Shown: positions 1-42,737 of the stretch, one piece after another
Position numbering within the stretch: position 1 is the stretch's first letter
Layout: every line of letters starts with the position of its first letter
Virus record (IMG/VR): IMGVR_UViG_3300017971_000124
Span: 1-42,737 of that record
Strand: one strand, 5' to 3'
Length of the DNA stretch: 42,737 bases
DNA from: a virus
Translations under genes and position numbers: made by a program
Notes under the pieces: generated by a model
The model's input: only the letters and a program-made list of their open reading frames with translations
What the model was told of the DNA's origin: nothing
Database searches by the model: none

Positions 1-123
1 CACCGTAAGCCGCCTGCAAGAACGAGTCCCAATTAGCGTTGAACATGTTCATGGTCGGATAGGGATCTTCGCCTGCCGCTATAGCGGCGTCGAGTACTAT
101 CTCATTGAGCTGCTTCCTCAGCC
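1..123. repeat. Exact terminal direct repeat, left copy (identical to 42615..42737). Best read as the overlap of a circular or circularly permuted assembly.
   Basis: Bases 1-123 match 42615-42737 base for base. The repeat lies inside a reading frame that is complete only after the ends are joined. Confidence 0.95.
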
Positions 124-334
124 ACTCCTCCCACGAACCCCGTGCAGGGTCGCCGAACTCTGGCGGGTCGAAACCCTCGAACTCTTCACCGTACGGGTCC
201 TCTGGATCGCCGCCGGCATCACCACCTCCGAGGTCAACGCCGCCGCCAGTGTCGCCAGTGCCGCCACCAGTGGGCTCAGGGCCAGGCCCTACCCAGCGAT
301 ATCCACCAGAGACTGGGTCCCATTCATACGACAT
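1..334 (-). CDS. 5' portion (about the first 111 codons) of a junction-spanning Gly-rich virion protein. The full protein is 329 aa after circularisation.
   Basis: The ATG at 332-334 overlaps the TAA of the giant gene (TAATG). The frame stays open to base 1 and is in phase with the ORF ending at 41959 (position 52 corresponds to 42666; 282 nt = 94 codons). The N-terminus reads MSYEWDPVSGGYRWVGPGPEPTGGGTGDTGGG. Confidence 0.6.
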   Translation of the reverse strand, partial: MSYEWDPVSGGYRWVGPGPEPTGGGTGDTGGGVDLGGGDAGGDPEDPYGEEFEGFDPPEFGDPARGSWEEWLRKQLNEIVLDAAIAAGEDPYPTMNMFNANWDSFLQAAYG

Positions 335-3300
335 TATCTATCAGCCTCCGAGGGAGTGACGGTGCTTCTGAACTCATCCTCAAAGTAGAACGGCTCGTCA
401 TCGATGTACAACCAAGCAAGCATCCGTCCATAGTGGTCCGTGTCTCCGAATAGTGGGTCTCTCACGAGGTATATTGTAGCACCGTCCTGCACAGCCTTGG
501 TGAGGGCGTCCTGCAGGCGCTTCTTGTCGTCCGCAGCACCATCGTTATCGAGGCCGTAGTCCCGAGCATTGACACCGAGCAGACGCACCGTACGGTTCTC
601 CTGGGCGCCTCGGCGCTCCTTGAACACGATGGTGTCCCCGTCCGGGATGTACCGGATATAGGGCTTCGTGACGCCGGTACGCAAGCCGCCGTCCTCTTCA
701 AACGGAGACAGCGGTTGCGGTGGCTCCCACTCCAGCGGGCCGTACGTCCGAGCGTACTTGTTGTCCCAGATGTCCTGCCAGGCGATAGGCAGATTGCTGG
801 TCGCCCAGAGGTTGCCGAACTCCTGAGCCATTTCCCGGGCCTTGGAAAGGGGAACCCCACCCACCTCGTCACGGTACTGGTCGCCGAGGCGGTCGGCCCG
901 GAGCTGCCAGTTGGCCAGGTCGTCCCGCCAACCTTCAGCAAGGTCCGGGTTCTGCTTGGCCTTGGCCAGCTCCGCCTCAGCGGCCCGGGCCCCTACTCCA
1001 CGCTCAGATATGTAGTGGTCGTAGGCCGGCCGCACAGTGGAGAACAGTGGGCTGTCGACATCGGTGATTACGTCCTGTACCTCGTTGAAGAGCTGCAGGC
1101 CGGTCATGCCAGAGGTCAGATCGATCCCGAGGCCAGCAGCGATCTGGTTAACCTCGGGGGTGAAGTAGTTGAATTTGACATTCTGGAACTGTTGGCTCAG
1201 CTCAGCATCATCGAGGCCCGGCCACGAGCGGCCCCACGGCTTCTCGTCCGCTGGAATCCTGATGAGCTCCCGGATGCGGTCGTAGTCCTCGGTGCCCTTG
1301 ATCGGGTCGACGCCCTGCTGCTTGGCGTAGTACTCCTCCATGCGCTCCTCCATGGACCACCAGTTGTTCCAGAGGTCACGGGCGTCCTCGACAGCGAACT
1401 CTTCACGGAACTTCGGGTCGGCCAGGAACGCATCGATGATCCGCCTGGAGTCTTCGCCCACGGCCTGCTCCCAGATTGCATCGTTGACCTGCTCAGCGGT
1501 GTACTCGTAGATCTTCTTGGCCACGCTCTCTTTGCTGGCCTGCATGAGTCCGATGATGCGCTTGGCCCGCTCGATCGGAACCACAGGGCGGATGTAGCCG
1601 GCGTCCACGTAGGCTTGGTGCAGGGCCCGGCCCTCAGGGGTCGAGCTCGACCGGTACACAGTCTCGGTCCCGTCGAGACCGGCCTGGACAGCAGACGGGG
1701 TCCAGTCCCAGGAGCCGACGAGGTTGACGGCCAGGCTAGGCTGCTGTGAGATGAAGAGATCCCGCTGCCAGGAGGGCAGATCGAAGAAAGCCTTCCGCAC
1801 ATCGTTGGCGTACTGCCGGCGCAGGTCCGGGTCTTCCAGGTCGACGTTGGCGAGCGACGGCCGCACCGCCAGCTCGGGGAACTTGTCAGCGGCCTCCACC
1901 CACACATCGAAGATCTCGTGTAGGTTGGTCTCGTACTGGTTCGACGCCGGGAACACCATGCGGCTGACGGTCTCCAGAGCGTGCGAGCTGGCAACGTTGT
2001 TGTCGGCCTCGTGGCTCAGCGCCAGGAGCAGGGTCTCCACATCCTCGGGGGTCTCTGCCTGCAGCAGACGCTGCAGCTCTTCCGGCTGTGCGAGCATGGC
2101 CGAGAGCTCCCTTGTGCGGTCAAGCTCTCGGGAGATGTCGCCAAGCATGTTGGTGGCGAAGAAGTAGGGCTCGTGGTTCACGAAGGTGGCTGCGTCCACA
2201 GCCAGCGAGATCGTGGAACCCACGGTACCGCCACCCAGCAGACGGGGGACGATGCCGGTGCCGGCGGTGTACTTCACCGAGGGGACGAAGTCTCCCACGA
2301 TGTCCACCAGCTCCTGGTACCGCTCCGGGTCGTCGATCGGGTCGGCCAGATTCTGCAGCAGCATGTCGATGCCCCACATGGGGACGTAGCCTATGCCGGG
2401 CAGGATCGCACCGAACGGGTTGTCCCCGCCGGTGGGCAGGAAGAACAGAGGCGAGAAGTCGGTCTCGTCGGCGCCGGGCAGCAGCCCGCCCTCGCCAAAC
2501 ACTCCCGGCAGGTCCGGGTGCAGCCCCTTGTCGATCGTGAAATCGGTATGGGCCAGCCGGCTCATCATGGCCAGCGGCTTCGGGTTGAACGGGATGAGGT
2601 GACCGAACTTGTCGTACATGGTCCGCATCCCGAGCAGATTTTTCTGGTTGATCTGGCCACGGAGCATCGGCTTGCGCATGACCTCCCGGCCCCAGAACCC
2701 TGCCATGTCAGCCCACGGCCGGCCGAAGGGAAACACCCCTTGCGCCTGCTGACCGAGCCTCGTGCTGCGGTCCCAGGTGAAGAGCATGTTGTCGATCTCT
2801 CGCTCTACGGTTCGCTCCACCAAGTCGTCGATGTAGCCCTGTGGGACATAGCCCTTGTCGAAGGCAGTCTCGTACAGCATGTCCTTGAGACCGGTACGGG
2901 TACCGCCAGAGATGCCCTTGAGCCCGAGCATACGCTCCAGCTCGGCATCACCGACAATGGTCATTTTCTGTGAATCGAACAGCCGCTGCAGGCGGGCCGT
3001 CTCAGCGGCACGCACTTGCTCGGCAACCAGCCCTCTGCGGTAGTTGACGGGGTCCATGAACCAAGCATCGAAGAACGTCTCGGTCATGGCCGACACAGGG
3101 TGCCTGGCGCCGAGCTCTTTCTTCACGCCACGGATCGGACCGAGGTTGTCAAACACAAAGCTCGGCAGCTCCTTGGGGATACCGCCGGCGCCGTCAATAG
3201 CGGCAGCGGTCTCCCGGAACGCTGCGAGGACATCATCGAACACGCCATTCTTGTTGGCGGTGGAGAGAATGACCTCCTCGAACAGCTTGCTCCATCCGTC

Positions 3301-6300
3301 GAATGCTTCGTCTGCTCCAGACAGGAGCCGGGTGTGCATGTTGCCCTTGGCGTCCTTGGACAAGGCCACGCTGGTGCGCAGCTTCTCCCCGTCAGTGCCG
3401 GCGAACCACTCACGGAACGCCGTACGTCCACGGAGGAAGGCACGGAACCCGGAGTCCTGCAGCAGGCCACCGGTCCAGCGTTGGGCGGCTTCTAGGTACT
3501 GCGCCTCGTTCGGCTGAATGTCGTGCCAGCCCAAGCCGTTGCCGTCGTGGAGCTGCCGCTCGGCAGCCTTGAGGTAGGTGGGATAGTCAGACAGGGCCTG
3601 CAAGCGCTTCTGACTCACAGGGTCGAGGTGTGCTGACCCGGAGCGGACCGCACGCCGGCTGGCGGGGTTGCCGAAGTTCTTGGCCATGTGGGCAGCACGG
3701 GCACGCAGGAACAGGGCCCGGTCCCGCTGCCAGCGGAGGAACCCGTCTCGCACTCCGAAGACGTGCATGTCACGCATGAGCTCGTCCCAGCTCACCGTCA
3801 CGGCGGTGGCCGGCCGGAACACCTTGTCGATCTTCCAAGCGTTGTTGAGTCCATGAGCTGCGTCCCGCAGAGTCTTCACAGCGATGTTGTGGCTGAGCCG
3901 GGTGTATGCGGCTCCGCCCTTCTCAGTGGCGAGCAACAGCTCCAGCGGTGACGCTGGCACGTTCACGGCCACAGCGGAGTCTAGGGTGCTGGACAGGCGT
4001 TTCACCAGGGTCTCAGCCTCGATGCCGAGCTCCTCGGCGACGGCCTTCATGTCCTCCGACAGGAACTTGCGGGGACCCTCGGACACCAAGGCATCGTCAG
4101 CCTTGCTGAACAGGGAGCCCTTCTTAAGCTCTTCCCACGGCACAAGCCCTGTTTCTGGATCTATCTTGCCGGCCCACGCCGGGTTGGTGGCGATGTTGGT
4201 GCGGTTGTAGTCGTCCCACATTTCTTCGACCAGCTTGGCAAGCTCGGTGGTGTTGGCCTGCTCCTGTAGCAGCTTGTCGATGGTGCCGTACTCCGTGTCG
4301 AACACCTTGGCGAGCTCATCGTACTGAGCCTGCAGCTCACGAACCGCACGGCGGGCCTCGACCCCCCTGGGGCCCTTCTTGTTGGCGGGGTACGGGGAAC
4401 CGCCGAGCCGGTCAAGCAGCTCGTCTAGCTCGTGCCGCACCGGCTCCAGCAGCTTCAGCCTCTCGGCTGCCTCTCGGTGAGCGTGGGCAGCTTTACGTTG
4501 AAACTCCATGATCCGGGTCTGCCACATGTCGGCCTTGACTACGTCGTCTCCCCAGATACGGAAGGTGGTCTCGATGAGGCGGTCAGCGGCACGGGTACCC
4601 GTGAGCTCTAGCCGGCGCACTGTGTTCTGGGGGGACATGTACCGGGAGACCCAGCGTGTCCCCTTGTTGGTGCGTGCGGCTTGACGGATGGCCTGGTTCC
4701 AGTGTACGGCCACGGCCGACCGGTTGGCACCGTCCGGTATGTTGCCACGCAAGATAGCTCTCTTGGTGGCTGCTCCCAGAGCCTCCATGTCGATCGCACC
4801 CAGCAGCACGTCCTTGGGGAAGAACTGATCCGGGCGGGTGATTACGTCTCCAGCGCCGGCACCCTTGAGCGCCTTGCGGGACTGCCGGCCCTTCATGAAG
4901 ACATCGAGGGACTGGCCCACAGGTTGGGGGGCCATCGGGAACTCAACCGTGACGCCCAGTTTTTCGGCCTGCTTCTTGATGAAGGAGAACCCAGCATCGG
5001 AGATCCCCGTGCTTGCAGCCAACCGGTCGAGGGGGTTCATCTTGAGGCGGTGCGCCTCCTCGATGACGTACTCTGCCACAGTACGGCCGTCAGCGAGGGT
5101 GACTGGGCCGTCTTTTGCCCCGCCTGTGTACTTGGTCTTGAAGCCTATCTCGTCGCCCTGGAAACCGCCGATGGCTCGCCTCACTCCACCCTTATCCACA
5201 TGCACGAAGACGGCGCCCTTCTGGCCAGGCACGATGTGGGCAGTAAGGATACTCCCGTCCGACATCTCCTGAGAGGCCAGTATGCGGGCAGCTCGCTCCT
5301 CCTCCTTCACACGGTTGAACAGTCGATTCTGAGAGGTGTCGGCCGCACTGACGAGCCGGTCTACTACCCCCTCGGTGACGGAGGTACCTGTCAGGTTGGC
5401 CGGCCGGCCGGCGAAGTCGTCCACGATGTTGAGGCGCACAGGGACATGGTTGATGCCGGCCTGCTCCGCAGCGAGGATACGCTTGACACCGTCGTCCACG
5501 AAGACAACGCCGTCGCCCCGGGTGATGGTGATGCTTGCGTACTCGTCGAACCCGTTGGCCAGGATGTCGTCAACCAGCGGAGAGACCTCCAGGGACATGA
5601 CACCCTGCCGTTGGGCGTCGTCCACCAGGGAGGACAGGAACTTGGTTTCGACCTCCATAGCATTCTCTGCGCCAGACGTAGCTCTCCACCTGCCTCTCGG
5701 GATCTGCCGGCTCTGCCACCCAGTGATCTCCAGGAGCTCGGTGACGAAGCGGCTGTCGGCCCACGAACTGACGTGCAACAGCTCGGCCATTCCTGCGGAG
5801 GCGGAGCGGGCTATGCGGGCAGTGTCCCGGGCGAACTGCATGGTGATCGGGTGACGTGCAATCGCCTCGGCGCTAGCGAACGACGTGGCCTTGTTGGTGG
5901 CCACGGAGCCACGGGGGCCGAAGATCCAAGTCATCGGGTCGAAGGCAATGCCGGAACCGAGGTCCAGGAGCAGCCCGGACAGGGAGCCATCGATGCCAAG
6001 AGCGGCGGAGGGGGTGTGGTCGTAGTACTCGGAGGTGCTCTCCAGCTCGGAGAACAGCTCGCCCCAGCGTCCGTGGATAGCATCGTCGAAGTAGTCGCCG
6101 TCTGTCAGGAACAGCGAGAAGTAGGTGGATAGCCGGCCCGGCACGTTGCGGCCGTATGCGGCCATGATGTCGAGCAGCTTACCCGAGGCACGGAAGTCTG
6201 TACCCTCGAAAGCCTCGATGGCTTGCCTCTCCTCGGCTCGTAGCTCTTCGACCACGTCAGCCATCTGCTGCATGGCGGTGTCGTCCTCCATGACATCGGC

Positions 6301-7527
6301 ACGGAAGAAGTTGAACGCCATGTCGGGATTGAATCCGGCCATGAGTAGGTACCGGTCGTGCTCGGCCTTGTTCGTCTGAGGCATCTCATCCCAGATTTCC
6401 CGGGCGGACCGGTAGGCGGTCTGGCGAATGAGTTGTTCATCTGGCGCATTATTCAGGACCGCCATGTTCTCCCGAATGCGCTCCTGCTCAACCTCGTGCT
6501 CGGCACGCAGCGCATCGTAGGTACCGTGACCCGGGCTCAGGGCCTCGATGCCCCACAGTGCGCCCTCGATTCCCTGATCGGCCTTGTCCATCATCCACGG
6601 GAATACACCCACCACGCCGTCAATGCCACGGTGGATGAAGCCCTTGTCTTGCAGCACCTCGTACGGGTCCACGCCCTGTGCGAGCTGGGCCTCCATCTCA
6701 GCCCGCTCCTCAGCGAGCTTGTCCTCGATGGTCTCGCCCTCACGCAGCAAGCCGTCTCCGTAGTTGCGGATAGCGGCCTCCCAGGCACGGCGCCGAACAT
6801 CCATGCGGGCATCGATGCGGTCCTCGTACTTGGACAGCGGATTCCAGTACAGCTCGGCTACCTCTCGGCGGTTCTGCTCTTCGGTCTTCAGGTCACGGAA
6901 GTCTGGAGCTCCGCCAAACTGTGGACGATTGCCTGGCAGCAACAGGCTACGAGCGGCGCTTACGGCCCAGTCCCACGGGCCACGTTGCTGTCGACGCTCC
7001 CACGCATCCTTCGCCAGATTGTCGATGTTCTGCTGGTGCATGTAGTCCTCAGCGGCGGAGAGTTGTACCTCATTGACCCAGGCAGCCAGATCCTGCATGC
7101 CCTCCTGGTCCCCCATGAAGTACTTGATGTCGGCCGGGTTCCACTGCACCCACCACTCCATGGGGATCTCCCCACGATGCTTCTGGTAGGCGTCCTCGTA
7201 CGTTGCGGCGAACTGGTTCCGGCGAGTGGCCAAGACCTCACGGCCAACCTCGGTCACCTGCTCAGACCACGCATCGCCGGCACCGAACAAGCCACCAAGG
7301 CCCTCGGCCAGACGGGACGCTGCGTCCACGACGGTCTGGTCACTGCGGGCCCACGGGTCGCCCAGGTAGGCTTCCGTCACCTGTGACGGCTGCTTAGCCA
7401 GGGCACTTAGTTTCTGTGCGTCCATGGCCTGCTGCCAAGCCTGACGCTCCTCACGGTCTTGATGCTGCCCCTCGATCATCGAGCTGACGAACTCTCTGAC
7501 GTCTTCTGGGGTCCAGTCAGTAGCCAC
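334..7527 (-). CDS. Giant multidomain (polyvalent-type) virion or ejection protein, 2397 aa
   Basis: An uninterrupted 7.2 kb ORF lies downstream of the portal and three small genes. It contains a ParB/Srx-like segment and a C-terminal staphylococcal-nuclease-like segment. Its stop overlaps the next ATG. Confidence 0.85.
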   Translation of the reverse strand: MATDWTPEDVREFVSSMIEGQHQDREERQAWQQAMDAQKLSALAKQPSQVTEAYLGDPWARSDQTVVDAASRLAEGLGGLFGAGDAWSEQVTEVGREVLATRRNQFAATYEDAYQKHRGEIPMEWWVQWNPADIKYFMGDQEGMQDLAAWVNEVQLSAAEDYMHQQNIDNLAKDAWERRQQRGPWDWAVSAARSLLLPGNRPQFGGAPDFRDLKTEEQNRREVAELYWNPLSKYEDRIDARMDVRRRAWEAAIRNYGDGLLREGETIEDKLAEERAEMEAQLAQGVDPYEVLQDKGFIHRGIDGVVGVFPWMMDKADQGIEGALWGIEALSPGHGTYDALRAEHEVEQERIRENMAVLNNAPDEQLIRQTAYRSAREIWDEMPQTNKAEHDRYLLMAGFNPDMAFNFFRADVMEDDTAMQQMADVVEELRAEERQAIEAFEGTDFRASGKLLDIMAAYGRNVPGRLSTYFSLFLTDGDYFDDAIHGRWGELFSELESTSEYYDHTPSAALGIDGSLSGLLLDLGSGIAFDPMTWIFGPRGSVATNKATSFASAEAIARHPITMQFARDTARIARSASAGMAELLHVSSWADSRFVTELLEITGWQSRQIPRGRWRATSGAENAMEVETKFLSSLVDDAQRQGVMSLEVSPLVDDILANGFDEYASITITRGDGVVFVDDGVKRILAAEQAGINHVPVRLNIVDDFAGRPANLTGTSVTEGVVDRLVSAADTSQNRLFNRVKEEERAARILASQEMSDGSILTAHIVPGQKGAVFVHVDKGGVRRAIGGFQGDEIGFKTKYTGGAKDGPVTLADGRTVAEYVIEEAHRLKMNPLDRLAASTGISDAGFSFIKKQAEKLGVTVEFPMAPQPVGQSLDVFMKGRQSRKALKGAGAGDVITRPDQFFPKDVLLGAIDMEALGAATKRAILRGNIPDGANRSAVAVHWNQAIRQAARTNKGTRWVSRYMSPQNTVRRLELTGTRAADRLIETTFRIWGDDVVKADMWQTRIMEFQRKAAHAHREAAERLKLLEPVRHELDELLDRLGGSPYPANKKGPRGVEARRAVRELQAQYDELAKVFDTEYGTIDKLLQEQANTTELAKLVEEMWDDYNRTNIATNPAWAGKIDPETGLVPWEELKKGSLFSKADDALVSEGPRKFLSEDMKAVAEELGIEAETLVKRLSSTLDSAVAVNVPASPLELLLATEKGGAAYTRLSHNIAVKTLRDAAHGLNNAWKIDKVFRPATAVTVSWDELMRDMHVFGVRDGFLRWQRDRALFLRARAAHMAKNFGNPASRRAVRSGSAHLDPVSQKRLQALSDYPTYLKAAERQLHDGNGLGWHDIQPNEAQYLEAAQRWTGGLLQDSGFRAFLRGRTAFREWFAGTDGEKLRTSVALSKDAKGNMHTRLLSGADEAFDGWSKLFEEVILSTANKNGVFDDVLAAFRETAAAIDGAGGIPKELPSFVFDNLGPIRGVKKELGARHPVSAMTETFFDAWFMDPVNYRRGLVAEQVRAAETARLQRLFDSQKMTIVGDAELERMLGLKGISGGTRTGLKDMLYETAFDKGYVPQGYIDDLVERTVEREIDNMLFTWDRSTRLGQQAQGVFPFGRPWADMAGFWGREVMRKPMLRGQINQKNLLGMRTMYDKFGHLIPFNPKPLAMMSRLAHTDFTIDKGLHPDLPGVFGEGGLLPGADETDFSPLFFLPTGGDNPFGAILPGIGYVPMWGIDMLLQNLADPIDDPERYQELVDIVGDFVPSVKYTAGTGIVPRLLGGGTVGSTISLAVDAATFVNHEPYFFATNMLGDISRELDRTRELSAMLAQPEELQRLLQAETPEDVETLLLALSHEADNNVASSHALETVSRMVFPASNQYETNLHEIFDVWVEAADKFPELAVRPSLANVDLEDPDLRRQYANDVRKAFFDLPSWQRDLFISQQPSLAVNLVGSWDWTPSAVQAGLDGTETVYRSSSTPEGRALHQAYVDAGYIRPVVPIERAKRIIGLMQASKESVAKKIYEYTAEQVNDAIWEQAVGEDSRRIIDAFLADPKFREEFAVEDARDLWNNWWSMEERMEEYYAKQQGVDPIKGTEDYDRIRELIRIPADEKPWGRSWPGLDDAELSQQFQNVKFNYFTPEVNQIAAGLGIDLTSGMTGLQLFNEVQDVITDVDSPLFSTVRPAYDHYISERGVGARAAEAELAKAKQNPDLAEGWRDDLANWQLRADRLGDQYRDEVGGVPLSKAREMAQEFGNLWATSNLPIAWQDIWDNKYARTYGPLEWEPPQPLSPFEEDGGLRTGVTKPYIRYIPDGDTIVFKERRGAQENRTVRLLGVNARDYGLDNDGAADDKKRLQDALTKAVQDGATIYLVRDPLFGDTDHYGRMLAWLYIDDEPFYFEDEFRSTVTPSEADR
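400..669 (-). other. Staphylococcal nuclease (SNase)-like module at the C-terminus of the giant protein
   Basis: The sequence YIPDGDTIVF...RTVRLLGVNARDYG...HYGRMLAWLYID resembles the SNase pattern DGDT / RLxGIDAPE / YGRxLAYV. Confidence 0.6.
5422..5610 (-). other. ParB N-terminal/sulfiredoxin-like module inside the giant protein (aa ~640-702)
   Basis: ITITRGDGVVFVDDGVKRILAAEQAGINHVPVRL fits the ParBc pattern I.V.R.DG....LI.G.RR..AA..AG...VP, with GVKR in place of GERR. Confidence 0.55.
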
Positions 7528-7908
7528 TTAGATTGCCTCCCGGGACATGCGGCGAAGAGCTCGCCTGGCTGCTGCCCTGGCAACTGGTGACGCTGCCTCG
7601 GTCGCCAGAGAGCGTAGCCGTTGTGCCCGGGAAGACATCATCGGGTGTTCGGTCGCTGGGCCGGCGCCGGGGCCTATCGACAGGCCGTCAGTGACCGGCA
7701 GGTTGTCGCCACTGATCTCACCACCGAGCAGAGCTCCGAGGGGGTTGTCAGGAAGCGGGGCCACAGGGGTAGCGGGGCTTGGGCCTCCGGGACCGGCAGG
7801 GGGCGCCCCCATAGCAGAAGACAGACCCTGCTCTAGGTTCTGGCGCTCGCCGTACTCTGTAGAGCCGGGCTGTATTGCGGCTTGTGTGAGGTCACTTCCT
7901 GCTGCCAT
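7528..7908 (-). CDS. Pro/Gly/Ala-rich, probably disordered, small virion-module protein, 126 aa
   Basis: The ORF abuts the start of the giant gene (its stop lies directly adjacent to that ATG). It is low-complexity with a basic C-terminus. Confidence 0.55.
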   Translation of the reverse strand: MAAGSDLTQAAIQPGSTEYGERQNLEQGLSSAMGAPPAGPGGPSPATPVAPLPDNPLGALLGGEISGDNLPVTDGLSIGPGAGPATEHPMMSSRAQRLRSLATEAASPVARAAARRALRRMSREAI

Positions 7909-8038
7909 GTTGCTTTCTCCAATTCCTATACCTGATTAGCCAGTTACGGATCTTCTTGCCGGCGTCAGACTGGCTCCAAAGGATTGCCCCAAGGATAGCA
8001 GTCTGCACGAAGTCTACGATACACTCGATCTCGTTCAT
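7892..8038 (-). CDS. Small hypothetical protein, 48 aa, with one hydrophobic helix followed by a basic tail
   Basis: The ATG overlaps the TGA of the upstream gene (ATGA). The peptide is MNEIECIVDFVQTAILGAILWSQSD.... It falls below the ORF-track cutoff as a separate gene. Confidence 0.35.
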   Translation of the reverse strand: MNEIECIVDFVQTAILGAILWSQSDAGKKIRNWLIRYRNWRKQHGSRK

Positions 8039-8538
8039 GTGGTCTTCCCCTGTACCATGAATTGGTGATGTATCAGCCCGGAAAGATTGTCTTCCCCTAT
8101 CTCCACCGCCAGGTACCAGTCCGGGTCCAGCTTGAGAGGGGACCCTGACTTGGCAAAGGTCCACCGCACCACTACCAGATCCACAGCGGGGGAGGTGCCC
8201 CAGGAGAGCAGGTTGACGTCGTAACAGTGGTGCGCCCATCCTGAGTTGTCCAAGATCGGCTCGCCGTCTGTCAGGTCTACTACCTCGTTGTCGTTGTGGT
8301 CGTACAGCTTGAGCTCGATGCCGTTGGTCAAAGCGGAGCCGAGGTTGCCGTACTCGTTGGGCTGCATGCCAGAGGTGTCCTCGATGGACACGATGATGCG
8401 GTGTAACTCGCACCGCTGATCGGCGACGAAGAGAGCGACCTCGGGGCCCAGGCCCTCGGGGTCACGGTAGTCGCCGTTGAAGTTCTTGGTACCTGTGCCG
8501 TCTCCAACGGTATCGAGGTACCGATAGATGTGGCCCAT
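8035..8538 (-). CDS. Hypothetical head-module protein, 167 aa
   Basis: The ORF is translationally coupled to the portal stop (TGATG). It has GC3-biased codons and no recognised motif. Confidence 0.7.
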   Translation of the reverse strand: MGHIYRYLDTVGDGTGTKNFNGDYRDPEGLGPEVALFVADQRCELHRIIVSIEDTSGMQPNEYGNLGSALTNGIELKLYDHNDNEVVDLTDGEPILDNSGWAHHCYDVNLLSWGTSPAVDLVVVRWTFAKSGSPLKLDPDWYLAVEIGEDNLSGLIHHQFMVQGKTT

Positions 8539-10331
8539 CAGCTCACCATCCGGGCATCCTGGCCGAGAATGCCGGCGAGAGGTGGTAGAGCCTGCTCTGC
8601 GTTACCGGGGATGCCTCCCCTCGCCAGCGACTCGGCATTCTGAATCTGCTCCAGGGCCGGATCACCGCCCGGGGCGCCCGGGGCCGCTTGCTCTTCTGGC
8701 GGCGCCAGGATCTTGTCGACCAGATCGTCGAGGATCTCTTCGACGCTGTTAGCGTCGTTTCGCATGAGCTTGAGACCTTCGGCAGCCAGAGTCGGGTCGC
8801 CCTGCTGCGACATCGCAAGGATGCCGCCCACGAGAGCGTCCTGGAAATCTTCACGGAGGATGCGAACCTCTTCGCCCTCCGGGTCCTGCATGAACGGGAT
8901 CTGCTCACGGGCTGTGCGCCTAGAGATGAGCCGGTTGGACAGGTGCATCGACAGCCGTACCTCGATGTTGGCGGGGTCGGAGCCGGCGCCGATACCGTAC
9001 GTGGCGGTGCAGCGGAAGTGCCCGTCAACGTCCTTCGAAGGCATGTACTCCTCGGCGCCCTGGTTGTCCTTCATGTCACCGACGATGACCTTCTCACCGT
9101 CGCAGAAAGTCTGGTCGAACGCCAGCATGAATCCGCCGAGCTTGCCGTACAGCAGCTCGAACTGCTTATGAGCCAGGGCAAGACGAGCGTCGAGGGCGCC
9201 CATCGAGGCGTTGATGCCACGGGCCGAAACGATACTTGCACCGGGGTCGCCAGAGAGCTGTTGCGGATATACGCCCTCCTTGGAGACTTCCTCCCCAAGA
9301 CGGGCCACGAGGTCCTTGACGTCAAAGTGGCTCGATGGACCGAGGCGCTCGATCTTGCCTTCGGACGAACGGAGCTGGATCACAGCAGCCGGTCCGAAGT
9401 CCTGTGGGTTGATCGCATCGTACGAGGCGATAGCCGGGAAGGCGTGCTCCTCAGTCGAGGCGATGGTCATGAGCATGAGGCGTTGCATGGTACGGAGGAT
9501 GTGGATGGCCTGGTCGAAGACGCCACGCCGCTCACCGTCAAAGGTAGGACGCACGGCCTCCCACGCAGGCACGAAGCCCAGCTCCCACTCCTCATCCACA
9601 ATCATGACGTTGCGGTTTACCTTGGCACCGTCCTTGGAGACATCTACGATTGCGTAGATGACCCTGTCCTTGGAGTACCAAAACCACTCCTCCACGTGAT
9701 CCTCTTTGGACTTGGAGAAGACATGGGACCATTGGGGGTACATGGCCTTGAGCTCCAGGCTGTTGATCTTGCGGGCAATCAGGAGCTCGGTGATGTTGCC
9801 GCTGTTGTCCTTGAGGAGGTACGTGTTGCGGGGGTCCCAGCGGACCATGAAGGGGTTGCGCTTGGCTGGGTCCGGCTCCTCGAAGTTGGCCCAGACACCT
9901 GCGACCGCAGAGCCTGTGCCGGCGTAATCGGCCCACAGCTTTGCCATGAGCTCTGAGCTGTTGCTGTCCTCGAAGAGACCACGGATGCGCCGCTCTCTCT
10001 TCCGAGCTGAGCTCTTCTCCTTGCGCAGGTCTGCGGCCTTGTTCTGTGGGGCGTCGATCGAGGGAAGGATCGAGCCGCCGATGGCGGACCAGTGGTCAAT
10101 GCCGAGCTCGACCATGTTGGCAACGGTCGGAGCCTCGGGACTCTGCGATAGGTCAGGCCACTCGGTGTACCAATCTCCGGTGGCTACGTTGTTGACGGTG
10201 GCGACCCTGGCCTTGTGTTCGGAAAACATCTTGACGAGCCAGTCACGCCGGTCTCGCAGCCCGCCGATGTGGGCGCCGACCATAGGCTGAAAGGAATCGA
10301 CAGGGGACGGTCCTGTGGTAGTTGAGCTCAT
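8538..10331 (-). CDS. Portal protein (putative), 597 aa
   Basis: The call rests on its size and its position immediately downstream of the large terminase. No diagnostic motif was read. Confidence 0.7.
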   Translation of the reverse strand: MSSTTTGPSPVDSFQPMVGAHIGGLRDRRDWLVKMFSEHKARVATVNNVATGDWYTEWPDLSQSPEAPTVANMVELGIDHWSAIGGSILPSIDAPQNKAADLRKEKSSARKRERRIRGLFEDSNSSELMAKLWADYAGTGSAVAGVWANFEEPDPAKRNPFMVRWDPRNTYLLKDNSGNITELLIARKINSLELKAMYPQWSHVFSKSKEDHVEEWFWYSKDRVIYAIVDVSKDGAKVNRNVMIVDEEWELGFVPAWEAVRPTFDGERRGVFDQAIHILRTMQRLMLMTIASTEEHAFPAIASYDAINPQDFGPAAVIQLRSSEGKIERLGPSSHFDVKDLVARLGEEVSKEGVYPQQLSGDPGASIVSARGINASMGALDARLALAHKQFELLYGKLGGFMLAFDQTFCDGEKVIVGDMKDNQGAEEYMPSKDVDGHFRCTATYGIGAGSDPANIEVRLSMHLSNRLISRRTAREQIPFMQDPEGEEVRILREDFQDALVGGILAMSQQGDPTLAAEGLKLMRNDANSVEEILDDLVDKILAPPEEQAAPGAPGGDPALEQIQNAESLARGGIPGNAEQALPPLAGILGQDARMVS

Positions 10332-10349
10332 GAACGCTATTGTAGCGTG

Positions 10350-12245
10350 TCAGCCACGGCGCCCTCGACGAGTCACCACCTGTGGGGCCCCTCGGCGCCT
10401 GGCGATCTCTTCCTGATTGAGTGGTTGGAGCTGGGCGTTGTCCGCTTCACCATTTGCTACCCACAGGGCCATGAGAGCGTCACCGGTAGGATCGGCCCAC
10501 GGGAACGTCGCCAGGTCATCGAGGAGTTGGTTCCACAGCTCTTCGTTGTCGGGGTTGCCCGAAGCGATCTGGATGAGGCCCGAGCCGATCATGCCCGACA
10601 GAGCGGCGATGCCGTACTCCTCATCCCACTTGTTCTTGCGCTTGCCTCGACCGGTCGTGTGGTGGTCGATGAGCTGCACGCCGTCGCCACGGGTCCGCTT
10701 GACGAGGGTCTCGTCCCCGAGCAGCGTCTTGGCGAAGTTGGTCTCTACCACCACGACATCGATGGAGTGCTGCAGGGCCTTGTACTTCTCGATGAACTGG
10801 TAGATCAGCTTCTCCCTCACCCCCGTGGCGCCGAGGTGAGTGCCGACGAACATGTCGATGACGGTCCGCACCTTCGTGATCGGGTCCACAGCCAGGAGGA
10901 CCGCAGCGGCCCGGCCGGTCGTGGCGGGGTCGATGCCCAACACGAGGCGCTCGTGCTGGAGCACCTGACCGAACTTGCGGTGCCGGCCGTTCTCGACCAT
11001 GAGGTCACGCAGCATCTCGGAGAAGATAGCGGTCCCCTCCTCGACGTCCTCCTGCTGGTAGATGAGCTTCCACCGCTGAATGGACTTCCGGGCGAGGAGG
11101 TCCCTCATGTCTCTCATGCCCATCTGATACCCAGTGATGACATCCTGTGTGGTGCCGTCCTTCATGTCGATGGTCTCAACGATGTCGTACCCGTCGAGGG
11201 TCCAGTACTCGGGCCAGTTCACCCGCTCCTGGTCGGTATGCTCATCGAGGATGGCCGGGATGATGACCTGCCTGAACAGGCGCTGCCCCGCCCATGCCTT
11301 CTTCCACTGGCCGTACAGGTCCTGCGGGATCAGCCTCGTCCCGTTGACGATCGTCTGACCCTTCTGAGCACGGCTGCGAGCCTCGCCATCAAACCAGTTG
11401 TCGATCCGCTCCCGGGAGATCTCCGATACCTGATTGTCCTGAACAAGTGCGTCGTCGAGGATGAGATGATCCAGGCGTGACCCGTAGATGAGCTTACCGA
11501 TTCCGAGGGCTTGTACCGAAGGGTCTCGTTCACCTGACTTGCGGTGTCGAATGAAGAACTGATTCTGGGACCACTCCATGTCACCATGAAGGGGCTTCCA
11601 ACCGTTGAAATCGATGATGAGGTTTTGTGGTGCGTCGTCATAGAGATGCTCTTCTGTCAGGTACCTCTTGATTCTAGTCAGGAGGTCCTGGGCCTTCGTG
11701 CTGTTCTTGGTGACGATGGCGGTCCGCTCGTCGAAGTTGCGAGCGAGGCAGTAGAGCACGTACCACAGGGAGACGATGGTTGACTTGCCCGACTCGGGGT
11801 GGCCGAGGATGAGGACCACCTTGGCGAGCGGGTCCTCCAGTGCGTCCTCGATTTCGAGCTGGTGGCGGACGAGGGTGAAGCCTCCGTAGCGCTCGACGAA
11901 CTCGGAGAACCGCATGGCCCCGAGGTCAGGGGTCTCCAGCAGTGCGATCTCAGAGGTTGAGATCTGGCGGGCCTGGTCAGCCCACTCGGTTTCCTTCGCA
12001 GAAAGCTGGGCCCACCACCTGTAGGTGTAGCCCAGCCGTTCCGCTGCTTGCGTGAAGTTGTATCCGTGGCCCACGAGAACGAGGAAGTTCTCCATGGCCC
12101 ATTCCTTGTACTTCTTGGTGCCCTTCTTGCCCGGAGCCTTAGGTATCCAAACCTCAGGGAGGTTGTCTCCCTTGAATCCGTGCTGTGCTTTAGACGGAGT
12201 CCAGAGCTCCCTCTTCGCTCGGGCTGGGCCGGCGTCTGATGACAT
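10350..12245 (-). CDS. terL: Terminase large subunit with an N-terminal TerS-like HTH extension, 631 aa
   Basis: It has Walker A GHPESGKST, Walker B LDHLILDD and an RNaseH-like nuclease segment LGIDPATTGRAAAVLLAVD. The N-terminal ~110 aa (KKGTKKYKEWAMENFLVLVGHGYNFTQAAERLGYTYRWW) resembles small-terminase HTH regions. Confidence 0.9.
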   Translation of the reverse strand: MSSDAGPARAKRELWTPSKAQHGFKGDNLPEVWIPKAPGKKGTKKYKEWAMENFLVLVGHGYNFTQAAERLGYTYRWWAQLSAKETEWADQARQISTSEIALLETPDLGAMRFSEFVERYGGFTLVRHQLEIEDALEDPLAKVVLILGHPESGKSTIVSLWYVLYCLARNFDERTAIVTKNSTKAQDLLTRIKRYLTEEHLYDDAPQNLIIDFNGWKPLHGDMEWSQNQFFIRHRKSGERDPSVQALGIGKLIYGSRLDHLILDDALVQDNQVSEISRERIDNWFDGEARSRAQKGQTIVNGTRLIPQDLYGQWKKAWAGQRLFRQVIIPAILDEHTDQERVNWPEYWTLDGYDIVETIDMKDGTTQDVITGYQMGMRDMRDLLARKSIQRWKLIYQQEDVEEGTAIFSEMLRDLMVENGRHRKFGQVLQHERLVLGIDPATTGRAAAVLLAVDPITKVRTVIDMFVGTHLGATGVREKLIYQFIEKYKALQHSIDVVVVETNFAKTLLGDETLVKRTRGDGVQLIDHHTTGRGKRKNKWDEEYGIAALSGMIGSGLIQIASGNPDNEELWNQLLDDLATFPWADPTGDALMALWVANGEADNAQLQPLNQEEIARRRGAPQVVTRRGRRG

Positions 12246-12453
12246 CGATGACCTTCATGTCTGCTACGTAGTGGACACCATTGTAGCGGAATGAATCCTC
12301 GTCGACCTCCACCTCGACAATCCAGGCGGTAGCCATGCCCCGGGGGAGGACAACCCGGGGCATGGTCAGGATCTTGTGAGGGAAGATGTCATAGAACCGA
12401 AACCAGGCGTGCTTGCGGCTGGTGCCGAGGAGCTCGGCATGTACCCGCTTCAC
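12190..12453 (-). CDS. Small hypothetical protein (87 aa from a GTG start, or 57 aa from an internal ATG)
   Basis: The GTG overlaps the upstream stop (GTGA). The ORF overlaps the terL start by 56 nt. It is the C-terminal part of track ORF 12190..12696. Confidence 0.35.
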   Translation of the reverse strand: MKRVHAELLGTSRKHAWFRFYDIFPHKILTMPRVVLPRGMATAWIVEVEVDEDSFRYNGVHYVADMKVIDVIRRRPSPSEEGALDSV

Positions 12454-12863
12454 TCCACTACCCAGTCGTAAACGAAGTCTTGTGGAATGACCCTGGCAGG
12501 GGCCGTGGTGACAGGCGGGTGTTTGTCGGGCCGGTCGTCGAACTCGGCGTACTGTGGGTCCTGGCTGAAGGTGTGCAGGACCATGCTGTGCCATGCCACA
12601 TGTGCCAGGTGAGGCAGTCCGCTCTCTTTGTCGTAGACCTCTCCTGCCCAGAAGGCATGGAGGTGCCGAAGCAGGGCCCCGTACGACAGCCGCCACGAGT
12701 AGCCCTTGCGCCAGTTGTCGTCATCGTACTTCTCGGCGCCCATGCCACACACGAGTCCGAGCTGCTCCAGCCACGGCACGGCTATCAGGTCCTGGCGGTT
12801 CGGCTTCTGCCCCTTCTGTCCGCCTGTGTAGCTCGTCTTCCGCACCTCACCGGTCATATCCAT
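12450..12863 (-). CDS. dATP/dGTP diphosphohydrolase N-terminal-like domain protein, 137 aa
   Basis: GGQKGQKPNRQDLIAVPWLEQLGLVCGMGAEKYDDDNWRKGY...LLRHLHAFWAGEVYDKESGLPHLAHVAWH matches the remembered pattern of this phage domain family (GG.K...GKPr.dLip...l..la.v...GaeKY...NWrkG...HL.Ha). Confidence 0.6.
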   Translation of the reverse strand: MDMTGEVRKTSYTGGQKGQKPNRQDLIAVPWLEQLGLVCGMGAEKYDDDNWRKGYSWRLSYGALLRHLHAFWAGEVYDKESGLPHLAHVAWHSMVLHTFSQDPQYAEFDDRPDKHPPVTTAPARVIPQDFVYDWVVE

Positions 12864-12952
12864 CTCCTACCGAATCCGGTCCAGCATTCTGTTCCAGCCA
12901 GGCACTAAGTCCTGCATCGTTAACCGTGCCGTTGTCATGAAATGGGTGTTCG

Positions 12953-13339
12953 CTACTCGTCAGACACTTCAGACACAGCGTCATCTTCGTCCTCCTCGAT
13001 GTCTTCGTGCGGTATCAAGGCCACGATGAGGGCCCCGTTCTCACCCTGGACACGCTCGACCCGCTGATAGAGCTCGCTGAGCTCTTCCAGGGTGCCGGCA
13101 GGCACCTCGACCGACAGGTTGTCGGTGACGTACATGATCGTCGCCGCCAGAGTGTCGGCTGCCTGGAGCCGCTGCTGGGCCTCCAGGAGCTCCTGCTCTG
13201 CCTGGCGGTACATCTGCCGCATGTTCAGGGTCGCCATGCGGGCTTGACCTAGCTCAGACTGCAGAGCCTTGATGGTCCGTTGGGCCTTTCCGAGGGAGCT
13301 CTGTCGCTGGGTGGTCCGCTTACTTGCCTTGCTGCTCAT
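12953..13339 (-). CDS. Coiled-coil protein with an acidic C-terminus, 128 aa
   Basis: An ORF with heptad-like Q/E/L-rich sequence and a DIEEDEDDAVSEVSDE tail. Confidence 0.65.
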   Translation of the reverse strand: MSSKASKRTTQRQSSLGKAQRTIKALQSELGQARMATLNMRQMYRQAEQELLEAQQRLQAADTLAATIMYVTDNLSVEVPAGTLEELSELYQRVERVQGENGALIVALIPHEDIEEDEDDAVSEVSDE

Positions 13340-13632
13340 GTGTTCCTCCTAAGTATGTGGGTCACGAGCGTGTACGGGATGTCATGATAGTCACCCTGGT
13401 ACTGATACGTTGCCATGAACTGCCCGGGGATCGGGCTGTCCTGTAGCTCGCCCACAATCCTGTAAACGTGGGCGGTGAGCTTCTGCTCTGTAGCATTTGC
13501 CTGGTCGACAATGGTGACATCCGTGGGTGGGCTATCCTTCTCGTAGATACCAACGTCCATGCTGGTCATCTCTCCGTTGAAGGGTCCTCCTTGCAGGATT
13601 GTGTGCAACCTCATGTAGTGGTCAACCCCCAC
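13336..13632 (-). CDS. Hypothetical protein, 98 aa
   Basis: An ORF with an ATGA overlap onto the downstream gene. Confidence 0.6.
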   Translation of the reverse strand: MGVDHYMRLHTILQGGPFNGEMTSMDVGIYEKDSPPTDVTIVDQANATEQKLTAHVYRIVGELQDSPIPGQFMATYQYQGDYHDIPYTLVTHILRRNT

Positions 13633-13656
13633 AGGGCGGGATTTATTCCCGTCCTG

Positions 13657-14769
13657 TCATAGTTCCTCGGGTTCTTGGGCGCATTCCTTCTTCCAGCCTG
13701 AGATGGTGCCCACGGACACGTTGTACTGTTTGGCTAGCTGCCTGGTGGAGACTCCGCCCAGCTTGCCGGCTGTCCAGTCCTGCAGGAACTGGGTCTTCTG
13801 TGGGTTCATCTTACGGCCCCGCTTCTTCTCGTCACCCGGCAGGTAGTGACCCTCTTCGATCCACTGCCAATCGGTGTACAGCAGGTTCTTCTCTTTCCAC
13901 TCTCGGGCCATGGAGCGGAAGTCTGGGCTCACAGACACACGATACGAGGTCTGGCCCTTGATGACGGCCTCCTCTCCCTTCTGCAGTAGCCAGAGCTGCG
14001 GGGCCCAGCCGTGGATCAGGTTCGATCCCATGATCTTGTGACCCCCCGAGGCGCTCTTAGACTTGTTGTTGTGGTGGATCAGGATGATTTGGCACCCTGT
14101 TTCCTCGGTGAGGCGGTCCAGACTGGTCGTGACATGAGCGATAGCCTTGTCATCGTTCAGCCCGGACCCCTCGGTCTGGATCTTGTACAGCGGGTCCAGT
14201 ACCAGATACTCGATCTCGTTCTGTACGATCTGGTCCTTGATGGCCTCGACGTTCTCCTCAGTGACCGTGAACCCCGGGCGGGGCCGCACGAGCAGCTTCT
14301 TACGGGTCTGGAGCTCCTTCCCTGACCTCTGGAACTTCCGTTCTGCCCCCTTGGCGCTCGGTTGCACAATGGAGCCGTAGCCCTGGCGGGCGAGGGTCTC
14401 CATGGCGTGCCGGCGGACGTCTTCGAGGGTGTTCTCCTCGTGCATGTAGAGGACGTTCTTGGGGGTCCCGAGGTACGGGTATCGGCCCAGGAACGGCTCT
14501 CCGGTCGCCAGGGTCCATGCGAGCTGCATAGCGATGGTTGATTTGAACGATTTGGGGTCCCCGTTGATGAGGAGGCCCATACCGGACACCAACCATCCAG
14601 GGATCAGCCATTCCGGCTCTGACAGGGGCCAGGAGGCGAGATCGAAGAAATCGACCCCGTCCTCCCGGGCTGTGCGCCTTAGTTGCTCCTGGAGCTCATG
14701 GTCCTTGACCTTCTGCTCCCATTCTAGGTCCTCAGCGAGGATCTTGAACTTGCGTGGTGTTGCTGGCAT
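13657..14769 (-). CDS. RecA-fold ATPase of the RepA/AAA_25 type (putative replicative helicase) with a C-terminal HTH, 370 aa
   Basis: It has the P-loop region LLINGDPKSFKSTIAMQLAW, Walker B YLVLDPLYK and the C-terminal HTH VSTRQLAKQYNVSVGTISGWKKE. The RBS GAGGAGAG precedes the ATG. Confidence 0.7.
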   Translation of the reverse strand: MPATPRKFKILAEDLEWEQKVKDHELQEQLRRTAREDGVDFFDLASWPLSEPEWLIPGWLVSGMGLLINGDPKSFKSTIAMQLAWTLATGEPFLGRYPYLGTPKNVLYMHEENTLEDVRRHAMETLARQGYGSIVQPSAKGAERKFQRSGKELQTRKKLLVRPRPGFTVTEENVEAIKDQIVQNEIEYLVLDPLYKIQTEGSGLNDDKAIAHVTTSLDRLTEETGCQIILIHHNNKSKSASGGHKIMGSNLIHGWAPQLWLLQKGEEAVIKGQTSYRVSVSPDFRSMAREWKEKNLLYTDWQWIEEGHYLPGDEKKRGRKMNPQKTQFLQDWTAGKLGGVSTRQLAKQYNVSVGTISGWKKECAQEPEEL

Positions 14770-14775
14770 CTCTCC

Positions 14776-14916
14776 TCAGGTCTGTATCTCGTGGCACTCG
14801 TCATGCGCCAAGTAGTCCTTGTTGCCTTGGAACTCCTCGCCTAGGAAGATCACACCGCCGCACCAGTGGCAGACAGGCAACCGGATGTCACCCATGTCCC
14901 TGTACTCGATCGCCAC
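14776..14916 (-). CDS. Zinc-ribbon-like mini-protein (46 aa from GTG 14916, or 39 aa from ATG 14895)
   Basis: Hand translation gives VAIEYRDMGDIRLPVCHWCGGVIFLGEEFQGNKDYLAHDECHEIQT (CxxC ... HxxC). The GTG overlaps the upstream TAG. It is too short for the ORF track. Confidence 0.45.
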   Translation of the reverse strand: MAIEYRDMGDIRLPVCHWCGGVIFLGEEFQGNKDYLAHDECHEIQT

Positions 14917-15038
14917 TAGTACCACTCCAGGAGGCCACCGCACACAGGGCAGCGCTCGTCAGTGAAGCCCTCCTCCTGTGCCTCGGTGAACTCCTCGTCG
15001 CAGACGGTGCAGTAGTAGATGGTTTCGTCACTCAGCAT
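14916..15038 (-). CDS. Zinc-ribbon mini-protein, 40 aa
   Basis: Hand translation gives MLSDETIYYCTVCDEEFTEAQEEGFTDERCPVCGGLLEWY (CxxC...CxxC). It is too short for the ORF track. Confidence 0.5.
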   Translation of the reverse strand: MLSDETIYYCTVCDEEFTEAQEEGFTDERCPVCGGLLEWY

Positions 15039-15267
15039 CGGGAAACAGCTCCAGTATTGCGATGTTCTTGGCGACCTCTAGGGCGCCGATGGCCTGACAA
15101 CCACCCATGTGCTGGGCGTTGTACACAGTGATCTCCTCGTCACCGTTCGGATGGTTCCACAAGACCACGCTCAGCGCAGCCATCGGAAGCAGCCCGGGGG
15201 TGCTCGGCCGGTGGTAGCCGGCCAAGACATCCAGCGGAGACCGGTCTTCGTCTATCGGTTCGTGCAT
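15028..15267 (-). CDS. Hypothetical protein, 79 aa (internal ATG of track ORF 15028..15438)
   Basis: The ATG at 15267 overlaps the TAA of the upstream gene (TAATG). The part of the track ORF upstream of this is Arg/Gly-rich junk that overlaps that upstream gene. Confidence 0.55.
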   Translation of the reverse strand: MHEPIDEDRSPLDVLAGYHRPSTPGLLPMAALSVVLWNHPNGDEEITVYNAQHMGGCQAIGALEVAKNIAILELFPDAE

Positions 15268-15509
15268 TACGACAACTTCTTCCCGATCACGTATGTGATC
15301 CTCTTGAACCCGGCACCCACCTGAACGACGGGCTCCAGTTTGACGAGCACAGCCTGCACCACCTCGGGCCGGGTGCTCTTCAGGTGCTCGATGTAGTTCT
15401 CGGCCGACTCCCGACAAGCGAAGTGGACCTTGTGCCACCCCTCGGACTGCCGCACCTGAACGATGTAGCTGTCAATGATGGGGGGCGGAGTGTGACTAGC
15501 TCTCATCAC
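15267..15509 (-). CDS. Hypothetical protein, 79-80 aa
   Basis: An ORF starting at GTG 15509 or ATG 15506, coupled to its neighbours. Confidence 0.55.
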   Translation of the reverse strand: MMRASHTPPPIIDSYIVQVRQSEGWHKVHFACRESAENYIEHLKSTRPEVVQAVLVKLEPVVQVGAGFKRITYVIGKKLS

Positions 15510-15682
15510 TTAGTCGTCAGGATCGTGTTACGGGCCTGGTCCACCAGGAGCTGCGCATGAGCGAGTCGGTTAGCGGCGAGTTGTGCATACACAGAGGCCA
15601 TCTCTGTTTGCTGCTTGACCACCAGGTCCACAGCACGAGCCTGATGCAGCTCGACGAGCTCCAGAAGGTCGCTGACTGTCAC
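15506..15682 (-). CDS. Small helical hypothetical protein, 58 aa
   Basis: The GTG start overlaps the upstream TGA (GTGA). Hand translation gives VTVSDLLELVELHQARAVDLVVKQQTEMASVYAQLAANRLAHAQLLVDQARNTILTTK. Confidence 0.4.
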   Translation of the reverse strand: MTVSDLLELVELHQARAVDLVVKQQTEMASVYAQLAANRLAHAQLLVDQARNTILTTK

Positions 15683-16074
15683 AGCTGCCCCAACAAGTCG
15701 CCGTACGCCTCATAGGCAGCACGCACATACTCGAAGATGTCATCGTACTTCACATCGGCGGTACGAGTGACCTTCGGCGCCTCATCGGCGACCGGGCCGA
15801 GCTTGGCGTTAGGCAGCGGCAACGTCACGCCACCCGGGAAATAGGCGACAAGATCCGCACGCAACTCAGCGAGCTTCCGCTCCAACCGCTCCTCCTTCGC
15901 CGCCTCCAACTGGCCCTCCAACCGGGCCCGCAACTCAACAGCCCCAGTCGGGATCTGCGACGGCGCCTGATGCCTCGGCGACACAATCCCGTCCAACCTC
16001 ACCTTCGCATCACCCAGGAACTGAATGAACCGCTCCTCAACCTCATCGTACGAAGAATCATACGGATTACTCAT
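15679..16074 (-). CDS. Hypothetical protein, 131 aa (internal ATG of track ORF 15679..16287)
   Basis: The ATG at 16074 is preceded by a GGAGG RBS. The sequence begins MSNPYDSSYDEVEERFIQF.... Confidence 0.6.
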   Translation of the reverse strand: MSNPYDSSYDEVEERFIQFLGDAKVRLDGIVSPRHQAPSQIPTGAVELRARLEGQLEAAKEERLERKLAELRADLVAYFPGGVTLPLPNAKLGPVADEAPKVTRTADVKYDDIFEYVRAAYEAYGDLLGQL

Positions 16075-16084
16075 CTCTGACCTC

Positions 16085-16240
16085 CTAGTCAGTACTATCA
16101 ACACGGTCCAGCCTAACGGCCACGCCATCATAGCGCCGCCGCCGCTCCCGCTCCTCACGGATCTGCCGCATCTCATCACGCAGCCAAACCCCATACTCAT
16201 CCCAACTCTCAAAGATCCTCTCTGCCTGATTTCTGAACAT
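16085..16240 (-). CDS. First gene of the leftward arm: small Arg/Glu-rich protein, 51 aa
   Basis: Hand translation gives MFRNQAERIFESWDEYGVWLRDEMRQIREERERRRRYDGVAVRLDRVDSTD. Its TAG lies inside the RBS of the next gene. Confidence 0.4.
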   Translation of the reverse strand: MFRNQAERIFESWDEYGVWLRDEMRQIREERERRRRYDGVAVRLDRVDSTD

Positions 16241-16273
16241 ATCCACACTGACTGCAACCTTCCTGTGGCACCG

Positions 16274-16302
16274 ATTATTCCCACCAAAGTGTTCAGTGTT
16301 CA
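16274..16302 (-). promoter_or_regulatory. Candidate housekeeping-sigma-type promoter for the leftward arm
   Basis: On the minus strand: TGAACA (16302-16297), a 17-nt spacer, then AATAAT (16279-16274), about 35 nt upstream of ATG 16240. The -35 element lies inside the GTGTTCA tandem repeat. Confidence 0.35.
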
Positions 16303-16309
16303 GTGTTCA
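16289..16309. repeat. Perfect tandem triplet of the heptamer GTGTTCA
   Basis: GTGTTCAGTGTTCAGTGTTCA is read directly at 16289-16309. Confidence 0.95.
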
Positions 16310-16342
16310 ACCCCTAAAGGGGGGAATTATTGAACTGAACAC
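16296..16342. promoter_or_regulatory. Composite inverted repeat or hairpin: GTGTTCAGTGTTCAA / CCCC-TAAA-GGGG / TTGAACTGAACAC
   Basis: The right arm 16330-16342 is the reverse complement of the left arm apart from a 2-nt bulge. The central CCCCTAAAGGGG sits at 16311-16322. Confidence 0.7.
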
Positions 16343-16343
16343 T

Positions 16344-17400
16344 CAGAACGACCGCTAACGGGTTCAGCAGTACCCTGCGGAGCAACGGGTACCTGCGTGA
16401 ACTCCTGCCGCCTTAGCCAGGGCATATGTAGAGAGGAGATGTGTATCGGTTTATCAGGATGTATCAGGAACGATTCAGATTGTCTCAGAGAACATTCGGA
16501 GGTTTTCGGGAAATCTGTTTGCACAGTCCCCTTAAGGATGGGGACGGCAGGGTTATGATCGTGGGGTTGGGTTCACCAGAGGGCTCCCTGAGAGACACAC
16601 ATATACGGGGCCCCCCCTATCGTTCCTTGGGTACGGTCAAAGAGAGGGGGCCTAGCCCCTTGGCTTACTGTCGGGTCTGGGCGCACTGGTCGTAAGAGTT
16701 AAGGCAGGGCACTGCGGCTGGGACCCTGCACCCAGCCACAGCACCAGTCTCCTTGTCCCTTCCCCACCCACCATGCAGCCTCCGAGCAGGCTGCCCCCAG
16801 AGGCGGAGCGCCTGCCGGCGAAGACCAGAGCCAAGAGGTGTTGCCTCGTCTGTGCACAGGCGGGGGCGGCGCTGATGTGGGAGGTCTCGTGTGCCCAGGA
16901 GGGCGCAGCCTCCCGAATCCGGCTGCTCTAGCGGCGCCTTCCGGCGAGCATGTCTCGTGGCCTGCGTAACCTGCCCAAAGCGGCAGGGCAGGCCCCGAGC
17001 GTCTTGTTGAAGAGTTGAACCCATTTGAGCGCCATCGGCCTGTCAAAGCCCAGGCCGACTACCAGATGCACCTAGCACAGTCCAGGCAAGCTCCCACTCC
17101 GAAGACTCCGTTCCCGCACTCCTCGGCACGCAGCCGAAGCGGCTGACCTTTACAGCGCCTCGTTACTCACCAACGGGGACCGTTAGCCTTCGTCGACCTG
17201 GCCTGCCTGCCTGCAGTCAAGGGACGGGCTGACTACTTCGACAATGCGCAAAGCCTGCACGCCTCAGAGCCGGCGTGCCATTGCCGAACCAGTCACCCAC
17301 TTGAACCCTTGACAGCACCGGCTTAGTCCTTCGTCCTGCGCCTGGCACGGTGATCTGGTGCCTAGGTGGCGCAAATGGGTTCAGGAAGAGCAAGAACCCG
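16344..17400. ncRNA. Candidate large structured RNA, or an origin/regulatory hub. Class unknown and strand unresolved.
   Basis: There is no credible ORF in any frame. Perfect local helices are dense: 16526-16545, 16645-16660, 16712-16741, 16775-16794, 16970-16987, 17131-17145, 17257-17278, the nested pair 17337-17373, and 17377-17399. Confidence 0.3.
16452..16469 (+). repeat. TATCAGGA direct repeat with a 10-bp period, inside an AT-rich island
   Basis: TATCAGGA occurs at 16452-16459 and 16462-16469. A degenerate copy, TATCGG, lies at 16444-16449. Confidence 0.8.
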
Positions 17401-17401
17401 C

Positions 17402-17429
17402 TAGACCGAAAGGACACGTTATGTATATT
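17402..17429 (+). promoter_or_regulatory. Candidate promoter for the rightward arm
   Basis: TAGACC (17402-17407), a 16-nt spacer, then TATATT (17424-17429), in the only AT-rich patch upstream of ATG 17592. This would give a ~155-nt leader. Confidence 0.3.
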
Positions 17430-17591
17430 CGCCCACACACCCTGCAGGGCCTGGCAGCCAGCCACCTCAAGCGTTGGGGCTGGGAGCGAGTCGACCACAA
17501 CGAGGGGCGCCGGCACGGCCAGGGCTTCTTGAGCTTGGGTCTCTTCTTCCTCAACGTGATCTGGTAGGAACCGATAGAAAGCGAGACAGAC

Positions 17592-17828
17592 ATGGATCAG
17601 TACGAAGCAGCATACGGGGATCTCAAGCCGATCAGGGGCAAGGAGGTCGAAACGTGCGGTGAGCCTTGCAAGCAGTGCGAGCTCATCGATCTGTACCGGA
17701 ACGAGAAGCCGACCGACCGCAGGGACATCAATGAGGCCCGGGCAGCACAGGGCCTGGCTCCGTTGAACGAGGCGATTCACGAGAGCATCGTTGCCGGGAT
17801 CAATCGGTATCGGAAGGAGAAGCCATGA
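17592..17828 (+). CDS. Early hypothetical protein, 78 aa, with a CxxC pair
   Basis: The first plus-strand ORF. Its stop overlaps the next ATG (ATGA). Confidence 0.6.
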   Translation: MDQYEAAYGDLKPIRGKEVETCGEPCKQCELIDLYRNEKPTDRRDINEARAAQGLAPLNEAIHESIVAGINRYRKEKP

Positions 17829-18043
17829 CCGACATCAGCAAGGTCCTCCAGGACCACTACGACACGGCAAACGAGATGGTGGAGATGATGATAGAGGACG
17901 GGCTGAAGGAGAACCCGACCTACCCACCGCACTTCAGGAAAGGCTGGAGTGCACGCAGGCACGAGGTGTGGGAGATTGCTCGGGATCTCGGCATTCGGAT
18001 CGAGGCAAAGCACCTGACTTACGAAGTCGAGGAGGTAACATGA
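17825..18043 (+). CDS. Early hypothetical protein, 72 aa
   Basis: An ORF coupled to neighbours on both sides. Confidence 0.6.
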   Translation: MTDISKVLQDHYDTANEMVEMMIEDGLKENPTYPPHFRKGWSARRHEVWEIARDLGIRIEAKHLTYEVEEVT

Positions 18044-18249
18044 ACGAGATCGACGAGCGTCACTTCTTCCCCGTCATGACCAAGAGCACGACGGTGTACG
18101 AGGTGATCTACGGGCCCGAGGATCACGACAGCTTGGTCTTCGGAGACTGGGACGAGGCATACGAGGGAGCCAAGACGATCGCCAAGAACCTCCCCAAGCT
18201 GCAAGTCACCATCCAGGTGACCGAGGACAAAGAGTACACAGTCGGTTGA
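18040..18249 (+). CDS. Early hypothetical protein, 69 aa
   Basis: The ATG at 18040 is preceded by GGAGG. It is the C-terminal part of track ORF 17791..18249. Confidence 0.6.
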   Translation: MNEIDERHFFPVMTKSTTVYEVIYGPEDHDSLVFGDWDEAYEGAKTIAKNLPKLQVTIQVTEDKEYTVG

Positions 18250-18306
18250 GGCCCTCAGCCGATGGTAGCGAGGCAGACATACAGAAGTAGCTAGCGAAAG
18301 GAGAGC

Positions 18307-18367
18307 CGGGCCTAAAGGCCCGACAAGAGAGGACTTTCGGCCCTACTGGGGCCCCGACAAGAGAGGA
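18307..18367 (+). repeat. Two copies of a unit made of a GC hairpin plus the 15-mer CCCGACAAGAGAGGA
   Basis: The 15-mer is exact at 18319-18333 and 18353-18367. The hairpins are CGGGCC-TAAA-GGCCCG (18307-18322) and GGCCC-tactg-GGGCC (18339-18353). Confidence 0.9.
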
Positions 18368-18377
18368 TAATGGACAC

Positions 18378-18539
18378 ATGTTGGAAGCAGCACGAACCGC
18401 AGCCTGGGCGGAGGAGGAGATGAGTCTCCCCGGCCGCTGGGTGGCAGCGTACGCCGCCGCCTACCGGTACGCCCGCACCACTTGGTGGGGCCCGATCGCA
18501 ATCCCGCACATGATCGATCTAGAAAGGATCACGTTCTGA
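18378..18539 (+). CDS. Small hypothetical protein, 53 aa
   Basis: The ATG lies 10 nt after the GAGAGGA of the second 15-mer. The stop overlaps the next ATG (TGATG). Hand translation begins MLEAARTAAWAEEEMSLPGRW.... Confidence 0.4.
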   Translation: MLEAARTAAWAEEEMSLPGRWVAAYAAAYRYARTTWWGPIAIPHMIDLERITF

Positions 18540-18766
18540 TGGAGAACCACGCAATCTTGGAGAGCATCCGCCGCCGCCGGGTGGAATATCTGACGGAGAC
18601 CGTTGACCGACTTGAACGAGAGATCAGGTCGAAGAAGAAGGCGAAGCGAGTCGACGAGTTTGACATCGGCTGGAACCTCGGCCTGGAGATGGCACTCAAG
18701 ACCATCCGCAAGAACAACACAGTGATCTCGGCCCGGGAGGCAAGGGAGGAGATGAACGCATGCTGA
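18539..18766 (+). CDS. Hypothetical protein, 75 aa
   Basis: The ATG at 18539 is in the frame of track ORF 18482..18766, with AAAGGA 10 nt upstream. Confidence 0.55.
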   Translation: MENHAILESIRRRRVEYLTETVDRLEREIRSKKKAKRVDEFDIGWNLGLEMALKTIRKNNTVISAREAREEMNAC

Positions 18767-18963
18767 CGACAAAGGACTTTGAGCGGCTCGCAACCATGAT
18801 TGGCCATGCACGAGCACACAGGCAGGTCGGACTAGATCCGATGGACAGCCTGGAGGACTCGTTGATGGAATGGTGTTTCGAAAACCCAAGATTCGACCTC
18901 GACAAGATGATCGCACGCATCAGCCAACGCCAAGCCGAGTCTGTCGGCATGATGGCCGAGTAA
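18760..18963 (+). CDS. Hypothetical protein, 67 aa
   Basis: An ORF with the RBS GGGAGGAG. Confidence 0.6.
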   Translation: MLTTKDFERLATMIGHARAHRQVGLDPMDSLEDSLMEWCFENPRFDLDKMIARISQRQAESVGMMAE

Positions 18964-18981
18964 ACGAAAGGAAAGCACAAG

Positions 18982-19458
18982 ATGCTGAGTCAGTACCAAG
19001 CAAGCACGATCGCCGTCGTCGGAGATGGCGAGATCCTCCACCTCAACTGCCTACCGAGCGAGGTGAAGAACAGGGTGGCGGCCGAGCAGATGCGCCGGGA
19101 GGAGTCATACGGAGACGCCGGCTACTTCCGCCCAAGCTGGACCGACATTTTTCACGAGCTCTACGAGGGCGAGTACAGCCTGATGAGCCGCTACGAGATC
19201 CACCAGTGGCAGGATCACGACAGTTCAGAGAGAGCCGCCGAGCTAGCACACTGGGGAGGAGACTTCTACCGCCGGCTGAGCGACGCCGGGCTGCAGGAGG
19301 ATTGGGAAGAGATGCTCGCAGACGCAATGCTGTATCGGGGCCATTCCTGGGGCCAGAGCGACCTCGCCACTCTCCGGGAAAGGTTCATTGACAACCACCT
19401 CGACGAGATGGCACCGGGAATGGTGCTGTGCGGCGGATGCGAAGGGGAGATCGAGTGA
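18982..19458 (+). CDS. Hypothetical protein, 158 aa, with a C-terminal CGGC
   Basis: An ORF with GC3-biased codons. Confidence 0.7.
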   Translation: MLSQYQASTIAVVGDGEILHLNCLPSEVKNRVAAEQMRREESYGDAGYFRPSWTDIFHELYEGEYSLMSRYEIHQWQDHDSSERAAELAHWGGDFYRRLSDAGLQEDWEEMLADAMLYRGHSWGQSDLATLRERFIDNHLDEMAPGMVLCGGCEGEIE

Positions 19459-19598
19459 AGAACCCAGATCCCGAAAACCTCAAGGATTGGATGGCCGGCG
19501 CCGACGCCCACTGCCCGTACTGTGGCGATTGGGTGTTGGAGGGTGACGATTGCGAGGACCAGCACTGGTTCAAGCACAACAGGGAGCACAGCGGATGA
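19455..19598 (+). CDS. Zinc-finger-like mini-protein, 47 aa
   Basis: The GTG start (GTGA overlap) follows AAGGGGAG. The peptide is KNPDPENLKDWMAGADAHCPYCGDWVLEGDDCEDQHW. Confidence 0.45.
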   Translation: MKNPDPENLKDWMAGADAHCPYCGDWVLEGDDCEDQHWFKHNREHSG

Positions 19599-19759
19599 AG
19601 CGCAGAGCACGCAAGGGAACACCAGAGCAGATCAGGGAACGTAGCCTTCGCCGGCTGCGGTTCCAGGTCATCGAGGCAAAAGCAACCGGAGCCACCACTC
19701 GTGAGATCCACGAAGTGACCACGAGAGCGATCGAGGACTGGAGGTTTCTCAATGGGTAA
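19595..19759 (+). CDS. Small basic HTH-like protein, 54 aa
   Basis: ATGA overlap with the upstream gene and an AGGGAG RBS. The sequence includes ...IEAKATGATTREIHEVTTRAIEDW. Confidence 0.5.
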   Translation: MKRRARKGTPEQIRERSLRRLRFQVIEAKATGATTREIHEVTTRAIEDWRFLNG

Positions 19760-20381
19760 GACGGCCAAGTACACGGACGAGCAGCTAGCTGATCTGGAAC
19801 TTCGGGTTGCACAGCGCACAGCGCAGGCAATCGAGGACGCATCGCACGAGACCACCCAAGCCGGCAAGGGGTGGTACTACGTGGCCAGGGAATGGGCCAA
19901 GATCGTAGGCGAGGCCGCCGGCTACACAGGCACGGAGGCAGTCGACCGAGGTGCAATGGCCATCGGGGTGCTGAGTCCCCGAGTCCGCTGGGCCCAAAAC
20001 GTGAACGACGCAATCGCAATTGCCTCAGACAACTTCGACTGGACACCAAGCGCATTCGGGACGAACGTCCGCAAAGCGGTTGTCGTCCTGGCACCGGACG
20101 TGTCGCTGGAGGAGTGCGAGGAGGAGATCGGTGGTAAGAAGGTCACAGCCTTCGTCGACAACATCCGCCGGCCGGCTCACAGCCAGGCAGTGGTCGTGGA
20201 CACGCACATGTGCAAGCTCTTCGGCATACCCGGGAGGGACATCGAACTGAAAGGAGTGTACGAAGCCGTCGTCAGAGGAGTGCAGTACTGCGCAAGCGTG
20301 TACAAGCTCCGCCCATCGCAAGCACAAGCAATCGCCTGGATCGAGACCAGGGGACCAGACAAGGAGGACATCATCGGATGA
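19752..20381 (+). CDS. Hypothetical protein, 209 aa
   Basis: An ORF with a GGAGG RBS and no motif confidently recognised. Confidence 0.75.
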   Translation: MGKTAKYTDEQLADLELRVAQRTAQAIEDASHETTQAGKGWYYVAREWAKIVGEAAGYTGTEAVDRGAMAIGVLSPRVRWAQNVNDAIAIASDNFDWTPSAFGTNVRKAVVVLAPDVSLEECEEEIGGKKVTAFVDNIRRPAHSQAVVVDTHMCKLFGIPGRDIELKGVYEAVVRGVQYCASVYKLRPSQAQAIAWIETRGPDKEDIIG

Positions 20382-20731
20382 TCGCAGAAACACATGAACG
20401 AGTAGTAATCAATGTCAGTCGAGAGGACTTTGAGCCCGACCTCGTGGAGCTTGCCAAAGCCGTCAACGAGGCAATCTCAAAGCACGAGCTCGGTGCAACC
20501 TTCAGCCGGACGCTTGGCATCTGGCAAGGCAAAGTGGAGCAGGGAATCGAGATCAAGTTGACCTACCCGCTCATCGACGTTTGGGCCCAACGTGGAGCAG
20601 ACGCAGAGAAGGACATCCTGTTCACGCTGCGGCTGCTGCTCCCAACGCAGCGGTACTTTCAGGTCGAGCGAGAGCACGTGTTCTTGGGTGAATGGGACAC
20701 CCGGATTCGGAGGTTCAGTGAACAAGGATGA
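20378..20731 (+). CDS. Hypothetical protein, 117 aa
   Basis: The ATG overlaps the upstream TGA. The RBS is AAGGAGGA. Confidence 0.7.
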   Translation: MIAETHERVVINVSREDFEPDLVELAKAVNEAISKHELGATFSRTLGIWQGKVEQGIEIKLTYPLIDVWAQRGADAEKDILFTLRLLLPTQRYFQVEREHVFLGEWDTRIRRFSEQG

Positions 20732-20810
20732 CAAAGCCGCACTCATTACCAGTATCACGGCGTACGTAGTCGGGGTTTTGATCCTCGTCTTCGGTTCCGC
20801 CGGCTACTAG
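20718..20810 (+). CDS. Possible 30-aa single-pass membrane peptide
   Basis: The GTG follows GGAGG. The peptide is VNKDDKAALITSITAYVVGVLILVFGSAGY. It is the last ORF before the terminator. Confidence 0.3.
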   Translation: MNKDDKAALITSITAYVVGVLILVFGSAGY

Positions 20811-20821
20811 CCACAACCCAC

Positions 20822-20866
20822 GGCGCCAGCCCTGGTCCACACCGGATCGGGGTTGGCGCCTTTTTT
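20822..20866 (+). terminator. Rho-independent terminator ending the first plus-strand block
   Basis: An 11-12 bp GC stem (GGCGCCAGCCC / GGGGTTGGCGCC) has one G:U pair that is allowed only on the plus strand. TTTTTT follows at 20861-20866. Confidence 0.85.
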
Positions 20867-20880
20867 CGTGCAACTGGACC

Positions 20881-21048
20881 CTCGGAGTCCTCCGAGCCAA
20901 AGTCTTGTCTCGGAGGCAGTCTTTTCTTCCGCCGCCGGATCGGGCCGAAGCGGCCCTGGCGGCGGACGGGGGGGACCGGAGGGGGGAGAGATGGCGTACC
21001 TCCCCATCAGCTCGTCGATGGCGGTGCGTTGTCGATGGCGTACCTCCC
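20881..21048. promoter_or_regulatory. Block of repeats and hairpins, a candidate replication origin or primase loading site
   Basis: It contains the palindrome CTCGGAG-TC-CTCCGAG (20881-20896) plus a third CTCGGAG at 20909. A nested perfect hairpin spans 20929-20965 (8 bp outer, 6 bp inner). G7 and G6 runs follow. GATGGCGTACCTCCC occurs twice (20990-21004 and 21034-21048), and GTCGATGGCG twice (21014 and 21031). Confidence 0.4.
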
Positions 21049-21072
21049 ACAACGCAACCCACTGCGCACAGC

Positions 21073-21096
21073 AAAAAACCCCCGTAAACACAGGGG
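21073..21096 (-). terminator. Rho-independent terminator of the primase gene
   Basis: On the minus strand: CCCCTG-tgttta-CGGGGG followed by TTTTTT. The wobble pair is valid only on the minus strand. It lies 28 nt after the primase stop. Confidence 0.8.
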
Positions 21097-21123
21097 TTTC
21101 TGCTACAACGCAAAGGCGGGGGG

Positions 21124-21993
21124 TTACAACGCAGCCACCGCTTTCTGGATCTCACTCCACAACACATGTGGTGCATGGCGGTCCGTCCGCCACTTGCAGT
21201 ACGGCTGAACCCACAACAGATGGAAGACCTCTTCCGGCTCCAGACCCTCCTTGATGAGCTGATGACACGCCTTGTAGATGAAGAGGGACCGGTCGCTTAC
21301 TCTCTTCCTCGTGATGATGGACTTGGATCTCGGATTGAGGTGGGCCCAGTGCTTACGGCGCAGGGCGTGAAGCATGGCCGGCACCTGTGACTCGTGGATC
21401 ACGATGGGGTGGTCCGTGTCCTCGATGGTCTCGATGAGATCGAGCGCCGGCAGTTCCTCAGCCAGCATCCCCCTGGCATACTCTGGCCCGTCGTCCCAGA
21501 GCAGCACCCCGGCCGGCACCAGATTGTCCCGGCGCCGCTTCCAGTTCAGCGAACCAGGCCACCGCAGCGCCTTCGAGCCCATCCAGCCACCGGGGTCGGC
21601 CTTGGTGTACCGGGTCATGCGCCGGTTGAGGTTGGACCACTCATTGTAGTTCTCGATCTCCTCATCTAGAAACCACACCGCCTGATACATCCCCGGGCTT
21701 GTCTCCCAGGCGATGGTCGGCTTATGGGGTACCTCCCACGGCTTCACAGGGTCGAGGTCGGCGAAGAGGAGGGCAGCGCCGCCGAAGTTGTCATTGGCTC
21801 GCCACATCTTCGAGGACCGCAGCGCCGAGAAGAACAGGTCGTAGCCAGATGGCTGATGATCGAGAGGCAAGCCAGCCTGGTCAGAGGTCACCGGCCAGTC
21901 AGTCCACTTCCCATCAAACTTGGTAGAGACGAAGGCAAACTCGCCCCGGCTCTGGTTCCAGATCCTCTCCACGAGCTCTTCGTTGGGCAACAT
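21124..21993 (-). CDS. RepB'-like / archaeo-eukaryotic-type DNA primase, 289 aa
   Basis: LLFADLDPV, TIAWETSPGMYQAVWFL and ALRWPGSLNWK fit the remembered RepB-primase pattern (DxD, ETSPGxYQxW, RxxGxxNxK). The ATG at 21993 has an AAGGAG RBS. The longer track ORF would overlap the divergent gene. Confidence 0.6.
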   Translation of the reverse strand: MLPNEELVERIWNQSRGEFAFVSTKFDGKWTDWPVTSDQAGLPLDHQPSGYDLFFSALRSSKMWRANDNFGGAALLFADLDPVKPWEVPHKPTIAWETSPGMYQAVWFLDEEIENYNEWSNLNRRMTRYTKADPGGWMGSKALRWPGSLNWKRRRDNLVPAGVLLWDDGPEYARGMLAEELPALDLIETIEDTDHPIVIHESQVPAMLHALRRKHWAHLNPRSKSIITRKRVSDRSLFIYKACHQLIKEGLEPEEVFHLLWVQPYCKWRTDRHAPHVLWSEIQKAVAAL

Positions 21994-22056
21994 TCGGGAA
22001 TACTCCTTGCGTCGAATGTGTTGTACATCATAGTCAACGCACAGGAGACCAGTTTT

Positions 22057-22482
22057 ATGCCCGAGTTTGACATCAACCCAGAGGATGTTGATCCCCGAGA
22101 GCAGCTCAGAGACGAGCAGACGCAGAGGGAGCAGGAACACCTATACGAGATGATCGAGAAGATCACCCTGGTCATGAACGAGTACTACCCCACGGGCATA
22201 CGCCCCAGTGAGCTCAGCCCCCTCATCGTCCACCTGCTCATGCACATGCGGCGCTTCATCCGCCTCGAAGAGCTCCACATGGGCCTGCACGAGCTCCTGG
22301 GTGTCGCCGAGACGTGGCTCCAGTCTGACGCTCAGTGGCGCAGCGTAGAGACCAACGAGACCACCCCGCCGCCCATCACCATCGAGAAGGTCGAGGACAA
22401 CCCAGAGGGTATGGCCATGATGGAGGAGCTGCAGGCCGGCGTGACCGACGAGGCTCTCAAAGAGCTCCTCGGAGGTGAGTAG
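22057..22482 (+). CDS. Acidic hypothetical protein, 141 aa
   Basis: The ATG at 22057 follows AGGAG, within track ORF 21724..22482. Confidence 0.65.
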   Translation: MPEFDINPEDVDPREQLRDEQTQREQEHLYEMIEKITLVMNEYYPTGIRPSELSPLIVHLLMHMRRFIRLEELHMGLHELLGVAETWLQSDAQWRSVETNETTPPPITIEKVEDNPEGMAMMEELQAGVTDEALKELLGGE

Positions 22483-22756
22483 TGTCCCACGGCCGAGACT
22501 TCTCCAGCTTGGAGCTTGTTGGGATAGCGCTGATGAATGCTTTGTCGTCGAAGAAGCCGATGACGACTACGATCGTCTATCCGAGCGAGCAAAGCGCTAC
22601 TGTCGCCTTTGCCCGCCTAAAGTGCGTGCTGTCTGTCTGGACCACGGACTCAGACACGAGCCTATCGGTGTCTGGGGAGGTCTTGACAGTAAGGAACGCC
22701 GCAGCATCCGACGTCGAGCTAGAGAACGTCGCAGAGAGACCGGAGGACTGACATGA
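22475..22756 (+). CDS. whiB: WhiB-family (Wbl) iron-sulfur transcription factor, 93 aa
   Basis: It has four Cys residues including CRLCPPKVRAVC, the GVWGG turn, and a basic C-terminal tail RRSIRRRARERRRE. Confidence 0.8.
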   Translation: MSSVPRPRLLQLGACWDSADECFVVEEADDDYDRLSERAKRYCRLCPPKVRAVCLDHGLRHEPIGVWGGLDSKERRSIRRRARERRRETGGLT

Positions 22757-23103
22757 CCCAGCCGATACGAACCCCCTACCACGTCGCCACTGACTACGGA
22801 GACAAGCCCCTCATCGAGTGGACCCTCCGGGAAGCCCTGGAGTACTACAAGAAGGGCATCAAGCTCGTTCAGGACATGCCGCCGGCGCCGCTGGAGGCCC
22901 GTCTCATGGACGAGTCATGGGTAGGCATATGCGCCGTCCTCGCAGAGCGTGAGGGCATCATCGTGGGACCGCTGTCCTACTTTCTCGGGGAGCTAGCCCT
23001 GACCGAGATGCGGCTGCAGGACGTGGCCGAGGAGGAGCTGGAGCACGCCAAGGCGTACCCGAGGACCGGCGACGATCCCGAGAGCTACCAGCGTGGCCTC
23101 TAG
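22753..23103 (+). CDS. Hypothetical protein, 116 aa
   Basis: An ORF with an ATGA overlap onto whiB. Confidence 0.7.
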   Translation: MTQPIRTPYHVATDYGDKPLIEWTLREALEYYKKGIKLVQDMPPAPLEARLMDESWVGICAVLAEREGIIVGPLSYFLGELALTEMRLQDVAEEELEHAKAYPRTGDDPESYQRGL

Positions 23104-23509
23104 GAGGTGCGACACCTGCAACCGAGAGAAGGCCCGCCACCTGTGGCTCGCCAGTGAGTGGAAGAAGAAGGGGCCCGCCCGCTGTAAGAGCTGCTACAAG
23201 AAGAGCGGCAGCTACGACCGCCGCATGGACACCTACTACCAGCGTGAGTTTGGCATCACCCTGAAGGAGTACGAGCAGCAGCTCGAAACACAGGGTGGAC
23301 GTTGTGCGGTCTGCGACAAGAAGCCGGGCAAGCGCCGGCTGGCGGTGGACCACGACCACGCCATCGAGGAGAGAGATGGAATAAGAAGGTCCGTCCGCGG
23401 GTTGTTGTGTCGTGATTGCAACCAATGGATCGGACACATCGAAGATGACCCCAACGCAGCGGTACGCCTCTACAAGTACCTTGTCGACCCTCCCTGTCGA
23501 CTACAATAG
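23093..23509 (+). CDS. Recombination endonuclease VII family protein, 138 aa
   Basis: GGRCAVCDKKPGKRRLAVDHDHAIEE...VRGLLCRDCNQWIG matches the Endonuclease_7 signature (C.iC...l.vDHdH...vRGlLC..CN..lG). Confidence 0.8.
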   Translation: MASRRCDTCNREKARHLWLASEWKKKGPARCKSCYKKSGSYDRRMDTYYQREFGITLKEYEQQLETQGGRCAVCDKKPGKRRLAVDHDHAIEERDGIRRSVRGLLCRDCNQWIGHIEDDPNAAVRLYKYLVDPPCRLQ

Positions 23510-23542
23510 GGACATGCAATTTCCCCCCTTACAGGAGTTCTC

Positions 23543-24550
23543 ATGACCAAGTACACAGGCCGTCTCACTGAAGCAGAGCGAGCAGCTATCGACTACGACC
23601 TCAGCAAAGGTGCCTCAGTGCGGCGTACTGCGGAACGTCTGAAGATCCCGTACGGCAGGGTGCGCTACTACGTCGAGCAGAAAGGTTCCGCCGGCGGTAC
23701 AGTTTCGTCACCAGAACCTATCAAGCCGCCCGCCGGCAAGCCGAAGATCCTCGTGTTCGACATCGAGACCGCCCCGTACACGAGCTACACCTGGGGCCTC
23801 TGGAAGACCAACGTCATCGATATCGCCCGGGAGTGGTACATGCTGTCGTTCGCCTATGGCTGGTACGACATTGAGAAGCAGGAGCTGGGGCCCATCGGCT
23901 TCGTCAGCCTGGAGCAGGACACCGAGCGCACCGCCCAGGACGATGACGGCTACGTGGCTGCCCGTCTGTGGGAGCTCTTCGACGAGGCCGAGATCGTGGT
24001 AGGACAGAACCACGAGCGCTTCGACATCAAGAAGGGCAACGAGCGGATGTTCGTCCACGGCATGACCCCGTACTCCCCGTTCGCCACCATCGACACCAAG
24101 CGGATCTGGAACAAGAACTTCGCCGGCTCCGCCTCCCTCAAGTACATGGCCCGCAAGGCCGACGTCGCTCTCAAGAGCGAGAACATTGGCTTCGCCCTGT
24201 GGCTCGGGTGCATGAACAACGAGGACTGGGCGTGGGAGGACATGGAGAAGTACAACCGAGCTGACGTCCAGGCCACCGCAGAGGTGTTCACCCGCCTCAT
24301 CCCCTGGATCGACCATCCGACCTCGCAGACGGTGAACTTCGGACACTGGCGTACAGGACGGGTCACCTGCAAGAAGTGCATGAACTTCGCCGAGGTGGGT
24401 GACGTAACCAGTCAGTTCGTCTACCGAGGTGAGCACCCCACCAACGCCTCCGTGTACCAGACACTGCAGTGCAAGAAGTGTGGCGGCTACACCCGCTGGT
24501 GGCAGCGTAACTCGCAGCGCCGGCCTGAGGACAAGGTGTTCCTGCGATGA
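23543..24550 (+). CDS. DEDD-type RNase H-fold 3'-5' exonuclease with an N-terminal HTH and a C-terminal zinc ribbon, 335 aa
   Basis: Exo I is ILVFDIETAP, Exo II is GQNHERFDIK, and Exo III is YNRADV. The N-terminal HTH reads ASVRRTAERLKIPYGRVRYYV. The C-terminus has CKKC...CKKCGG. Confidence 0.7.
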   Translation: MTKYTGRLTEAERAAIDYDLSKGASVRRTAERLKIPYGRVRYYVEQKGSAGGTVSSPEPIKPPAGKPKILVFDIETAPYTSYTWGLWKTNVIDIAREWYMLSFAYGWYDIEKQELGPIGFVSLEQDTERTAQDDDGYVAARLWELFDEAEIVVGQNHERFDIKKGNERMFVHGMTPYSPFATIDTKRIWNKNFAGSASLKYMARKADVALKSENIGFALWLGCMNNEDWAWEDMEKYNRADVQATAEVFTRLIPWIDHPTSQTVNFGHWRTGRVTCKKCMNFAEVGDVTSQFVYRGEHPTNASVYQTLQCKKCGGYTRWWQRNSQRRPEDKVFLR

Positions 24551-24843
24551 AGCAGGGACGCTGGGTCAAGAGGGACCTCTGGCTACCGAACCGGATCAAA
24601 ACCGACAAGGGGGACTGGTACCTCAACAACCACCCGGCCGGCATCGTCACCTTCAGCGGCAACGAGGGCTTCATCCACAGGGAGATCATCGAGGAGAACC
24701 CCGACTACCCCGTGGCCATCTACCGGGTAGGCCAGGCCATGTACGGCGCCCGGCTGCGGTCGCTGGAGATCCGCCACGCCTTCCTCCGCAACGAGCGTGA
24801 GGAGCAGTGGTGGGACTATGTTCAGTGCCGGATAGGGCCATGA
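24547..24843 (+). CDS. Hypothetical protein, 98 aa
   Basis: An ORF with an ATGA overlap. Confidence 0.65.
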   Translation: MKQGRWVKRDLWLPNRIKTDKGDWYLNNHPAGIVTFSGNEGFIHREIIEENPDYPVAIYRVGQAMYGARLRSLEIRHAFLRNEREEQWWDYVQCRIGP

Positions 24844-25070
24844 TCTACGGACCCGAGAACGCCGAGTGGATCGGCGATCACGAGAGCATCTGGTTCGACA
24901 AGCCGGTAGAGGAACGCCACCAGGCTGTTATGGAATGGTTTGAGACCGTGAGGTGTTCACGTACTGAGAACACAGGAGGACGATTTGCCGTCATCGGAAC
25001 ACGCCATGAATCAACTCATCGACCTGACCACGAGCGACTTCGGCTGGGAGGCCCTGAAGGTCCATGCTGA
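24840..25070 (+). CDS. Hypothetical protein, 76 aa, whose 3' end overlaps the polymerase gene
   Basis: The ATG overlaps the upstream TGA. The first ~45 aa look protein-like. The last 86 nt overlap the TTG-initiated polymerase frame. Confidence 0.4.
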   Translation: MIYGPENAEWIGDHESIWFDKPVEERHQAVMEWFETVRCSRTENTGGRFAVIGTRHESTHRPDHERLRLGGPEGPC

Positions 25071-26997
25071 AGGGGACCGCCCCGGCGCCCTCGACATCGA
25101 GACCACCGTCGAGGACAACCCCTGGAGCAGCCCGCCCCAGCTCGTGTCCATAGCGATCACGTTCGACGGCCACACAGCATTCATCTGCAACGGCAGCGCC
25201 TACAACCTCGCCCGGCTGCAGCCCATCCTGGAGCACAACAAGTGGATCATGCACAACGGGCTCTTCGACCGGCTCATGCTCAAGTACTTCTGGCAGATCG
25301 ATGCCCCGCTGGTCCACGACACCATGGCAATGCAGTACCTCCTCGACCCGGACGAGCCGAAGAGCCTCGAAGAGCTCAGCGCCAAGTACCTCGGGCTGCC
25401 GGCCTACAAGGGAGTCGACTACCACAACATCCTCAACGAGCCCTGGGACAAGGTGGCGACGATGAACGGCGAGGACACCTGCCGCACCCACCAGCTATTC
25501 CGGCCCCTCGCCGACGAGCTCAACAAGGACAAGGCCCTGAGCCGTGTCTACCAGTGGCTGCTGATGCCTGCCGTCAACAACCTAATCGATCTGACTATTA
25601 ACGGTACACCTGTGGATCAGGACCGCCTGGCCGACCTCACCCTCCAGTACGAGGAAGAGGTAGAGCGGCTGCTCGATGATCTGCAGGCAGCGACACCACC
25701 GCCGGGCCCCGAGTACGGCAAGACAGCGTGGCCGCAGCCCAGCTCGTGGCGAGTCACCGACAAGATCGACCCGGAGACCGGCGAGATCCTCATCAAGGGC
25801 AGGGGCCGGTACCGGGACCAACATCCGCAGGGGCTGTTCAATCCCGGCTCGTGGCAGCAGGTCGGCCACATCCTGTTCGACCTCTGGGAGCTGCCCATCC
25901 TCAAGATGAACACCGACGATGACGGCAACGAGACCCACCCGTCGACCGACAAGGACGTGCTGCTCCTCCTGGAGACCTACCACACTACCGGCGAGCAGCA
26001 GGAGTGGATCTCGAAGCTCCGCACGTACCGCAAGGCCAACAAGGCCCTCACCGCCTCGCTGCGTGGCTGGCCCAAGCAGTGGGACCGGTTCGGGTGGCTG
26101 CACCCGAGGTTCAAGCCGCTGTCCGTAGTGACCGGCCGGCTAGCCTCCGAGTCCCCGAACATCCAGCAGGTACCCCGGGATAAGCGCTTCCGCAACTGCT
26201 TCGGCGGGGTCGACGGGTACACTTGGATGAAGGCCGACTACTCGCAGATCGAGCTCCGCATCGCTGCCTGGGTGGCGCAAGAGCCCACCATGCTCGAAGC
26301 GTACGAGACCGGCACCGACCTACACGCACTCACCGCCCGCCGGGTCCTCGGAGTCGAGGACGTCCACGCAGAGCTGCCCGGCAAGCCCGGGACCACAGGG
26401 CGGGACACGGGCAAGACCCTGAACTTCGGCCTGCTCTACGGTGCCGGCCCGAAGACCCTCATGCAGATTGCTCGCCTCAACTACAACGTCTTCCTCACAG
26501 AGGACGAGGCCGAGGAAATGCACCACCGGTTCTTCATGTCCTACCCGGACCTCTCGATGTGGCACGATGAGATGCGCATGCGACTGGAGCGGGACGGCAT
26601 GGTCCGCTCGGCCCTCGGCCGTGTCCGGTACCTGCCCAAGGCGAAGATCCCGTGGAAGGTGGCCAGGGAGCAGGACATCGTGGGACACAAGATCAAGGCC
26701 ATCCTCGAAGGCACCAACCATCCGGTGCAGAGCTTCGCCCACGACCTCACCCTCATGTCGCTCAACCGAGTGGCCGAGAAACTCAAGGGCAGCCCTGTGC
26801 AGCTCATGCTGGAGATCCACGATGAGATCGACCTCCTGGTGCCGAACGACCTCGTGCTGGAGACGGCGCAGCTCGTGAAAGCCACCATGGAGGACTTGAG
26901 CTGGCTGCACAGATTCGGAATAGATCTGACCGTGCCGGTGTTGAGTGAGGTAGAAGTAGGTACCCACTGGGGGGACGTCAAGGAAATGGAGCTATAA
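24985..26997 (+). CDS. Family A (T7-like) DNA polymerase with a 3'-5' exonuclease domain, 670 aa
   Basis: Exo I is LDIETT, motif A is DYSQIELRIAAW, motif B is RDTGKTLNFGLLYGAG, and motif C is EIHDEIDLLV. The TTG at 24985 lies 5 nt after AGGAGG. Confidence 0.92.
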   Translation: MPSSEHAMNQLIDLTTSDFGWEALKVHAEGDRPGALDIETTVEDNPWSSPPQLVSIAITFDGHTAFICNGSAYNLARLQPILEHNKWIMHNGLFDRLMLKYFWQIDAPLVHDTMAMQYLLDPDEPKSLEELSAKYLGLPAYKGVDYHNILNEPWDKVATMNGEDTCRTHQLFRPLADELNKDKALSRVYQWLLMPAVNNLIDLTINGTPVDQDRLADLTLQYEEEVERLLDDLQAATPPPGPEYGKTAWPQPSSWRVTDKIDPETGEILIKGRGRYRDQHPQGLFNPGSWQQVGHILFDLWELPILKMNTDDDGNETHPSTDKDVLLLLETYHTTGEQQEWISKLRTYRKANKALTASLRGWPKQWDRFGWLHPRFKPLSVVTGRLASESPNIQQVPRDKRFRNCFGGVDGYTWMKADYSQIELRIAAWVAQEPTMLEAYETGTDLHALTARRVLGVEDVHAELPGKPGTTGRDTGKTLNFGLLYGAGPKTLMQIARLNYNVFLTEDEAEEMHHRFFMSYPDLSMWHDEMRMRLERDGMVRSALGRVRYLPKAKIPWKVAREQDIVGHKIKAILEGTNHPVQSFAHDLTLMSLNRVAEKLKGSPVQLMLEIHDEIDLLVPNDLVLETAQLVKATMEDLSWLHRFGIDLTVPVLSEVEVGTHWGDVKEMEL

Positions 26998-27279
26998 GTG
27001 TACGATCCAACCATCATTGCCCTAGCGGCACTGGGCCTACTGTTCCTAGTGCTGCTCTCTTTCGTGGTCATGCGAGAGCCTGACTACGACCCGACCACCG
27101 AAGAGATTGAGATGAAGCTGCGGATTCAGCGCCACAACCGGCACCTGGAGACGATGGTGCTCCTAGAGGCCGAGCTCGGTCGCATACCCACCCCTCGGGA
27201 GGTCTGGGACTACGAGCTCGCAGTCGATGCCCTGGAAGATATTTCCGGCGAAATCCGAGACGAGATCTCCGATGCCTGA
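26998..27279 (+). CDS. Small membrane protein, 93 aa
   Basis: The GTG follows the polymerase stop directly. The N-terminal transmembrane segment is IIALAALGLLFLVLLSFVV. Confidence 0.55.
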   Translation: MYDPTIIALAALGLLFLVLLSFVVMREPDYDPTTEEIEMKLRIQRHNRHLETMVLLEAELGRIPTPREVWDYELAVDALEDISGEIRDEISDA

Positions 27280-28324
27280 GAGCTTCAGCTCCATCCAGGA
27301 CTTCCAGCGGTGCCCCGAGAAGTACCGCCGCCGGCACATCGAACGCATCGAGCCGGTCCGCAAGAACGAGAACTTCTTCTGGGGTAGCGAGGCCCACGGC
27401 TTCTTCCAGACGTTCGCCCTCGCCATACAGGACGGCAACACAGTCGCCGAGGCCATCATGGCAGTAGACAACCACGCTGCTGTCCGCTGCCAAGAGGCAG
27501 AGCTGAGCCCTCTCCTCTTCTCCGACGAGCAGGCCGACGCAGTGAACATGATCGAGGAAGCCCACGCCATGGTGCGTCGGTACCTCGACAAGCACTGGGA
27601 CGAGGACTGGGAGGTGCTGCACGTCGAAGAGCAGTTCACCTACAGTCTGTCCGCAGACCATGTTGTCACGTTCACGCCTGACCTCGTGGTCCGGGACCAC
27701 AACGGCTACGTCTGGGTCATCGACTGGAAGACCACCAAGAACAGCGTGCCTGACGTCCCGGACGTCCCCTTTGAGGATCTCCAGGCCCTGCTGTACAGCT
27801 CAGGAGTCAAGCAGCTCTACCCAGAGCTCAAGGGGTTCATCTTCGTGCGCCTCCGCAAGAAGACACCGACCCAGCCCCGGCTCAACAAGACCAGGGACAA
27901 GGCCAGCGGCCTGTACTTCGTAAACAATCTGAAGAGCATCGACACAACGTACGAGATTCTTCGGACATTCATCGAGGAGCGAGCACCCGAGCTGATGCAG
28001 CACCCGGCCCACGCCCTGCGCCTGGCCGAGCTGCGAGAGAATGATCGGTTCCACTGGGTGGAGCTGGTCCTCGTGACCGACACCATGATCGAGAAGGCCA
28101 ACGCCGAGGTGCGAGCCACGCTCGACTACATGGACTTTGCCAACAACGAGGGCACCTACTACCGGGTGCACAGTGCGGCCAACTTCGGCGGCTGCTCCTC
28201 GTGCCCCTACCAGCGATTGTGTCGGTCCGAGGTGCTAGGGTGGAACACGCAAGCAATCATCGAGGACGAGTACCAGGACCGGGACATGTCCTACAAGGAA
28301 TATGACGAAGAGGAGCCGTTCTAA
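27272..28324 (+). CDS. PD-(D/E)XK nuclease of the Cas4/RecB type with a C-terminal Cys cluster, 350 aa
   Basis: SSIQDFQRCPEKYRRRHI, VWVIDWKTT and GGCSSCPYQRLC were read. The ATG at 27272 was chosen because it begins the conserved N-terminal Cys motif. Confidence 0.7.
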   Translation: MPESFSSIQDFQRCPEKYRRRHIERIEPVRKNENFFWGSEAHGFFQTFALAIQDGNTVAEAIMAVDNHAAVRCQEAELSPLLFSDEQADAVNMIEEAHAMVRRYLDKHWDEDWEVLHVEEQFTYSLSADHVVTFTPDLVVRDHNGYVWVIDWKTTKNSVPDVPDVPFEDLQALLYSSGVKQLYPELKGFIFVRLRKKTPTQPRLNKTRDKASGLYFVNNLKSIDTTYEILRTFIEERAPELMQHPAHALRLAELRENDRFHWVELVLVTDTMIEKANAEVRATLDYMDFANNEGTYYRVHSAANFGGCSSCPYQRLCRSEVLGWNTQAIIEDEYQDRDMSYKEYDEEEPF

Positions 28325-29184
28325 TGGCCGAGACCACAGTCAAGCGCCGCAAGCGCACCACCACAACCAAGCAGGCACCCAAGGCAGACAACAACAGAGG
28401 GGGCACCAAGAAGAGACTGAAGGACAAGGCCAAGCCGCCAGGCGAGAACCGAGCCGGCCGCATCGGCCACGGTGTCCTGTTCGGACCGCCCAAGACGGGC
28501 AAGACCGGTGCAGCCTGTGGGCCCAACACCCTGCTCATCTCGTTCGACCCGGACGGGGACAGCACAGAGATCCTCAAGGGCAGGGACGACGTGTTCGTGC
28601 TCACCCCTCGCACCTTCGAGGAGGCAGAAGAAATCGTCGCCGCTCTCCACGCCGGCCAGGCCAAGGACTTCGACTACATCGTGTTCGACTCCCTGACCTA
28701 CGCCTTCCAGCTCTTCGACAACAAGGAGATCCTGAAGATCTACCAGCGTGGCGGAGACATCCGGCGAGGCTACGGCAAGGCCGGGTCGATGGTGGTCAGC
28801 CTCGTGCATGACCTCACCCAGCTCACAGAGACGAGCGTCATCTTCACTGCCCACCTTGCCAAGGACGACGCCAAGGGTGACGACGGCCTCGTGTCGGTCG
28901 ACACAGAGCTCGGCGAGTCCGAGGTCAAGATCGCAGTGACCGAGATGGTCTGGAAGGTCCTCGGCGGCGCCGTCTCGTGGATCGGACGCACGTACAAGGA
29001 CGAAGTCAGAGAGCGCCAGGAGGGCAGCAAGAAGCTCACCAAGAGGAGCAGGTACATGCTCAGCTTCAACGATGGTGAAAGATCCCCCGCAGGGTCCCGG
29101 TACACCATGGCTGGAGAATACGAAATAAACCGGGACTCGTCAGTGTTGCAACAGATAGAGGCCGACATCAACGGAGGTGCATAG
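28324..29184 (+). CDS. Sak4-like / AAA_24 RecA-fold ATPase (single-strand annealing accessory) with a basic N-terminal extension, 286 aa
   Basis: Walker A is LFGPPKTGKTG and Walker B is DYIVFDSLT. There is a TAATG overlap with the nuclease gene. Confidence 0.65.
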   Translation: MAETTVKRRKRTTTTKQAPKADNNRGGTKKRLKDKAKPPGENRAGRIGHGVLFGPPKTGKTGAACGPNTLLISFDPDGDSTEILKGRDDVFVLTPRTFEEAEEIVAALHAGQAKDFDYIVFDSLTYAFQLFDNKEILKIYQRGGDIRRGYGKAGSMVVSLVHDLTQLTETSVIFTAHLAKDDAKGDDGLVSVDTELGESEVKIAVTEMVWKVLGGAVSWIGRTYKDEVRERQEGSKKLTKRSRYMLSFNDGERSPAGSRYTMAGEYEINRDSSVLQQIEADINGGA

Positions 29185-29702
29185 TGCCCGCAACTGCCAG
29201 GAAGTTCAACATCACAGCAGAGGACCTCGCCAACGAAGGCGGCGGCGGTGCGTACGCTGAGCTGGAAGTCCCTTGGGACGGGCCGGCACTGCTCAAGGAT
29301 GTGAACGATTACGACAAGACCAAGAAGGGTGGGACGAAGGGTTGGCTCGCCGACTACGTCGTGACCACTGACTCGGGCAAAGAGCTCGACTTCAGTGTCC
29401 ATCTCTCCTTCTCACAGGCTGCACGGTGGAAGCTCATGCAGTGGGCCGAGGCTCACGAGCTCGACCTCACAGAGGGCATCAACTCGATCGACCCGAACGA
29501 GGCCATCGACACCGAGGCCGGCGTCCACATTGACTTCCCTCGGGATGGCAACGATGAGCCGACCAGCAAGTACCGTGAGATCCGGGAGTTCTACCCCCTG
29601 GCCGAGCTCGACGAAGAGGAAGATTTTTCCGACGAGCCCCAGCCCGATCCGACAGACGTCGTTGTCACAGACGGCGAGGAAGAAGACCCAGAGATCCTCT
29701 AG
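29184..29702 (+). CDS. Putative ssDNA-binding protein (DUF669-like) with an acidic C-terminal tail, 172 aa
   Basis: It sits directly after the Sak4-like ATPase, as in known AAA_24/DUF669 pairs. The tail is DGEEEDPEIL. The GTG start follows GGAGG. Confidence 0.45.
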   Translation: MPATARKFNITAEDLANEGGGGAYAELEVPWDGPALLKDVNDYDKTKKGGTKGWLADYVVTTDSGKELDFSVHLSFSQAARWKLMQWAEAHELDLTEGINSIDPNEAIDTEAGVHIDFPRDGNDEPTSKYREIREFYPLAELDEEEDFSDEPQPDPTDVVVTDGEEEDPEIL

Positions 29703-29725
29703 GGTTTCATCACAGTGACGTTACT

Positions 29726-29755
29726 GCCCTGGCACTACGGTGCCGGGGCTTTCGT
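29726..29755 (+). terminator. Terminator hairpin at the convergence point of the two arms
   Basis: A 10-bp stem, GCCCTGGCAC-tacg-GTGCCGGGGC, has one G:U pair valid only on the plus strand. It is followed by TTTCGTCATTC. Confidence 0.65.
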
Positions 29756-29979
29756 CATTCTGGGTGGTAGTGCGTGTGCCCGCCAGTCATGCGGGACAGA
29801 AGTACAGCAGCAGACGCCATCGTAGCCCACTGCGACGCCTGCTGCCTGTTCCCCAGCTCACAGCAGGCGACAGCATGCGCCCACAGACACATGGCGTGCC
29901 AATGAGGGTGAGACTCGTCGAGGTCGTGAGCCTCACACCACTCATCGAGGAGCTCTTGAGCACGTTCGTCGACATTCAT
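29755..29979 (-). CDS. His/Cys/Trp-rich small protein, 74 aa
   Basis: The ATG at 29979 follows AGGAGG. The peptide is MNVDERAQELLDEWCEAHDLDESHPHWHAMCLWAHAVACCELG...GGHTHYHPE. Confidence 0.55.
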   Translation of the reverse strand: MNVDERAQELLDEWCEAHDLDESHPHWHAMCLWAHAVACCELGNRQQASQWATMASAAVLLSRMTGGHTHYHPE

Positions 29980-30002
29980 CGTCACCTCCTTCTTCCTGAC
30001 CA

Positions 30003-30040
30003 TAACACAAAGAGAAACGCTCCCGTCACCGGGAGCGCTC
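30003..30040 (-). terminator. Strong rho-independent terminator of the late operon
   Basis: On the minus strand: AGCGCTCCCG-GTGA-CGGGAGCGTT (10 bp, GNRA-type loop, wobble valid only on the minus strand), followed by TCTCTTTGTGTTAT. Confidence 0.8.
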
Positions 30041-30061
30041 TCATGCTTACGTCTTGAGTGC

Positions 30062-31045
30062 TTACGCAGTCGGGGTAACACGGTCAGGCGCCACATCGTA
30101 TTCCAGGTAGAACACCGAGAAGTCGATGGCATCTCCTGCGACACCGTTGGTCACCGACACAACCAGATCCTCTCCAGCGTCCAAGAGAACACCCGAATCG
30201 GGGAACTCCTTGGTGGAGAGCTTGTCTGCAGCGTCGACGCCAGCAGTGGTAGTACCCAGGGTAGCCGCATCCCATGCGTTGTTGCCGCCGGCCATAGTGG
30301 TCGTGCTAGCAATCGAGTTGCCGGCCGTGCCTTTGACGGCTGCAGTGAACACCATGTCGTTCGTAGAGAAATCCACAGCGGTCACACCAAGTGATGCGTA
30401 GACAGCGTCGGTCACAGTGTGCAGCGTGCCGCCGTTGTCACGGTCGACGAATGCTGCCTCCAGCGTGGCCTGCGAGCCCGCAACGTTAGTGTTGACGAGC
30501 AGCTCGTTGGCTGCGCCAGTGAGAGCGTCCTTCCATGTGAAGGTCACACTGCCGATGACGAGTTCCTCGTCCTCAGCGGCCACTGTGTCGACAGTCAGCG
30601 TGCCTTGTGCAGCGACAGCCTCGTTGCCCACGGCATAGTCGTCGGGGACCCACAAGGTGGTACGCTTCGCAGTGGTGCTGGCCGCAACGTTCGCATGCGT
30701 GATGCTCTCGATCGCAGCGTCCGCTGTGGTCTGCGTCTTGTAGACAACCGCACGGTTAGCCACGTTCGCATCGGTCACGAGGACGTGCTTCGCACCGATG
30801 AGGAGCCACGTCTTCCCCGTGGGGACCGTGAGGGTGGTCGACGCATTGCCGGCCACTGCCTCCTTGTGCTGGACACCCAACTTGGGAACCTCGAACGTCG
30901 AGCCGAGCTGGTGCATGATGTCGTTGGCATCTGCTGCCAGGGTCACGTTTGCAACGCCGTCAGAGGCGAATGTGACGTCCTGCCCCAGGAGGGGCCGTCC
31001 GCCAACCTTCTTACCCTTGTGCTTGCGTGAGTAAATCCTTGCCAT
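30062..31045 (-). CDS. Ala/Thr/Val-rich hypothetical protein, 327 aa, with a basic N-terminus. Possibly a virion surface or receptor-binding protein.
   Basis: It is the last ORF of the late operon, after the lysis genes and immediately before the strong terminator. No motif was recognised. Confidence 0.75.
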   Translation of the reverse strand: MARIYSRKHKGKKVGGRPLLGQDVTFASDGVANVTLAADANDIMHQLGSTFEVPKLGVQHKEAVAGNASTTLTVPTGKTWLLIGAKHVLVTDANVANRAVVYKTQTTADAAIESITHANVAASTTAKRTTLWVPDDYAVGNEAVAAQGTLTVDTVAAEDEELVIGSVTFTWKDALTGAANELLVNTNVAGSQATLEAAFVDRDNGGTLHTVTDAVYASLGVTAVDFSTNDMVFTAAVKGTAGNSIASTTTMAGGNNAWDAATLGTTTAGVDAADKLSTKEFPDSGVLLDAGEDLVVSVTNGVAGDAIDFSVFYLEYDVAPDRVTPTA

Positions 31046-31047
31046 AG

Positions 31048-31677
31048 TTACACCTCCTTCCTTACAATTTTGATCTCGTACTCATCCAGGTCAAACTCCA
31101 CAGGGGCGTGCAGGGGGAGACCCCGCTCCTTGCGGATGAGCCGGATGGCATATTTGACGAAGCCCACACTGGACTGTTCGTCTTTGATGAACTTGAGGAA
31201 GTCCTTCAGCTCTAGCTGTTCGGACTCGCTGAGTATTGCCAATTCGTCTTCTCCTTCTTCAGGCAGTGCTTCCAGCTGTGCCTGAGTGATGATTCTACCA
31301 TCCGAGTACTTGTAGCGGTTACTGGCGCCGCCCCGGATGGTGCTCGGCGTGCCGTAACCCTTGGGCCAGAAGTCGATGTGGATGTGGTCGAAGTGGTTCT
31401 TCACGAGCCACAGGATGTAGTTGGTTTCCTGCCAGCCCGGGTACTGGTACTTCAGGTAGTGGTGGACCTCGGAGAGCCTCGACTGGTGCTTGGGGGTGGT
31501 GTCTCCCCACGGCACAGTGAAGTAGATATCGAGGGCGTTGGGCCACGAGTGCTGCGACCACGGCCGGCTAGGGTCGTTGTTGATGTGCCGGCGGTTGTAG
31601 ATGCCGAACTTGATGCCCGGGAAGCGTGCCTCCAGGGCCTTCATGCAGCGTACTGCTGCGGGCGTGATGAATGACAT
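31048..31677 (-). CDS. Endolysin, LAS/M15-type zinc peptidase, 209 aa
   Basis: SQHSWPNALD (H-x6-D) and NHFDHIHID (HxH) fit the zinc-ligand pattern of VanX/M15 peptidases. A holin-like gene lies next to it. Confidence 0.6.
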   Translation of the reverse strand: MSFITPAAVRCMKALEARFPGIKFGIYNRRHINNDPSRPWSQHSWPNALDIYFTVPWGDTTPKHQSRLSEVHHYLKYQYPGWQETNYILWLVKNHFDHIHIDFWPKGYGTPSTIRGGASNRYKYSDGRIITQAQLEALPEEGEDELAILSESEQLELKDFLKFIKDEQSSVGFVKYAIRLIRKERGLPLHAPVEFDLDEYEIKIVRKEV

Positions 31678-31684
31678 GAGTCTC

Positions 31685-31837
31685 CTAGAGGATGGTCAGC
31701 GCCGAGGCGAAGATAGCACCGAGCACTGATAGGTACCCGATGAGCTGCCCCTGTGTGACGTGGTTCTTTTCGATGTGCCGGTCGAGCTTCTCCTCGATAC
31801 GGCATACGGTCTGAAAGATGTGGTCATCTTTATCCAC
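31685..31837 (-). CDS. Holin-like small membrane protein, 50 aa
   Basis: The GTG lies 6 nt after GGAGGGAGG. The C-terminal transmembrane segment is LIGYLSVLGAIFASALTIL. It sits immediately upstream of the endolysin. Confidence 0.45.
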   Translation of the reverse strand: MDKDDHIFQTVCRIEEKLDRHIEKNHVTQGQLIGYLSVLGAIFASALTIL

Positions 31838-32180
31838 GATCCACCTCCCTCCAACCGGTCCAACCGAACAGTCGCACAGCAAGCCAGGCCGGCAGCCGGC
31901 GCCACGCAGCGATGCCCTCTGCCTTCATGACCTCCCGGAAGATACGGTCGGCGTCCCTGCGGGTGTAGTACCCGAGGCCACCTCTCCGGTAGAGGTAGTC
32001 GTGGACGAGGGGTGCCTCGATACTCAGCTCGAAGGGGCCTATGAGAGGCCACAGGAGGCGAGGGATTGATGCCAGGTCGAATGTGAACCCGTCAGGAATG
32101 AAGATGTCTTGGATCTCCACGCAGTTTTCTAGGGTCCACTGTCCTGTGTCTGCGTCGTACGTGACAGTTGGTTCGTTCAT
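31830..32180 (-). CDS. DUF1353-family protein, 116 aa
   Basis: FTFDLASIPRLLWPLIGP...APLVHDYLY...RRDADRIFREVM matches the remembered DUF1353 pattern (fDgaSIP...W...hD.lY...R..aD). Confidence 0.6.
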   Translation of the reverse strand: MNEPTVTYDADTGQWTLENCVEIQDIFIPDGFTFDLASIPRLLWPLIGPFELSIEAPLVHDYLYRRGGLGYYTRRDADRIFREVMKAEGIAAWRRLPAWLAVRLFGWTGWREVDRG

Positions 32181-32199
32181 GCGCTGTAGTATAGCGCAG

Positions 32200-33960
32200 C
32201 TATACAGCGATCAGCTCCGCTACCTGTCGTTCCAGGCGATTGATCTTCGCACCCATCACGGCGAGCAGTGCGTCCCGCTCGAAGTCCTCCAGCTCACCGG
32301 ACTCGTGGTCGTACACGCCGAACGAGGGATGCTGTGCTGCGAGGTCGTCTGCGATGTAGCCCAGGTGCCAGGAGTCATCGTCCTTGCGGACGTACCCCAC
32401 AGGGCGGATCTCCAGGTTAGCCAGCCGGTCCTCGTAGTAGATGACGTTGGTCTTGTACTTGAGGGCCGAGGTCTGTCGGAACACCTTGCCAGCAGAGTCG
32501 ACGTGGACGTTCGAGGCCGATCCGGTCTGGGAGTACACCGGGGTTGCGACGAACCGGGGGGCGGAGGTGTTCATGTCGAACTGGAATCGTTCGTTGCCAT
32601 TGTAATCCACGATGGAGAAAATCTTCGAGGACCCGCCGTCCTGGAGCCACAGCTTGGTGGTCGCTCCAGTGTTGGCCTGCCGGAAGTACCAGGGTCGGTC
32701 GGTCTGGAACTTGAGCAGGTTGTCGCCCGAGGCATTGCCTACGATGGTGAGGGCAGTGCTCGACCGGGCCGTTGCGCTCCTCTTCTCAAAGAAGACCTGC
32801 TCCTCACCAGCGATAGTGACTTGCAGTTTGGCGGAGGTGCCGTAGAGGCCAGTATCCACATCTGAGTCGAGGAACAGGCCCGGTGATGACACCGAACCGT
32901 TCGGGATGCCGACACCAACTCCAGCGTGAAACTTCCCATCGGTGGTGACCCACCACGGGTGCGGGCTGTCCCAAGTACCATCAGGGGTGGCGCTCCGATC
33001 CTGAAGCAGATAGAAGATCCCGGCAGAGTGGTGGAACCAGTAGTACTCCCCGGCAGCATTCTGGTCAACCTCGTGGAACATCATCTGCGGGTTGGTGCTA
33101 TCAACGATGGCAATCTGGTTCCCGCTGCTACCCGGAGCAATGATAACCTGATCGTCAATAGAGCTGGGGCCATAGAAGTAAACCTCATCGTTGGCGAAGC
33201 GCTGGCGGGTAGTACCGGCATACGCAAACTCGATCTCCTTGGAGGAGTCAACCAGGTAGAGCCGAATGTCTTGCGACTGCGACAGCAGCTCCACGCCGTA
33301 GTCCGACGCCCCCACAGACTGGAGCTTGACGTAGTTGTAGTCAGTGCCGGTGCTTCGAGGACCGACCAGTGCAAACACAGGGTCATTGGTGATGCCGTAG
33401 GTATACATGTACCCCTCGGCAACCTCACCGGTCTCACCGGAGTAGAAGTTGATGCGGTCGTTCTCGGCGTTTGTAATCTCGATACGCTGGCCGCTAGCGG
33501 CGCTACGCAGCAGACCGCTGGTACCCAGGGTGAGCGTGTTCGCCACAGTCAGGTTCCCGATCTGTCCGCCCTCGGCATAGAGGGACTGGAACTGAGCTGC
33601 GCCAGCCGAGTAGTCCAGGTAGTAGCCGGCTGAGGCGCCGGCATCAGGCCCAGCAGACAGGTCAGCCGGGTTGCTGCCGTCCCAGTCGGACGAGTACAAG
33701 TCAGCCTGCACCACAGTGGAGCCGCCGAGGGTGGTGGTCCCGTACAGCCACGCATTGCCGGCGCCGTCTATCGCCCAGCCAGTCTCGTCAGCGATGCTGA
33801 AGTTGGCCGAACGGGCCCTAGCCTGTGCGGAGGCACCAGAAGAGAAGATGGCGTCTGCCTCAAAGCGGACGTTGCGTTGGAATTGGCGCTCAGCAGAGAC
33901 GGTCCGGGGATCTGGCTCCCTGAGGACCGACCCTCCTTCTCCCAGTGGTGTATAGCCCAT
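32200..33960 (-). CDS. Tail fibre or spike with a C-terminal intramolecular chaperone (peptidase S74) domain, 586 aa
   Basis: The C-terminal 91 aa, TSALKYKTNV...GYIADDLAAQHPSFGVYD...LLAVMGAKINRLERQVAEL, fit the S74 auto-cleaving chaperone pattern (Ser...Lys, GxIAxE/D, C-terminal coiled coil). Confidence 0.75.
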   Translation of the reverse strand: MGYTPLGEGGSVLREPDPRTVSAERQFQRNVRFEADAIFSSGASAQARARSANFSIADETGWAIDGAGNAWLYGTTTLGGSTVVQADLYSSDWDGSNPADLSAGPDAGASAGYYLDYSAGAAQFQSLYAEGGQIGNLTVANTLTLGTSGLLRSAASGQRIEITNAENDRINFYSGETGEVAEGYMYTYGITNDPVFALVGPRSTGTDYNYVKLQSVGASDYGVELLSQSQDIRLYLVDSSKEIEFAYAGTTRQRFANDEVYFYGPSSIDDQVIIAPGSSGNQIAIVDSTNPQMMFHEVDQNAAGEYYWFHHSAGIFYLLQDRSATPDGTWDSPHPWWVTTDGKFHAGVGVGIPNGSVSSPGLFLDSDVDTGLYGTSAKLQVTIAGEEQVFFEKRSATARSSTALTIVGNASGDNLLKFQTDRPWYFRQANTGATTKLWLQDGGSSKIFSIVDYNGNERFQFDMNTSAPRFVATPVYSQTGSASNVHVDSAGKVFRQTSALKYKTNVIYYEDRLANLEIRPVGYVRKDDDSWHLGYIADDLAAQHPSFGVYDHESGELEDFERDALLAVMGAKINRLERQVAELIAV

Positions 33961-35855
33961 TAGACTACCTCACGGAGCGTGACCGTGCCGAACCCCTCCC
34001 CGGGTCGTTGCAGGACCACGGAATAGTCGTCTACGAAGACATCATATTGATCGTACTCGCCGGCCCGGCCGCTTGTATAGCCGTCCTTGAGATCCACGCT
34101 GGTAGCCTTGGCGCAGGTGGCCAAGAACAGATCCACCTTGGCGTCCCCGCTCTTGCTCTGCGACCCGCCGCTGTCGTCCGAGCTCAGATCGATGACGTAC
34201 TGGAAGACCTTGACCTTCTCAGCCACGACGGCCCTGGCCTCCACACCGTAGATCACCGGAGTCTCCTGAGGGGGCTGCACCATGCCAGTGTACGCCAGGC
34301 GTATCCGCAGCTTCAGGGTACGGAACTCCACCGTTGCGGAGTCCGTGGTGACGGTCACCTCGGTACCGGTCCCGGTGAGGGTGTTGTAGGTGATGGCGTT
34401 GGTCCAGGTAGTGTTGTCGTCGATCATGTAGTCGACGTACACAGTCCAGTCGTTGGTTGGCAGAGGACTACAGGAGAGCACTAGCGAGCTCAGGAACTTC
34501 TTGGACACCAGATCGAAGTCATGCTCCGGGGAGATGGCAGACGCATTGCTCTGGTACTCGTCGGGGCGGGCCCACAGGGTGCGGTCAGTCGAGCCTGTGT
34601 GGGCGGTCCAGAAGATCCCGTCGTCATTCACCACCGGGTTCTGCAGCGGCGGAGAGTCCGGGTCCCCGATCTCGTCATACGCCAGGCACGCAAAGCCGCC
34701 AGACACAGAGTCGATCTGGAACAGGGCATGGTTTAGGTTGGTGGAGTCCAGATGTTCGGACACGACAAAGTGGTCGAGCATGCGAGCACCGCCACCGGTC
34801 ACATAGCCCAGGTCGTGGCCCTTGCGCAGCTCCCCGAGGGTACCGTAGGACTGGTCAGGGGTGATGTAGAGAATGGCCCGCTCCTCGGCAGGGTCCCGGT
34901 AGATGCCTACCAGATAGATCGTGCCGTTGTGGGCCCACATACCCTCGCCCTGGAAGCCCTCGATGCGTGCGATCTCGGCACCGTAGCCGGCGCCGGCAGC
35001 AGAGGTAGGAGTGATCTCCCGGACGGAGGTCCAGCCGGCCCGGGTAGAGACCATGACGTATATCTTGCCACCGTTAGAGCACATGTGGTTGCCGTAGCGG
35101 TTGGTGGTGTATCCAGTGTTGGTCCAGGAGTCGACCACAGTGGCGTCACCCGCAGTGCCTGTGCCGGCCTTGTCAATCTCGTACACCTGCCCGTCCTCGG
35201 GGCGGTACGTGTACACGTAGTTGTCGGTCTGGGCCATGAATCCGTACTGTATCGAGTCCATGCTGGTTGCCACGGTAGCGGGAACACCGGAGGCCCATTT
35301 CCAAACCTTGCCGGTACCCGACTCCACGAAGAAGACGAAGTCCTCATCGGCCACAGGCTGTGCGGCCACACCGTTAGTCATGCCGGTCAGCGTGTTCGCC
35401 GCACCCCACTTCGCACCGTCCCACAGGTGCCTCTTACCTGATACGCCGGTCACACGAGTGAAGAAGTACAGGGACCCGCCCTTCTTGACAGGCCATCCCT
35501 GCTCAGCGAAGTCAGCGGAGCCAGTGGAATCCTGAGTGGTCTGCACGTAGTAGCCGGCGCTCAGCTTGCCCGGCTCCTCGAACGCACGTACCCGAGTCAG
35601 CTCCCAGGCACGCCCAGCCTCCTCACTCTTGGTGGTGAGCTGGCCCTCGCCCTGGCTCCAGTCGGTCCAGTTCCACAGCAGGATCTCGGGGCGGGGCTGG
35701 AACTTCGCAGCAGACTCCCCCTGCACCGTCACAGCGTTGGGGGGACGCAGCGGCTCGCCTCGCACAATGTGATGCTGCCCGTCAACCGACTGGGCTAGCC
35801 TGTACTTGACACCATCTATCTCGATGTGATGGGTTGAATCTATCACCGTCTCCAC
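33960..35855 (-). CDS. Large tail structural protein (putative nozzle or tubular protein), 631 aa
   Basis: The call rests on size and on position between the adaptor-like genes and the tail fibre. No motif was read. Confidence 0.5.
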   Translation of the reverse strand: METVIDSTHHIEIDGVKYRLAQSVDGQHHIVRGEPLRPPNAVTVQGESAAKFQPRPEILLWNWTDWSQGEGQLTTKSEEAGRAWELTRVRAFEEPGKLSAGYYVQTTQDSTGSADFAEQGWPVKKGGSLYFFTRVTGVSGKRHLWDGAKWGAANTLTGMTNGVAAQPVADEDFVFFVESGTGKVWKWASGVPATVATSMDSIQYGFMAQTDNYVYTYRPEDGQVYEIDKAGTGTAGDATVVDSWTNTGYTTNRYGNHMCSNGGKIYVMVSTRAGWTSVREITPTSAAGAGYGAEIARIEGFQGEGMWAHNGTIYLVGIYRDPAEERAILYITPDQSYGTLGELRKGHDLGYVTGGGARMLDHFVVSEHLDSTNLNHALFQIDSVSGGFACLAYDEIGDPDSPPLQNPVVNDDGIFWTAHTGSTDRTLWARPDEYQSNASAISPEHDFDLVSKKFLSSLVLSCSPLPTNDWTVYVDYMIDDNTTWTNAITYNTLTGTGTEVTVTTDSATVEFRTLKLRIRLAYTGMVQPPQETPVIYGVEARAVVAEKVKVFQYVIDLSSDDSGGSQSKSGDAKVDLFLATCAKATSVDLKDGYTSGRAGEYDQYDVFVDDYSVVLQRPGEGFGTVTLREVV

Positions 35856-36754
35856 CTCCGAGCACGGTTCTGACGTACCGTACCCGGCAGGTTCTGACGC
35901 TCTACGGCGAGCTGGCCGGCCTCGGCCCGGGCACGGATGAAGTACTCGCCCTGATACCAGCGGGCGTCCCGCATGCCCTGACCGGGTTGGACTGTCCGAT
36001 CGGAGAACACACCCGGATCTTGGGTGCGGGGAGCGATGGACATACCCAGCAACAGGACCGCTGCCCCAAGAGCAACGATCTCGACCTGCCGGTCCAGAAG
36101 TGCGGTGGCGTCGGCCGGGATCTTGGCGTAGGTGTAGTACGCAGTGGGCTTAGAAGAGCTCACATCGCCCCAACCGAGAATCTGGAGTCCGATACCCGAG
36201 GCATTCCATCCAGTCGGATCTGAGCTAATCTGAGTGATCTGACGGAAAGGTAGACCACGGGGGATGAGTGTGTCGGTCTCCTGGTAGTACAGATCGAGCA
36301 CACCGTACTGCTTCATGATGTCCGTGTCAGTGATCTCGATGAACTCGACCGTGGAGTCGTACGTGATCGAGCCGGTACCCCACACATGGATGCCCCACGC
36401 CTCCAGGCCGTAGATGGACGCCTCGACAGCGTCATCGATCTCGTACTGAGACCAGCGGGGGTTCTTGCGGACACGGTCAGCCGTGCCGGTGGAGTCAGCA
36501 GCAGTGGTGTCCTCGTAGGCTCGGGACACCGTCAGGGTGTTGGTCGCCACGGAGAGTACCAGCATTTTCTCGCCAGTTGTCTCATTTTCTACGACATCGT
36601 TCTCTGACCAGTCAGCACCGTCGATGACATCGATCGTGCCGTCAGCAGCCACGTACGAAGAGGTAATGGCAGACGTAAAAGGACGCTCCTGCGGTTGGGC
36701 GCCGTACAAGTAGTTGTAGACCTTCTGACGAAGAGCAGCTACGGTGGTGGCCAT
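35843..36754 (-). CDS. Virion structural protein (putative adaptor or tail), 303 aa
   Basis: An ORF in the structural block with a basic C-terminus RQNRARRWRR. Confidence 0.5.
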   Translation of the reverse strand: MATTVAALRQKVYNYLYGAQPQERPFTSAITSSYVAADGTIDVIDGADWSENDVVENETTGEKMLVLSVATNTLTVSRAYEDTTAADSTGTADRVRKNPRWSQYEIDDAVEASIYGLEAWGIHVWGTGSITYDSTVEFIEITDTDIMKQYGVLDLYYQETDTLIPRGLPFRQITQISSDPTGWNASGIGLQILGWGDVSSSKPTAYYTYAKIPADATALLDRQVEIVALGAAVLLLGMSIAPRTQDPGVFSDRTVQPGQGMRDARWYQGEYFIRARAEAGQLAVERQNLPGTVRQNRARRWRR

Positions 36755-36757
36755 GGC

Positions 36758-37123
36758 TTAACCTATCAGTTGGGCTGTGACTTGATACGTAATGGAATCC
36801 GTGTCTGCGTGCGTAGCAGTGATCTTGACCTGCTCAGGCACCGGGCAGTTAGCGCTCACGTTGGCGGTGGCCGGCAAGCCAACACCGATACGCAAGAGCT
36901 GCGTGCCCACAGCGGCTACAGCGGCCGAGGCCAGTAGCGTAGACGACTTGCCGGTGAGCGGGTCGTAGTAGTCGATGTCGACAACCACAGACGCAGCAGC
37001 CGGATCAGCCGTGCAGTCGATGAACAGGTACAGATACTCCGCACCCTCACAGTTGATCTCAACTGCATCGGGCGTGGCTGTACGGGCGGCAGAGGCGAAT
37101 ACCTCGATGGAACGTTTACTCAT
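36758..37123 (-). CDS. Small structural-module protein, 121 aa
   Basis: The ATG at 37123 was chosen because the longer track ORF overlaps the upstream gene. Confidence 0.55.
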   Translation of the reverse strand: MSKRSIEVFASAARTATPDAVEINCEGAEYLYLFIDCTADPAAASVVVDIDYYDPLTGKSSTLLASAAVAAVGTQLLRIGVGLPATANVSANCPVPEQVKITATHADTDSITYQVTAQLIG

Positions 37124-37142
37124 ACGAGTAGTGTAGCAGACG

Positions 37143-37877
37143 CTACTGGATGCGTATGTCCAGATCCCGCAGATCAGGGGACACACCGTCACCGAACCGC
37201 TGCTTGTTGATGAAGTGGGCCCGCTTGCCGGCCTCCCGCTTCAGATACTCGAACACCTGCGCCGGTGTGGCTGGGTACAGGGGCGTCCCAGGCAAAGGCT
37301 CCAGGAACTCGGGAGACCCAGCCGGCAGCTCAGGCACACCATCACGCAGAGGGTTGTACCCCTGGTAGCTGTCGGGCAGCTTCTGATAGTGCTTCAGTAG
37401 ACGGGCAGCCAGGATGCCTACGATCTTGTCCCGCTGGTCACGGGGCAGGGGGTAGAGCTCTTCCTTCGCCTCGGCCTCCTTGACCTTCTCCTCTGTGTCA
37501 GCGAAGTTGATCTTGCCACGGTGGTACTCAACGCCAGGTAGCTCATTGATGGGTGTAAGGCGGGTGATGCGTCCAGTGTGCACGTCCCTGTCCACGATCA
37601 CAGGCTCCTCCTGCATGAGGAACCCATCGCCGAGGTCGATCGAGCCTTCCTCCAGCTCCTTCCTGAACGAGCTGCGGTCGGCCTGATGGTCGGCGAGGTT
37701 GGTGTCGGTGATCTCAGTGACAGTGACGTCTTCAAGGATGATGTCGGGGGAGTCTCCTCCCCCTTCATCCTGGTCACCCGGCAGGAGGAGCCCCGGCTTG
37801 GTGAGCTCTCGCTCGATCCGGTGCTGCTCCAGCCTCTCTAAGCCGTCCATACGACGGCTGGGGTGATAGTCGCTCAT
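37143..37877 (-). CDS. Structural-module hypothetical protein, 244 aa
   Basis: An ORF whose start is coupled to the upstream stop. Confidence 0.65.
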   Translation of the reverse strand: MSDYHPSRRMDGLERLEQHRIERELTKPGLLLPGDQDEGGGDSPDIILEDVTVTEITDTNLADHQADRSSFRKELEEGSIDLGDGFLMQEEPVIVDRDVHTGRITRLTPINELPGVEYHRGKINFADTEEKVKEAEAKEELYPLPRDQRDKIVGILAARLLKHYQKLPDSYQGYNPLRDGVPELPAGSPEFLEPLPGTPLYPATPAQVFEYLKREAGKRAHFINKQRFGDGVSPDLRDLDIRIQ

Positions 37878-38623
37878 TAGCTACCGGACCAGACACGGCT
37901 GGTGGTGACGTCACGCCCGAGGGCGCTCATCATACCGCCGGCATCCTTGAACCGGTTCGGGAGCGTGTGCTTGGCGTGCCGCAGAGTGCAGAATCCGGTG
38001 AACTCTCCCTCCGTAGCAGCCTGAGCCCAACAGTCCCAAGCGGCACAGAACACAGGGCGTAGGGTGTCCCAATCATGCAAGAAGATATGGATGCCCTTGC
38101 GCTCCATCCGGCGCAGGCCAATGGCGTCGAGGGGGTCCCCGCCGCCTGTGTTGTTGATCTGAGCCTCGAACGGGATCTGGGTCCAGCGGCCATCTTTGTG
38201 AAGACCCTTGACGTTGTAGAGCCGCTTCTTCGGGAGGTTCCGGCCCGGGCGGGTGAAGTGTAGGAACTCCACATACTCAGGCTTAATCACGAACTCCTGG
38301 TCCTCAGACATCGTAGCGATCTCGACGCCTTCAGGAATGACTGCGGCTTGACCGTGCGGGCCGTAGAACTCGAAGTCCACTCCATGGACCTCTTTGGGGT
38401 AGGGGATGTCAGACTTGATGAGCTCCAGGCTCTCAGCCGTAGCGCCTCGGGCGCCCCCCTTCTTACGCAAAACGCCAACACCAGAGGTGTCGTTACGCTT
38501 CTCAGCCGCCGCAACAACCTTCTTCTGGTTGGCTACGGCCTCTTTCTTCATCTCATCGGTGACGAGGTCTTTCGCCGCCTTCTCGGTTACTTCCCGTTTC
38601 CTTCCCACTACTGGCTCTGCCAT
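37877..38623 (-). CDS. Structural-module hypothetical protein, 248 aa
   Basis: The first ORF downstream of the major capsid gene, with an AAGGAGAA RBS. Confidence 0.65.
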   Translation of the reverse strand: MAEPVVGRKREVTEKAAKDLVTDEMKKEAVANQKKVVAAAEKRNDTSGVGVLRKKGGARGATAESLELIKSDIPYPKEVHGVDFEFYGPHGQAAVIPEGVEIATMSEDQEFVIKPEYVEFLHFTRPGRNLPKKRLYNVKGLHKDGRWTQIPFEAQINNTGGGDPLDAIGLRRMERKGIHIFLHDWDTLRPVFCAAWDCWAQAATEGEFTGFCTLRHAKHTLPNRFKDAGGMMSALGRDVTTSRVWSGS

Positions 38624-38654
38624 GATGATTCTCCTTGTGTGTAGAGGGTTGGTG

Positions 38655-38687
38655 TCTGGGGGGAAGATGCGTGACTCCGCCCCCAGA
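38655..38687 (-). terminator. GC hairpin without a U-tract, downstream of the capsid gene (possible attenuator or stabiliser)
   Basis: A perfect 8-bp stem, TCTGGGGG / CCCCCAGA, in the 157-nt gap after the capsid stop. Confidence 0.3.
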
Positions 38688-38780
38688 TTTGTGCCATCGT
38701 CACGCCTCCGGTCGATCCTTTATGCCGATCCAACTTGCATCACTGACTTGATTTATAGAGCGCCAGTCTACTCCAATTGC

Positions 38781-39653
38781 TTAGGCGTCCGTAACGGCCT
38801 CAACACCGGCGTTGTCTTCGACCTCGCCAACACCGTAGTAGGCGGTCGCAACCAGGACCCATCCACGGATGGGCGCCCAGCGCATTGCCTCGACCTTAGC
38901 CGCATGCTTCTGGACCATACCCAGTGCGTAATTCTTGATGAAGAACCCACCTGCACGGTCAGCAGCGGCGTTAGCGGTCGGAACGTTGGTGCTAGAGAAC
39001 ACGTCGATCTCGAACCAGCTACCGAAGTAGCCGCCCCGAGCCTTGGAGATCTTCGACATCCGTTCGCCCTGATAGATCGAAGCCGAATCGGCTTCAAGCT
39101 CAGTACGGATATCAGCGGTCTGACGGGGGTGCAGAACACCCACAATCTCGCCAAGACCAGCCGCATCGTTGACCTCAAGGTTGTAAATCGCATCGAGGAA
39201 GTGCGTCAATGCAATGTTCGAACCTGAGGTACCGACTGCAGTGGAGAATCCACCGAGCAGGGCACAGATATCAACATCCATCTTGTCACCGAGCGCACGG
39301 CCGAGCTGACGGAGACGAGCCCCGTGAGCAGCGGCGATGTCGTTCAGATCCAGCACGTCCGTAATGGTCGCCATGATCCCAATCTCCGCTGCGGAGATGG
39401 TGACCGAAGCCGAGGTGAGAGCGGTGTTTGACAGCTCTGTACCTTCAGCAACAGCGGCTGCAGTGAACTTGCTAGCCTTGGGAATCTTGACGGTTGCAGA
39501 TGCGTCACCAGCCAGGTCGTAGAAATCGAGCAGGGCCGGCGTCACAACGTTAGCCATAAGCGCATCCTTGACCTCGTCGGAGAGGATGCTCGCATAGGAG
39601 ACATCATCAAAGGTCGACGTGGTTGTCGGGTTTGTCGCAAAATCGCTTGCCAT
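38781..39653 (-). CDS. Major capsid protein (HK97-fold type, putative), 290 aa
   Basis: It lies immediately downstream of a scaffold-like gene. Its size, Ala/Gly/Thr-rich composition, strong RBS and following hairpin are consistent with a capsid gene. Confidence 0.7.
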   Translation of the reverse strand: MASDFATNPTTTSTFDDVSYASILSDEVKDALMANVVTPALLDFYDLAGDASATVKIPKASKFTAAAVAEGTELSNTALTSASVTISAAEIGIMATITDVLDLNDIAAAHGARLRQLGRALGDKMDVDICALLGGFSTAVGTSGSNIALTHFLDAIYNLEVNDAAGLGEIVGVLHPRQTADIRTELEADSASIYQGERMSKISKARGGYFGSWFEIDVFSSTNVPTANAAADRAGGFFIKNYALGMVQKHAAKVEAMRWAPIRGWVLVATAYYGVGEVEDNAGVEAVTDA

Positions 39654-39716
39654 CTAAGTTTTCCCTCCTTTCACTGTGAGTATTTGTAGTGGTCGGTCGG
39701 CTGCAAGACCTTCTAG

Positions 39717-40256
39717 CTACTCCGAGCTGTCATAGGGATTCGTGCCCCGTGGGACGGGGTCGTTCCCTGAAAGCTGGACTTTCCCTTGGCGGAGGGCTTG
39801 ATCGGCCGCAGCCCTGTCCGACTGAGACAGCTTGATCCACTCTGCTCTCGTCATCTGTTCAGTAGATGCGCCGCCAGCGCTTCCACCTGCAGACGAACCA
39901 CTACGAGAGAGAGCTGCCAAGGCGCTCCGGTCAGGTTCGGCCGGTACTTCGTCCTGCTCTTCCTCTTCCACAGGAGCGGGTTCTCCAGAGCCTTCACTCG
40001 GCGCCGCTGTCGAAACCTTCCCGAGGTTGTACTGACTTGCGAAAGCCTCAACCGCCTCGGTCGTCGGGACTACAAACTCGTCGCCGGCCACACTCTCATA
40101 AAGTGCGCCCGCCTCTGGTCTGTAACCCGCAGACTCGAAGGCTGCCGAAGCCGCCACCGTCCGTAGTTCCCCGTTCTGCTTTCGCAGTCCAGCGATCTGC
40201 TTGTTCTGCTGGTCGATCCGTTCCCTCAGTTGAGGAATAGTCTCTTCGTTGCTCAT
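39717..40256 (-). CDS. Scaffolding protein (putative), 179 aa
   Basis: It has an N-terminal coiled coil and an acidic, low-complexity middle region, and lies directly upstream of the capsid gene. Confidence 0.55.
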   Translation of the reverse strand: MSNEETIPQLRERIDQQNKQIAGLRKQNGELRTVAASAAFESAGYRPEAGALYESVAGDEFVVPTTEAVEAFASQYNLGKVSTAAPSEGSGEPAPVEEEEQDEVPAEPDRSALAALSRSGSSAGGSAGGASTEQMTRAEWIKLSQSDRAAADQALRQGKVQLSGNDPVPRGTNPYDSSE

Positions 40257-40358
40257 GGTCTTACCTCCTGAGCTGTTTGTGCCGCTATGATGCTCCAGGG
40301 TTTGCGGCTGTACGTCCCGGCCACCTGGGAATACCGAGAGAGATTTACAGGCTGTATA

Positions 40359-41966
40359 TTAGCTGCTGCGCAAGCCACTCAGTGACCTCGTCTGCGGGGT
40401 GCCCTGGGCGGTGAAGCCCTGGAACGGCTGCAGTCTCTTAGCTCGCTCCTTCTGGGCCGACGCCATGACACGCTGGATGTTCTGGCCCACCACAGCGGCG
40501 TCTCTGCCAGAGCGCAACGGCTGATTCAGGTTGAGGTCGATCAGGTCCTCGACATCCAGATCATACTTGCCGAGGTTGATCTCGTGCCGCAGGCGCAGGG
40601 CAAACTCAGCGCTCTTCTGCATAGCCGCTGTGACGCTCTCAGAGTCCAGGGAACCGGCGGTCTGGAGAGCCACCCGGATCGCATCGTCGGCCGAGAAGAA
40701 GTCGCCAAGGCCGGCAGCAGTAGCCTGCTCAGACAACGTGCTGGCCTCCCACACGTCGTAGAGATCCGTAGGTGCGGAGCCGGCAACGAAGTCGAACATG
40801 TCCTGCAGGGTAGTGATCTGGTCCAGCCCCTGTGCACCGAGGATGCCGTTGAATGCCTCCAGTGCGGGGCGGAACTTCTGCATCCTATCGAACGTCTTCA
40901 CAGTGGTGTCCACAGTGGTGATGCTGTGTCCCTTCTCCAGCAACGCCCCGATCGTCTCGGGGGACGCCAGCGACGGGTCGAGGCCCGCTCCAGTGAGAGC
41001 CTGGCGGGTGCCGGCCTCAAACTCCAGCCACCCTGTGATGGCGTCCTCCATGGTGGAGTTGGCGGTCTCCTGGATCTTGGCGATGCCGGGGAAGCGAGCC
41101 TTGAAAGCATCGGTATCCGACAGTTTATCGATGACCCACGAGAGCGGCTTGTCCTCCGACTCGGCCACGAAGATGATGTCCATGGCGGCGCCGTCCTTAG
41201 CGGCCCACTCAGGCAGCACGCCCCCATCTAGGGCAATTGCCACCATGCGGTGATAGCGGTCCTCGAACTCACCGGTACCCTCCACGTCGGTGATGCTGTC
41301 GATAAAGAGGTGATTGGGGTCTTGTAGGAAGGACTGCAGCTCGATCTCTTTGAACCCTGTGGGTCGCATGCCTTCGCCGAAGAGCAGATCCATCTGATCG
41401 GGGGTAGCCTCGAACAGGCCCCTCTTGCCTGAGCCCGGGAGCTGGTAGCTGACGTACCACTTGCCGAGATCCTTGTCGTAGAACCACTCCATGTTGCGGC
41501 TGGTCATGATCGTCATGCCGGGAACATCTTCTGTGCCCGGGTCGCCTACGCCCTCGCTGCCGCCGCCGGCATCCGCATCTACATCGGTAGGGGCAGTGCC
41601 TACACCGCCGCCGGCGGGGGCCCCTCCTGTCGCCAGGAAGTCCCCGTAGTTGATACCGCCATCGTTTCCACCCTTGATGATCGCCTCGGCGGTGGCCTGG
41701 TCAATGCCGTACTTCTCGATGAGCCGGTCGGCAGTGACGACGTGCTTAAAGATATCGTCCCGCAACTGGTTCTCGTCCCGGGGCCGGCTACCGGTGCCGG
41801 CAAGATCCTGGAGCCACCCATTGATACGGTCCACAGGGAACTGATCCGCCAGCTCCGGGAACTCTTGCATGATGAGCTCAAGGGTCCGAGCAATCGTGCC
41901 GTACCCGGCCTCCTCGAACATCTGGATGTAGTGGGTTGTGCTGCTAGCAGCCATCTGGTCAGCCAC
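40359..41966 (-). CDS. Internal virion protein (putative), 535 aa
   Basis: An ORF between the Gly-rich protein and the scaffold gene. It has a Gly-rich linker, GGAPAGGGVGTAPTDVDADAGGGSEG. Confidence 0.7.
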   Translation of the reverse strand: MADQMAASSTTHYIQMFEEAGYGTIARTLELIMQEFPELADQFPVDRINGWLQDLAGTGSRPRDENQLRDDIFKHVVTADRLIEKYGIDQATAEAIIKGGNDGGINYGDFLATGGAPAGGGVGTAPTDVDADAGGGSEGVGDPGTEDVPGMTIMTSRNMEWFYDKDLGKWYVSYQLPGSGKRGLFEATPDQMDLLFGEGMRPTGFKEIELQSFLQDPNHLFIDSITDVEGTGEFEDRYHRMVAIALDGGVLPEWAAKDGAAMDIIFVAESEDKPLSWVIDKLSDTDAFKARFPGIAKIQETANSTMEDAITGWLEFEAGTRQALTGAGLDPSLASPETIGALLEKGHSITTVDTTVKTFDRMQKFRPALEAFNGILGAQGLDQITTLQDMFDFVAGSAPTDLYDVWEASTLSEQATAAGLGDFFSADDAIRVALQTAGSLDSESVTAAMQKSAEFALRLRHEINLGKYDLDVEDLIDLNLNQPLRSGRDAAVVGQNIQRVMASAQKERAKRLQPFQGFTAQGTPQTRSLSGLRSS

Positions 41967-42737
41967 GGAGCACTCCTCTCAATTGGCTCAGACGGGAGTA
42001 CACCTTGTTCAGGAAAGGGGACGAGCCCGTAACGGTATCGGTCTGTTGCAGCCTGGAGGCCAGTTGGGCCTGGCTGGCGCCGAACTGTGCGGCCCCGATG
42101 GCCCGCTCCTCAGCTTCACCGGGCGCAATCTGTGAAGCCATCTGATACAGCGGAGCGATGTACTGGCGAGGGTCCATGCCCTCGGGCAGGTTGCGGTAGA
42201 TGCTCTTGAACCTACCGGTTTCTTTGACACGCTCCTCTACGAACGTGTCGAAGTCGATCTTCTTCTCTCCCTTGCCGGCCACCACAGCGTCGACGTAGGA
42301 CCGGGCTATGCCCCTGGGATCGGCCCAGGGCTCCAGGACAAGGCTCTTCTTGAGGCGGTCGGCCCGGTTGGCGAGCTCGTCAACGTCGTAGGAGTCACGG
42401 ATCTGTTGAGGAGTCAGGCCACGCCGGCCACCTCCACCGCCGCCCCCGCCACCGCCGCCACCGCCCGAGATGGACATGAACGGGGTGAGGTCGGAGTCGA
42501 GGCTCCCGTAGAAGCGCATACCGAAACCGAGCAGAGTCTTCCAGCCCTCCGTGGTCTGGGTGTAGTAATCACGAACCGAGCCCGGGTCCTGACCAAAGCC
42601 AGGGCTGAAGAGCTCACCGTAAGCCGCCTGCAAGAACGAGTCCCAATTAGCGTTGAACATGTTCATGGTCGGATAGGGATCTTCGCCTGCCGCTATAGCG
42701 GCGTCGAGTACTATCTCATTGAGCTGCTTCCTCAGCC
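41959..42737 (-). CDS. 3' portion of the junction-spanning Gly-rich virion protein. The frame is open to the window edge.
   Basis: The track ORF starts at Met 42666, but the frame stays open upstream to 42737 and continues at 334 after circularisation. Confidence 0.7.
   Translation of the reverse strand, partial: LRKQLNEIVLDAAIAAGEDPYPTMNMFNANWDSFLQAAYGELFSPGFGQDPGSVRDYYTQTTEGWKTLLGFGMRFYGSLDSDLTPFMSISGGGGGGGGGGGGGRRGLTPQQIRDSYDVDELANRADRLKKSLVLEPWADPRGIARSYVDAVVAGKGEKKIDFDTFVEERVKETGRFKSIYRNLPEGMDPRQYIAPLYQMASQIAPGEAEERAIGAAQFGASQAQLASRLQQTDTVTGSSPFLNKVYSRLSQLRGVLRG
42427..42465 (-). repeat. Run of 13 consecutive glycine codons
   Basis: ggc ggt ggc ggc ggt ggc ggg ggc ggc ggt gga ggt ggc, read on the minus strand. 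Confidence 0.95.
42615..42737. repeat. Exact terminal direct repeat, right copy (identical to 1..123)
   Basis: Base-for-base identity with 1-123. Confidence 0.95.

Follow-up and report, generated by a model that had tools for sequence, protein, structure and literature searches.

The largest gene-free region in the genome of this uncultured phage is probably the place where an assembler joined the two physical termini of a linear molecule of double-stranded DNA, and it probably acts as DNA rather than as a large RNA. The genome is represented by the window, that is, the whole 42,737-nt stretch of viral record IMGVR_UViG_3300017971_000124, which begins and ends with the same 123 nt and is thus a circularised assembly. 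In our proposal, the assembler would have closed a linear genome into a circle, so that the junction would hold end, packaging, origin-like and promoter signals together with a fast-evolving spacer (Table 1). Such a terminal region of cis-acting elements is an ordinary, already known kind of phage region, and this is the most likely explanation.

The first-pass annotation had described the region as an ORF-free, hairpin-dense hub of 1,351 nt between divergent arms, reaching to 17591. It is indeed the largest gap in the genome and without coding signature, but its true length is 1,174 nt (16247–17420), and as a hub between divergent arms it holds solely in the circularised assembly. On the left, the first structural-arm gene starts at 16246; on the right, the supposedly empty DNA contains a 48-aa gene with periodic codons, a ribosome-binding site (GAAAGGA) and calls in three assemblies. 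The AT-richer islands described in the region are present. Between 16247 and ~17400, codon periodicity revealed no frame with the codon signature of the genome (GC1/2/3 ~0.62/0.42/0.80), gene callers on three independent assemblies placed no gene inside the gap, and comparison of the window with its relatives gave no conserved translated frame; similarity at the protein level is spread over multiple frames of both strands and is confined to the conserved block near the left edge. Hidden coding in the gap was rejected. An 84-aa frame (16441–16695) lacks third-position bias and is broken in relatives, the breaks falling at different places in different relatives. The stretch 16567–16671 is likewise noncoding, with variable columns distributed 32/43/39 by codon position and a frame broken variously in relatives.

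Table 1. Features in and beside the gene-free region (window coordinates; L002 and L005 are relatives of the phage)
Feature	Position	Strand	Remarks
Gene-free region between two gene arms	16247..17420	.	Seen in circularised assembly
Promoter-like TGAACA-17-AATAAT	16274..16302	-	Consensus match only; upstream of first structural-arm gene
Dyad element, origin-like	16288..16344	.	Hairpins in window, L002, L005
Five TATCAGR-like boxes	16444..16489	.	8–11 bp phasing, AT-richer stretch
Near-invariant 66-nt segment around ends	16501..16566	.	Nearly the same in L002, L005
23-bp terminal redundancy CCCCTTAAGGATGGGGACGGCAG, putative physical genome ends	16528..16550	.	Contig ends
Moderately conserved last ~100 bp of early-arm end, cosQ-like position	16567..16671	.	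Noncoding
Fast-evolving GC-rich (65–70%) spacer	16672..17250	.	Unalignable with L002, L005
Distal inverted 10-mer TGAACCCATT	17016..17025	.	In 24-nt arm 17016–17039
Early-arm promoter/operator region	17250..17420	+	TTGACA 17309–17314, palindromes, RBS GAAAGGA
Proximal 10-mer copy AATGGGTTCA	17374..17383	.	In 24-nt arm 17360–17383
48-aa gene	17421..17567	+	Codon periodicity, in phase with next gene; called in L003, L009, L010

Relatives are few. No DNA similarity to any of 50,697 deposited phages was found in near or distant search modes, querying IMG/VR with the helicase that flanks the region and with a 78-aa protein returned no relatives, and closer relatives of the spacer were found as short contigs only. 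In comparisons with L002 and L005, conserved DNA is concentrated near the left edge of the gap, in the 66-nt segment, the TATCAGR boxes and the dyad. The 66-nt segment contains the hairpin GTCCCC-TTAAGGAT-GGGGAC (16526–16545) and GGTTATGAT, and is near-identical among phages whose flanking proteins, in L002 and L005, are 24–50% identical.

The genome termini are deduced from contig ends. Contigs of the early arm begin at 16528 in both a JGI assembly (L009) and Logan assemblies of two runs (L010), while the structural-arm contig (L004/L011/L012; Logan, two runs) terminates at 16550. The JGI and Logan assemblies of this phage agree to the base at 16528, which represents agreement of independent assemblers but perhaps not of independent samples, as the two may share sequencing data. 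Unique ends at a fixed sequence are thus seen indirectly, through contigs from two assemblers and two runs, and both ends sit inside noncoding DNA that is better conserved than any other nearby. Since the contigs stop within an invariant segment and share 23 nt there, we infer that 16528 and 16550 are physical termini with a 23-bp terminal redundancy, either 5' cohesive ends that were filled in during library preparation or a very short direct terminal repeat. The region therefore looks largely like the joined genome ends that the first-pass annotation had listed among its alternatives, and had named as an outcome that would speak against its RNA proposal. Some features count against termini here. 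A 23-nt overhang would be long for cohesive ends, which measure 12 nt in lambda and 19 nt in P2. The gene for the large terminase (10350–12245, minus strand; phrog_38, E = 4.6e-49) lies 4.3 kb from the genome end, and no small terminase was identified, although the 87-, 98- and 128-aa products encoded upstream of the large terminase are candidates. A portal-like protein adjoins the large terminase.

Alternatively, the contig ends at 16528 and 16550 could be assembly artefacts in a circularly permuted, headful-packaged genome, with the conserved block and dyad serving as an origin and divergent-promoter hub on a circular template. In its favour, the window, an ENA contig, L002 and L005 all span the junction; the same assemblies also break near 30384–30442; iteron-like repeats and AT-richer DNA adjoin helicase/primase genes; and the dyad is tied to AAA_25 modules elsewhere. 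We nevertheless consider this explanation unlikely. The assemblers agree to the base at 16528 but differ at the other break (30384 versus 30442), and the 23-nt overlap between early-arm and structural-arm contigs is shorter than the 30 nt (k-1) that a branch in a k=31 graph would leave. Furthermore, both ends lie inside invariant sequence and not at a border between conserved and variable DNA, and a cellular metagenome should yield reads across the junction anyway, from concatemers or from cohesive ends that have annealed.

If the joined-ends explanation is correct, the terminase/structural side would carry, from the end inward, the TATCAGR boxes, the dyad and the promoter of that arm. The boxes sit 40–110 bp inward of the terminase-side end, and their positions and phasing are kept in L002 and L005. 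Given the positions of the terminase and its portal-like neighbour, they belong to the terminase side of the putative cut, which is also where lambda cosB has its repeated boxes. By analogy with cosB they may bind the small terminase, although initiator sites are the other candidate function. A CCTAAAG heptamer may lie near the ends of T7, a piece of background that stands outside our argument. The promoter-like sequence of the structural arm includes a GGAATAA that is kept in the relatives.

The dyad is an origin-like element. Its apex, CCCCTAAAGGGGGGAATT (16311–16328), is invariant and is flanked by three tandem AGTGTTC boxes (16288–16308) and by inverted copies (16331–16344), so that the dyad has the iteron arrangement, in which a central element is surrounded by at least three direct repeats and by further copies in inverted orientation. 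AGTGTTC occurs four times in the genome, always at the dyad. The extended hairpins in the window, L002 and L005 have lineage-specific arms, and the same apex was found with other iterons in 46 IMG/VR lineages, where repeat boxes around it are enriched (35% versus 1.8% of control positions, p = 1e-11). The 3' end of an AAA_25 helicase gene points to the apex in 16 of 16 detectable cases. In a motif-independent sample, a C4-8/N3-5/G4-8 hairpin lies 87–261 nt downstream in 51 of 73 helicase-anchored loci, its loop consisting of A/T in every listed case. The strict hairpin core was absent from the 253 kb of control DNA. T-runs accompany the hairpin in some other lineages, such as L013.

The window family differs in gene order. 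Its dyad lies ~1.5 kb upstream of the helicase gene, whereas adjacency to the initiator/helicase gene, with the dyad just downstream, is seen in 16 of 16 other lineages. The helicase and primase of the window correspond to the two halves of a single primase-helicase family; the C-terminus of the helicase weakly matches TerS-type HTH domains. More distant RepB-primase/AAA_25 phages (L017–L019) are without the hairpin core. Some exact matches to the motif were rejected as chance: those in L006 and L007 fall inside ThiS-like coding sequence, and those in L015 (Salimicrobium) and L016 (a 42-kb Terriglobia MAG contig) have unrelated flanks. A Rho-independent terminator was also rejected for the CCCC-TAAA-GGGG hairpin, a terminator scan being empty at 16311–16328 on either strand.

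As its kin lie downstream of AAA_25 primase-helicase genes, the dyad is origin-like, and we suggest that it, with its C/G apex and AGTGTTC iterons, may be a replication origin or a helicase-loading site for the AAA_25 helicase/primase system of the phage. The origin that had been proposed among the alternatives for this region thus has a candidate in 16288–16344. A broader claim can be offered only tentatively: the apex (TTCCCCCCTTTAGGGG and loop variants) with lineage-specific iterons might be the core of a widespread, undescribed origin or helicase-loading site of AAA_25 phages and satellites, placed here ~225 bp from a cohesive-end site whose 23-nt overlap would be unusually long. A literature search for the core sequence found nothing relevant, and the elements of L032 and L024 showed no DNA similarity to deposited phages.

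On the early side, the inward order would be ~100 bp of conserved end, ~600 nt of GC-rich spacer and a TTGACA early promoter. The spacer holds local palindromes and enriched GGCAGG/GGGTTCA words; the analyses showed no sequence-specific function for 16672–17250. Its length varies from ~600 to 1,000 nt among relatives, and MAFFT and BLAST aligned isolated words of the GC-rich core at most. Conservation returns near the early genes. Measured from the start of the early genes, the offsets in the window, L002 and L005, respectively, are 106, 90 and 94 for TTGACA and 139, 147 and 146 for ATGGCACG. The -10 element that follows TTGACA in the window is poor (CGTCCT), while L005 carries TTGACA-17-TAAACT. 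The early promoter is bracketed by GGCACG/CGTGCC palindromes (17257–17278 and 17337–17373) and by two 10-mers ~350 bp apart that can pair with each other and occur nowhere else in the genome. A corresponding pair exists in L005, at offsets of 22 and 360, close to the 37 and 395 of the window. The palindromic operators and inverted 10-mers might serve repressor binding or DNA looping around the early promoter. Promoter- and operator-like elements, recognised by consensus and conservation, lie beside both arms, in keeping with the cluster of promoters that the first-pass annotation had entertained.

These elements also bear on a different proposal, in which rightward transcription from a TATGAT in the conserved block (16554–16559) would make the spacer into a long 5' leader or into a set of regulatory RNAs, small or antisense, with hairpins that control the early genes. 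The invariance of GGTTATGAT in all three relatives is compatible with it, as are the hairpins at 17337–17399 just upstream of the first early gene. However, TATGAT has no good -35 element and stands 4 nt from the putative genome end, the three relatives all keep a separate TTGACA promoter ~100 nt ahead of their first early gene, and the sequence of the spacer is not conserved. We therefore think this proposal quite improbable.

The idea of a large structured RNA rested on the hairpins, and the helices listed in the first-pass annotation are all found in the sequence. Against dinucleotide shuffles, 400-nt pieces of the core had fold z-scores of -1.8 to -3.4, and a 749-nt core reached -3.4 on either strand. 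For the genome as a whole, the mean fold z was -0.68 (sd 1.37) and one window in twenty (5%) scored -2.9 or lower, which places the core ~1–2 sd past background. The window thus has a moderate excess of folding, and hairpin density is to that extent real, but it is alike on both strands and missing from the equivalent spacers of relatives (+0.4 to +0.7 in the distal half of L002, +0.2 to +1.0 in L005). Being equal on both strands, the excess reflects DNA palindromes, and in our proposal palindromic binding sites alone would explain it.

The large-RNA reading holds that the GC-rich core (~16670–17400) is a GOLLD/ROOL-like noncoding RNA gene whose sequence changes fast while its fold is kept. 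On the one hand, the 749-nt core folds better than shuffles on both strands, its minus strand is stabler than the genome trend after GC adjustment, 17016–17039 can pair over a long range with 17360–17383, and two relatives retain a gene-free region of similar size. On the other hand, scores so symmetric between strands stand only ~1–2 sd past background, the L005 and distal L002 spacers fold no better than shuffles, and the core is unalignable among three relatives in which its length varies from ~600 to 1,000 nt. The long-range arms straddle the conserved early promoter, one preceding it and the other falling in its leader, and DNA sites fit this better than one RNA. A search of the whole window against Rfam gave no match at or above the gathering score, and at E ≤ 10 just five sub-threshold matches to unrelated families between 16000 and 17800, none of them a large RNA family. 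A tRNA/tmRNA search was empty, and RNAalifold found no covariation support on either strand of the conserved block. Likeness to GOLLD and ROOL is limited to a several-hundred-nucleotide size range, a phage context and many predicted hairpins; in contrast to these RNAs, the window has no covariance-model match, its relatives have no conserved core, and the folding excess is not conserved. The proposal of a GOLLD/ROOL-like RNA is thus unsupported: a fast-evolving large RNA in the spacer is highly improbable, and both more exotic and less likely than an undescribed origin at the dyad.

For genome scans, these results mean that where a circular phage contig shows a large hub devoid of genes between divergent arms, the hub can represent joined linear termini, and that contig ends from other assemblies can expose such termini without raw reads. 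An uncultured lineage gains testable coordinates for its genome ends, packaging signals, candidate origin and early promoter/operators. If confirmed, the finding that dozens of viral lineages have a near-identical C/G hairpin with lineage-specific iterons on the downstream side of their AAA_25 primase-helicase genes could aid origin annotation in many uncultured phages and satellites.

Among described systems, the joined ends most resemble cos regions of lambda-like and actinobacterial phages, above all those that infect Cutibacterium (Propionibacterium) acnes, in which unique ends lie within conserved sequence. C. acnes phages have cohesive ends with an 11-nt 3' extension, opposed arms and, near the right end, a variable noncoding region of > 1 kb that has been proposed as the location of the origin (Marinelli et al., 2012; PMC3448167). 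As in those phages, structural genes of our phage run inward from one end and early/replication genes from the other; a further shared trait is a noncoding stretch of ~1 kb beside one end that varies more than the rest of the genome and, in C. acnes phages, was suspected of containing the origin; the repeated boxes on the terminase side add the likeness to lambda cosB. The window differs from these cos phages in its 23-bp overlap, compatible with a 5' overhang (against the 11-nt 3' extension of C. acnes phages and 12 nt in lambda), in a spacer that is GC-rich rather than AT-poor or low-complexity, and in having no sequence similarity to any deposited phage. For the dyad, the closest parallels are the pri-rep-ori modules of SaPI/PICI satellites and the ori/crr of phage P4, iteron origins that lie beside primase-helicase genes. 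A stem-loop origin downstream of a replication gene is also described for pRN1 (PMC4234260). The dyad shares with these origins the short, lineage-specific direct and inverted repeats that flank a central element, next to a helicase/primase gene of AAA_25 type. It departs from them in several ways: its centre is formed by a C/G hairpin whose loop is A/T, instead of an AT-rich unwinding region, an identical 16- to 18-mer central element recurs across unrelated lineages, and in the window family it precedes a short helicase gene by ~1.5 kb and is separated from the genome end by ~225 bp.

The codon-position G+C signature of this genome (GC1/2/3 ~0.62/0.42/0.80) is absent only from 16247 to ~17400 and resumes from 17421, in phase with a 48-aa ORF that opens the early arm. 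Thus the ORF-free gap described in the first-pass annotation is real, but it spans 1,174 nt rather than 1,351; the hairpins listed there are likewise present in the sequence. The 48-aa product has a hydrophobic C-terminus and no homologue at the matching position in two related contigs, L002 and L005, where the early arm opens with other genes (for a DUF4326 protein and a 124-aa protein, respectively).

The region was compared in three independent versions: the window (also represented by an ENA contig), L002 (a Logan contig with a helicase 50% identical) and L005 (a JGI contig retrieved via a conserved DNA motif). No DNA similarity of the region to deposited phages was detectable. All three versions carry a gene-free gap of 1.2–1.5 kb at the same place, bordered by small proteins with only 24–25% identity among relatives. 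The GC-rich core is unalignable and varies in length from ~600 to ~1,000 nt, while 16440–16670 of the window is 75–100% identical to its relatives and 66 nt therein (16501–16566) are almost invariant; a second invariant sequence is a 22-mer at 16310–16331. The conserved block is non-coding, as translated similarity is scattered over multiple frames of either strand, the sole long frame is broken at a different place in each relative, and variable columns are spread 32/43/39 over the codon positions.

The proposal that the gap encodes a large structured RNA found no support. Rfam searches returned zero matches at gathering thresholds and, at E ≤ 10, only five weak ones, all to unrelated families, and the region contained no tRNA or tmRNA; by these tests it belongs to no Rfam large-RNA family. 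RNAalifold gave no covariation support in the conserved block on either strand (covariation term +0.13 and +4.21 kcal/mol). The 749-nt GC-rich core does fold better than expected (z = −3.4 on both strands; −1.8 to −3.4 for 400-nt pieces), against a genome background of −0.68 ± 1.37 in which 5% of windows reach −2.9 or below; the collective significance of the hairpins is modest, and an excess equal on both strands is more in line with DNA palindromes than with an RNA specific to one strand. The spacer counterparts in L005 and in the distal half of L002 show no folding excess over shuffled sequence. We consider a fast-evolving RNA encoded in the spacer, judged here from three unalignable sequences, to be very improbable. 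The strongest-folding 400-nt window sampled lies at the convergent arm junction (~29400–30450, z = −3.1 and −4.3), probably reflecting bidirectional terminators.

The alternatives named in the same annotation (terminus, origin, promoters) fared better, being supported by contig ends, a dyad with iterons and promoter-like sites. With ~42.6 kb and ~61% G+C, the window represents a complete phage genome assembled as a circle, and the identity of bases 1–123 to 42615–42737 is a circular-assembly overlap, not a biological terminal repeat (the duplication sits inside a 281-nt gap between the gene for a 2,397-aa protein and the next gene). Other assemblies of the identical phage, however, stop within the region instead of bridging it. 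Early-arm contigs from JGI (Ga0309773_1010184) and Logan (SRR6963591_495666, two runs) both start at 16528, and a structural-arm Logan contig (SRR6963591_242412, two runs) ends at 16550, so that the arms overlap only by the 23 nt CCCCTTAAGGATGGGGACGGCAG. Neighbouring contigs at a k=31 graph branch of the Logan pipeline share 30 nt (k−1), more than is seen here. The start at 16528 is identical to the base in both assemblers, although the JGI and Logan contigs are possibly from the same data, whereas the other break differs (30384 vs 30442, near the convergent arm junction), which suggests strain variation there. Both ends fall mid-way in the invariant 66-mer, away from conserved/variable boundaries.

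The simplest interpretation, drawn from assemblies rather than reads, is a linear virion genome whose defined ends share a 23-bp redundancy, an unusually long end overlap. The redundancy would represent either 5′ cohesive ends filled in when the library was made or a direct repeat of very short length; concatemers or annealed ends in the samples would yield bridged circular assemblies like the window, and the ‘divergent arms’ would be the ordinary pair of arms found in linear phage genomes, both read inward from the ends. A 19-mer of the window end sequence, GTCCCCATCCTTAAGGGGA, also occurs at 3179–3197 of a 42,052-nt Terriglobia MAG contig (JASHTY010000331.1), but with unrelated flanks and probably by chance.

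Features of the probable genome-end region and associated genes
Feature	Position	Strand	Remarks
Large terminase	10350–12245	−	phrog_38, E = 4.6e-49; portal-like protein next
AAA_25 helicase	13657–14769	−	encoded in the window
Promoter-like TGAACA-17-AATAAT	before first structural-arm gene	−	consensus-like
Dyad	16288–16344		invariant apex CCCCTAAAGGGGGGAATT between three tandem AGTGTTC boxes and their inverted copies
Five TATCAGR-like boxes	16444–16489		8–11 bp spacing, AT-richer stretch; position conserved in all three relatives
Invariant end sequence	within 16501–16566		includes hairpin GTCCCC-TTAAGGAT-GGGGAC
Moderately conserved end sequence	~100 bp rightward from 16528		followed by unalignable spacer, then conserved control region
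48-aa ORF, first early-arm gene	17421–17567	+	GAAAGGA ribosome-binding site; called by gene callers on three assemblies
Primase, separate gene	21124–22140	−	encoded in the window

Leftward from 16550, on the terminase/structural side, the TATCAGR-like boxes are placed like the cosB sites of lambda relative to the cut and the terminase genes, and by this analogy would bind the small terminase; alternatively, they may be candidate initiator-binding sites. Further left, the dyad holds all four copies of AGTGTTC in the genome. Its apex is identical in L002 and L005, yet the arms are entirely different and still paired, so that pairing or dyad symmetry, not arm sequence, has been selected.

On the early side, TTGACA precedes the first early gene at offsets of 106, 90 and 94 nt in the window, L002 and L005, respectively; the −10 after it is good in L005 (TAAACT) and poor in the window. 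ATGGCACG occurs at offsets 139, 147 and 146, and GGCACG/CGTGCC palindromes flank the early promoter. A suggested long-range helix between 17016–17039 and 17360–17383 does correspond to an inverted 10-mer pair, found nowhere else in the genome and with an equivalent at similar offsets in L005. With one 10-mer upstream of the promoter and its partner inside the leader, the pair would fit an operator or looping function at the DNA level better than pairing inside a single RNA. The words GGGTTCA (5 observed vs 0.4 expected) and GGCAGG (9 vs 1.2) are enriched in the gap, suggesting candidate binding words.

The genome also encodes a capsid protein, DNA polymerase A, a PD-(D/E)XK nuclease, endonuclease VII and an AAA_24 ATPase, and no integrase was found among the proteins scanned. 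Helicase homologues are very rare among 5.8 billion proteins searched. The helicase and primase match the C- and N-terminal halves, respectively, of one primase-helicase family (phrog_3123), and the genome ends lie between their genes; the helicase C-terminus weakly matches TerS-type HTH domains. A gene at 12450–12863 (−) encodes a MazZ-like dATP/dGTP diphosphohydrolase (PF18909, E = 1e-28), an enzyme family that phages with 2-aminoadenine (Z) genomes are known to encode; the proteins scanned, a subset of genes, included no PurZ-like protein. The 2,397-aa protein (334–7527, −), between the portal/head genes and the remaining structural module, has only weak matches, confined to its last ~100 residues: phrog_452 (annotated endonuclease) at residues 2290–2387 and a below-threshold pectate-lyase-like Pfam match at 2319–2354.

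The dyad recurs well beyond this family. An 18-mer apex search matched two unrelated IMG/VR contigs, both directly after AAA_25 primase-helicase genes and amid other short repeats. With a 16-mer there were 78 matches in 46 lineages; the AAA_25 gene 3′ end points to the apex in all 16 lineages with a detectable AAA_25 gene, and short repeat boxes are enriched around it (a 6-mer at least four times at 35% of the apex sites vs 1.8% of control positions, p = 1e-11). In a second sample, 73 loci chosen only by helicase homology, a C4–8/N3–5/G4–8 hairpin lies 87–261 nt downstream of the gene in 51, with an A/T loop in every listed case and the strict core (TTTA or TAAA loop) in 15 of the 51; 253 kb of control sequence held no match to the strict core. 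Nearly the same C/G hairpin, TTCCCCCCTTTAGGGG or a loop variant of it (TAAA, TATAA or TTAAA), with lineage-specific iterons on its flanks, closely follows AAA_25 primase-helicase genes in dozens of unrelated virus lineages (loci L013, L014 and L020–L175, e.g. L013:2197–2371, L014:3121–3264, L032:1850–2400); more distant RepB-primase/AAA_25 phages were without it. For some lineages, a second role of the hairpin as terminator is conceivable.

This hairpin-plus-iteron element may be an as yet undescribed core of an origin or of a helicase-loading site. Similar arrangements are the pri-rep-ori modules of P4 and of satellites. The stem-loop origin found downstream of the replication gene in pRN1 is comparable too (PMC4234260). 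The link of the element to AAA_25 genes and these resemblances suggest that the window dyad is origin-like, although in the window family, as opposed to other lineages, the dyad precedes a short helicase gene by ~1.5 kb, with the partner primase on the other arm.

For the region as a whole, whose end chemistry, repeat-binding proteins and origin activity we infer, the closest documented case is found in the C. acnes phages, which have cohesive ends, opposed arms and, near the right end, a >1 kb noncoding region that varies more than any other part of the genome and has been proposed to hold the origin (PMC3448167). By this comparison, the window region would be a further example of such an end region, in an unrelated uncultured lineage.
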